Positions 1-64,000 of a stretch of DNA of 64,000 bases are shown here, piece by piece. Source of the DNA: Macrostomum lignano (lineage: Eukaryota); NCBI GenBank assembly GCA_002269645.1, contig NIVC01000231.1:1-64000 (forward strand). Reading direction: 5' to 3'. The notes beneath the pieces are model-generated. The model was not told the origin of the DNA, ran no database searches, and saw only the letters and a program-made list of their open reading frames with translations. Within the stretch, counting starts at the first letter, position 1; every line of letters starts with the position of its first letter. The position numbers and the translations under genes were made by a program.

Positions 1-1071
1 CGTCTTGATGCTGAATTACTTTTTTTCCGTCGGCCTCTCTTTGGGTTTTTAGATTATGACTGCTCCTATAGTATTTGGCGAAAACGCAAATGGCCTAATT
101 AAGTACGTCTCTCACTGTCACTCTCCGACTATGAGAATAATTCTCGTCGTCACGTTGTGCACCCTGCGCGAGATCTTCGATGCTTTTTAGCGTTAGTTTT
201 AGCTTATTAGAGCTAGAATTAAGGGCGCTCTTAACGAGCCGTGTAGCCTAGAAAGTTGTTCGATTCGATAGAAGGCCAGAGTACAAGGACCGGCAGACGA
301 GTTGCCCTTCTACGGTTTTGTCTATGGGCTGAGATGTGAAGCAGCTGCTGCGCATTCTGAGGGGAGCGAGAAGTTACTATGCTTTACAGTAGGTATGGAG
401 AAACAAGTATAATAGTTATATAGACTACCAAGTGGTATGCATCTGTTCAGTCGGACAAGTATTTCAAGGTGATGCAAGTTAATTAGAATTGGCCACGGTT
501 AGCGCGCAGCTAAATAGGCTGCTTGCGTCGATTCCCAAGGCAGCCACGGTAAATGAGTGATGCAGGGGTCATGCCTCGCCGAGCCGAGTGCTGCGGCTGT
601 ACCATTGGCTGTCTTCCAGAATCGTTTTGTATTAGGTGATTTATATTATACCGGTAGAGCAAAGCTAGGAGCAGACTCATTTCGACAAAATTTCTAGCGA
701 TAGCAATTTGTTACAGTAACTTGCATCCAAAAGTTTACATAAGTAATTTTTGTCTGGCAGGGGTCTCATGTTAAAGACATTGCACCACCGATGCATTACA
801 GGACACAAAAATGACAAGACCAAATATTTAAAAACTGAAATATAACATCAGATGCATCCCTAGATCGAACTATAATCAGAATGAAGTCTAGAACTTATGA
901 AAGACACTGCGTTTTAAATTTATGACGCCACGATACTTCTGGGGTTTCGGTTTGCGACCGAATGAATAAAGCCAACCCACAGTAAGCTTTCTAGATAACA
1001 TTCACTACAAGTAAGGACTACAAAAAGTCAATTTAAACTGTATAGTTCAATTAAATTATAACTTTTTCAAG

Positions 1072-4000
1072 GTCGCAAGTTTGTTGACCAATCATCGACG
1101 CCGTGCACAGCCAGAGTGACTCGAATAACCTACGCAGACCGAGTGACAGTTCGCCTCCTAGACAAGCATGGCAAGCAGTTGGGCCAGACAGTCCAACCGG
1201 AGGACGGCAAAATTGACGAAAATTTAATCTGGCTAAAAGACGACAGTCGTGAAGATGCAAATTTATTGAGCGCATCAGTTGAGCTCGGTGTGCCTAGCGA
1301 GTTTCTGCGCAAGTGCGGACTGGACATTGTGGATTCGCCCGGACTAAACGAAAACGACGCTCTTGACACCCTGACCATGCGGGCGATTGACTCGTTTCTG
1401 CCAATCATTTTGTACGTTATCGACGGTCGATACGGAATCACTTTGGCGGTAATTTTCTTCGAGCTACTGTTTTACATACAATAACTGAATCATTTACTTT
1501 GAGCATCAAAATAACCATTGTTTGTATTTTACCATATGGACCATAGGAAAATATATGAACAAAAACCAGTAGCTCTAAAACCATCCAACCCCGCGACCAT
1601 CCAACCCAAGACCATCCAACACCAAGACCATCCAACTCCAAGACCATCCAACACCAAGACGATCCAACCCCAAGACCATCCAACACCAAGACGATCCAAC
1701 CCCAAGACCATCCAACCCCAAGACCATCCAACCCCAAGACCATCCAACCCCAAGACCATCCAACCCCAAGACCATCCAACCCCAAGACCATCCAACCCCA
1801 AGACCATCCAACCTCAAGACCATCCAATCCCCAGAACCATCCAACTCCAAGACCATCCAACCTCAAGACCATCCAACCCCAAGACCATCCAACCCCAAGA
1901 CCATCCAACCCCAAGACCATCCAACCCCAAGACCATCCAACCCCAAGACCATCCAACCTCAAGACCATCCAATCCCCAGAACCATCCAACTCCAAGACCA
2001 TCCAACCTCAAGACCATCCAACCCAAGACCATCCAACCCCAAGACCATCCAACCCCAAGACCATCCAACCCCAAGACCATCCAACCCCAAGACCATCCAA
2101 CCCCAAGACCATCCAACCCCAAGACCATCCAACCCCAAGACCATCCAACCCCAAGACCATCCAACCCCAAGACCATCCAACCCCAAGACCATCCAACCCC
2201 AAGACCATCCAACCCCAAGACCATCCAACCCCAAGACCATCCAACCCAAGACCATCCAACCCAAGACCATCCAACCCCAAGACCATCCAACCCCAAGACC
2301 ATCCAACCCCAGGACCATCCAACCCTCAGCGGGGGGACAAGGACAAAGCACCCCAAACGCAACAACCACCTCAGCACGCACCGCCACCCCCACTAAACGC
2401 GATAGGCCCTCGCAAACCAGTGCCTAAGAAATTAGTCAGAATTAGTCACAATCCAACGCATCACTAAATGAAAACAAGTAAGCTCTCTATAATACCATCA
2501 AAACTCTACCACAGTTTCATTCCTTCCCTAGGCCGAGAAAGACATTGAAAACATTCGAGCCACAGCTCCGGAACTTGAACTATTCTATCTAGTAACAAAA
2601 ATGGACGTTTCCAAAGAGGATATTCCAACGCCAGAAAGTGGTCGTACAATCGAAGACATCGAGCAGGATCGTGCTCGACGTGTTTTCAGTCGACTCAAAA
2701 AGCTTCAATGCTTCGGCGCGGAAGAAACGCCCGAAAGTTGTTCGAGATTCTTCTGCATCTCGAGCTGGGAGATGAAGAACTACAGGAGGCGCGTGGCGAT
2801 AGCAATCAAAAGATCCGGCGGAGATCAAGCGGCCGGAGCCGCCGTGAAACGCAGCAAGTGGGTGCTTCGCTTCAACGAGATGCAACAAAAACTGGCCGAC
2901 TTCGCTGCCGAACAGTTTCGCAGCCTAATCCTTGGCGCTTGCTCAGGCTTGCGAGTTTTGCACTGCCAAACTATGGACTTGGTGATGAACAAGGCCAACG
3001 ATATTCGAGCTTGCACGCAGATGCGGCGCAAAAATCTCGAAATGATCCGAGCTATGGAGTGTCGGAACCACGAGCAGTCCAAGAAAATTGTTGAAAAACA
3101 TCGCGAAGGCTTTGAACGTGAGGCGGAAAGTTTAATTAAGAGTCAGGTAAGGAGGGCATTGATTTATTGGTGATACTTGTGATTACTATACGTGATACTT
3201 AGTTTTCGATTTTTGACGAAATTATAGTTGGCAATTGAATTCATTGCTGTGTATTAAAAGCCAAAAATGCTAAACTTACGATGTTCTCTAACAGCTTCCT
3301 GATCTCTCATCCGTTTTCAAATTCTGTTTCAAACGTTCTCTCCGTGCTAACGAAGTGCTAGACGAAAAAAATTTGTGCCATAGATATTAGATAAGTCAAG
3401 CACGAACTATTGCATGAAAGAATTGAAAACGCCTACCCGGTGTAATAACTAATAGATATTATAACTGATAATTTTAGTAACAAGTCGTAAGAGTTCATTT
3501 CTATTCTTGTAGAATGCGAGTTGACTTTGGTCTATGTCGGTGCACAAAATTGGGACAGAGCGGCTCAGGTAAACGCGACGGACTCTCGCGCTGGAATACC
3601 CAAAATCAGTGTTTGCTGTCTTACAGATGAAAACATCATGTCAACTGTGTAGTGCGAATGTGTGCCTGTGTACCCTGAATGACTAAGTGTTAGTAAGTTG
3701 GGAGATAGTCATTTTAGGCGTATTTGGATTTTTAAATAAATAAATAAATAAATAAACTATAGAAGCTACCCGTTTTACTCGCATGTTGTCACTGAAATTT
3801 TGGGATTGCACGTGACTGCCTTAAATGTACTTAAATTGCAACTTATATTCGTATTAACGATGATTTCTTGATTGTAAAAACCCATCGACGTGAGGTTTTT
3901 ACAAGATTTAAAAGTACAGTTTTGTCGAAGAAGACCCTGTTCATGTGTATCCCACTTGATGTCAAGTCGCAAATAATATTAATAATTGATTACACCTGTC

Positions 4001-7000
4001 ATAATGGCAGATGTACAACCGACAGCTCAGCTGCAGATATTGCGCGGCGCATCTGAAGGCTGCGTACGGCTGTTCAGTCCAAGGACTGGGGGGGGGGGGG
4101 GGGTTGCCACACACCCTCAATTATCCCAGCTAATGCTGGCACCCATTTTACAGCTGAGTGAACTGAAGCAATGAAGAGTTAAGTACCTTGCTCAAAAACA
4201 CAAATTGTTCAGTCGTTAGTCCGACGCGCTCTAACCACTAGGCTACAATATTTTAGACCTACGATTCCTAAAAAATCAGAAAACGAAACAACACATGCGT
4301 TTTTCTGTATATCCATGCAAAAAAACATTGAAGGGACCAATTCTGCTCGAGGAAGTGAAGTCGATGGAGTACTCAGAGAACGTCATCGACGCAAACCTCT
4401 CCTCCAATCAAATCGAAGAGCGCTGCGTCACCGAAATCCACCGATTCATCAACAACAGGGTTATCGTGGCCTATCAAGAGTTCCTGCAAAAGGGCGCAAT
4501 GCAGGACTGCTTCGCCGAATTAGAAGATTTAAAAGCTCGAGTGTTCGAATACGAGAGAGACATCGAGCAGACGCCAAGTTTGGCCGTGCTCAAAGCTACT
4601 CTAGCCGACGAGTGCGACCTGCAGGCTAGCGATATTTACAGCCTCGGCTTCAGGACGGTGATGCGTCAGATGTCGCTCAATATTCGAACGATTCTCCGTC
4701 ATCCCGGAGTGATTTTCAGTCGGCCAGTGCAGGATCCTGAGTGGAAGCGGTTTCAGGCCAAGTGTCATATCAGTGAGTCCTTGTGCACTAACTATCGTGG
4801 GACTAACTGATTGCGTATAACTCAGAACCTACCGATTTTAAGGGTTTCATATGTTCCAGGGTTCATGTGTTCCAGGGTTCATGTGTTCCAGCTAGGGTTC
4901 ATGTGTTCCAGCTAGGGTTCATGTGTTCCAGGGTTCATGTGTTCCAGGGTTCATGTGTTCCAGGGTTCATGTGTTCCAGGGTTCATGTGTTTCAGGGTTT
5001 CATATGTTCCAGGGTTCATGTGTTTCAGGGTTCATGTGTTCCAGGGTTCATGTGTTCCAGGGTTCATGTGTACCAGGGTTCATGTGTTCCAGGGTTCATG
5101 TGTTCCAGCTAGGGTTCATGTGTTCCAGGGTTCATGTGTACCAGGGTTCATGTGTTCCAGGGTTCATGTGTACCAGGGTTCATGTGTTCCAGGGTTCATG
5201 TGTACCAGGGTTCATGTGTTCCAGGGTTCATGTGTTTCAGGGTTCATGTGTTCCAGGGTTCATGTGTACCAGGGTTCATGTGTTCCAGGGTTCATGTGTA
5301 CCAGGGTTCATGTGTACCAGGGTTCATGTGTTCCAGGGTTCATGTGTTCCAGGGTTCATGTGTTCCAGCTAGGGTTCATGTGTTCCAGGGTTCATGTGTT
5401 CCAGGGTTCATGTGTTCCAGGGTTCATGTGTTCCAGGGTTCATGTGTTTCAGGGTTTCATATGTTCCAGGGTTCATGTGTTTCAGGGTTCATGTGTTCCA
5501 GGGTTCATGTGTTCCAGGGTTCATGTGTTCCAGGGTTCATGTGTACCAGGGTTCATGTGTTCCAGGGTTCATGTGTTCCAGGGTTCATGTGTTCCAGCTA
5601 GGCTTCATGTGTTCCAGGCTTCATGTGTTCTAGGGTTCATGTGTACCAGGGTTCATGTGTTCTAGGGTTTATGTGTTCCAGGGTTCATATGTTCCAGGGT
5701 TCCATGCGCTCCACTGTTTCATGTGTTCCAGGGTTCCATGCGCTCCAGGGTTCAAGTGTTCCAGGGTTTATGTGTTCCAAGGTTCAAGTGTTCCAGGGTT
5801 TATGTGTTCCAAGGTTCAAGTGTTCCAGGGTTCATGTGTTCCAGGGTTCATGTGTTCCAGGGTTCATGTGTTCTAGGGTTCATGTGTTCCAGGGTTCATG
5901 TGTTCCAGTGGTTTATGTGTTCCATATGAGTACCATGAGTTCTGTGAGTTCCATGAGTTCTGTGAGTTCCATGAGTTCTGTGAATTCCATGAGTTCTGTG
6001 AGTTCCATGAGTTCTGTGAATTCCATGAGTTCTGTGAGTTCCATGAGTTCTGTGAATTCCATGAGTTCTGTGAATTCCATGAGTTCTGTGAATTCCATGA
6101 GTTCTGTGAGTTCCATGAGTTCTGTGAATTCCATGAGTTCTGTGAGTTCCATGAGTTCTGTGAATTCCATGAGTTCTGTGAATTCCATGAGTTCTGTGAA
6201 TTCCATGAGTTCTGTGAATTCCATGAGTTCTGTGAATTCCATGAGTTCTGTGAGTTCCATGAGTTCTGTGAATTCCATGAGTTCTGTGAATTCCATGAGT
6301 TCTGTGAATTCCATGAGTTCTGTGAATTCCATGAGTTCTGTGAATTCCATGAGTTCTGTGAGTTCCATGAGTTCTGTGAATTCCATGAGTTCTGTGAATT
6401 CCATGAGTTCTGTGAGTTCCATGAGTTCTGTGAGTTCCTTGAGCTCCGTGAGTTCTGTGAGTTCCATGAGCGCCGTGATTTCGCTGAGTAAACTCATATC
6501 TACATAAATTACGGATCTAACTAAACTCATTGTAGAAAAGATCAACACAGGCCGACTGGTCGAATGCCTGGTAGACTCCATGAACAAATGGTTGGACAAG
6601 CGCCATTTCAGATTCTTGCAGAAGATCCGCTGTTCAGAACAGCTGGTAGAAAACTCGGCCAGCTTAAGCGAGTTGGAACGGCAGAGAATTGTCCAGCTGG
6701 CGCCTCGGCTCGCTTTCATGTACACCCGCTGTCTGGATGTCGCCACGGGCTACCAGTTCCGGGGATATACCATCGATAAGCGAGCTCAGCTTGGCTCTGG
6801 TGCTCAAGGCACCGTCTATGCGGTACGCGACACCCAGGGCGAGGTTGCTATGGCCGCTAAGGTGGTCAATGTGGAGTCGCAAAGTTTGGGCAACATTTCG
6901 TCGGAAGTTTTCTATAGCAGGTAAATTGCTTTGTGTGTAGTAAGGTTTGTCTGGATCTGCCTGTTTGATTGATACGAATGTCTGTCTTAGTGTCTGTCTC

Positions 7001-9626
7001 AGTGTCTCTCTCAGTGTCTGTCTCAGTGTCTGTCTCAGTGTCCGTCTCAGTGTCCGTCTCAGTGTCTGTCTCAGTGTCCGTCTGAGTGTCTGTCTGAGTG
7101 TCTGTCTCAGTGTCTGTCTGAGAGTCTGTCTGAGTGTCTGTCTGAGTGTCTGTCTCATTGTCTGTCTGAGTGTCCGTCTGAGTGTCCGTCTTAGTGTCTG
7201 TCTCAGTGTCTGTCTGAGTGTCTGTCTCAGTGTCTGTCTCAGTGTCTCTCTCAGTGTCCGTCTCAGTGTCTGTCTGAGTGTCTGTCTCAGTGTCTGTCTG
7301 AGAGTCTGTCTGAGTGTCTGTCTCAGTGTCTGTCTCAGTGTCTGTCTGAGTGTCTGTCTGAGTGTCTGTCTGAGTGTCTGTCTGAGTGTCTGTCTGAGTG
7401 TCCGTCTGAGTGTCCGTCTTAGTGTCTGTCTCAGTGTCTGTCTGAGTGTCTGTCTCAGTGTCCGTCTGAGTGTCTGTCTCAGCGTCTGTCTCTGTGTCCG
7501 TCTCAGTGTCTGTCTCAGCGTCTGTCTCAGTGCCTGTCTGAGTGTCTGTCTGAGTGTCTGTCTGAGTGTCAGTCTGAGTGTCCGTCTAAGTGTCTGTCTG
7601 AGTGTCTGTCTCAGTGTCTGTCTCAGTGTCTGTCTCAGTGTCTCTCTCAGTGTCTGTCTCAGTGTCTGTCTCAGTGTCTGTCTCAGTGTCTGTCTCAGTG
7701 TCTGTCTCAGTGTCTGTCTCAGTGTCTGTCTGAGTGTCTGTCTGAGTGTCTGTCTGAGTGTCTGTCTCAGTGTCTGTCTGAGAGTCTGTCTGAGTGTCTG
7801 TCTGAGTGTCTGTCTCAGTGTCCGTCTTAGTGTCTGTCTCAGTGTCTGTCTCAGTGTCTGTCTCAGTGTCTGTCTGAGTGTCTGTCTGAGTGTCTGTCTC
7901 AGTGTCTGTCTGAGTGTCTGTCTGAGTGTCTGTCTCAGTGTCCGTCTGAGTGTCTGTCTCAGTGTCTGTCTGAGTGTCTGTCTGAGTGTCTGTCTGAGTG
8001 TCTGTCTGAGTGTCTGTCTCAGTGTCTGTCTGAGTGTCCGTCTCAGTGTCTGTCTCATTGTCTGTCTCAGTGTCTGTCTCAGTGTCTGTCTCATTGTCTG
8101 TCTCACGCGTTCCCTAGCTGAGCCCTATGCAACTCATATCCCAACAGCGTATTGCGCCATTGCAACCTGCTGTCTATCGAAGGCGTTCGCCTGTTGGAAA
8201 CGCGCGAGCCCGACGATCCCGAAGAAGATGCCATCTGGACATTCGAGCTGTACATGGACCTCATGCACAGCGACGTTTGGCAACTGATGCAGAACCGGCA
8301 GCTGACCCTGCGCAAGCGGATCTGGTTTGGCCTGCAGCTGGCCAGAGCGCTTGAATTCCTGCACTCCAGCAGCCTCATCCATCGAGATGTGAAGCTGCAA
8401 AATTTGCTGGTCAGTAATTTTTAACTCATTAAGCTATGATAACCACATTTCTTTCCAAACAATCAGACACTGACACCCACCACCCCTATAAATTCTTGCC
8501 AACCAATCAGACACTGACACCCACCACCCCTATAAATCCTGCCAACCAATCAGATACTGACATCCACCACCCCTATAAATTCTTGCCAACCAATCAGACA
8601 CTGACACCCACCACCCCTATAAATCCTGCCAACCAATCAGATACTGACACCCACCATGTCTCAGAAAAGAAAAGACCAATCAGAAAGGAAGCCGAAGTGT
8701 TTTATTCCAACTTTTACCCAGCGCAGGTTGACGCCGAGCTCAATACGGTAAGGCTAACAGATTTCGGACTGCTCAAGAGCACGGGACTCACTGGTCAGTC
8801 GCTGGTTGGCACGCCGATCTATTTGGCACCGGAGATGGTCACCAACAGCAGCTATGATATCAGTGCCGATGTCTACAGCCTTGGCATTGCTCTGTGGTAT
8901 CTCTGGTAAAGTAATCAAGTGAAACATGCAAATCTATAGGAGTTAAAAAGGTTCTAGCTTTACATATATGTATACATCGTTCAAATATAGTTTTATCCTT
9001 GCAATTTATTTATTATTGCATTCATATTCTAAATACGAGTATCAGATCTTTTATTACTGATAAAATAAAGTCGCTTTCACGAGCTACGAATTTCAAAACA
9101 TCAGAATCGCTTCGCAGAAGTGACTATAACAAAAAGTTGAAAATGACTTTTTGTCAATGATTTTATGTTTCGAATTAGTTTAAATTATACTTCTATTTAT
9201 CTACTAAATAATTCAAATTTATGTTGACGCTTTAACTACGTGGATACACCACTTTTAACTTACGTATTTTTAACATATGTAAAATTTAGTAAATAACTTA
9301 ATGATGCACGATGCATGCTACCCTAAAATTTATTAACTATTTTGGGTTTAGAGTAAATAATTATTTATTTCTGTTAACTAAAAATTTATCAATTATTTAA
9401 CTCCAGTGAGGGCAGCGGCAGTAAGCATCCGAAATACGTGGAAGTGATGCCGTCGGTCGGAGCAATACTACTCGCAGGTAGCATGAATAGCAGACCGGAC
9501 CGACTGCCCTGCATACCCGCCGATCTTTGGGATCTGATGGAGCGCTGTTGGGACGCCCAGCCGCGGAACAGGCCGCCAGCGAAAGAGGTGGCCGACGCGC
9601 TGGATTATATTGAGAAAAACCTGTGA
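1072..9626 (+). CDS. DSTYK: DSTYK-like dual Ser/Thr/Tyr kinase with N-terminal dynamin-like GTPase domain; 5'-incomplete, 7 visible exons, ~824 aa
   Basis: Phase-consistent GT-AG exons: 1072-1448, 2532-3146, 4334-4772, 6536-6920, 8148-8409, 8727-8905, 9407-9626(TGA). N-terminus has STPCTARVT, IVDSPGLNEN and LVTKMD. Kinase motifs are LGSGAQGTVY, AAKVV, HRDVKLQNLL, TDFG, GTPIYLAPE and DVYSLG. LAPRLA and the tail RPDRLP..WDLMERCWD match DSTYK. Start exon and P-loop were not found in 1-1071. Confidence 0.85.
1580..2325. repeat. 16-bp minisatellite (CCCCAAGACCATCCAA), DSTYK intron
   Basis: Tandem units; source of the spurious TIQPQDHP ORFs. Confidence 0.95.
4040..4250 (-). mobile_element. tRNA-derived SINE remnant in DSTYK intron
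   Basis: A-box GTAGCCTAGTGGTTAGAGCG, followed by a conserved-core-like segment GCAAGGTACTTAACTC..CATTGCTTCAGTTCACTCAGCTGTAAAATGGGT; B-box apparently deleted. Confidence 0.55.
4845..6465. repeat. 16-bp (GTTCCAGGGTTCATGT) array grading into an 18-bp (CCATGAGTTCTGTGAATT) array, DSTYK intron
   Basis: 16-mer ~4845-5920; 18-mer ~5930-6465. Confidence 0.95.
6975..8105. repeat. 12-bp minisatellite (CTCAGTGTCTGT), DSTYK intron
   Basis: Tandem units fill most of the intron. Confidence 0.95.
8455..8660. repeat. ~44-bp tandem repeat containing CCAATCAG and TATAAAT, DSTYK intron
   Basis: ccaaccaatcagacactgacacccaccacccctataaat, ~4.5 copies. Confidence 0.9.
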
Positions 9627-9686
9627 ATTTTTAACAGGAATAATCCATTGAACTTAAATTTTTCACAGTGTTTTATAATAATGATG

Positions 9687-10405
9687 TGTTCCTTATTACC
9701 AGTCCTCAACCGTAATCAAGGAACAATCACTTCTAGCTACTTTGCTAGGCAACCCACTAATTAACTGAAGGTATTCAATTACCTTTAATCCGGATGTGTA
9801 GATCTCTTCCTTGAGTTGATCTCGAACGTAGATCTCGCTGACTGTTATTCACAGTTGATCTGTCGATCAGGCGCCTTGTCTCTCCTGTTGCTCTGGTCCT
9901 GATTCTTCTTTGTCTCTAGCCGACCGGTATCTGCAGTCAGGACCAATCAGAGGCCTCGTATCAACAATGGGATCCCTGCGCCGAACTGCGGTTTGAATTA
10001 AGCCTCCTTCTTCTAGCAGTGCCTCTATGCACTCTAGGTATGGCTCCGGTAACCACTGATAGTCTTCTAACTGGCAACCAGTAGAGTCTAAACAGACTCA
10101 AGAGTCTCAACAGACTCAACTAAACTCAAGTAACACTATAGACTTGAGCGAGACGTCTCTAACACAACGGGCGCAAATAAGGAAGGCTTACCGCAACAAC
10201 TCGACCGAGTCTCGATTGACTTGGTTGTTCAGGAAGTCCTCCTAAGGCTTCCTCTTCGGAGCTTCTCCTCTCGTCGGGAGTTGGCTCCTGGTCCGCTTCG
10301 GACCGCTTGTATTTATAGGCGAATTTGCAGTCCAAAATAGCAGCATTACAACTCATGTGTTGCGCTAAAAGGGGAACATAGCTCATCGCGTATTTTCTGG
10401 TAACA
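9687..10405 (-). mobile_element. Putative solo LTR (719 bp)
   Basis: TGTT...AACA termini; 5-bp flanks TGATG/TGATT (one mismatch). Minus-strand TATAAATA near 10310-10317 and ATTAAA near 9785-9790. Confidence 0.5.
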
Positions 10406-10854
10406 TGATTCATTTAAGATTTTAGGTGCGCATGCGTGTACTTGCTTACTTACTTACAGTAGCATCCTACGATTAACTTCTTTTTCCTTTTTTACGGGAG
10501 GTAGAACACTCTACAATAAGCGATAAATTCAATTATAAAACATGAACAAATAAGCAAACTCTTTTCAATTCCACTTTTCAGCAATTTGACTCCGATTAAA
10601 ATAATTTAATTACAATAATGATTCATATTTTCAAACTTTACGGTGTTTTAATACTTCAGTATTTAAAATATTTAAAGTTTCATATCGTTTCAACTTTTGT
10701 CTGTGCTAATAAAATTAAATTGCTTTAAATAATTAATAGCGCGTTTTGATTTATTTTTTTTCAATTTGTACGATTTAAGTTTTAAATAAACAGTTTCTTT
10801 GAACAAATTAACAAAAAATGAATAAGATAATCGTTTAAAGACTATAAGGCTAAC

Positions 10855-11100
10855 TGGGGGAATTGCTGAGATGCCAAATGTTCAAAGGGGGGATTGCTAA
10901 GATGCCAAATGTTCAAAGGGGGAATCGCTGAGATTCCAAATTCTCAAAGGGGGCATTGCTGAGATGCCAATGCTCAAATGGGGTCATTGCTGAGATGTCA
11001 AGGCCCACGGTAGGGGAATTGCTAAGATGCCAAATGCTCAAAGGGGGAATTGCTGAGATAAGCCAAATGCTCAAAGGGGGAATTGCTGATATGCAAAGGG
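10855..11100. repeat. ~33-bp degenerate tandem repeat (GGGGAATTGCTGAGATGCCAAATGCTCAAAG)
   Basis: About 7 copies between the two putative LTRs. Confidence 0.85.
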
Positions 11101-11208
11101 TCAAGTTGCAGATATAAATTAATAAATGGCATAGACACATTGAAATTATGCCGACTAGCAAGACGAAAGATTGGCGGATCATCACTGCAATTTGCACATT
11201 TAGGCAGG

Positions 11209-11605
11209 TGTGTACTCTCTTCAGAGTAGATCTTGGGCAGGCGCACAGACCGTCAACAGGACTGTACATGCTTCTCGGTTGAGAGAAAAAGAGGGGAGAT
11301 CGGGGGGGGGGGGGCAGAGATGAAGCAGCTCTTAGGGATTAGCGGATGCTGGCTTGAGCTCCGCAGAGAGCGCGTGCGGGCGGGAGAGAAGGAGAGCAGA
11401 GAGGGGAAGAGATCCGCGATAAAGGAAAGCAGAACCCTAAAGGCTCAGGAGGTGTACTCAGACCCTCACTATACTGCTCAAGTCAGTCGGGCCAACCTCT
11501 CTCTATTTCTCTGCGTGTTCAGGGCTTGGCCATGAGATATATAGGAAGCTCTGGGGGGGGTGTCTGTGGGGTAGAGAGCTAGGCTTTGCTCAATGCAAGT
11601 ACACA
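11209..11605. mobile_element. Putative solo LTR (397 bp)
   Basis: TGTGTAC...GTACACA inverted termini; 5-bp flanks GCAGG/GAAGG (one mismatch); TATATA box near 11538. Confidence 0.4.
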
Positions 11606-11872
11606 GAAGGATTTACCGCGCTCACTTAATACATACATAAGTTCTCCTCCCAGTCAGTTCACTTGTGTTAGCTGAGTTCTCCCTCCCTCACTCTCTCACT
11701 CACTTAAGCGCAAAAATCACACTAATTTATTGTGCGATAGATAGATAGAACACCCCCTTTTGGCCTAAATTAGCTCAGCCATTATCATCATGCGATTGTT
11801 CATTCTATACTTGGAAATATGATATAAGATTTCAACATTAATCAATAGGTTTATCGTGTAGAAAAAACTGCT

Positions 11873-14800
11873 ATGAATTCTTTGCGAAATTGCTATCTGA
11901 TGGCCATCGTGAGCCTGCTGGCACCTCTGCTGCTTCTTTCGTGGCTGGACATCGGCAGTGCTACCGCGACCAAACCTCAGCTAGATGCTAAGGAGTGAGT
12001 TTACCGGCAATGGCCTAATTTACTGTCAGTTTGGCTCACAGTCTGTCACTCTCATGCTGTCACTCCCATCACGTCACTCATTTCCTCACTCGGTATGTCA
12101 CTCTCATTCACTCTCATTCCGTCACTCTCATTCCGTCACTCTCATTGCGTCACTCTCATTCACTCTCATTCCGTCACTCTCATTGCGTCACTCTCATTGC
12201 GTCACTCTCATTCACTCTCATTCCGTCACTTTCATTCCGTCACTCTCATTCAATCTCATTCCGGCACTCTCATTCCGTCACTCTCATTCCGTCACTCTCA
12301 TTCCGTCACTCTCATTCCGTCACTCTCATTCCGTCACTCTCATTCCGTCACTCTCATTCCGTCACTCTCATTCCGTCACTCTCATTCCGTCACTCTCATT
12401 CCGTCACTCTCATTCCGTCACTCTCATTCCGTCACTCTCATTCCGTCACTCTCATTCCGTCACTCTCATTCCGTCACTCTCATTCCGTCACTCTCATTCC
12501 GTCACTCTCATTCCGTCACTCTCATTCCGTCACTCTCATTCCGTCACTCTCATTCCGTCACTCTCATTCCGTCACTCTCATTCCGTCACTCTCATTCCGT
12601 CACTCTCATTCCGTCACTCTCATTCCGTCACTCTCATTCCGTCACTCTCATTCCGTCACTCTCATTCCGTCACTCTCATTCCGTCACTCTCATTCCATCA
12701 CTCTCATTCACTCTCATTCCGTCACTCTCATTGCGTCACTCTCATTCCGTCACCTTTATTCCGTCACTTTCATTCACTCTCATTCCGTCACTCTCATTCC
12801 GTCACTCTCATTCACTCTCATTCCATCACTCTCATTGCGTCACTCTCATTCCGTCACTCTCATTCCGTCACTCTCATTCCGTCACTCTCATTCCGTCACT
12901 CTCATTCCGTCACTCTCATTCCGTCACTCTCATTCCGTCACTCTCATTCCGTCACTCTCGTTCTGCGTCACTCTTATTCCGTCACTCTCGTTCTGCGTCA
13001 CTCTCATTCTGCGCCACTCTCATACCGTCATTCTCAGCATGTCACTCGTATTCCGTCACTCTCAGCATGCCACTCGTATTCCGTCACTCTCAGCATGCCA
13101 CTCGTATTCCGTCACTCTCAGCATGTCACTCGTATTCCGTCACTCTCAGCATGGCACTCGTATTCCGTCACTCTAAGCATGGCACTCGTATTCCGTCACT
13201 CTCAGCATGCCACTCTCCTGCACTCATGGGATGAATCTGATACTAGCATAAACAAACTCCCAATTAACGTAGACGAACACCGATTAAATTCCAGAATCAA
13301 CGCTTGGGTTCAAACTATCGCTAACAATTTCGAAAAAGTTCGTCGACAGCTTGGCATTGAAAAGTTCGAGCGGGTGAGAACACTGCGTGGTCGCTCAATT
13401 TCTTCAAGAAATGTATCGCTTTTATAACTAATAGAAACAACATTGCTTTTGTTGCTGCAGAAATTCGAAGAAAATCGAGTTGTCTCCGACAATCGCAACG
13501 AGGCCCAAGGCCAACAATTGATGAATGATATCAAGGCTAGGATAGGAAAATTCACCTATAAATATGAGGAGCACGTGAAGGTAAGCGTGAAATTATTTGA
13601 TTTAACCAGTTAAAAATAAGTACCAACAATGTTCCCAATCTTTTCTTAATCATCAAGAGAATTCGTGTTGAAGCCGAATATGCCTTTGCCGGTCATACGC
13701 ATCGGAACTACTCGTTGAATGTAAGTCTGTTTAAGTAGTAATAATTAAAGCGTATAATTATTATACTTTAGTGTCTCTAATAAAAGTGGATGGTAACAAA
13801 GATAGGGTAGATTAGGAAACGCATAGTAAGCTTGAGACGGGAGATGGGTAAGAGGAGAGTAGTGAGGGTAGAGTAGTGAGGGTAGAGTAGTGAGGGGAGA
13901 GTAGTGAGGGGAGAGAAGTGTGGGTAGAGTAGTGAGGGTAGAGTAGTGAGGGGAGAGTAGTGAGGGTTGAGTAGTGAGGGCAGAGTAGTAAGGGGAGAGT
14001 AGTGAGGGTTGAGTAGTGAGGGGAGAGTAGTGAGGGTTGAGTAGTGAGGGCAGAGTAGTAAGGGGAGAGTAGTGAGGGTTGAGTAGTGAGGGGAGAGTAG
14101 TGAGGGTTGAGTAGTGAGGGCAGAGTAGTAAGGGGAGAGTAGTGAGGGTTGAGTAGTGAGGGCAGAGTAGTAAGGGGAGAGTAGTGAGGGTTGAGTAGTG
14201 AGGGCAGAGTAGTAAGGGGAGAGTAGTGAGGGTTGAGTAGTGAGGGCAGAGTAGTGAGGGGAGAGTAGTGAGGGTTAAGTAGTGAGGGCAGAGTAGTAAG
14301 GGGAGAGTAGTGAGGGTAGAGTAGTGAGGGGAGAGTAGTGAGGGCAGAGTAGTGAGGGAGAGTAGTGAGGGAGAGTAGTGAGGGCAGAGTAGTGAGGGTA
14401 GAGTAGTGAGGGGAGAGTAGTGAGGGAGAGTAGTGAGGGAGAGTAGTGAGGGAGAGTAGTGAGGGCAGAGTAGTGAGGGTTGAGTAGTGAGGGGAGAGTA
14501 GTGAGGGTAGAGTAGTGAGGGGAGAGTAGTGAGGGGAGAGAAGTGTGGGTAGAGAAGTGAGGGGAGAGTAGTGAGGGAGAGTAGTGAGGGAGAGTAGTGA
14601 GGGCAGAGTAGTGAGGGTTGAGTAGTGAGGGCAGAGTAGTAAGGCTTGAGTAGTGAGGGGAGAGTAGTGAGGGGAGAGTAGTGAGGGTAGAGTAGTGAGG
14701 GGAGAGTAGTGAGGGGAGAGAAGTGTGGGTAGAGAAGTGAGGGGAGAGTAGTGAGGGGAGAGTAGTGAGGAGAGAGTAGTAAGGGGAGAGTAGTGAGGGG

Positions 14801-17800
14801 AGAGTAGTAAGGGGAGAGTAGTGAGGGGAGAGTAGTAAGGGGAGAGTAGTGAGGGAAGAGAAGTGAGGGTAGAGTAGTGAGGGGGGATGTGAGGGTAGTG
14901 TAGTGAGGGTTGAGTAGTGAGGGGAGAGTAGTGAGCGGAGAGAAGTGAGGGTAGAGTAGTGAGGGGAGAGTAGTGAGGGGAGAGTAGTGAGGGGAGAGTT
15001 GTGAAGGGAGAGAAGTGTGGGTAGAGTAGTGAGGGTAGAGTAGTGAGGGGAGAGTAGTGAGGGGAGAGTAGTGAGGAGAGAGTAGTGAGGGTAGAGTAGT
15101 GAGGGGAGAGTAGTGAGGGTTGAGTAGTGAGGGGAGAGTAGTGAGCGGAGAGAAGTGAGGGTAGAGTAGTGAGGGTAGAGTAGTGAGGGGAGAGTAGTGA
15201 GGGGAGAGTAGTGAGGAGAGAGTAGTGAGGGTAGAGTAGTGAGGGGAGAGTAGTAAGGGGAGAGTAGTGAGGGGAGAGAAGTGAGGGAAGAGAAGTGAGG
15301 GGAGAGTAGTGAGGGGAGAGAAGTGAGGGGAGAGTAGTGAAGGGAGAGTAGTGAGGGGAAAGAAGTGAGGGTAGAGTAGTGAGGGTAGAGTAGTGAGGGT
15401 AGAGTAGTGAGGGTTGAGTATGAGGGGAGAGTAGTGAGGGGGGATGTGAGGGTAGTGTAGTGAGGGTAGAGTAGTGAGGGTAGAGTAGTGAGGGGAGAGT
15501 AGTGAGGGGAGAGAAGTGAGGGTAGAGTAGTGAGGGTAGAGTAGTGAGGGTAGTGTAGTGAGGGTAGAGTAGTGAGGGTAGAGTAGTGAGGGGAGAGTAG
15601 TGAGGGGAGAGAAGTGAGGGTAGAGTAGTGAGGGTAGAGTAGTGAGGGTAGTGTAGTGAGGGTAGAGTAAGGACTGCGGAGAATGAAGGGTGCAGATGAA
15701 GCTAGCAAACAATCTCTTCATCGCAAAAACCGCAGTGCTTGGAGCTCAAGGACCAGCCCTTCCTCCGAGCGACAGCGATCGAAGACAAACCCCACGAATC
15801 GTCCAACAACACGCATCAAAACTTGGACCCAGAGTCGCGCAACACAGTCTACGTGATGCAGAAAACTGAGGACGTTGAGAACTTTTGTTCAGCGCCTACT
15901 CTGGTTGAGTTGAATCCTGACCCCAGGCTCTATGGCGTTGAGACCAATCGCAAGGTGTCCACTGCGCACGTGCCGTCCAATATCTACGATGCCTGTGAGA
16001 GCCTCTGTGATTTGCTGGACTCACAAAATGGGAGGGGATTCGACCAGTGCCTGTCATATTGTCCCCACTGTTCATGTCTCTCTGTCCCTGTCTCTGTCCC
16101 GGTCTCTCTGTCCCTGTCTCTCTGTCCCTGTCTCTCTGTCCCTGTCTCTGTCCCGGTCTCTCTGTCCCTGTCTCTCTGTCCGTCTCTCTGTCTCTGTCTC
16201 TCTGTCCCTGTCTCTCTGTCCCTGTCTCTCTGTCCTTGTCTCTCTGTCCCTGTCTCTCTGTCCCTGTCTCTCTGTCCGGCCTGTCTCTCTGTCCCTGTCT
16301 CTCTGTCCGTGTCTCTCTGTCTCTGTCTCTCTGTCTCTGTCTCTCTGTCCCTGTCTCTCTGTCTCTGTCTCTCTGTCCGGCCTGTCTCTCTGTCCTTGTC
16401 TCTCTGTCCTTGTCTCTCTGTCCTTGTCTCTCTGTCCTTGTCGACTCTCTGTCCCTGTCTCTCTCCCTGCATCTCTCTGTAAGTGTCAGGGTAGAAAATT
16501 TCTCATATTTTAAACTCTCTCATCCGAGTGCCACCCAATCCGTTAACATATTGTAGCCACGAGCATGCTTAACGCAGCAAACTGGTCGCAGGGCCTTGAC
16601 AAAGTGTTCGAATCTAATGCAGCATTGGACCCGATGCTGAAATGGCAGTACTTTGGCAATACGGAGGGATTGTTCAAAATCTATCCCGGTATTCGTTGGT
16701 ATATTCAGACTAAGGACCTGGGCAGTAAGGATATTACTTTGGACTTTTTCGATTGTCGAACTCAGTACTGGTAAGACTGAAAATACAAACGTTTGACAAT
16801 CGTATATTGACGCTCACCAATTTAGCAAATCCTTGCTTTCATTTTTAATCAACAATCAGGTACTTATTGGCTGCCTCCTATCCAAAAGACATGGTCATCT
16901 TACTGGACAATAGCGGCTCTATGAAAGGTCGTCGATCAATCATTGCCAACATGACCCTAACTGAACTGCTGTACACGTTGAATGTTAACGATTTCTTCAA
17001 CGTGATTATGGTGAGTTTGAACCAATTTCACTTTTGAATGTATATAACTTCTAACATGTATTTTATTTTCTTTGGATAGCTATTTAAAACCTCCGGAGAG
17101 GTTTTTCTTAAATTTGAATTTGTTTTACTCTGAATTTTCAAACGTTGTCCGTTTCAACTGCATGCGCAATTTCCCTCCAGTGCATGCTGTGCGATCCTTC
17201 GGTGTTGTTTTCAAATTCTGTTGAGGTTACATTTTTAACGTGTGCAGCTATTTGTTTGGTAACTTGCTGTGAAATTGAATTACATGTAATTGTGTGCCTT
17301 TTAAACTTCTTAATATCCGTTTTTGTGTTTAGATTCTCTATACATTTGTTCTGTCCTTGGATTAGTATCGTTATAAATGTACATGTATATAGTTCTGTAT
17401 CTGTCCTGTCATATTGGTTCGCAGCATGATTTCTACCTATTTTTAACATCTTAACCGTTTATTAGAACAACTTATAATTTAAATATCATTTCGCGGAATT
17501 GTTCGTTAAGATTACAAAATCGCCACACGAGGAAGTAAGTATAAAATTAATGAGTTTGTGTGTATATGCATTAAAATGCACGGAGTATTAAATAAAACGC
17601 GTAAAATTTGCACGATTTCCTGGATAACATAAGCTTGAAAATATCTCACTATGACAAACATATCGCTATTCATCATCAATAATAGAAACCTGCAAATCCA
17701 ATTAATTTATTCATTTAAATTTCGCTCTTAAAAGTAATTCAAGATTATTAAAACGTTTGAATTTCGTTAAAATTAAAGTAATAGCTAAATTACATGTGTG

Positions 17801-20800
17801 TACACGGCAAATCAACTTTATCTGGCATAATATATACGTGCACGAAATTTAACAATATACAATGCAATTATTTATATTTGAATTTAAAACAAAACCGCTA
17901 TAGTTAAGCTATATGTGAGTCAGTCTGGAGAGTGTGTTACGCATAATATATACACTGTACATGTACGATCGTAATTAAGAGCTGGTCTCATTTTCCGTAG
18001 CAAATTTTTGACTGTTATACAAGTCCACAATAGTCGGATTTAATTAAATTTTTAGTCTATAGTAGTGAATGGGTAATGTACTTTTCAGTATCAACATTTT
18101 TTGCACTTTCCCTCGCAAACTTCTACAATATCTAAAACTCGATAATATCTATTCTACCACGCTCTGCATACAAAATATACGATGGTGCATGTATTATTTC
18201 TAGGAAAACACTTTTTTTAAAAAAGCAAGCAATGCAACGCACGATATAAATATTATTGCATACAACAATTAAGTAATTAAAAAAAACAAAAAATATTTGC
18301 ATTAAAATATCCGTGGTTGAAAAACATTGGACAAGAATCACAAATTTTCAACCAACTGATAGTAAATAATCAACTTTTTATTACAAATCATCTAACTTGT
18401 TACGCATTTCACCTGTTTTATCCGCGAAGTTCATGAACTCGTCGCTCAAGTACATATCGGATGATTTCAACTTTACAATGCTGCAAGCGACAGAGAAAAA
18501 TAAATACGTGAGTTAATTCTTTGTTTTAACTCGACAGCAATCTTATTTACTAAAAAACTAAAAACCCGTTTGCAATTTTTAACTTAAATTTCCAATCCAA
18601 GGGGCTTTAGCACCAGTGGCTTTAGCACCAGTGGCTTTAGCACCAGGGGATTTAGCACCAGGGGATTTAGCACCAGTGGCTTTAGCACCAGTGGCTTTAG
18701 CACCAGTGGCTTTAGCACCAGGGGCTTTAGCACCAGGGGCTTTAGCACCAGGGGCTTTAGCACCAGGGGCTTTAGCACCAGGGGCTTTAGCACCAGGGGC
18801 TTTAGCACCAGGGGCTTTAGCACCAGTCCAGGGGGAGCCAAAGGAACACCGGTCCCTGATTTATATAAAGCGTGTACATTCATCCGAACCCACAGACCGT
18901 CATGGATCTGATTCGAGAAGATGAAAATCGCGCACCGCAAGACAGACAATTCGCTCCCCTGGGCATCTCCGACTACAAAGAAGCCCTAGAAGAGGCATTC
19001 CAGCTGCTCGATTATGTGAAAAGAAATGCGACTGACCTGTCCTCAGGCGGGGTGCAGAATATCGTACTTATCTCGGACGGGGCACCGCAGACGTTCCAGG
19101 AGGTCTTCAAAAAGTACAACTTCGATGTAAGCGGTATAGCGTGTGCACCCTCTTTGTAGAAACAAGCATGCATTTTGCGTATACTCGCCAATCTCACCCC
19201 GTCTATCCACAATCTCACCCTGTCTATCCACAATCTCACCCCTGGTTTATCCACAATCTCACGCCTTGATTATCCACAATCTCACCCTTGATTATCCACA
19301 ATCTCTCCCTTGATTATCCCCAATCTCACCCTTTATTATCCTTAATCTCTCCCTTTATTATCCTCAATCTCACCCCTGACTATCCACAATCTCACCCCTT
19401 GATTATCCACAATCTCACCTCTGATTATCCACAATCTCACCCTTGATTATCCACAATCTCACCCTCGATTATCCACAATCTCACCCTTTGATTAGCCACA
19501 ATCTCACCCCTTGATTATCCACAATCTCACCCCTTGATTATCCACAATCTCACCCTTGATTATCCACAATCTCACCCTTTGATTAGCCACAATCTTACCC
19601 CCCCCCGCGGTTTCCATACTAGCCAATTTTCTCACTGTCATAACTATCTGTATAGTTAGAAGCCTAATTACTACTCATAGTAGTTTATGCACACTGCGGT
19701 TTTTTTGAAACCCCGCAGCGCCAAGTCCGAGTTTTCACTTTCCTAGTGGGTCACGAGGCTGCTGAGGAGGAGAATGTGAAAAAAATTGCCTGCTCAAACC
19801 GGGGCTACTTTGTGCAGATCTCTACACTGTCCGATGTGAAGGAAAATGCTCAGGTAAGTTGTGTTGAACTACGTAGTTCTACCGCAGATAGATGGTAGAA
19901 TAATGTTACATCCACTTACATCCACTGCAGATAAATTTGTAGAATCATAAAATCTAACGCAGATAAATTGGTAAAAAATGTAAATCCACCGCAGATAAAT
20001 GGTAGAATCATGTAAATCTACCGCAAATAAAATGGTAGAATCATGTAAACCTACCGCAGATAAATGGAGTAGAATCATGTAAACCTACCGCAGATAAATG
20101 GTTTAGAATCATGTAAACCTACCGCAGATAAATGGTGTAGAATCATGTAAACCTACCGCAGATAAATGGAGTAGAATCATGTAAACCTACCGCAGATAAA
20201 TGGTGTAGAATCATGTAAACCTACCGCAGATAAATGGTGTAGAATCATGTAAACCTACCGCAGATAAATGGTGTAGAATCATGTAAACCTACCGCAGATA
20301 AATGGAGTAGAATCATGTAAACATACCGCAGATAAATGGTGTAGAATCATGTAAACCTACCGCAGATAAATGGTGTAGAATCATGTAAACCTACCGCAGA
20401 TAAATGGTGTAGAATCATGTAAACCTACCGCAGATAAATGGTGTAGAATCATGTAAACCTACCGCAGATAAATGGAGTAGAATCATGTAAACCTACCGCA
20501 GATAAATGGTGTAGAATCATGTAAACCTACCGCAGATAAATGGTGTAGAATCATGTAAACCTACCGCAGATAAATGGAGTAGAATCATGTAAACCTACCG
20601 CAGATAAATGGTGTAGAATCATGTAAACCTACCGCAGATAAATGGTGTAGAATCATGTAAACCTACCGCAGATAGATGGTAGAATCATGTAAACCTACCG
20701 CAGATAAATGGTGTAGAATCATGAAAACCTACCACAGATAGATGGTAGAATCATGTAAACCTACCGCAGATAAATGACAGTATCATGTAAACCTACCCCA

Positions 20801-23800
20801 TATCCATGTAAATAATGGGATCATGTAAACCTACCGCAGATAAATAGTAGAATCATGTAAATCTACAGACATGCTGTACACGTGTAGAAAAAAAGATAAC
20901 TTTGATGATCAAGAAAAAATATTCAGAATAAGTAAAAATTGGTTTAATATACAAATTGTTACTAAGGTAAACAATGCCAATTTGAATTCATAGCTGATAT
21001 CTAAACATTGAAAGCGCAAGAATTCCAATTCAACAATGTGAACTGCCGTTGTCTCCGCAGCGGTACATACCCGTCACGGCCAGAACAAACGCACTCCGCC
21101 GCGACCATTTCTTTGCTTGGACCGGGGTGCACAAAAACCAGATTAAAACGCAGGTAAGAATCATAAATATAAATAAATTGATCAATAAATATTTTTTTAG
21201 ATCCAACTTTAAGATTGTTTTGTTTATGTTACACGATTTTTATTTCAGTTAAATTTTGAATCCGAATCAATAAGTGATTTTGTGAGCAAAATTTCACGTA
21301 TTTAAGCAATTTCAGAAAAAAATTCACAGATACAAATTAGTTGCTTTAATAAATAACTTGCGTTTTAATAGCTATGCTTTGCAGCTAAATAATATTTGTT
21401 ATTATTGACTCATAATGCAAAGCGCTGAAATATTTTTAAATCGACATTATATTAACAAAATCACTGCGCCAATATTCAGACAATTAGGCCGCTAGCAATG
21501 GGATCAATTCAGAAACTTTGCATCTCTACTAACCGCTTAATTATTAAATTAAATAAGTTTTATGGCATTATAGTAGTACAAAAAGTTATCTGCTTTTTAA
21601 TATAATTGACGGATGATACTACTGACGGATGATACTACTATTGAATTTTTGTCTGCAATTTTGCCTTAACTACAACTTCAACTATTTACTTGTTGTAGTT
21701 TCTTCCCTCTCTATTCCTCTCTCTACTTCTCTCTCTACTTCTCTCTCTACTTCTCTCTCTACTTCTCTCTCTACTTCTCTCTCTACTTCTCTCTTTACTT
21801 CTCTCTCTACTTCTCTCTCTACTTCTCTCTTTACTTCTCTCTCTACTTCTCTCTCTACTTCTCTCTCTCTACTTCTCTCTCTACTTTTCTCTTTACTTCT
21901 CTCTCTACTTCTCTCTCTACTCAACTTTCTACTTCTCTCTCTCTATACTCCTCTCTCTACTCCTCTCTCTACTTCTCTATCTACTTCTATCTTCTCTCTT
22001 TTAAGATTTCTAGCGTACGTTTTCATTATTGCTCCCAGTAGTAAGAGCATTCACCCGCCAACAAGCGGTTAACGACTTGTAAAGCTGGGAAACTCCTTGT
22101 CCTCCTGGGAAACTCCTTTGTTCCTCCACCACCACCCCCTCGCCACCTATCAAACAACCAACCTTGCGGAACCCGTACGCGGCCCGGATCACGCACTCGC
22201 ACCCGGAGTCGCAGCTCCGCAAGTCTTCGCTATCGAAGAAATCCGCGACTGCCTCGTCGGGATCCTCGGCGGCAGCTGAACCGGAGTCTGCCCCCGGGTT
22301 CACGGTGTTCCCCTTCACCGAGACAGCCTCGACAGCTTCGCCGACAACGACGCCAACTTCAACGCCGAACTCGGTGAACGGAAGCGGCAGCAGCAGAGGT
22401 GTCGGAGGGCCTGGCGGAGACAACACGCTGAAGATTGTTTACAAGCCGTCGAAAGGCGACAACACGCCGCACCAGACGCCAGAGGAGGATCCAGCTGTGG
22501 TAAAATAAAATATAATTCTGCTAATTTTAATTTTTTTTTAACAAACATCTTTTGTTTTTAAACAAATTTAAAAAAATTATCAGCACTTTCCCTGGCTTAA
22601 CCTAAAAACCTAATGTAGATTTTTTAATTTAATTACATGTCGTTTATTAGGTAGTTAGGTCTGATTCTTGCAACTTATAGATTTCTAAATTCTAATCAAA
22701 GCCAATTGTTTTTTTCTTTATAATTACGTTTGCAATTTGACATTAAACCGTTATTTATTTATAATTGGCTCCGCCCTAGATACATGTATCTCGTAGCAAA
22801 TCACCGTAGAAATTCTACTTTGCATCCTGCAACAATTTTTGATTTGCACTACACAGTAATAATCATCGCACAAGTTTAATTCCTAAATCCGTAACATTTC
22901 CTGGAAAATATACAATTGAAAATCCAGGCGCTCATGGAAGTGAGTTAATCGATTTTAACAAAAAAATTATTTTTTTGAAATTTCATGCTTTTTTTAACAG
23001 AAATTCTTGTTTATAAAGCAAAGGTTCTTCAAGTGCTCATGAATAATATTATTTTATATTTGCTTGAAGTGTACTATAAGTAATATACATATATTTATAT
23101 ATATATATATAAATATAGCCTTGTTAGAGTTTGGCGATGAAGTAATAAAATATTTATGGCTATATTACTCTTACATGTATCTAAGCACGGGTATAGCAGC
23201 GCAGTGCCAAGGTTTTATGAAAAAGTAACCGAAAAATTTTACTATAATTCAATTATTTATTATATTTACTAACTGGTACTTTTCTGCCGCATGACTGATG
23301 TATTTCGTTTTAATTAGATATAAATATACTAAGCTTTTTTTCATTCCAGTTAAACAAAATCATCCGATAATTTTTTTACTTTGCTCTAACAATATAACAA
23401 ATAAAAATCATTTCAGAAAAACAAACTGTTTGCCTCTGTGGCTCAGGCTGCCTACGACATTCGGGACAATGAGACAGTAAGTACGGTTTGTACTTTTTGC
23501 TTGTTCAATTTGATTTGAATACCTTAATTAGCAACCAATAAGAGTTCCGAATCCAACCCCATCGCAGATTCATCGCGGAATTGGTCGCCTCATCGGAGTG
23601 GCTGGTGTGGACGTGCCAACCGATCACTTTGAACGTCTCGGGCCGGCTTGGGAGCTGGGCGCTCTCGGCTACATCTTTTTGGTCACGAATAATGGGCACG
23701 TGCTGTTCCATCCCGAGTTTCGGCAGTTCGATGTGAGTGCGGAATCCCCCACCCCTTTGCTTAGCTTTTTGCACCGGGCCACCCCCGCTAAATCTGGTGT

Positions 23801-26800
23801 CTTTACCCTCTCCCACTCTGTACCCTATCTCCCTCTGTACCCTATCTCCCTCTGTACCCTATCTCCCTCTGTACCCTATCTCCCTCTGTACCCTATCTCC
23901 CTCTGTACCCTATCTCCCTCTGTACCCTATCTCCCTCTGTACCCTATCTCCCTCTGTACCCTATCTCCCTCTATACCCTATCTCCCTCTGTACCCTATCT
24001 CCAGCTCTGTCCCTCTCACCTCTGTACCCTCTCCCCCTTATGTAACCTTGTAACCTCATGTGTACATATTTACTAGCGACTGATTGAAACTAACTTAACC
24101 ACACAGACGTGTCATTATTTTATAAACAAATAGTCGCAACACATTACCCTTCTAGAGGATTAGTGTATGAATCCTTCAGTAAGTTAGATATCAAGCTTTC
24201 GTGAGCCAGTTCCAACTAACTTTATATAGATGCCAAATCGACCAAAATCTTTACATCTTTCGCAGCACGAAGGCAATCTTAGGCTGTTTTTTAACAACCG
24301 GGACATTGCCGAGATCGAGATGCCAGCCGACGAATCGCCGCTGTACAACGCGCCTAGCTACACTCTGCCGTTGCGCCTGGGCCTCATCAACCGGCAGGAA
24401 GGCATCGAGCAGATTCGTCGGATTAAAACTTACGAGGATTTCGTGAGTAATGAAGTCTGACATTCGGTTGATTGGCTTTAGTTTTTGTATGGACAATAAA
24501 GATTAGGACTCAATTGATCCCGGTTGAAAACGTTACCGTGACCAGAATCGCTAAAGAGTCATTGGAAGGTTGAAAACGTTACCGTGACCAGAATTGCTAA
24601 AGAGTCATTGGAAGGTTGAAAATGTTACCGTGACCAGAATCGCTAAAGAGTCATTGGAAGGTTGAAAACGTTACCGTAACCAGAATCGCTAAAGAGTCAT
24701 TGGAAGGTTGAAAACGTTACCGTGACCAGAATCGCTAAAGAGTCATTGGAAGGTTGAAAACGTTACCGTGACCAGAATCGCTAAAGAGTCATTGGAAGGT
24801 TGAAAACGTTACCGTGACCAGAATCGCTAAAGAGTCATTGGAAGGTTGAAAACGTTACCGTGACCAGAATTGCTAAAGAGTCATTGGAAGGTTGAAAACG
24901 TTACCGTGACCAGAATCGCTAAAGAGAGTCATTGGAAGGTTGAAAACGTTACCGTGACCAGAATTGCTTAAGGAGTCATTGGAAGGTTGAAATTACGTTA
25001 CCGTGACCAGAATCGCTAAAGAGAGTCATTTAAACAACTCTCTAGTGACTCTGGCGACTCTGTAGCAGCTCTTGTGACTTTTTAACGATTTAAACGACTT
25101 GAGCTGCAACATAGAAGCGACTGTTGAGTTGAGTCACGAGAGCATCACACGAGTTGCAGAATCGTAAAAGAGTCCGAATACGTCGTCCAAAAGTTGTTGT
25201 GTTATAGCGCTTAATTTTTTTACTATCGCAGATGCGCTTCGGACACAACTCAGTGATTCTACAGCGACTCTGGCGCCGCCTCAGATACGACTCCACGACC
25301 CCCAGAGTCATTTCAGAGTTGTAGGCAATAAAATGCCTGAAATTAACTCTTAGGCGACTGTTTGACGATTTTTTGGCGACTTGTTTTGTGGCATTTCGTC
25401 GTTTTAGAGTCGACGACACAAGTTACTCTAGGACGTTCACTTCTTAAGCCTATACTAGGTATCATTTTTATCACTGAAAATGTACTTTTCAGACTCGCGG
25501 ATTCAATCGCGATTTCAAATACTTCTACGCCCCAATTAATTCAACTTCTCCGGATGGCACCATCTCTCGCGCGACTCCGTTCTCACTGGCACTGGTGTTA
25601 CCATGGCAACGAGGTAGTCAATGGCCGCCGCCGCTAGCATATCGCAGCTCACAGTCGGGCGCCCTGCCAAGCGAAGGCGCCAGTCCTGAGACGTTGGAAC
25701 GCCTGCTTCAATTAGGACCCAATGGTACTCGGACTTGCGTACCGGTTGGAGCGGCTGGTAGTTACGGAATCGGCCTGAGCGGCTACGAGTTTTGCGCCTT
25801 CCCCGCTCACCTGCTGGGTGACTACAATTTGAATCCGATTTGCGCTCTGGAGAAGGTGCTGGCCAGTCCGGAGGCGAACAGGACCAGCATGAACTGCTCG
25901 GCTGAGTTTCTTCGACGAGTTGTAACGGATGCGTTGAGTACTGAGGAGGCCCAGAGAATCTGGCGGGCTGTGGACAATGCTACAATGGAGGTGAGGCTTG
26001 AATATAGCGGAGCTGCTGACCCAGTGGCGTTAGCCAGGGGGGAGGGCAATGGGGGCCTCGTCCGCTGATTGGGCGTCCCTATTCCCGATTTTAGCTGTTC
26101 TCCAGCAAGCTTCATCGCCCCTTATCGAAGAGAGAAGAAAGGAGTGATAAGAGAAGGGAAATGAGATTAGAGGGAAGAGAATGTTAAAGAGAAGAGAGAA
26201 GATTGAAGAGAAAAGGGAAGAGATAAGAGAAGGGAGAGAATGTTAAAGAGAAGAGAGAAGATTGAAGAGAAAAGGGAAGAGATAAGAGAAGGGAGAGAGT
26301 GTTAAAGAGAAGAGAGAAGATTGAAGAGAAAAGGGAAGAGATAAGAGAAGGGAGAGAATGTTAAAGAGAAGAGAGAAGATTGAAGAGAAAAGGGAAGAGA
26401 TAAGAGAAGAGGGAAAAGATAAGAGAAGAGAAATGAGATTAGTGAGAAGAGAGCTGAGAAGATACAAACCTTGAGCGAGCCATATTGTTGCTATTGTGAA
26501 GTTTCAAAGGACCCGAGGGTCAGATACATGTATAGGCTTTGCGAGCCACATCTGGCCACAAAAAGTTAGTTCCAGAAAACTGCAATATTCTGAAAATTAC
26601 CGATGAATTCAGTGATTTATGAGCAAGTGCACTTACTTTCCATTACCCCATTTTGAACAGAGCTCGGGAGTCGATCTGTTCTTCCTGTGGACCAACACCG
26701 GTCTGTCCCGTTGGCACAACCGGACTCGACCTCTGCGCTCCGACTTCATGTCAAGCAGACGCAACGCCTCTCGAGAAGAGATGTACGAGAAGACGGTTCT

Positions 26801-29800
26801 ATTGTCAACTGAAGTTGAAGCCAACAGCGACCTATCGGTTATCACGGTGCCGCTGAGCCAGGAGGTGATGGCCAACATGAAAGCCAACAACACCTTTCCC
26901 AAAGCGTTCCCAGTCTATCTGACTTCGGTGATTCGCAGTCGAGTTGGCAGCAGCGGCGCCTGGTCCCCGATCGGCGTTGCTGGAGCAGAGATTGACTATG
27001 CGAAGCTGGAAGAATCATTTCTGAGCATCACTAGCGGTTGCGCAAGTCCCGGAGACACCAGCTGCGTCACCTGCTCAAGGTTGAACGTGCAGTGCTACCT
27101 GCTGGATCGCAGTGGATTTGTGGCTGTCTCCGAAGTTCGACACGATGTTGGCAGAGGATTCGATCAGGTCAACTGTGCCGCTATGAAGGCTCTGGTCCAG
27201 CAGGGATATTTTGAAAGGTGAGAATTTTGCTTTGATTGTATTAGGCACACCATGAGTACAATTGGAAGGGATCTGGATAGTTCTTGCCTATCATATTAGT
27301 TCGTAGAAATTATTGGATATAAAGTTGATGCGAGCATTTACAGCATTTTAACTTTTTTAATGGAAGTTATGAATAGTACATGTTTAAATGCAATTAAAAA
27401 ATCGCCTATTTTGTTTGAATCGTTTCAATTGCAGCATGCGAGTGTACGATTATCAGTCTATCTGCACTAACGTAACCATCACAGTTAAACGGGCTTCGAT
27501 TTCAATGCAAAATGTAAGTAAAACAAAGTTAATTTGAGCAATCGCTATGCGCAGTATAATACTTCTCTTAAATTATAAACAAATTTTCAGCCCATCAGAG
27601 CGACAGCTCGATTCACCGGCTGGTTGCTAATGCAAACATTTTTGTAAGTTTTAAACAAAAATCAACTCAAACGGTATTGTTTAACATCATCAGAAAGCCG
27701 AACGTTTATGCGTTATGTTTATTATGTTTAAATTCATTTCAGAATCTTATCGGATTCGGCTGTTTCAATTTTTCAAGCTCTAGCTCAGGCTGTCGATGGT
27801 AAGAAGAAAAAATGAATAATACTGCCTCTTCAGATTGATGAATTTGTAATTTCATAAAAAAATACTTACAGGTGTAATTCTTGCTTAAATTTAATAAAAA
27901 AACTAGATTTCACTTATCCATCTGCTTTTCACTCGTACTACTAATAAAGCAAGTAGTGCATTCATTATATACGTCTTTTTGATATATACTCGTACTGATA
28001 TTAGTTCCGCAGATTTTTCATTGAATTTGGCGCCGATTTTTCATGAGTTTGGCGCTGATTTTTCATTGAATTTAGCGCTGTTTCTTTCATTGAATTTGGC
28101 GCCGATTTTTTATCGAATTTGGCGCCGATTTTTAATTGAATTTGGCGCTGGTTTTTCATTAAATTTGGCGCTGATTTTTAATTAAAGTTGGCGCTGATTT
28201 TTCATTAAATTTGGCGCTGATTTTTCATTAAATTTGGCACCGATTTTTAATTGAATTTGGCGCTGGTTTTTCATTAAATTTGGCGCCGATTTTTAATTGA
28301 ATTTGGCGCTGATTTTTCATTAAATTTGGCGCTGATTTTTCATTGAATTTGGCGCCTATTTTTTAATGAATTTGGCTCCGATAATTTTTATTTGAATTTG
28401 GCGCTTATTCTTCATAAAATTTGGCGTATATATTTTTTTAATTTGGCACCGATTTTTTAATTAGTTTGGCGCTGATTTGAATTTGACATTGAATTTCTAA
28501 ACCAGACGCCGTCGTAGCCGTGTTTGGAGAGCCGCAGCCGACCACAGCCTTCGCGAAGTTGACCTCCAAGCAGTGCGACACCATCGAGAAGGAGAAGCCA
28601 CGCCGGCTGCTGCTTCTACGCGAAGAGATCGACAGCAAAGTTGACGAAGTTATTGAGAGACTTCACGCGAAATCAAATCCGCTGGACAAAACTGCCGAAG
28701 TGAAGAAGGCCCTGGTGCAGCCGTACTGCATCGCGATGCAGAGCGGCGATCAAGCGGCCTGCGCTCACCTGTGCAAGCGGCTTCGACAGAAACTGGAGAT
28801 CACCGTCTACGTTGACCTGTTGGGCAACTGTCCGAAACGTGTTGTCAAGGAGGTCGACTGCGTGCTGCGACGAAGTCTGGTGAAACGCCGATCAGCTTCG
28901 ACCGGGGCTGCAGCCAGTTCTAGGACGGGTGCGATTGAGAAGAGCTGCTCTCAGGACTTTGGCTACTGCCAGGGCTCTGCGGAGAGCTGCTCCGGGGATG
29001 CCACCTTGTAAGTACATGTATAAGCTTAGATAATAAAGTACGAGACGTGGAGCAGCTCAGCGCTATAGATACGTCCGAGTCTCGTACAAGGACAACTAAA
29101 GAAATGTATACAGGACGCGACACTCATGTTTCATATGGGAAAGAGTTTTGAAGGCCACTTTAGATAAATATTGGATACTACGGCTATGCAATTAACATTT
29201 CTTGTTTACAGATTCTACACGGCTAATCGAACTATTCGAAGAGTTAGAAATGCAGTTTAAGGCAACGTACATGTAACTAATTTTAGATAGTATTTAAGGC
29301 ATGCCGAAAATTTCGAAGGTCCCAGCGGAAAAAAGACATTTCCACGTGCATCTATTCAAAAGTGACATTGTTTAGAAAAGTGCATAGCCTTAAAAACATT
29401 TCCTATAAATTTAGAGTGTTGCGTCCTTTTACTTTAGTAGTCCTTGGTCATTGGTTTGCGCGGACATTTGGAGCTTGTGTGTGTTCACGATTCACACCCG
29501 TGAAGGGCCAACCAAAAAACAACAAAGTGTGTGTTGCCTGACAAATAGATGTAGAAGCTTTAAATCCGATCGATTTTGTTATAACGGTCTTTTCAAATCG
29601 ATTGATAAATCTAAATCTTAATAGTCTATTAAGACTGCTAAACACCCACCAAAATGCACTCAATGACCAACAATTCCGCAGCAAAGTGCACATCCGGGAT
29701 GTGCAAAGCACCAATTTAGTTTTCGTTGCGGTACAAGGCGACCCCAACTGCAATTGTCGAGGATGCAGTGACATCATTGGCGTCACGGAGCTGAGATCCG

Positions 29801-32294
29801 GCCCCAGCAACTATACTAAGCCGCGACCGCCGAGAGCGAATCCGCCTTGGGGACAGAAAGACATTCGGCTACAGGTGCAATTACAAAAATTTAATTAGGA
29901 TAATTTTATTTTCTAATACCGGTATAAAGATAAGATCCTCTGAATGCCTTCTTACTAATCTATTCCGTTTAGTTTAGACGCCTGTTTATCCCAGTTTATC
30001 CAGTCTGCACACGCCTGTTTATCCCAGTTTATCCAGTCTGCACGCCTGTTTATCCCAGTTTATCCAGTCTGCACGCCTGTTTATCCCAGTTTATCCAGTC
30101 TGCACATGCCTGTTTATCCCAGTTTATCCAGTCTGCACGCCTGTTTATCCCAGTTTATCCAGTCTGCACATGCCTGTTTATCCCAGTTTATCCAGTCTGC
30201 ACGCCTGTTTATCCCAGTTTATCTAGTCTGCACGCCTGTTTATCCCAGTTTATCCAGTCTGCACGCCTGTTTATCCCAGTTTATCTAGTCTGCACGCCTG
30301 TTTATCCCAGTTTATCCAGTCTGCACATGCCTGTTTATCCCACAGATACTAGAATAACCAGATAGGCCACTTAGCACATTTGCGTGTAAGCTACTTTCAG
30401 TTCAGTAGCAAGTTAAACAGAAGCATTTTAATGTATTTTTAAAGCCAAGGCTCATTTATTGCTCTTACCCCCCTGGGTCCATGAGAATTGCCCGCAGACA
30501 AATTGCCCGCCGAGATTTGCCCGCAGGAGATTTGCCCGTGGAGATTTGCCCGCCGAGCTTTTCCCGCGGAGATTTGCCCGCAGTGCATTTTGCCCGTGAG
30601 CGAATTGCCCGTGGAGATTTGCCCGCCGAGAATTGCCCGCCGAGATTTGCCCGCAGTGCAATTTGCCCGCGAGCGAGTTGCCCGCCGAGTTTTTTCCCGC
30701 CGAGGTTTGCCCGCAATGCTTTTTTCCTGCAGCGCATTTAGCAGCTAGATTCTGTCTGCATTGCCCCCCCCAAAAAATATGCATTTGATATGCAGTTACT
30801 ATCAAAGCGTTTTGATCGTGTAAATCTCTTTATTGAGATTTACTAAGCATTGGGAAGGCAATGCAGACAAAATCTGCCGCGTGGCTAAATGCGCTGCAGG
30901 AAAAAAGCATTGCGGGCAAACCTCGGCGGGAAAAAACTCGGCGGGCAACTCGCTCACGGGCAAAATGCACTGCGGGCAAATCTCCGCGGGAAAAGCTCGG
31001 CGGGCAAATCTCCACGGGCAAATCTCCTGCGGGCAAATCTCGGCGGGCAATTCGTCTGCGGGCATTTCTCGTGCTCCCTACCCCCCTCCCCCACTTAAAC
31101 CTCCAACCGCGCCTTTCCACACTACCCCCTCGCCCCGCCCCACCCTAATTTTTATTGCCTTTCTCGGGATTCCAGCCTAAAGCGGCCATGTACATTTCAG
31201 TGGACTGGCTAATGTACATTACTGCCGAACCAATTAGCAAGCTGTTTACGCCTGCAAGCTTGGGCTTCTAAACTTATCAAAGTCATTTCAGCTGCCTTTA
31301 TTTTTATAAAATAGCTTATGTATACTTCCTTGCTACTGAACTGAAAGTAGAAAGCTGTTTTACTAAGTATATATGCCTGAGTGGCCCATCTAGTTATTTT
31401 AGTATCTGTGGTTTATCCCAGTTTATCCAGTCGGCACACGCCTGTTTATCCCAGTTTATCCAGTCTGCACATGCCTGTTTATCCCAGTTTATCCAGTCTG
31501 CACACGCCTGTTTATCCCAGTTTATCCAGTCTGCACACGCCTGTTTATCCCAGTTTATCCAGTCTGCACACGCCTGTTTATCCCAGTTTATCCAGTCTGC
31601 ACACGCCTGTTTATCCCAGTTTATCCAGTCTGCACACGCCTGTTTATCCCAGTTTATCCAGTCTACACATGCCTGTTTATCCAGCCTGCACATGCCTGTT
31701 TATCCCAGTTTATCCAGTCTACACATGCCTGTTTATCCAGCCTGCACATGCCTGTTTATCCCAGTTTATCCAGTCTACACATGCCTGTTTATCCAGCCTG
31801 CACATGCCTGTTTATCCCAGTTTATCCAGTCTACACATGCCTGTTTATCCAGCCTGCACATGCCTGTTTATCCCAGTTTATCCAGTCTACACATGCCTGT
31901 TTATCCAGCCTGCACATGCCTGTTTATCCCAGTTTATCCAGTCTACACATGCCTGTTTATCCAGCCTGCACATGCCTGTTTATCCCAGTTTATCCAGTCT
32001 ACACATGCCTGTTTATCCAGCCTGCACATGCCTGTTTATCCCAGTTTATCCAGTCTACACATGCCTGTTTATCCAGCCTGCACATGCCTGTTTATCCCAG
32101 TTTATCCAGTCTGCACGCCTGTTTATCCAGCCTGAATGTGCATTTATTTCAGCAAATTTACAATAAAATAACCTACAACACCTTAACAGGACAATGCCAC
32201 AACCTGCAGCAAGAGAGCTATGAAAGGCCCGCAACCGCTTGGACTAAGGCTGCTTCTCCTACTCCCATTGATCATCGCCCAATTTCAACTTTGA
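11873..32294 (+). CDS. CACNA2D: Voltage-gated calcium channel auxiliary subunit alpha2delta (signal peptide, vWA, Cache domains, GPI-type C-terminus), ~25 exons, ~1454 aa
   Basis: Exons: 11873-11994, 13295-13373, 13461-13580, 13658-13720, 15736-15994, 16557-16770, 16860-17010, 18430-18507, 18896-19126, 19719-19853, 21061-21153, 22215-22499 (acceptor uncertain), 23417-23476, 23568-23732, 24266-24442, 25493-25990, 26661-27217, 27435-27513, 27591-27643, 27743-27798, 28506-29007, 29212-29242 (uncertain), 29441-29499 (uncertain), 29682-29874, 32190-32294. The total is 4365 nt, a multiple of 3. Motifs: AHVPSNIY, WQYFG, PKDMVILLDNSGSM (MIDAS), ISDG, GVAGVDVP, NNGHVLFHP, TPFSLALVLP, CYLLDRSGFV, YDYQSIC, TNLVFV, and a hydrophobic tail LRLLLLLPLII. 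Confidence 0.92.
12050..13210. repeat. 14-bp minisatellite (CTCTCATTCCGTCA) ending in a 28-bp dimer, alpha2delta intron 1
   Basis: Tandem units seen directly. Confidence 0.95.
13855..15670. repeat. 15-bp purine-rich minisatellite (GAGAGTAGTGAGGGG/T), alpha2delta intron
   Basis: About 1.8-kb array. Confidence 0.95.
16075..16480. repeat. ~14-bp CT-rich minisatellite (CTCTGTCCCTGTCT)
   Basis: Tandem units. Confidence 0.9.
18600..18828. repeat. 15-bp minisatellite (CCAGGGGCTTTAGCA)
   Basis: About 15 copies. Confidence 0.95.
19190..19600. repeat. ~21-23-bp minisatellite (GATTATCCACAATCTCACCCTT)
   Basis: Tandem units. Confidence 0.9.
19875..20870. repeat. ~34-bp minisatellite (GTAGAATCATGTAAACCTACCGCAGATAAATGGT)
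   Basis: About 29 copies. Confidence 0.95.
21700..22000. repeat. 12-bp CT-rich minisatellite (CTCTCTCTACTT)
   Basis: Tandem units. Confidence 0.9.
23812..24050. repeat. 17-bp minisatellite (CTCTGTACCCTATCTCC)
   Basis: Tandem units. Confidence 0.92.
24523..25030. repeat. 46-bp tandem repeat (GTTGAAAACGTTACCGTGACCAGAATCGCTAAAGAGTCATTGGAAG)
   Basis: About 11 copies, no spacers. Confidence 0.95.
26130..26460. repeat. ~59-bp GA-rich tandem repeat
   Basis: About 5 copies of ttaaagagaagagagaagattgaagagaaaagggaagagataagagaaggg. Confidence 0.85.
28010..28490. repeat. ~23-bp minisatellite (AATTTGGCGCTGATTTTTCATTG)
   Basis: About 20 copies. Confidence 0.92.
30341..31410. mobile_element. Non-autonomous TIR element with 8-bp TSD (P-like or hAT-like), inserted in an intronic minisatellite
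   Basis: TIRs CACAGATACTAGAATAACCAGATAGGCCACT / AGTGGCCCATCTAGTTATTTTAGTATCTGTG; TSD GTTTATCC (30333-30340, 31411-31418). Confidence 0.82.
30475..31078. mobile_element. MULE/Foldback-like MITE nested in the 30341-31410 element
   Basis: GGG...CCC ends; inverted arms of ~200-270 bp built from TTGCCCGC subrepeats; 9-bp TSD TACCCCCCT (30466-30474, 31079-31087). Confidence 0.8.
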
Positions 32295-33189
32295 GATTTC
32301 CGTTTATATAATACCTATAAATCAGCATTAAGATTTCTATTCCTAACAATACAAAAGACATGTTATAGCATAGCTAGCTATGATATCTCACTCTAAACCC
32401 TCCTCTTACATTATAGGCTCTGCCACATATACATGCTGCACATAGTTACTATACACGACGCTGCACACTCGCAATTTGTGCAAATTTAGCATGAGAAAAA
32501 TGCGGTTTAAGCTGCAAAAATGCATCAGCAATTTTCATTTTTCGATAAAATTTGTCTGTAGCAAAATCTTATTCAGACTGTGCACAAATAGAAGGGGAGA
32601 GACCTTCAGCAAACCATCGTAAAGTTTCAAAGGAACCCGACAGTCGGATAGAGAGCAAACTCTTAATCTAGATTGTAATTAAGGAGGTGAACTCAGTTGA
32701 AAGTCATTTTGCAGCAAGAACCAGCCTCTAGCTAAATGTGCAGTCAATCTCAACTAGTACAGAACCTCTAAAGTTGTAATTTTTTAAATCGTATAATCAT
32801 TCGCATTTTCATTCGTTATAATTGCATAACCGCACTAAATTAAACACTTACCTAGTTATACTACTGTACTCAAGCAGTAGGTAGGCACATGCCTAGTTTT
32901 TTCCCTTAAAATATCATTTCTTTAATATATGAAATATTTAGGCTATAACATCTTCATACAATGTTGTTCCATAACTATAACGTTCATAAATTTCAAAGTC
33001 ATCATCTAAGCCATGAAAATATTAAATACACTTGTTCTGTAGCTAGATTTTATAATATATCGATTGTTTCGAAAATTGTATTTGCGCTAATATTACACTG
33101 TCATTTCATATCTACACCAAAATAAATAATTCTGAGATCTGAACAAGCGATTTGGGATCTGTGAGATTGTAACTATCGGTAGGACATTC

Positions 33190-33950
33190 TAAAGCCAAAT
33201 GGGACATTGGGGATCTGGGAGATTCTAAAGCCAAATGGGACATTGGGGATCTGGGAGATTCTAAAGCCAAATGGGACATTGGGGATCTGGGAGATTCTAA
33301 AGCCAAATGGGACATTGGGGATCTGGGAGATTCTAAAGCCAAATGGGACATTGGGGATCTGGGAGATTCTAAAGCCAAATGGGACATTGGGGATCTGGGA
33401 GATTCTAAAGCCAAATGGGACATTGGGGATCTGGGAGATTCTAAAGCCAAATGGGACATTGGGGATCTGGGAGATTCTAAAGCCAAATGGGACATTGGGG
33501 ATCTGGGAGATTCTAAAGCCAAATGGGACATTGGGGATCTGGGAGATTCTAAAGCCAAATGGGACATTGGGGATCTGGGAGATTCTAAAGCCAAATGGGA
33601 CATTGGGGATCTGGGAGATTCTAAAGCCAAATGGGACATTGGGGATCTGGGAGATTCTAAAGACAGATGGGACATTGGGGATCTGGGAGATTCTAAAGAC
33701 AGATGGGACATTGGGGATCTGGGAGATTCTATAGCCAATGGGACATTTGGGGATCTGGGAGATTCTATAGCCAATGGCACATTTGGGGATCTGGGAGATT
33801 CAACAGCCAATGGGACATTTGGGGATCTGGGAGATTCAACAGCCAATGGGACATTGGGGATCTGGGAGATTCTATAGCCAATGGGACATTTGGGGATCTG
33901 GGAGATTCTATAGCCAATGGGACATTGGGGATCTGGGAGATTCTAGTTAT
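33190..33950. repeat. 36-bp minisatellite (GGGACATTGGGGATCTGGGAGATTCTAAAGCCAAAT) between the alpha2delta and TCTP 3' ends
   Basis: About 21 copies. Confidence 0.95.
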
Positions 33951-34575
33951 TAGGACACTACTGGGGATCTAGGAGGGATCATACCTTAAGCGCCTGCCTA
34001 TATTAAAAGCAGTAACATTTTAAACTCGACATACTCTCAGTAGTATGCAAAGTATTTGCAGTTTTCTCTGTCAAATAGTTAGTCCGCCACAATAAAATAG
34101 TAAATTGATTGAAATACAGTTTTATTTTATTTATTAAAACGTAATAACCGGACAGAATTGACGCGTAACCAAGGCGAGTTGAAACGCGATAGCAGACCAG
34201 AGACCCTACTAGTTCAGTAATAAATTTTGATCTAATAATTATAATTATTTAATCGAAATTCGTTCTGTCACGACAGCAATTAGCAATTAGACATTTCGGA
34301 ATAATAGTTACTTAATAATATAATAATAATTAAGGGCGCATTAGCAGTTAAATTATAATTGTATATTAATTAACTTAAATCGAGGAAACAGATGTTGGAA
34401 TTAAACACTGATCAAACTCAATAAGGTAATTAGGTTTAAACTTGGATTGCTGCAGTCTTACAAGCGGTTATTATTATTATTATTGTTGTTATTATTATTA
34501 GTTGCGGCAGAACATGGCAGGCTGCTTCGGGTGTTCCATTCCAACGATGCCAGTCGAGTATGCTGAACAGGGTCT

Positions 34576-37500
34576 TTACTGAAATTAGTGAATTTGATGC
34601 ACAGACAATTGGATTTTGTAGAATTTTATGGGGATGTTTGAAACTATTTTCTACGCTGAAAAATGTATAAATTAACCAATGAACAGGCTGTGGCTTTGAC
34701 ATAGGCTAATAGGGTATCTGGTGATCTTGATTAGACTTAACTGTGAGATTTTAGCCATCGGGAAATCGGGCAGCTGGGAAATTCTATTGGGGATCTGGAA
34801 GATTTTTATTGGGAATCTGGGAAATTCTATTGGGGATCTGGGAGATTTTTATTGGGAATCTGGGAAATTCTATTGGGGATCTGGGAGATTCTATTGGGGA
34901 TCTGGGAGTTTCTGTTAGGGATCTGGAGATTCTATTGGGGATCTGGGACTTTCTGTTAGGGATCTGGGAGATTTTTATTAGGAATATGGGAGATTCTATT
35001 TGAAGATCTGGAGAATTTTTATTAGGGATCTGAGATATTCTATTGGGGATCTGGGAGATTTTCATTGGGAATCTGGGAGATTCTATTGGGGATCCGTGAA
35101 ATTTTATTGGGGATCAGGGAGATTTTTTGAGCATCTGGAAAATTCTATTGGGGATCCGGGAGATTTTTTGAGCATCTGGAAAATTCTATTGGGGATCCGG
35201 GAGATTTTTTGAGCATCTGGAAAATTTTATTGGGGATCAGGGATATTTTTATTAGGGATCTAGTAGATTCTATAGGGGATCAGAGAGATTCTAGCCATTG
35301 GGACATTGGGGATTTGTGAGATTACTAAAAAGCACTTACGCATTTCTCCTCAATCAGGCCATCCTTGAACAGGACAAAATAAGGCGTCATGCCGTCCTCC
35401 CTGTAGTCCATGAGCACAACCATGGCATCGGGGTCCATCTTTTCGCCAGTGAAGAACTGCCAATTGCTGAAGTTGGCCAACACGCGCTCTTTCACAAACT
35501 TCTGTGCACCTGTTTTGAAGGCTTCAATCCTGTCGGGATTGTTCTCCTCCAGTTTCTTCTCGATACGCTTTAGGTAGCCTTTCAGGTAGGCCAGGTAGCT
35601 CTTCTTGTCGAATTGGGTCTCAACCAGCTGGTGGCTGTACACAACATTGATCTTAGACTCGGTGCCATCATCAGTGCCTTCGCCAGCCTCCTCAGCCGAG
35701 GCGTTGCCGCCAATCATTCTGTCATCGATGGCATTGCTGACTGTGATCATCTTGCCTTCAATTTCAATAGCAATATCGTCCACATACTTGTAGGGATAGG
35801 AGTCTGAAGCAAGCTCGTCGCCTGAAAAAAAGTAGAAAAGTAAAAAAACGTTATTCTACATCACTACATCTTTGGTTTGTCTAATATCATCCATTAAAAT
35901 TTAAAATATAATGTTTAAAGAGGATATTAAAAACGAAAATATTTTCGAGAAAAGGTTAATCAAAGATCCTTCTAAACTTGGTACAGTAAGGAAATGTGGT
36001 TTGAGCTAATGTATTATCAATTTATAAATAGATAGAGCATTTCTAGGCTTTTTCTACATTGCTATAAGTATATTTACCCAATAAATAAAACAGAGTAGCT
36101 CAATATTATCTATAGCAAGAAATACTATACGGCGACTTTGTGTTAGATTTTGTTCTTGCATAAGTCATCTTAATACTAAAACTTATAATTTTATTACCAA
36201 GTTACTGTAAAGGAGAAATAGACATGACACTTATTTTTTATAATGTAAATACAAATCTCTACAATATATAAATCTCATATATATAAAAATCTAAACTCTG
36301 TGTGTCTGTATACAAATTACTTCGCTATGGACTCCCAAACTGCTTAACCAAACTACACCAAATTTTGCACCTACCCTAAATTCACTACAGAAAGTGTCAT
36401 AGGCTACCTTAAAACTTCCTAAATTTGAGTCTTCACACCTTAAAGTGCAAAAAACTGCTCAAAATGTGCAATTTTTTCACTAAATCCTCTATAGCGCCGC
36501 TCCACTTTTACCAATTGTCTTCAAATTTGACACAATCAATCTTCAACTATTTTGACACAATTGTATAAAAATTCAAGTCTTAAAGTTGATTATGAAAGGC
36601 GCTGTGCACTTTTAAAGTTAGGCTGTATTTTTCAGCATGGCAGCCACCCCAACCTCCGCTTGCTTGCCTCTCTTTCCCAATCTAGACAAAGGGTGCAAAT
36701 ATGTTTTGAAATGACTAACTTTTGGCTACCAAAAGTTTGCTCCATGTGAAGCTATTGACTTGAAACTTGACACAATTCTTCTTTGACTTATTCACTCTCT
36801 AAATATTGCATATAAAGTCTCAGCTTTGTATCTCAATCAGAACAGAAACTGTAAGCATGTGAAGTTTGTCTGCTTTTTCTGTTGTTTGTGCCACTCACTT
36901 ACTCATTCCCCCAGCCTAGACAAAGGGTCAGGTGATAGGGCTTAATGTACAAAGCAAATGTACAATGTTTTGGAATAACTTTTTAATAGCCTCCTCTGCA
37001 TCCCCGTGTATGGAGAAGCTATGTTTAGCCATGACAGTTTAGTGAGAGATTCAAACCACTATTTTCTATATAGACAAGTCTGCAGCAATGCAAGGTGGTT
37101 TGTAAAAATAGTGAAAAATAAATGAATAATTGATTACAATGCAATCTTACTAAATTAGTTACATCATGAAACTTTAACATTAAGTTTCATATAAGGTACT
37201 TTAAAATTTAAATGGCTTCTAAGAAATGCATAGTTCTTTGGTTGTTAGACAGCTGCATAGTGCAGACTGGTGGTGGTTGTGGAGCTGGAGATCCCTCTCA
37301 GGGTTACCAATTGGCTAGAGAGATGACATGATTAAATTATGAGAAATGATAACAACTACATCCCAAAAACTGGCTTTCAAAGCAGGGATTAGCAGATATT
37401 TACCTCAAAGGCCATATAAAGAATCCAGCTCATGGCTGTGGGCCAGATGAGAGTGGAAAGGAGAAGGAATAGACTATTAGAAAGAGAGGAGAGGCAAGAG

Positions 37501-40500
37501 GGGGACAAAAGAAAAGATAGACGAAAAGAGGAGAGACAAAGGGGTGAGGAAAGAGCAAAGAATATGGGAAGAAGAAGCAACATGAGGGGAGAAAGGATTG
37601 AGAGGAAAGATTAGAAAGGATAGAGGAGAAGAGATAAGAGAGGGAAAGAAGAATGAGAAGAGAGGAGAGTGGAGAGAGAAGAGAAGAGAGAATACAGAAA
37701 GAGAGCATAGAAGGAAGAGAAGAGAAGAGAAGAGAGGAAAAAGGAAAGAGAGGAGTCAAAGATCGGAAATAAAAGAGTACATAGGAAAGAGATAGGAGAA
37801 CATATAAGAAAGTAAAGTTGACAGAAGAGAGAGGGGAGATGAGAGAACAGAGATAAGAGAGTAGAGAGAACAGAGAAGAAGAGAAGAGATTATGGAAATG
37901 AGAGAAGAGGAAGAAGAGAAATGTGTGAGAGTAGAGAAGAGAGACAAAGAGAGAAAGAAATGGAGTGAGGATAGAAGAGGGCAGAGAATTAACAGAACAA
38001 GGGAGAGAGGGGAGAGGAAAGAGGGGAGAAAGTAGAGAAAAGAGAGATGGGAGAGTGGAGAGCAGAGAGATTAAAAGGAAAGAGAAGAGATGAGAGGGAA
38101 GAGGGGAGAGAAGAGGGGAGAGAGGAGGAGAGAAAAGAGTGAGGAAAGAGAAGAGAATAAAAGAGGGAAGAAATGAGATAAGAGAGATGAGAGATGCAAA
38201 AAGAGAGAAATGTTAAGAGATACAAGAGCACAGGATAAAAGAAGAGAAAGGAGAGATGAGAGATCAAAGGCAAGAGAAAAGACAAGAGAAGAGGGGAGAG
38301 AGGAGAAAGGAAACATAAGCAAAGATAGAAGTTTTGAAGGATTCCAAGGGACATAGAGAGAGGCAGAGGCAGAGGTCAGAGTTTTTCAATACATGTTTTA
38401 GACAGACATTGCCTGATATTCTATGCAGCACCCTAGCCAACGAGATCAATGCTTGCCTCAAATCTTAATTTTATACAAATTTATTCAATTTATATTTATC
38501 TCTATCTATTAACAAGTCTATTAACCTCCAACTATTAATAATTTTTTGTTTATGTATGACTTTAGACTTTAGAAAACAAGCAAAAATAGTTCCAAAGATT
38601 GAAATTCCCTGGGTTCAAAATCTGTAGGTTTCAACAGCTTGTGTCAAACATAAAAAACAAAAAAGGTCTGTTATTGTTGTAGCACAAGTTTTTTGGGTGC
38701 CCCATAAGTCTCCACTGCAAGTTTTAAAAAAAATCAGAAGTATTTTATCAACATAAACTTGAAGAAGCCCATTGCATTTTGTTCATTTCGGGGTTTAGCT
38801 TAAACTGACGGAAGCGTAATATAGTTAGAGTGTGGATGGAGAACCTATACATTTTTATATGTAAAAATGGGGTATGTGTGGAATATACTGATACTACTAA
38901 TTGCCATAAAATTTTACTATGCAATCTTATAAAGCCAAATGTACATGTATTATTAGTACACCAGTATATATATTTAGTCCATTTAACAATGAGTTTTTTG
39001 CGGGTATGAACAATGCAAGCCAGTATATGTAACTACTCATTTTACAGAGAAGTGAAATTTGTACATTTTAACAAATTCATTTCAACAACAAATGTATACT
39101 TTGGCCATTTAAATCTAATACCCCTGTACTTGTGAACTTGTAGTTGTTATTATGCTGTTGCCCTTTTGACTGTTGGCTGTCGCCTCTTTAACTGTTGCCC
39201 TTTTGAACAGTTCCCACAATATGTCTCATTTGCATGTATTGGACTCATCCAGAAATTAAAATAGATAGGTTAAAACACTTTTAAATAAGTTAAACAGATC
39301 TAAATACGCATGTGTTTTCACTGTTTTGTCATTCTTTCTTTAATGTTTGCTCACACATTTTGTCAGAGCATATCAATTAATATATATTATATATTATTCC
39401 CACTTGTTACTGAAATGGCTGTTACCAACATAGTCATTTTTTGTTACCGAAGTGGCTATAACCAAAATGGCTGTTAGGCCCATAGTCATGAAGGTGGCAC
39501 AGTGTGCATCGGAATAATTTTTTGGGACAATTTGTGCGCCATCTATGTGCTGTCTGTGCGCCACTCTTTACAAGTAGAGTTTTCTAAGAAAGGCCTTTGT
39601 ACAAAAAGCCTTTTTAAAATGTTACGCATATTTTCATTTTAAACAAACTTAAATTATACCTACAAATAGAATGATGCAAAATTGACATTTTTAGCCATTT
39701 ATTAGATTTATACTAATTTTATTTACTGTTAATTTTAAAGAAGCAAAAAGTTATCATTGACTTTTTAGACTACACAAATCTCCTTTATTTTATAAAAATT
39801 GTTAATTTGCATTACAATTTTCATGCATGTCAGGGACTTTATGCACCGCAATTATGCGCCGCATGTGTTAGGGACCTCAGTATGCGCCATGATTGTGTAC
39901 CAAGTGCGCCAAGGACCCATTATGTGCGCCGCACTTGTGCGCCAATGTGCCCCGAGACCCTTTGTGTGCATAGGAATTTTCCCCCTCAGAGGCTAGGATG
40001 GAATTCTTGTATTTCTTAAGTCAAACGGAATTATGCAATTTTTTTATGGCGCGCAAAATATTTTTTATTGGTCACATTTTTTATTTTGGTACTTAGCATG
40101 TCGCAAAATAACGAAATAACAAAAGACAACGAAAAATGCATTCTAGAAAATGTAGTGATTTGAATTTTTGTCCAAATACGTATGTTAGAGAATGTTACGA
40201 GCGCGATGCGCCGCTTTCGCCCCATTAGTGTTGATGACGGACCAGGCCACGTGCCCTCTGGCATCGGGCCCTGAAGCAGAGACGGCTTGGATGGTGTCAT
40301 CGACAGCAGACTGCTGCCTCTGCAGGTAGACAGCCGCCAGAGCCTCCTCCGCCTCACGAGTTTGCCGCCCACTCAGACGGAGCCTCTCTAGATCTTCCCT
40401 TGCTTTGTCGATCGCGGGGTCGTCCTGCCAGACCGGCTGCCTACGCTGGGCCAGTCGCATCAGTGGGACTGCTTGCTCCGCAGCGGCTCGAACTGCAGTG

Positions 40501-42785
40501 CTCACCTGGCAGGCGACACTCCGGATGAGCGCAGGAACGAGCTGCGCGAGTTCTTCGCCGCCATTGTCAATGCGCCACCCCCTCTGCTTCTAGAAAATCT
40601 GAGGCTGCCGCCAGAGATGCCATTGCTGGTAGAGGAGAGCTTCAACATTGCCCCAGTCAGCACAGCCGACGTTGTGAAGTTTGCTCGGCAGTCGCCAGGC
40701 GGCAAAGCGCTTGGTCCAGACGAGGTGCCCACCGAGGCGCTGCGGATCCACTGCGTGGCCACTGAGGTTGCCAGAGTGATGAACCGCGTGCTTTCCAGTG
40801 AGGTGGCGCCAAACGAATGGACCACGGCGCACATCGTTGCCATTCCAAAGAAGCCGGGCACCACCAAGCTGGAGGAGCATCGAGGCATCTGCCTACAGTC
40901 CTGCGCCGCGAAGCTGTTCAACCGCATGCTGCTATCGCGGTTACAGCCTGTGCTAGACTGGTACCTGCGACCTGAGCAAAACAGTTTCCGGCCCCATTGC
41001 GGCACAGTGACGCAGATCCTGGCTCTTCAGCGAGTCATCGAGGAGGCACACATCTACCAGTTGACCCTGATCCTAATCTTCGTCGATTTCAGGAAGGCCT
41101 TCGACTCGGTCGTGAGGGACGCGCTCCTAGAGGTGCTCCATGCGTACAACGTGCCAGAGCTACTGATTTCTGCTGTCATGGCGCTGTACCACGGCACAAT
41201 GGCTGCTGTCTCAACACCGGACGGCCTATAGGATTTCTTCGAGACATCCTCCGGGGTGCTCCAGGGAGATACGCTAGCGCCGTTCCTATTTATTCTGGTG
41301 CTTGACTGGGTGCTACGGACTGCTCTGCTTTCCAACGATGACGGCTTCCTGCTGCGGCGACGTGTTGGTCGACGCCAACCGGAGAGACGGCTCAGCATGC
41401 TTGGCTTCGCCGATGACCTCGCCCTGCTGTCCTCGACCGTTGAGGGCGCCCAATGACAGCTGGATAGGCTGGTTGGCGTTGCGGCGAGCGTTGGCCTGGT
41501 GGTCAACACGTAGAAGACCATTGTGCTATGCGTGCTGGACGACACCGAGGCTGCAATCTTCTGCCAAGGCGCTGACGGACAGGCGAGTGAGCTTCCAAGA
41601 TGTCAGCAGTTCATCTACCTCGGCGGTCTGGTTCCCGACGTCCGCAAGGATCTGCGGCGTCACCGAGGACTTGCCTGGGCTGCCTTTCGTTCTATAAGGT
41701 CAGTCCTGCAGTCCGAGGCCCTACCGGACTGCCAGAGGGCGGCGCTGTTCCAGGCGGTGATTGAGACCGTCCTGTTATACAACGCCGAGACCTGGACGCT
41801 GACAGACTCGCTCGAGGCTCAAGTTGACGCGCGCATGCTGGCCTGCTACGCACCGCCTTCAAGATCGACAACGAGCGAGTCACCAACACGGCACTTTATC
41901 ATCGCGCCGGCCTGGCCTGTCCTAGCAATCTGCTGCGCCGTCGGCGACTCCAGCTGGCAGGCCACGTCATCCGCGCCGAGGCCTACTGTCTGGAGCTGGT
42001 GCAGGAGGTGCTGCTACTTATGTTGCAGGCACCCTACCGGCGGGGACAGGCAAGGACTTGGCGCTACGTCGACTGTCTGCTAGCTGACGCCGGCGCCCCG
42101 GACTCTACCAGTGGTGCAGCCTTTGTTCGCGCCCAAGCTTCGAAGCGAGCCATCTAACTCTGCTTTTGCGAACTGACAGCGTACTCTATTGTTGTTGTTG
42201 TTGTTACAAGTTTCTACTTTTTAGAATTTTTCAAATTTTTACTTTTGTGCCTTATTTAGTTTTTACTTTTTATTCTTTTTACTTCGTGATCTTAGCTAGT
42301 AGGATTATCTTTTGCAAAATCCAATACTCAAGCACACTTTTACATATATAAAGAATTAGCAATTTTGCCTGAAATTCTGTGACACATTTTTTCTGGATTT
42401 TTTGACGCAAAATTGCATTTTTTTGCGCAATTGCATAATGCGTTGTGATTAATCTGCAAGAATTCCATCCAGGCTCGTCTCAGAGGCCACCTTCCTGACT
42501 ACGGGTTAGGCCTACTAAAGTGGACTGTTACCATAAAGTTTGCAATGGAAAAAAACATATATTTTACCATATTAACTAAAGACGTGGCTACTTAGATATG
42601 AGAAAGTGGCACTGGAATTTTTAAAAACCTATCTTGTCAATTCTTGGCCTAGCCTAGGCCTATTCTGAGTTAAAGACTCCTAAAGAGTAAATACAAGTTT
42701 GAGTTTATTCAAATTTAACATGTTGAGCAACTACCAATAAGAAGTTAGAAAACTTACCAGAAATAAGATCCTTAAAAATGAGCAT
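34576..42785 (-). CDS. TPT1: Translationally controlled tumor protein (TCTP), 170 aa, 3 coding exons
   Basis: Exon 1 42785-42758 (MLIFKDLIS-G, gtaagt donor). Exon 2 35821-35340 (GDELASDSYP...IGGNASAEE...WQFFTGEKMDPDAMVVLMDYREDGMTPYFVLFKDGLIEEKC). Exon 3 starts with TAA at 34578-34576 after taatttcag. AATAAA-type signals lie near 34120-34135 on the minus strand. Confidence 0.95.
34770..35322. repeat. ~21-bp degenerate minisatellite (TATTGGGGATCTGGGAGATTC), TCTP last intron
   Basis: Shares the core GGGGATCTGGGAGATTCT with 33190-33950. Confidence 0.9.
36273..37111 (+). mobile_element. Degenerate non-autonomous Helitron in TCTP intron 1
   Basis: A|TCTCATATATATAAAAATCTAAACTCTGTGTGTCTGTAT start. 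Decayed 3' end tctgcagcaatgcaaggtggtttgtaaaaATAG|T. Confidence 0.45.
37440..38340. repeat. GA-rich low-complexity tract in TCTP intron 1
   Basis: Almost purine-only composition on the + strand. Confidence 0.85.
39993..42478. mobile_element. Putative non-autonomous DNA transposon (8-bp TSD, hAT-like) that hosts the RTE insertion
   Basis: Imperfect inverted ends GGATGGAATTCTTG / CAAGAATTCCATCC flanked by direct repeats CTCAGAGG (39985-39992 and 42479-42486). Confidence 0.5.
40200..42208 (+). mobile_element. 5'-truncated, inactivated RTE-clade non-LTR retrotransposon (LINE)
   Basis: RT-domain residues KALGPDEVP, IVAIPKK, RGICLQS, RPEQNSFRP, FVDFRKAFDSV, GVLQGDTLAPFLF, LGFADDL, FIYLG and LLYNAETWTL. 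Interrupted by stops (41229, 41454, ~41511) and frameshifts; ends in a (TTG)n tail. Confidence 0.9.
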
Positions 42786-44214
42786 TGTATTTCCTTCGGG
42801 TGAATAAACCGTAACGAAAATTTAATATAATTATCAAAATATAACTTATTCCTACTTCTTACTTACTTAAACTGCAGTAAAAAGTAACAAGCGTAATGGG
42901 CATTTAAATTAGAATAAGACTAATTTATGATAAAATCTTTAGCATTTTTTTTTAGTTTAAAAGCTCACTTTTTAGAGTATTTATAGCAGAATTTGTAACG
43001 ATTTAAAGCTTTAATAAAATAATTAAGTTTATATTTGTTTTAACTACTTTCCAAGATGACTCTGTGTCCACGCACCTATTTAAAATGTAGAACCACTTTA
43101 AACTTTAAATAAAAAGACTTCAAAGATTTCACTTTTTCACTTCGAAGAGCTTGCGTGCACGGCAACCGTTCACGTAAGCTCAGAATTGCGTGCACAGCGG
43201 CTATCTACCTAGTGCTTTATTTGCATGCATGGCAGCCGTCCACCTAGTGTTTAAATTGCGTGCACGGCAACCAGCAATTAGCCACAACACAATATAGGCC
43301 TAATCTGCACGTTGCTACTAACTAAACCTAAGTAAAAAATATTGTTGCTATATTGTTTTATGTTTTATCACTATTTACCTGAGCCAAAACTTTTACAACT
43401 ACGAACCATTACTACATTTAATGCATTACTTAGTTGTATAAGTTATGCGAGCTGTTAAAACCCGCGGATGTTGAACCCGCTGAATTCCGATCCCCAGAAC
43501 TGTTTTTGCATGCATTCTTAAATCTAAAGTCATAGGGCCTACTCAAACAAACACTTGTAAGTAGTGGGGATAGAGGTAAAAAATTGGAGTAAATGTGTAT
43601 TAAATTAAGATTTAAGGCCTTTAAAACTTTTCTCCTCTCTTCACTCTTCTCATTCATCTCCACTTTTCAGTCACTCCTCTTAAGTCTTTTTTATCACTCC
43701 TCTCTCCTTTCTACTCTTTTCCTTCTCCTCTCCTCTCTTTTCTCTCCTATTTCCTCAATTCTCTCTCTTCTCTTTTTGGAATTAGAGTTGCATGGAATAG
43801 GATAGGATGCAGGGTAAAGGTGTAAATAATTTGCAGCAGCAGTAAATCATTGTTATTGTTGGGATAAGTAGAATGTGCATTTCGTGTTAGAATTTGCAAG
43901 TAGCAAGGCATACATACTTTTACATATGTAAATACATATAAACAACAGATTTTAAATAGGATTTTCTATATTGTAGGCTAGGCGTATGAGTATGAATGTT
44001 TAGGCCTATTTAATACAATTTTTTTGAGTAGGCTATAGCCGTATAGGCTCTATCAAATCAAACAGAACAAAATCTATTACTGATAGAGTTTGACTGAGCA
44101 TTTTAACTATCAATTAGTTTACTTCTAGGTTTAATAATAATTATTTAATTGAATGACATAACAAATACAAATAGCAATATATATTGGTAGGCCTAGGTAT
44201 TATGCAGTCATGTT

Positions 44215-44607
44215 TAGAGGTCGGACGGGATCCCGATCTCGAAATCTCGGGATCCCGAGGAAAATTGAATTCCCGCGGGACCAGACTCCCAACCCTAAAA
44301 AACTCAAGATTCGGGAACAGGTCTTTTGATTAAAAATTTATAGAATTAGTGATTACTTGAAGGTATTTTGCTTTAACTTGTACTCGTTACATTATTTACT
44401 TTGTTGGTTACAAAACTTCATATCAATTTTGTTGTGTTTTACTTCTTGATCTTTACAATCTTTTCTCAATTTTGTTTAACTTTACATGGACAATACACTA
44501 AAAGACCTGATCCCAATTCCCGAATCCCGATCCCAATCCCAATCCCAAGAAAAAAATTATTCCCAATCCCAATCCCGCCCGAAGATTTCAATCCCGTCCA
44601 ACCTCTA
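44215..44607. mobile_element. hAT-family MITE (393 bp)
   Basis: TIRs TAGAGGTCGGACGGGAT / ATCCCGTCCAACCTCTA; perfect 8-bp TSD GTCATGTT (44207-44214, 44608-44615); subterminal ATCCC repeats. Confidence 0.88.
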
Positions 44608-44684
44608 GTCATGTTAGTTACTTTCCAAATCCTAAACTTGGTTTCTCTGATGCATCTGCTTCTATTATGTGCTGACTCATACTT

Positions 44685-45962
44685 GGGCGCAACCTAGGGA
44701 TTCACCCAGCCATTTCTATTGGCAATATACACATAAGTTGCTATTAGATAGAATAGTAGGCCTAGTTGGTAATCTTCTAGTTTCGCACGTTTAATTCAAA
44801 CTGTTTTTTATTTCAAACAGTTAACGACAATTTTGTTTTATGTTTTATGCCTCAGACAGCATAATAGTACGCCACCCAGAAAAGGATGTTCCCAAAGGTG
44901 TTGCATAGGTAGCAGCGACACCAAAGAAATTCGTCCAAGTGGGTGTCGAACAGGGCCTTGGACGTGCCATTCATGGCCCTGAAACAGGCCTTAGTGTGGG
45001 CCCATGTGCCCTTCACTGTGTCCATGTGGACTTCTGGGTGGTTAGGGTCCACAAAGTGCAGCCGGTGGTTTACTGTCAAATGATTGGGCAATTGGTTGTA
45101 TGCCTGCCACTGGTCGGTGATAATGCGAGTACCGGGCAGCACATACCGTTGCACAAGGGGCAGGATGCTGATAGCGCTGCGATCTAGGATGGCCACCATT
45201 CATGCAGCAGCCAGAGCCACACTCCACCATTCCAGGAACCCACTGACCTGGTCAATACTGGCCCTGATGGTATTTGCAATAGAAAAAGTAGCTCTCATCA
45301 ATCTTGACATCAATGCCAGGCCCTCCAAGCTACAGTGCGTGGTCTTGCAGGAACTAGCCGCAGACATCCCAGATAAAATTCTGCCAATCCACGATCGTCT
45401 AGAGAGCGAAATTTCCACATTGCTGCCGGGCATCCTCCTGCTTGGCCTGCACTGCCCACCAATAGATAAGATCCATCAGCTGTGTCAGAGGCAGATGGCT
45501 AGCCTCAAAGAATGATCCTTTTTGGATTGAGGCCTGCATCCAGCATTGTGGGCAAGCCCAGCAGCAGCAGTCAATGAAGCGGTCGCCATCCCATCTCTGC
45601 AGCCGCATGGATTGCTGCCCAGGACAATTGGCACAGCGACGTTCATTGGCCAGCAGGTGGTACGTGGCCAGCCAGCAGATCATCACATCATTCATAGCCA
45701 TAATTGCACTGAACTCACGCATCGAGGGGTTCAGGTTGCACAGATCAGCAGCAGGTCATAGGTCTAGGACCAGAATGATAGTCGTTGGTGTTGCAGGGTG
45801 CCTAGCCATGATTGCTTTGCTGAAAAAAATTAGAAATTGCTTTAAAATAATTAAACGTGCGAAACTAGAAGATTGCCTAGTAGTCACGTGACTGCTCTTA
45901 GCCAATAGCCACTTATGTGTATATTGTTAATAGAAATTGCTAAGTGATTCCCATGTTGCGCA
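44685..45962 (-). mobile_element. Merlin (IS1595/ISXO2-like DDE) transposon, decayed
   Basis: Broken transposase: Cys-rich N-terminus with SIQKGSFFEASHL (45722-45399), GGPGIDVKIDESYF and QWVPGMVE with stops, then LPGTRIITDQWQAY...VNHRLHFVDP...HLDEFLW (45199-44852). Imperfect TIRs of ~60 bp (GCGCAAC..GGGA.TCAC..AGC.ATTTCTATT..CAATATACACATAAGT). No clean TSD seen. Confidence 0.88.
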
Positions 45963-45964
45963 TA

Positions 45965-46180
45965 TATGTGCTAACTTGTCTCCCCTTTGCCACTGCCACT
46001 GCTTAAGTCTTTGTTGCTATTCTTGCTGCTCAGGTCTATTGAATTTAGAAGGCTATTTGAATCTTTTGGCAAAAATGCAATCAAAATTGGTGAAGAACAT
46101 ACAAACCGTAGAGATTTACAAACCTTAGACATACAAAGGTATGGAGGACATACAAACCTTAGAGATTTAGTATATTTAGA
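45965..46180 (-). mobile_element. Truncated 5' head of a different Helitron-like element
   Basis: Minus strand begins TCTAAATATACTAAATCTCTAAGGTTTGTATGT... directly after the CTAG end of copy 1; resembles non-autonomous Helitron 5' ends. Confidence 0.45.
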
Positions 46181-46761
46181 CTAGCTAAAGTTTTGCCCCC
46201 CTTCGGGGAGCAGAAATAATTAATATTCGTCTAATATAATATACCTTTTAGCAGGAGTACTTTAAGTGTTTTTCTTAAGCTTAAGCTTAAAATAGGAATT
46301 TTTGGAGATCGTTAATAACGCATTTTAGGTAAAACAAAACTATCAACTTTTTACAGTTTTTAGTTTAGAGCCCTGTATATGTCAACGTGTTTGATAAAAA
46401 TTATTTTTATCATTTTTGATAAAAAATGGCCTTCGGGGTGGCCAATAAGCAAGGGACGAATCCTTTTAAATGAAAAAAATTCTTAGGGAGGGGGGCTAGG
46501 AATCGAATTCTCATTTTAATTCCAGGCTTATGTACCAATAAAACATGTTTGTGCAGAATTTTATAACAGACATTGAAATTCAACCATACTTGCCTTCTTT
46601 CAGAGCTACTTCTACCAGTATGCTTCAGTACGCTACCAGTACCCTTGTAAGCCTTGACATGTCAGCAATCCCCCCCCACAAGCCTTAACATATCAACTCC
46701 CCCCTTGACATCTCAGCAATGCTCCCACAAGCCTTGAAATCTTAAAAAATCTGTCTATTTT

Positions 46762-46795
46762 CTAACCCTAACCCTAACCCTAACCCTAACCCTAA
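46762..46795. repeat. Short (CCCTAA)n telomere-type tract, ~5 units
   Basis: ctaaccctaaccctaaccctaaccctaaccctaa; second copy at 51606-51637. Confidence 0.85.
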
Positions 46796-47759
46796 AGCAT
46801 TGAAATTTCAGTAATTCTCTCTAAGAGTCTATAGCACTACTAAAGCATTATAGCGATTCCCTGCAAGCCTCGACATCGTAGGGATTCCCAAATGAATCTC
46901 TTAACTTTGACATGAAGCTTCTTTTTTTTTTTACATTACGCTTTTTCTATCAGCGATCCCTCCCGTGAGGAGCCAACAAATAATGTAATAACTTTTTTCC
47001 AATAAACTACATGTAGCTTCTGACATTAGCCTTGACATCTCATTTATTCCCCCGTGAGCCTTGACATCTCAGCTATAGATAGATAGATAGATTCCCCTCG
47101 TAAGCCTTGACATGTCAGCGATGCCCCCCATAAACCTTGAAATCTAAAAAATCCCCTGTTAACCTTGAAACGCGCTAAAATCTAACCCTCAACCCAAACC
47201 TGACGTAAACCTAACTTTCACCCAACCTAAAGCCTTGAAATCACAGCAATTCTTCTTCCCTAAGCCTTGGCATTTAAGTGATTCCTTCTTTAAGAATCAC
47301 AGCACTATAACGATTCCCTCCAAGCTTTGACATCGTAGCAATTCCCAAATGAATCTTTTAACTTTGACATGACTTTTATTTTATGTATACATAGTGCTCC
47401 TTTTATTTTTACATGACTCTTCTTCTATCAGCGCCCCCCCCCACCGTGGCAAGCCAACAAAGAATGCAATAAAAAACTTAAGTAAAGTACATGTACTTTG
47501 AAGTAGCTTCTGACTTTTGCTTTAACATCTCAGAAACCCCCCTGTAATCTCAGTTATTCTCTGTGAGCCTTGACGTCTCAGTAATTCTCCCCAGCACAGC
47601 ACTGTACTATAGCTTCATTTAATTTTTATATGACATTTCTTTCATGTCTGACATGACGCTTCTTTTGATTTTTACGTTACGCTTCTTTTATTCTTCCATG
47701 ATGCTTCTTAATTTTTTAAATGACACACTTTCATTAGTTTTTATATGAGGCTTCTATAA

Positions 47760-48545
47760 TTTTTTCATGACGCTTCTATGCTTGTTTACATGACGCTTGT
47801 ATGATTTTTACATGACGCTTCTATGATTGTTTACATGACGCTTGTATGATTGTTTACATGACGCTTCTATGATTTTTTACATGACGCTTTTATGATTTTT
47901 ACATGACGCTTCTATGATTTTTTACATGACGCTTCTATGATTTTTACATGACGCTTCTATGATTTTTACATGACGCTTCTATGATTTTTACATGACGCTT
48001 CTATGATTTTTACATGACGCTTCTATGATTGTTTACATGACGCTTCTATGATTGTATACATGACGCTTCTATGATTGTTTACATGACGCTTCTATGATTG
48101 TATACATGACGCTTCTATGATTGTTTACATGACGCTTTTATGATTGTTTACATGACGCTTCTATGATTTTTACATGACGCTTCTATGATTGTTTACATGA
48201 CGCTTCTATGATTGTTTACATGACGCTTCTATGATTTTAACATGACGCTTCTATGATTTTTTTACATGACGCTTCTATGATTGTTTACATGACGCTTGTA
48301 TGATTGTTTACATGACGCTTGTATGATTTTAACATGACGCTTCTATGATTGTTTACATTACGCTTCTATGATTGCTTGCATGACGCTTCTATGATTTTTT
48401 ATGACGCTTTTATGATTTTAACATGACGCTTCTATGATTTTTTTACATGACGCTTCTATGATTTTTACATGACGCTTCTATGATTGTTTACATGACGCTT
48501 CTATGATTGTTTACATGACGCTTGTATGATTGTTTACATGACGCT
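47760..48545. repeat. 22-23-bp minisatellite (ACATGACGCTTCTATGATTGTTT) in Helitron copy 1
   Basis: Tandem units seen directly. Confidence 0.95.
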
Positions 48546-48603
48546 TCCATAATTTTTTTTGTCTTGGCGTTAAAAGGCTTTAATTAAAAAAACTCTACTC
48601 TCT

Positions 48604-48670
48604 AAAAATTCGAACCATCGTCCCTGCATTTAGCAGTTTAGTCTGTTTACCTCTAGGCTAGCTCTCATGA
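48604..48670 (-). promoter_or_regulatory. tRNA-like Pol III promoter cassette B in Helitron copy 1
   Basis: GAGAGC-TAGCCTAGAGG (A box) ... AACTGCTAAATGC ... GGTTCGAAT (B box), followed by TTTTT. Confidence 0.55.
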
Positions 48671-48949
48671 ATTTTAGTCATTACCCCTAAATAGAAAATA
48701 TTCCCAAGACAGCAAGCATCCCCCCAGTAGCAAGCATCCCCTAATACTCCTAGCAAGCATCCACCCAGATAGCAAGCATCTGCAGATAGCAAGCATCTTG
48801 CAGATAGCAAGCATCTTGCAGATAGCAAGCATACCCCAAATAATGTAGAAGCATCCTTCCAGATAGCAAGCATCCTGCACATAGCAAGAATCCCTAAATA
48901 GCAAGCATCCCTGGATAGAAATAATCCTATACATGTAGCCAAGCTTATC

Positions 48950-50355
48950 AAGCGCAGTAATCCTTGGCTATCGAGTGCAGTAATCCTTGGTTTATTAATA
49001 GCAATAATCCATGGCTTATCGAGTGCAGTAATCCTTGGTTTATTAATAGCAATAATCCTTGGCTTATCGAGTGCAGTAATTCATGGTTTATTAATAGCAA
49101 TAATCCTTGGCTTATCGAGTGCAGTAATCCTTGGTTTATTAATAGCAATAATCCATGCCTTATCGAGTGCAGTAATCCTTGGTTTATTAATAGCAATAAT
49201 CCTTGGCTTATCGAGTGCAGTAATCCTTGGTTTGCCAAGTGCATAATCCTTGGTTTATTAATAGCAATAATCCTTGGTTTATCGAGTGCAGTAATCCTTG
49301 GTTTATTAATAGCAATAATCCTTGGCTTATCGAGTGCAGTAATCCTTGGTTTATTAATAGCAATAATCCATGGCTTATCGAGTGCAGTAATCCTTGGTTT
49401 GCCAAGAGCAATAGTCCTTGGCTTATCGAGTGCAGTAATCCTTGGTTTGCCAAGAGCAATAGTCCTTGGTTTATTGAGTGCAGTAATCCTTGGTTTATTA
49501 ATAGCAATAGTCCTTGGTTTATTGAGTGCAGTAATCCTTGGTTTATTAATAGCAATAATCCTTGGCTTATCGAGTGCAGTAATCCTTGGTTTGCCAAGTG
49601 CATAATCCTTGGTTTATCGAGTGCAGTAATCCTTGGTTTATTAATAGCAATAATCCTTGGCTTATCGAGTGCAGTAATCCTTGGTTTATTAATAGCAATA
49701 ATCCATGGCTTATCGAGTGCAGTAATCCTTGGTTTGCCAAGTGCATAATCCTTGGTTTATTAATAGCAATAATCCTTGGCTTATCGAGTGCAGTAATCCT
49801 TGGTTTATTAATAGCAATAATCCTTGGTTTATCGAGTGCATTAATCCTTGGTTTATTAATAGCAATAATCCTTGGCTTATCGAGTGCAGTAATCCTTGGT
49901 TTATTAATAGCAATAATCCTTGGCTTATCGAGTGCAGTAATCCTTGGTTTATTAATAGCAATAATCCTTGGCTTATCGATTGCAGTAATCCTTGGTTTAT
50001 TAATAGCAATAGTCCTTGGTTTATTGAGTGCAGTAATGCTTGGTTTATTATTAATAGCAATAATCCTTGGCTTATCGATTGCAGTAATCCTTGGTTTGCC
50101 AAGTGCATAATCCTTGGTTTATTAATAGCAATAATCCTTGGTTTATCGAGTGCAGTAATCCTTAGTTTATTAATAGCAATAATCCTTGGCTTATCGAGTG
50201 CAGTAATCCTTGGTTTATTAATAGCAATAATCCATGGCTTATCGAGTGCAGTAATCCTTGGTTTGCCAAGAGCAATAATCCTTGGCTTATCGAGTGCAGT
50301 ATTCCTTGGTTTGCCAAGAGCAATAATCCTTAGCTTATCGAGTGCAGTAATCTAA
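48950..50355. repeat. Composite satellite of related ~20-24-bp monomers (core AATCCTTGG) in Helitron copy 1
   Basis: Alternating GAGTGCAGTAATCCTTGGTTTATT / AATAGCAATAATCCTTGGCTTATC, plus GCCAAG variants. Confidence 0.95.
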
Positions 50356-50422
50356 GTGTTTTTATTTAGTCCTTTAATAAAAGCTTTTAATAAAAAATTT
50401 TACACTACTACTTTTAAACTAC

Positions 50423-50490
50423 TTAGATTCGAACCCAGGTCGCTGCATTAGCAGTCTGGTCTGCTCAGCTCTAGGCTAGCTCTCATCGAA
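50423..50490 (-). promoter_or_regulatory. tRNA-like Pol III promoter cassette A in Helitron copy 1
   Basis: GAGAGC-TAGCCTAGAGC ... GACTGCTAAT (Ser-GCT-like loop) ... GGGTTCGAATC. Confidence 0.55.
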
Positions 50491-52609
50491 GTTATCAGTG
50501 AATTTGTACCACTTATATAATTCAACACTCACACCAAGTCAGGTAGAGTAAAAAGTCACGCGAAGCAGTTATGACATAATCAATTTCTTAGGCAAGTCAG
50601 TACCAGTGTCTATGAAAGTTAACAATATGGTTACGTAATATAAATTCAGTACTGCACTATAATTTCACCCTCAAAGATGTGACGCAATTCAATTGAGTGT
50701 CAAATTCAGCCAGTACACAGACGATAAATAAAGTGTATTGTGATGCAATCTATTTCAGAATCAGAATTCAATCAGTCAGATTTTTCTCTAGCATTCTTAC
50801 AATGCATTTCAGGTCGAAAGAGCTGCTTGACCTTTGCAAAAAATCATGTTTTTCGAATATTTAATCCCTTTAACATTGAGCAATTTCTTAGCCAATATGC
50901 ATGTACCGTCCCGGGAAAATTTCTGATCGAATGGTGCAAGTTTGAAGAAAATCGGTTGAGCCGTTCGGGAGAAAATCAATTACAAGCAAGCAACCAAGCA
51001 TTTCATTTTTAGTATATTAGAAGACTAGCTAAAGTTTTGCCCCCCTTCGGGGAGCAGAAATAATTAATATTCGTCTAATATAATATACCTTTTAGCAGGA
51101 GTACTTTAAGTGTTTTTCTTAAGCTTAAGCTTAAAATAGGAATTTTTGGAGATCGTTAATAACGCATTTTAGGTAAAACAAAACTATCAACTTTTTACAG
51201 TTTTTAGTTTAGAGCCCTGTATATGTCAACGTGTTTGATAAAAATTATTTTTATCATTTTTGATAAAAAATGGCCTTCGGGGTGGCCAATAAGCAAGGGA
51301 CGAATCCTTTTAAATGAAAAAAAAATTCTTAGGGAGGGGGCTAGGAATCGAATTCTCATTTTAATTCCAGGCTTATGTACCAATAAAACATGTTTGTGCA
51401 GAATTTTATAACAGACATTGAAATTCAACCATACTTGCCTTCTTTCAGAGCTACTTCTACCAGTATGCTTCAGTACGCTACCAGTACCCTTGTAAGCCTT
51501 GACATGTCAGCAATCCCCCCCACAAGCCTTAACATATCAACTCCCCCCTTGACATCTCAGCAATGCTCCCACAAGCCTTGAAATCTTAAAAAATCTGTCT
51601 ATTTTCTAACCCTAACCCTAACCCTAACCCTAACCCTTAGGCATTGAAATTTCAGTAATTCTCTCTAAGAGTCTATAGCACTACTACAGCATTATAGCGA
51701 TTCCCTGCAAGCCTCGACATCGTAGGGATTCCCAAATGAATCTCTTAACTTTGACATGAAGCTTCTTTTTTTTTTACATTACGCTTTTTCTATCAGCGAT
51801 CCCTCCCGTGAGGAGCCAACAAATAATGTAATAACTTTTTTCCAATAAACTATACATGTAGCTTCTGACATTAGCCTTGACATCTCATTTATTCCCCCGT
51901 GAGCCTTGACATCTCAGCTATAGATAGATAGATAGATTCCCCTCGTAAGCCTTGACATGTCAGCGATGCCCCCCATAAACCTTGAAATCTAAAAAATCCC
52001 CTGTTAACCTTGAAACGCGCTAAAATCTAACCCTCAACCCAAACCTGACGTAAACCTAACTTTCACCCAACCTAAAGCCTTGAAATCACAGCAATTCTTC
52101 TTCCCTAAGCCTTGGCATTTAAGTGATTCCTTCTTTAAGAATCACAGCACTATAACGATTCCCTCCAAGCTTTGACATCGTAGCAATTCCCAAATGAATC
52201 TTTTAACTTTGACATGACTTTTATTTTATGTATACATAGTGCTCCTTTTATTTTTACATGACTCTTCTTCTATCAGCGCCCCCCCACCGTGGCAAGCCAA
52301 CAAAGAATGCAATAAAAAACTTAAGTAAAGTACATGTACTTTGAAGTAGCTTCTGACTTTTGCTTTAACATCTCAGAAACCCCCCTGTAATCTCAGTTAT
52401 TCTCTGTGAGCCTTGACGTCTCAGTAATTCTCCCCAGCACAGCACTGTACTATAGCTTCATTTAATTTTTATATGACATTTCTTTCATGTCTGACATGAC
52501 GCTTCTTTTGATTTTTACGTTACGCTTCTTTTATTCTTCCATGATGCTTCTTAATTTTTTAAATGACACACTTTCATTAGTTTTTATATGAGGCTTCTAT
52601 AATTTTTTC

Positions 52610-53525
52610 ATGACGCTTCTATGCTTGTTTACATGACGCTTGTATGATTTTTACATGACGCTTCTATGATTGTTTACATGACGCTTGTATGATTGTTTAC
52701 ATGACGCTTCTATGATTTTTTACATGACGCTTTTATGATTTTTACATGACGCTTCTATGATTTTTTACATGACGCTTCTATGATTTTTACATGACGCTTC
52801 TATGATTTTTACATGACGCTTCTATGATTTTTACATGACGCTTCTATGATTTTTACATGACGCTTCTATGATTTTTTACATGACGCTTCTATGATTGTTT
52901 ACATGACGCTTCTATGATTGTATACATGACGCTTCTATGATTGTTTACATGACGCTTTTATGATTGTTTACATGACGCTTCTATGATTTTTACATGACGC
53001 TTCTATGATTTTTACGTGACGCTTCTATGATTGTTTACATGACGCTTCTATGATTGTTTACATGACGCTTCTATGATTTTAACATGACGCTTCTATGATT
53101 TTTTACATGACGCTTCTATGATTGTTTACATGACGCTTGTATGATTGTTTATATGACGCTTGTATGATTTTAACATGACGCTTCTATGATTGTTTACATT
53201 ACGCTTCTATGATTGCTTGCATGACGCTTCTATGATTTTTTATGACGCTTTTATGATTTTAACATGACGCTTCTATGATTTTTTTACATGACGCTTCTAT
53301 GATTGTTTACATGACGCTTGTATGATTGTTTACATGGAGCTTGTATGATTGTTTACATGACGCTTTTATGATTTTAACATGACGCTTCTATGATTGTTTA
53401 CATTACGCTTCTATGATTTTTACATGACGCTTCTATGATTTTTACATGACGCTTCTATGATTGTTTACATGACGCTTCTATGATTGTTTACATGACGCTT
53501 GTATGATTGTTTACATGACGCTTCC
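52610..53525. repeat. 22-23-bp minisatellite in Helitron copy 2
   Basis: Same unit as 47760-48545, slightly longer array. Confidence 0.95.
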
Positions 53526-53580
53526 ATAATTTTTTTTGTCTTGGCGTTAAAAGGCTTTAATTAAAAAAACTCTACTCTCT

Positions 53581-53647
53581 AAAAATTCGAACCATCGTCC
53601 CTGCATTTAGCAGTTTAGTCTGTTTACCTCTAGGCTAGCTCTCATGA
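53581..53647 (-). promoter_or_regulatory. tRNA-like cassette B in Helitron copy 2
   Basis: Same sequence as 48604-48670. Confidence 0.55.
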
Positions 53648-53926
53648 ATTTTAGTCATTACCCCTAAATAGAAAATATTCCCAAGACAGCAAGCATCCCC
53701 CCAGTAGCAAGCATCCCCTAATACTCCTAGCAAGCATCCACCCAGATAGCAAGCATCTGCAGATAGCAAGCATCTTGCAGATAGCAAGCATCTTGCAGAT
53801 AGCAAGCATACCCCAAATAATGTAGAAGCATCCTTCCAGATAGCAAGCATCCTGCACATAGCAAGAATCCCTAAATAGCAAGCATCCCTGGATAGAAATA
53901 ATCCTATACATGTAGCCAAGCTTATC

Positions 53927-56900
53927 AAGCGCAGTAATCCTTGGCTATCGAGTGCAGTAATCCTTGGTTTATTAATAGCAATAATCCATGGCTTATCGAG
54001 TGCAGTAATCCTTGGTTTATTAATAGCAATAATCCTTGGCTTATCGAGTGCAGTAATTCATGGTTTATTAATAGCAATAATCCTTGGCTTATCGAGTGCA
54101 GTAATCCTTGGTTTATTAATAGCAATAATCCATGCCTTATCGAGTGCAGTAATCCTTGGTTTATTAATAGCAATAATCCTTGGCTTATCGAGTGCAGTAA
54201 TCCTTGGTTTATTAATAGCAATAATCCATGGCTTATCGAGTGCAGTAATCCTTGGTTTGCCAAGAGCAATAGTCCTTGGCTTATCGAGTGCAGTAATCCT
54301 TGGTTTGCCAAGAGCAATAGTCCTTGGTTTATTGAGTGCAGTAATCCTTGGTTTATTAATAGCAATAGTCCTTGGTTTATTGAGTGCAGTAATCCTTGGT
54401 TTATTAATAGCAATAATCCTTGGCTTATCGAGTGCAGTAATCCTTGGTTTGCCAAGTGCATAATCCTTGGTTTATCGAGTGCAGTAATCCTTGGTTTATT
54501 AATAGCAATAATCCTTGGCTTATCGAGTGCAGTAATCCTTGGTTTATTAATAGCAATAATCCATGGCTTATCGAGTGCAGTAATCCTTGGTTTGCCAAGA
54601 GCAATAGTCCTTGGCTTATCGAGTGCAGTAATCCTTGGTTTGCCAAGAGCAATAGTCCTTGGTTTATTGAGTGCAGAAATCCTTGGTTTATTAATAGCAA
54701 TAGTCCTTGGTTTATTGAGTGCAGTAATCCTTGGTTTATTAATAGCAATGATCCTTGGCTTATCGAGTGCAGTAATCCTTGGTTTGCCAAGTGCATAATC
54801 CTTGGTTTATTAATAGCAATAATCCTTGGCTTATCGAGTGCAGTAATCCTTGGTTTATTAATAGCAATAATCCTTGGTTTATCGAGTGCATTAATCCTTG
54901 GTTTATTAATAGCAATAATCCTTGGCTTATCGAGTGCAGTAATCCTTGGTTTATTAATAGCAATAATCCTTGGCTTATCGAGTGCAGTAATCCTTGGTTT
55001 GCCAAGAGCAATAGTCCTTGGTTTTTTGAGTGCAGTAATCCTTGGTTTATTAATAGCAATAGTCCTTGGTTTATTGAGTGCAGTAATGCTTGGTTTATTA
55101 ATAGCAATAATCCTTGGCTTATCGATTGCAGTAATCCTTGGTTTGCCAAGTGCATAATCCTTGGTTTATTAATAGCAATAATCCTTGGTTTATCGAGTGC
55201 AGTAATCCTTGGTTTGCCAAGAGCAATAGTCCTTGGCTTATCGAGTGCAGTAATCCTTGGTTTGCCAAGAGCAATAGTCCTTGGTTTATTGAGTGCAGTA
55301 ATCCTTGGTTTATTAATAGCAATAATCCTTGGCTTATCGAGTGCAGTAATCCTTGGTTTGCCAAGTGCATAATCCTTGGTTTATTAATAGCAATAATCCA
55401 TGGCTTATCGAGTGCAGTAATCCTTGGTTTGCCAAGAGCAATAGTCCTTGGCTTATCGAGTGCAGTAATCCTTGGTTTGCCAAGAGCAATAGTCCTTGGT
55501 TTATTGAGTGCAGTAATCCTTGGTTTATTAATAGCAATAGTCCTTGGTTTATTGAGTGCAGTAATCCTTGGTTTATTAATAGCAATAGTCCTTGGTTTAT
55601 TGAGTGCAGTAATCCTTGGTTTATTAATAGCAATAATCCTTGGCTTATCGAGTGCAGTAATCCTTGGTTTGCCAAGTGCATAATCCTTGGTTTATCGAGT
55701 GCAGTAATCCTTGGTTTATTAATAGCAATAATCCTTGGCTTATCGAGTGCAGTAATCCTTGGTTTATTAATAGCAATAATCCTTGGCTTATCGAGTGCAG
55801 TAATCCTTGGTTTGCCAAGTGCATAATCCTTGGTTTATCGAGTGCAGTAATCCTTGGTTTATTAATAGCAATAATCCTTGGCTTATCGAGTGCAGTAATC
55901 CTTGGTTTATTAATAGCAATAATCCATGGCTTATCGAGTGCAGTAATCCTTGGTTTGCCAAGAGCAATAGTCCTTGGTTTATTGAGTGCAGAAATCCTTG
56001 GTTTATTAATAGCAATAGTCCTTGGTTTATTGAGTGCAGTAATCCTTGGTTTATTAATAGCAATAATCCTTGGCTTATCGAGTGCAGTAATCCTTGGTTT
56101 GCCAAGTGCATAATCCTTGGTTTATTAATAGCAATAATCCTTGGCTTATCGAGTGCAGTAATCCTTGGTTTATTAATAGCAATAATCCTTGGTTTATCGA
56201 GTGCATTAATCCTTGGTTTATTAATAGCAATAATCCTTGGCTTATCGAGTGCAGTAATCCTTGGTTTATTAATAGCAATAATCCTTGGCTTATCGAGTGC
56301 AGTAATCCTTGGTTTGCCAAGAGCAATAGTCCTTGGTTTTTGAGTGCAGTAATCCTTGGTTTATTAATAGCAATAGTCCTTGGTTTATTGAGTGCAGTAA
56401 TGCTTGGTTTATTAATAGCAATAATCCTTGGCTTATCGATTGCAGTAATCCTTGGTTTGCCAAGTGCATAATCCTTGGTTTATTAATAGCAATAATCCTT
56501 GGTTTATCGAGTGCAGTAATCCTTGGTTTGCCAAGAGCAATAGTCCTTGGCTTATCGAGTGCAGTAATCCTTGGTTTGCCAAGAGCAATAGTCCTTGGTT
56601 TATTGAGTGCAGTAATCCTTGGTTTATTAATAGCAATAGTCCTTGGTTTATTGAGTGCAGTAATCCTTGGTTTATTAATAGCAATAATCCTTGGCTTATC
56701 GAGTGCAGTAATCCTTGGTTTGCCAAGTGCATAATCCTTGGTTTATTAATAGCAATAATCCATGGCTTATCGAGTGCAGTAATCCTTGGTTTGCCAAGAG
56801 CAATAGTCCTTGGCTTATCGAGTGCAGTAATCCTTGGTTTGCCAAGAGCAATAGTCCTTGGTTTATTGAGTGCAGTAATCCTTGGTTTATTAATAGCAAT

Positions 56901-58317
56901 AGTCCTTGGTTTATTGAGTGCAGTAATCCTTGGTTTATTAATAGCAGTAATCCTTGGCTATCGAGTGCAGTAATCCTTGGTTTATTAATAGCAATAGTCC
57001 TTGGTTTATTGAGTGCAGTAATCCTTGGTTTATTAATAGCAATAATCCTTGGCTTATCGAGTGCAGTAATCCTTGGTTTGCCAAGTGCATAATCCTTGTT
57101 TTATCGAGTGCAGTAATCCTTGGTTTATTAATAGCAATAATCCTTGGCTTATCGAGTGCAGTAATCCTTGGTTTATTAATAGCAATAATCCATGGCTTAT
57201 CGAGTGCAGTAATCCTTGGTTTGCCAAGAGCAATAGTCCTTGGTTTATTGAGTGCAGAAATCCTTGGTTTATTAATAGCAATAGTCCTTGGTTTATTGAG
57301 TGCAGTAATCCTTGGTTTATTAATAGCAATAATCCTTGGCTTATCGAGTGCAGTAATCCTTGGTTTGCCAAGTGCATAATCCTTGGTTTATTAATAGCAA
57401 TAATCCTTGGCTTATCGAGTGCAGTAATCCTTGGTTTATTAATAGCAATAATCCTTGGTTTATCGAGTGCATTAATCCTTGGTTTATTAATAGCAATAAT
57501 CCTTGGCTTATCGAGTGCAGTAATCCTTGGTTTATTAATAGCAATAATCCTTGGCTTATCGAGTGCAGTAATCCTTGGTTTGCCAGAGCAATAGTCCTTG
57601 GTTTTTGAGTGCAGTAATCCTTGGTTTATTAATAGCAATAGTCCTTGGTTTATTGAGTGCAGTAATGCTTGGTTTATTAATAGCAATAATCCTTGGCTTA
57701 TCGATTGCAGTAATCCTTGGTTTGCCAAGTGCATAATCCTTGGTTTATTAATAGCAATAATCCTTGGTTTATCGAGTGCAGTAATCCTTAGTTTATTAAT
57801 AGCAATAATCCTTGGCTTATCGAGTGCAGTAATCCTTGGTTTATTAATAGCAATAATCCATGGCTTATCGAGTGCAGTAATCCTTGGTTTGCCAAGAGCA
57901 ATAGTCCTTGGCTTATCGAGTGCAGTAATCCTTGGTTTGCCAAGAGCAATAGTCCTTGGTTTATTGAGTGCAGTAATCCTTGGTTTATTAATAGCAATAA
58001 TCCTTGGCTTATCGAGTGCAGTAATCCTTGGTTTATTAATAGCAATAATCCTTGGTTTATCGAGTGCAGTAATCCTTGGTTTATTAATAGCAATAATCCT
58101 TGGCTTATCGAGTGCAGTAATTCATGGTTTATTAATAGCAATAATCCTTGGCTTATCGAGTGCAGTAATCCTTGGTTTATTAATAGCAATAATCCATGGC
58201 TTATCGAGTGCAGTAATCCTTGGTTTGCCAAGAGCAATAATCCTTGGCTTATCGAGTGCAGTATTCCTTGGTTTGCCAAGAGCAATAATCCTTAGCTTAT
58301 CGAGTGCAGTAATCTAA
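53927..58317. repeat. Expanded composite satellite with ~1.3-kb higher-order period in Helitron copy 2
   Basis: The rare variant GTAATGCTTGG recurs at 55083, 56397 and 57662. Confidence 0.92.
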
Positions 58318-58384
58318 GTGTTTTTATTTAGTCCTTTAATAAAAGCTTTTAATAAAAAATTTTACACTACTACTTTTAAACTAC

Positions 58385-58450
58385 TTAGATTCGAACCCAG
58401 GTCGCTGCATTAGCAGTCTGGTCTGCTCAGCTCTAGGCTAGCTCTCATCG
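58385..58450 (-). promoter_or_regulatory. tRNA-like cassette A in Helitron copy 2
   Basis: Same sequence as 50423-50490. Confidence 0.55.
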
Positions 58451-60251
58451 AAGTTATCAGTGAATTTGTACCACTTATATAATTAATTCAACACTCACAC
58501 CAAGTCAGGTAGAGTAAAAAGTCACGCGAAGCAGTTATTATGACATAATCAATTTCTTAGGCAAGTCAGTACCAGTGTCTATGAAAGTTAACAATATGGT
58601 TACGTAATATAAATTCAGTACTGCACTATACTTTCACCCTCAAAGCTGTGACGCAATTCAATTGAGTGTCAAATTCAGCCAGTACACAGACGATAAATAA
58701 AGTGTATTGTGATGCAATCTATTTCAGAATCAGAATTCAACCAGTCAGATTTTTCTCTAGCATTCTTACAATGCATTTCAGGTCGAAAGAGCTGCTTGAC
58801 CTTTGCAAAAAATCATGTTTTTCGAATATTTGATCTCTTTAACATTGAGCAATTTTTCTCTAGCATTCTTACAATGCATTTCAGGTCGAAAGAGCTGCTT
58901 GACCTTTGCAAAAAATCATGTTTTTCGAATATTTGATCTCTTTAACATTGAGCAATTTCTTAGCCAAGATGCATGTACCGTCCCAGGAAAATTTCTGATC
59001 GAATGGTGCAAGTTTGAAGAAAATCGGTTGAGCCGTTCGGGAGAAAATCAATTACAAGCAAGCAACCAAGCATTTCATTTTTAGTATATTAGAAGATAGA
59101 AGATAGAAGAAGAAGATTGTCAAATTCCTCTTGCAGTTTTTTAAGGTCAGTCTGTTTTCTATAAGTTGTTTCTTTAGCATCCTGTTTTATTCCTCAACAA
59201 CTCAGTTGTTGCTTCAACATCTGTCTCTCTGTTAGCAGCTTGCCGCTACTCTCTTGCTTCTTCTGATACCTTATCTATTGCCTGTCTAAGTGGCTAAGCC
59301 TTCTAGCAGCTGTTGATATCTTTCCAAGAGTGCCCTTTTTGGGAGACATGAAAGCTAAGCTATCAAGAACTTTATTTCATATCAGTTGTTGTCTAGGCCT
59401 ATATAAGTGTAGTCTTAAGAAAAAAATCTAACTTCAAATTTCAAGTATGCATTAATAAAGCAGTGGTGAATGCTATTTAATGTTAGGAGTCTATGTATGT
59501 GTAGCTAGTTTTCCTAGCCTCAACTAGAGGGAAATCGGCCATAAACATAGCTTTTAGTTCCTATAAGCAAAAATACATTACTGAGATAAGAAAAAACAGG
59601 TTTTTGTCCATTTTCAGCCATCTCTTAAGTTAGGACCCCATTTTTTATTTGCCTAAAGCACTCCCCAGAAAATTCGTGTCTATTAGTCCAAGTCTTATCT
59701 TTCTACAACTTCCATTTAGGAGTCCATAGCAAATACACTCATAGACATATATAGAGTTTCATTTTTATATATTGAGATATTTAAACAATAGAATTGCAAC
59801 ACTACACCAAATTTTAACTTAAATTTTAGGTCCTAACAAGTTATTAGAGTAGTATAGAGTCATAGAATTGTTTTATATATTTTTTTGGTTTGGTAGTAAG
59901 GGCGACTGTTCTCACTCTGTAAATATCCTAAAAGCTGCTACCAAAGTTGTCATAATTCTATTTTGATCCTAGAAAAAGATCTTCTTATAATTACTAAAGC
60001 TTCTTAGAATTATTCTAAGTATTTTTCTTACTATATATCTAAGTAATTATCTAACTATTATTCTAAGTATTGTTTTAGTAAGGTATAAATAAAGTTCTAG
60101 GAATTTCTTATTTCTTGTTAAATAATGTTATTATTTTACTATACTGATAGCATATTTACTTAGTTCTAGTAGTCCCTGCTATACCTTTGAATTACTTTGC
60201 AGCAGTGGAAAGTAGCACATACCACATTTATTAACCAGTAAAAATATATAT

Positions 60252-60405
60252 GCACAACCTTGGGAATCACTTGGCCATTTCTATTGGCAACACACATGTA
60301 AGTTGCTATTGGCTCAGAGCAGTCACATGACTACTATTCCATCCAATAGCAACTTATGTGGGTGTTGCCAATAGAAACAGCCAGAAAAATCCCTAGGTTG
60401 TGCCC
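60252..60405. mobile_element. MITE related to the Merlin element at 44685-45962
   Basis: Two inverted arms (GCACAACCTTGGGAATCACTTGGCCATTTCTATTGGCAAC...AAGTTGCTATTGG) match the Merlin TIRs; no coding DNA. Confidence 0.8.
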
Positions 60406-60566
60406 AAGCTGAGTAAAGTTGACCTGTAAAGTTGAGTCAATGCCAAAAAACAAAAAATTGTTTTAGGTCATTGGGTGAATATCTCATAGAATTGGTATAT
60501 TTATATTGTAGAATGCACTTGGAAACAAATGAATGCATAGTCAATATTGGAAATAAATATTGACTA

Positions 60567-61140
60567 CGAGGGTCATCCCAAAAGTTCTCTGTATCACTGA
60601 ATTACTCCTACAAACTGGAACCAATTTTGAAGAAACTGCACACAAACTTGCACCAATATCTGCACACAACATTGATGAATTTTCATAAAAAAATCTCCAT
60701 GCAATTAGAAATAACAAGCTGAGTTGTCCAACACCTTCAGAGCAAATGGACAGCTCTCACATTGACTTCTTTAACTGGCACAGTGCAGCTTGTGCAGCAT
60801 CAACGACTGAATAGGCAAGTGTCACAAGCAGAAAAGTGAATGAACTTGACAAGAATTCCATCATTTATTCTTGAATGACTGGCTGACTCACATGACTGGT
60901 CGGTGATGCTGCACGAGCTGCACTGTGCCAGTTAAAGAAGTCAATGTGAGAGCTGTCCATTTGCTCTGAAGGTGTTGGACAACTCAGCTTGTTATTTCTA
61001 ATTGCATGGAGATTTTTTAATGAAAATTCATCAATGTTGTGTGCAGATATTGGTGCAAGTTTGTGTGCAGTTTCTTCAAAATTGGTTCCAGTTTGTAGGA
61101 GTAATTCAGTGATACAGAGAACTTTTGGGATGACCCTTTG
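60567..61140. mobile_element. Tc1/mariner-type MITE (574 bp) with ~230-bp near-perfect inverted arms
   Basis: TA|CGAGGGTCATCCCAAAAG ... CTTTTGGGATGACCCTTTG|TA; TA TSD. Confidence 0.9.
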
Positions 61141-62409
61141 TAGACAAAAGCTTAATCTACAGCTGCAGCTATTAGCAAAGAACATAAATTCATTCTAAGA
61201 ACATCATCAGAAACAATTGAATTTCACAGATCAATAAAAATAATATTGTTTAAAAATATTCCATATACAATAAATGTAATTTTATTAGTAAGTAGCGATA
61301 TTTAAATGAAAACAAATATACAACAACATAAAATATAGTATAGTACATTGATTAGGCAAATTGTGAATCTTTAAAAATATACTGTTGCTTCAAAGAATAT
61401 ATTTACTTACCTATTTAGGGATCCAGTAACAGTAACAATAATAGTAATAAGTAATTCGGCACCTCAGCCATTGATCAGGCTCTTACGCTACTAGATAAAT
61501 ATGAATTCCAGGTTGGGAGTGTACTTATGTACACTGAGATCCTAATTGGAGCTAAGAGGACTATACAAAGGGCAAATGACAGATCAAAAACCTCCCCAGG
61601 GGACAGTGACAGCCCAAAAATCCAGGTTAGATAGACCCCATGCCTATTAGGGTTAGCCCGAAAGCTGAGGGCCATGGCTACCATGCTGGGGCTGACCACC
61701 CACCACCCCCGGGTACTCAAGCCAAATGTACATAAACCTCCCCGGGGCCAGAGGGGATAGAGTAAACCATTCAGGGAAGCCCGTGCCTTCTCCTGGGTTA
61801 GATAAGCCAAAAACTGGTCATATGACCGCCCCTACAGCCATGGCAACCCGAAGGAGCCTCCCCCCAACTAAACCCCGGGTACTCTTGCCAGACAGTCTCT
61901 TATCATTGAATCAGCAGGAGGGCTAATCGCCGGGACTATTTCACCCTTTGCTTCGCCAACCCACCATTTCTATAATGACCATGCCAACGGTCTCGTCCTG
62001 CTCAGACTCAGTCCATAGCTTGTTTATTAAGCGAAAAATTTAATTGGTTCGTATATAAGAGACTTTATGATAGAGCAGCACATCAGAACACAGGAAATTG
62101 AGGAGGAGGAGGAAAGAAAGAAGGGAAGAGGAAATGAATGGGCAGACAAGCTATGGCTGAGATTGCTCGCCCATTGGATGAGTTTGGTTGAAAAAACGTG
62201 ATAGTCTATGGTTCAAACTACCTCCTTCGTCGTATTGAAATCTATGGGATGGATGAGTTTGCTTGCTCCTTGGCTGAGATAGCTCGCAAAAACCAATACT
62301 TTGTATGCTTGTGAAAAAGTTGTGTAAAAGTTGTGAAACCTGTGTTGCACCTGCACTAATGCTTTGAATTTCTTACCCCACTTTTCAGATTTGATAACAA
62401 CAATTAAAC

Positions 62410-64000
62410 ATGCAAACACAAAACAAATATATCTATTTGGTAATAGTTGTGTGCCATATTATTTTGTATTGCACCTCAATCACTGAACAGTCTGTACTCC
62501 GTTTTGAGGCGCCACATCCATTTGAGCCACAGTCAGCCATCAATCTGTCGCCTCCACCGCCAGTTGTCTTTGTTACAAAGACTTTCACTAGTCAGATTGA
62601 TCACTTCTCATTCAATCCCTATTTGGGAAGTTTCCGAGTTCGCTACTTGATTAATGACACCTATTATCAACCTGGATCGCCTATTCTATTCTACACTGGA
62701 AATGAAGGTAGAATTGAAGCATTTGCTAATAACACCCTCATCATGTGGCAAATGGCTCCTGTGATTAATGCCGCTCTTGTGTTTGTTGAGCATCGTTACT
62801 ATGGCAACAGTATGCCATTTGGCGATCATTCGATGGACAATGCGTCTACACTTGCCTATCTAACTGCCGAGCAGGCATTGGCTGATTTTGCTTATTTTTT
62901 GACGAATTTGAAATACTTGGAGCCTCGACTTGTTGCTAAACGCTCCCCAGTGATTGCTATTGGTGGCTCCTATGGAGGCATGCTATCTGCCTGGATGCGC
63001 CAGAAATATCCTCATCTAGTACAGGGCGCTCTGGCCTCCTCTGCTCCCGTTTTACAATTTATTAACGTCACCAGTTGTTACGCATTTTCTGCCGCTGTGT
63101 CTAATGCGTTTACTAAGGCTTCGCCTAATTGTTCTGTGAGTTGTATTGGTTGCTATACTGCAATTGGGAGTAGATTGCATTGGGTGCGTCTTTACTCATT
63201 AGTACAATTAAAGCTGTGTCTTTTGTCTCACTGGTAAGGGCATTGGGGGTGGGTGTCTTCACTTTGACTGATAAGGGGAATGGGGTGGGTGTCTTTGCTC
63301 TGACTGATAAGGGGAATGGGGTGGGTGTCTTCCCTCTCATTGATAAGGGGAATGAGGTGGGTGTCTTCGCTCTGACTGATAAGGGGAATGGGGTGGGTGT
63401 CTTCCCTCTCATTGATAAGGGGAATGGGGTGGGTGTCTTCGCTCTGACTGATAATGGAAATGGGGTGGGTGTCTTCCCTCTGACTGATAAGGGGAATGGG
63501 GTGGGTGTTTTCGCTCTGACTGATAAGGGGGATGGGGTGGGTGTCTTCCCTCTGACTGATAAGGGGGATGGGGTGGGTGTCTTCGCTCTGACTGATAAGG
63601 GGAATGGGGTGGGTGTCTGCTCTGACTGATAAGGGAAATGGGATGGGTGTCTTCGCTCTGACTGTTAAGGGAAATGGGTGGGCGTCTTTGCTCTGACGAT
63701 GATATTTTGTAAAGAAAATGATATTTCGGATTTAGTCCAACAAACATACACGGCACAAATATGCTATGCACACAAACACACCCTACAGGCCAACATACGC
63801 AAGTCCTGGTCGGCCATCGATCGCACTGCAGCCAGCGGTCAGTCGGGTCTTCTAAAGCTATCAAAAATATTTGCCACCTGTTCGCCTCTAACTAGTAAAT
63901 CAGACGTTAATGGTTTAAAAGCTTGGATTGTATCAGCTTACGTGACGGCTGCAATGGTTAATTATCCGTATCCGGCAAGCTTTCTGCTGCCACTGCCAGC
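62410..64000 (+). CDS. PRCP: Lysosomal Pro-X carboxypeptidase (peptidase S28), 3'-truncated by window end
   Basis: Exon 62410-63135 has a signal peptide, IDHFSF, FYTGNEG, EHRYYGNS, EQALADFA and the nucleophile motif GGSYGGMLSAWMRQKYP. Phase-0 intron. Exon 63789->64000 reads ANIRKSW...AMVNYPYPASFLLPLPA. Confidence 0.93.
63240..63695. repeat. 36-bp G-rich minisatellite (GATAAGGGGAATGGGGTGGGTGTCTTCGCTCTGACT), PRCP intron
   Basis: About 12 copies. Confidence 0.95.

Follow-up and report, generated by a model that had tools for sequence, protein, structure and literature searches.

A DSTYK-family gene of Macrostomum lignano predicted to join a dynamin-superfamily GTPase module with canonical motifs to a protein kinase

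Does the N-terminal part of a flatworm DSTYK-like kinase form a dynamin- or mitofusin-like domain that still binds GTP, as an initial annotation of this locus had proposed? DSTYK (also known as Dusty, RIPK5 or SgK496) is an understudied human kinase tied to urinary-tract malformations and spastic paraplegia SPG23, as well as to STING signalling, the control of lysosomes and autophagy and, in fish, scoliosis-like defects. Disease variants that lie beyond the kinase domain map to the N-terminal 650 residues, and the DSTYK papers that we found treat the region outside the kinase domain as undefined. The stretch analysed here (64,000 nucleotides, positions 1 to 64,000 of Macrostomum lignano contig NIVC01000231.1; hereafter, the window) is best read, with a probability of roughly 80% for the explanation as a whole, as encoding a DSTYK-family kinase with a BDLP/mitofusin-type GTPase that has canonical motifs and a putative GTP-dependent mechanism, the intact state being probably ancestral and vertebrate DSTYK a pseudo-GTPase.

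The window contains coding exons 2–8 (seven of the eight) of a Macrostomum lignano gene of the DSTYK (Dusty) family, on the plus strand (Table 1). The GT-AG boundaries and splice phases agree across all seven exons, and the exon cores matched the database protein at 99–100% in per-exon tblastn searches; coding exon 2, which opens with the final two bases of a glycine codon, matched residues 120–246 of protein P0001 at this level. The N-terminal 551 residues queried were 100% identical to GenBank BOX15_Mlig016260g1. The predicted protein of approximately 944 residues comprises a short N-terminal helix, a G domain, a long helical neck and trunk, and a C-terminal kinase. The initial annotation had placed a switch-I-like TPCTARVT, an IVDSPG and a VTKMD in "N-terminal exons" at 1072–3146. 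All three motifs were found there, and the interval holds exactly two GT-AG exons, namely coding exons 2 and 3 rather than the first. The helical stalk and the kinase with all catalytic motifs, described as following them, are both encoded by the five exons at 4334–9626. The kinase is of the TKL type and active-looking. An Rfam scan of the whole window returned no match.

Table 1. Coding exons, motifs and repeat of the DSTYK-family gene, in window coordinates.
Feature	Position	Strand	Content or basis
Coding exon 2	1072–1448	+	Switch I/G2 and G3; AG/GT boundaries, reading phase, BDLP alignment
G2 TPCTARVT	1098–1121	+	Coding exon 2
G3 IVDSPG	1326–1343	+	Coding exon 2
Intron 2	1449–2531	+	1083 bp, mostly 16-bp minisatellite
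Minisatellite in intron 2	1580–2325		~47 copies of ACCATCCAACCCCAAG, unit 16 bp
Coding exon 3	2532–3146	+	G4, G5-like motif, first long stalk (neck) helix; predicted secondary structure
G4 VTKMD	2592–2606	+	Coding exon 3
G5-like FFCISS	2748–2765	+	Coding exon 3
Coding exon 4	4334–4772	+	Trunk helices and low-confidence loop at BDLP paddle position
Paddle-position loop GVIFSRPVQDPEWK	4706–4747	+	Coding exon 4
Coding exon 5	6536–6920	+	Last stalk helix and kinase N-lobe
Kinase glycine loop LGSGAQGTVY	6790–6819	+	Coding exon 5
Beta-3 lysine in VAMAAKV	6844–6864	+	Coding exon 5
Coding exon 6	8148–8409	+	Kinase alpha-C region through catalytic loop
Catalytic loop HRDVKLQN	8380–8403	+	Coding exon 6
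Coding exon 7	8727–8905	+	DFG, activation segment, APE
DFG	8760–8768	+	Coding exon 7
APE	8826–8834 (counted from exon start)	+	Coding exon 7
Coding exon 8	9407–9626	+	End of kinase C-lobe and TGA stop codon

The Pfam Dynamin_N profile (gathering threshold of 27 bits) matched full-length P0001 with a score of 62.9 bits. The window-encoded part alone scored 25 bits (E = 2 × 10−5), slightly below the threshold because G1 is absent from the window; the same part matched Nostoc BDLP (2j68) with E = 8.6 × 10−7, in an alignment that takes in PCTA, DSPGLN and the G4 region. TPCTARVT aligns with NPCTA of BDLP, its Cys-Thr pair being nearly invariant among the family homologues, and IVDSPG aligns with the DSPG of BDLP and MFN1. 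A family profile compared with the PDB ranked BDLP first (1 × 10−24) and MFN1 second (3.5 × 10−17), followed by Campylobacter DLP, MFN2, Fzo1 and IniA. The AlphaFold model of residues 1–672 (pLDDT 77.8, pTM 0.64) gave a similar picture on Foldseek analysis, with BDLP 2j69 first (3 × 10−16) and Campylobacter DLP, MFN2, IniA, SynDLP and MFN1 also matched; all of the top 50 PDB matches were dynamin-superfamily proteins. The predicted fold is BDLP-like: behind the G domain come helical bundles that form a neck and a trunk. On the profile scores and the modelled structure, the G domain of the N-terminal module belongs to the BDLP/mitofusin branch of the dynamin superfamily, in line with the mitofusin/dynamin-like domain first suggested. 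Residues 544–581, at the putative position of the BDLP paddle, were modelled with a pLDDT below 50 and carry a semi-conserved W...HP...WK pattern. No transmembrane-like segment was detected in the protein, the highest Kyte-Doolittle 19-residue mean being 1.38, in a G-domain strand. Membrane binding, if any, must therefore differ from that of the mitofusins.

Recovery of the G1 exon had been named as a check on the GTPase reading, and the P-loop lysine is present in an upstream exon. G1 reads GQSNSGKS, a canonical GxxxxGK[ST], in coding exon 1, as read in locus L001 (exon at 6034–6363) and in P0001. L001 is an allelic or homeologous locus approximately 96% identical to the window, and coding exon 1 lies approximately 4 kb upstream of the window; we infer the G1 state of the window's own copy from L001. 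No G1 exon was found inside the window by tblastn with the real N-terminus. A superficially P-loop-like open reading frame at 53–187 (IVFGENANGLIK) was rejected, as it is out of phase with the exon at 1072 and was negative in the same tblastn search. The UniRef gene model P0002 omits the P-loop segment, perhaps through an error of prediction, perhaps as a genuine isoform.

The four motifs were compared across 37 long aligned sequences, for a part of which the taxa are named (Nemertea, Hemichordata, Brachiopoda, Cephalochordata (amphioxus), Cnidaria and a bivalve) and one of which (P0076) is a cyanobacterial dynamin. All four were intact in 27–28 sequences, with G1 present in 36, G2 in 33–34, G3 in 33 and G4 ([TNS]KxD) in 32. 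Several invertebrate paralogues have lost G3, or G2 and G3; both Macrostomum paralogues, which are 44% identical to each other, keep all four. Each of the 20 homologues tested showed Dynamin_N above the threshold together with a kinase match, the latter sub-threshold (degenerate) in several. As judged from these alignments, intact motifs are the usual state in invertebrate DSTYKs. Given their presence in the named homologues of animals as far apart as cnidarians and amphioxus, they are most simply ancestral, and the motif-intact state is probably the general, ancestral condition of animal DSTYKs. The ancestral-type GTPase-kinase fusion proposed at the outset is consistent with this spread.

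The initial annotation was right that vertebrate DSTYK lacks an intact G3 and G4, and G1 and G2 are degenerate there as well, the corresponding vertebrate sequences being GQDCNVKC (G1), EENCK (G2), VVAPC (G3) and FFKVP (G4). Vertebrate DSTYK showed no match to Dynamin_N even at E ≤ 10, and in precomputed Pfam lists Dynamin_N was absent from all 120 tetrapod DSTYKs listed. By these comparisons, vertebrates kept the fold and lost all four motifs, and vertebrate DSTYK is thus predicted to be a pseudo-GTPase.

In the mechanism proposed as likely, the G domain would bind and hydrolyse GTP and would dimerise via the G interface, as in BDLP and the mitofusins. The helical bundles would switch between closed and open states on the endolysosomal or vacuolar membrane, and the kinase, attached where the trunk ends, would be positioned or gated by the nucleotide state. 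It is the motifs and the predicted fold that point to GTP binding; membrane action and the coupling of GTPase to kinase are likewise putative. Zebrafish dstyk mutants have membrane-fusion defects of the notochord vacuole (PMC7012607), late endosomes are a site of DSTYK action (PMC11933320), and DSTYK influences mitochondrial fitness as well as the biology of lysosomes and autophagosomes (PMC9524203).

Alternatively, the dynamin-like module could be a scaffold without GTP turnover even in Macrostomum, with the protein working like vertebrate DSTYK, via its kinase and protein contacts, and the motifs being retained to support folding or simply to bind nucleotide. In vertebrates DSTYK is functional even though none of the four motifs survives, so GTPase chemistry is dispensable within the family; several invertebrate paralogues, too, are without G3, or without G2 and G3. 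We nevertheless regard such a scaffold as unlikely, as the four motifs are retained jointly (in 27–28 of 37 sequences, in distant phyla and in both Macrostomum paralogues), which is the pattern produced by purifying selection on nucleotide chemistry. A putative GTP-binding and GTP-hydrolysing module is preferred. A fuller account is advanced here only tentatively, as a possibility: that DSTYK is at root a BDLP/mitofusin-type membrane-remodelling dynamin bearing a kinase at its trunk end, that in most animals a live GTPase cycle controls the place and time of kinase action on endolysosomal or vacuolar membranes, and that in vertebrates the GTPase was turned into a pseudo-GTPase scaffold.

The identification of the gene as DSTYK-like was borne out, with the kinase nearest to DSTYK (133 bits at approximately 35% identity with vertebrate DSTYK, whereas the top-scoring kinase of the PDB reached 96 bits) and the full protein collinear with vertebrate DSTYK (hhalign E = 1.4 × 10−98 over 847 columns). 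The N-terminal part alone aligned with vertebrate DSTYK at E = 4 × 10−39 (residues 21–667 with 25–645), and the G domain alone at an hhalign probability of 98%. When the flatworm N-terminus or Lingula DSTYK served as the query, word-indexed searches yielded little besides close relatives and unrelated kinases, and no vertebrate DSTYK. Vertebrate DSTYK was reached with a human DSTYK probe sequence, and the conclusions rest on the retrieved database sequences. In a neighbour-joining tree, built without support values or an outgroup, the Macrostomum pair fell within the DSTYK group with active kinases, to which vertebrates also belong.

Were the gene a lineage-specific DSTYK-like paralogue rather than an orthologue of vertebrate DSTYK, it would say little about ancestral DSTYK. 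Room for this is left by a family rich in paralogue groups, with what look like clusters on one contig in hemichordates, Lingula and amphioxus, by the presence of at least two divergent copies in Macrostomum, and by a tree that carries no support values. However, that tree places the Macrostomum pair together with vertebrate DSTYK and those invertebrate genes whose kinases are active, and the flatworm kinase scores higher against vertebrate DSTYK (133 bits) than it does against most invertebrate 'DSTYK-like' proteins, so that we consider a paralogue distinctly improbable; the ancestral inference for the intact motifs is, moreover, independent of this single gene. That the fusion is a gene-model artefact, with neighbouring dynamin-like and kinase genes joined by prediction across long, repeat-filled introns and with conflicting models (P0001 marked 'partial', P0002 truncated without the P-loop segment), is scarcely credible and was rejected on the consistent splice phases over all seven exons, the same architecture of ~850–960 residues (one of ~1190) in 20/20 homologues tested from several phyla, and the alignment to vertebrate DSTYK, collinear over residues 19–943 and including the stalk bridging both domains.

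The locus itself matters little: GenBank already contains the gene, and automatic annotation flags the pairing of Dynamin_N with a kinase for many invertebrate DSTYKs. Several homologues carry Pfam PF00350 by automatic assignment, and one is named in UniProt as a 'Dynamin N-terminal domain-containing protein'. The initial annotation had considered that intact motifs might already be common and described in invertebrates: they are common and automatically tagged, but no paper describing them was found. Full-text searches, outside which the 2006 Dusty paper lay, returned no paper linking DSTYK to dynamin or dealing with its N-terminal domain. The locus is therefore typical of its family, with an architecture already known to databases, and the family-level point looks under-described and is more useful than the single locus. 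A membrane-dynamin origin, if true, would account in structural terms for the phenotypes that vertebrate DSTYK shows in vacuole fusion, lysosomes and late endosomes, and would make the N-terminal 650 residues and the variants within them interpretable. A decayed BDLP/mitofusin-type module in human DSTYK, with all GTPase motifs retained by the invertebrate orthologues, would, if true, suggest a mechanism on membranes, fitting the membrane-fusion phenotype. Proteins from Macrostomum, Nematostella and amphioxus would then be tractable for the study of GTPase-kinase coupling.

Among known systems, the flatworm protein resembles vertebrate DSTYK, which has a similar length (920–945 residues), a conserved helical stalk and a recognisably homologous N-terminal G-domain fold, and whose kinase likewise carries HRDxKxxN, D[FL]G and APE. 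The two differ in that the flatworm GTPase motifs are all canonical, with a Dynamin_N score of 62.9 bits versus no match. The ROCO proteins (LRRK1 and LRRK2; Roc-COR) similarly combine a GTPase with a TKL-type kinase in a single chain, but the likeness is one of logic only, in that the kinase or its localisation may be under the control of the nucleotide state; their GTPase is of an unrelated class and their domain architecture differs. Pfam Roc scored 15 bits (E = 0.028), below the 27-bit threshold, and COR gave no match; membership of the ROCO or Ras-like groups was rejected, all such Pfam scores being below threshold.

The mitofusins (MFN1, MFN2 and yeast Fzo1) belong to the same dynamin-superfamily branch and have DSPG as G3, and they match over the G domain and first helical bundle (profile E = 3.5 × 10−17; Foldseek 4 × 10−12, with a target-relative TM-score of 0.57). 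Unlike them, the flatworm protein has a C-terminal kinase and is without a transmembrane anchor or the switch-I histidine context. From BDLP it differs in its kinase, which BDLP does not have, in its G4 ([TNS]KxD in its family versus NAWD) and in the hydrophobic paddle, which has no clear counterpart in the flatworm protein; identity is only approximately 15%. In the large library, the nearest relatives without a kinase included cyanobacterial dynamin family proteins, and the best sequence and structure matches were to BDLP (Nostoc punctiforme, 2j68/2j69), Campylobacter DLP1/2, SynDLP and IniA. As in BDLP, the flatworm G domain carries the PCTA and DSPGLN signatures, with predicted neck and trunk helical bundles after it.

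The window DNA is eukaryotic and minisatellite-rich, with introns that are clearly GT-AG. Exons 2-8 of a DSTYK-family kinase gene were assembled by joining stop-free stretches of the plus strand, and the phases were consistent across all seven. The range 1072-3146, where the initial annotation had placed a DSTYK-like kinase with GTPase motifs, comprises exactly the first two of them. The encoded product has 824 residues; its N-terminal 551, used as the query, matched the Macrostomum lignano protein BOX15_Mlig016260g1 (944 aa, 'partial') at 100% identity, and the exon cores were 99-100% identical to it (tblastn, exon by exon). Two amino-acid differences were present within the kinase part (CLDVATG/CLNVATG and AELNTV/AELTTV). 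Divergent Macrostomum paralogues, 44% identical, carry the UniRef name DSTYK. As the DNA identity between the window and positions 10374-16671 of the matching public locus (L001; Mlig_3_7, NIVC01000284.1) was only ~96%, L001 was read as another copy; this fits different haplotype or subgenome copies in a partly polyploid species.

Coordinates of the DSTYK exons and of neighbouring features in the window
Feature	Position	Strand	Remarks
Exon	1072-1448	+	GT-AG, phase-consistent; first of seven in window
Exon	2532-3146	+	GT-AG, phase-consistent
Exon	4334-4772	+	GT-AG, phase-consistent
Exon	6536-6920	+	GT-AG, phase-consistent
Exon	8148-8409	+	GT-AG, phase-consistent
Exon	8727-8905	+	GT-AG, phase-consistent
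Exon	9407-9626	+	Terminates in stop codon
Intron minisatellite	1580-2325		Period 16 bp
Intron minisatellite	4841-5924		Period 16 bp
Intron minisatellite	5933-6464		Period 18 bp
Intron minisatellite	6979-8105		Period 12 bp
Intron minisatellite	8449-8656		Period 44/87 bp
Large tandem array	10856-11094		Downstream of DSTYK gene
Large tandem array	12108-13204		Downstream of DSTYK gene
Large tandem array	13854-15669		Downstream of DSTYK gene
Large tandem array	16075-16480		Downstream of DSTYK gene
Next gene	from ~16500	+	VWA_N-like 16547-16771; VWA motif DNSGSMKG in 16849-17034
GC-rich island	40473-42083		58% GC vs ~36% in surroundings

The in-window introns of the gene, except the last (8906-9406), are largely minisatellite, each a different one (up to 94 copies, 89-96% match), and these give rise to long but spurious ORFs in several reading frames. 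One downstream array of 1.8 kb consists of ~131 copies of a 14-bp unit, GGAGAGTAGTGAGG, and accounts for a GC-skew spike of +0.8 at 14-16 kb. The next gene appears to encode a voltage-gated calcium-channel alpha2/delta subunit; in L001, the gene model that follows DSTYK has VWA_N, VWA and VGCC_alpha2. The GC-rich island contains ORFs that overlap and are broken in frame. Their motifs resemble those of reverse transcriptases (IPKKPG..., FVDFRKAFDSV), and the island is probably a degraded non-LTR retrotransposon.

The GTPase motifs were present as originally described (TPCTARVT, 1098-1121; IVDSPG, 1326-1343; VTKMD, 2592-2606), as were all the kinase catalytic motifs (LGSGAQGTVY, the VAMAAK lysine, HRDVKLQN, DFG and APE), and the kinase part matched Pfam Pkinase at 3.5e-37. 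The window-encoded N-terminal part matched the Dynamin_N profile at 2e-5 (25 bits, threshold 27) and the Nostoc bacterial dynamin-like protein (BDLP) 2j68 at 8.6e-7, PCTA, DSPGLN and the G4 region all being aligned; the protein that includes G1 reached 62.9 bits on Dynamin_N. On these sequence matches and the motif coordinates, the observation is therefore real and no chance match.

Because the exon at 1072 opens with the final two bases of a glycine codon, it must be preceded by another coding exon. Residues 1-119 of the annotated protein were not encoded anywhere in the window (tblastn). The G1 exon was recovered in L001 as a single exon ~4 kb upstream of the window-start point, encoding ...CIVVVGQSNSGKSTFINELLG, a canonical P-loop including the lysine; the G1 state is thus taken from this near-identical copy rather than from window DNA. 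The UniRef model of the gene (P0002) joins ...GGGFNS straight to RKFVDQ, skipping 31 residues with the entire P-loop just upstream of 1072, and ends inside the kinase domain; the skip is due either to faulty gene prediction or to an isoform that lacks the P-loop. An ORF at 53-103 (+; AG ... GTACGT) encoding IMTAPIVFGENANGLIK resembles a degenerate P-loop, but its phase is incompatible with the next exon and it is without a match in the annotated protein; it probably arose by chance.

A profile from 22 family members was searched against all PDB sequences. BDLP was the top match (1e-24), covering the G domain and first helical bundles, followed by mitofusin-1 (3.5e-17), Campylobacter DLP, mitofusin-2, Fzo1 and IniA. 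The AlphaFold model of residues 1-672 (mean pLDDT 77.8, pTM 0.64) showed a Ras-like core, then very long helices, and all top 50 Foldseek PDB matches of this predicted structure were dynamin superfamily members (BDLP at 3e-16, then Campylobacter DLP, MFN2, IniA, SynDLP and MFN1). Residues 544-581, at the BDLP paddle position, were of low confidence, and no transmembrane-like segment was found in the protein.

The kinase domain matched vertebrate DSTYK at 133 bits and 35% identity, compared with 96 bits for the best solved-structure kinase. An invertebrate-homologue profile was collinear with the vertebrate DSTYK profile from residue 19 to 943 (E 1.4e-98); the non-kinase part alone gave E 4e-39, and the G domain alone matched vertebrate residues 111-317 at 98% probability (E 2e-13). 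In a crude neighbour-joining tree without support values, the Macrostomum pair grouped with Tubulanus, Saccoglossus, Ptychodera, Lingula, Branchiostoma and vertebrate DSTYK, and apart from these lay further 'DSTYK-like' groups whose kinase domains are weak.

Vertebrate sequences were fetched from databases, with a human sequence as probe only. The initial statement that vertebrate DSTYK lacks intact G3 and G4 proved right, and the degeneration extends to G1 and G2: in the profile alignment, flatworm GQSNSGKS, TPCTA, VDSPG and VTKMD (G1-G4) correspond to vertebrate GQDCNVKC, EENCK, VVAPC and FFKVP. Pfam gave no Dynamin_N match in vertebrate DSTYK even at E<=10, and precomputed domain lists showed one in 0/120 listed tetrapod DSTYKs.

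The intact motifs are not exceptional. The N-terminal profile, searched against 1.84 billion representative proteins, matched 2339 at E<=1e-3 and 30 at E<=1e-30. All 20 long homologues scanned (852-1187 aa) had Dynamin_N above threshold and a kinase match, the latter sub-threshold (degenerate) in several. Sources were Nemertea, Hemichordata, Brachiopoda, Cephalochordata, Cnidaria and a bivalve, sometimes with several genes per contig; a Nematostella entry bears the name 'Dynamin N-terminal domain-containing protein'. In an alignment of 37 long sequences, which include one cyanobacterial dynamin (P0076) and are only partly named or domain-checked, G1 was intact in 36, G2 in 33-34, G3 in 33 and G4 in 32, with all four together in 27-28. 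By this comparison, the flatworm gene is in the normal invertebrate condition. Because intact motifs are common to cnidarians, protostomes, hemichordates and amphioxus, they are most simply read as ancestral and lost on or near the vertebrate stem.

Hemichordate DSTYK-like genes appear clustered: four from Saccoglossus (P0012, P0013, P0034, P0160) lie on one 296,890-bp contig, and three from Ptychodera (P0015, P0031, P0037) lie on one 50.6-Mb contig with close or consecutive accession numbers. Several hemichordate copies have an intact GTPase and a weak or degenerate kinase, the reverse of the vertebrate pattern.

The Dynamin_N and kinase pair is already tagged automatically in databases, and the locus is a further member of a known architecture. 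Family reviews describe the kinase domain alone, and full-text literature searches found no paper linking a dynamin-like or GTPase domain to DSTYK, the original 2006 Dusty paper being outside this scope. At the family level, the contrast between a putatively active dynamin-like GTPase in invertebrate DSTYKs and a pseudo-GTPase in vertebrates is thus probably under-described.

BDLP and mitofusins have a GTP-binding G domain that dimerises, and move helical bundles at a hinge on the membrane. By analogy, we infer a mechanism in which the G domain would bind GTP, dimerise via its nucleotide-binding face and then, on a membrane, swing the helical bundles about a hinge; since the kinase lies at the trunk end, the nucleotide state could position or gate it. 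What has been published on vertebrate phenotypes is consistent with DSTYK having a role at membranes: zebrafish dstyk mutants have defective vacuole membrane fusion (PMC7012607), and vertebrate DSTYK is active at late endosomes (PMC11933320) and affects lysosomes and autophagosomes (PMC9524203).
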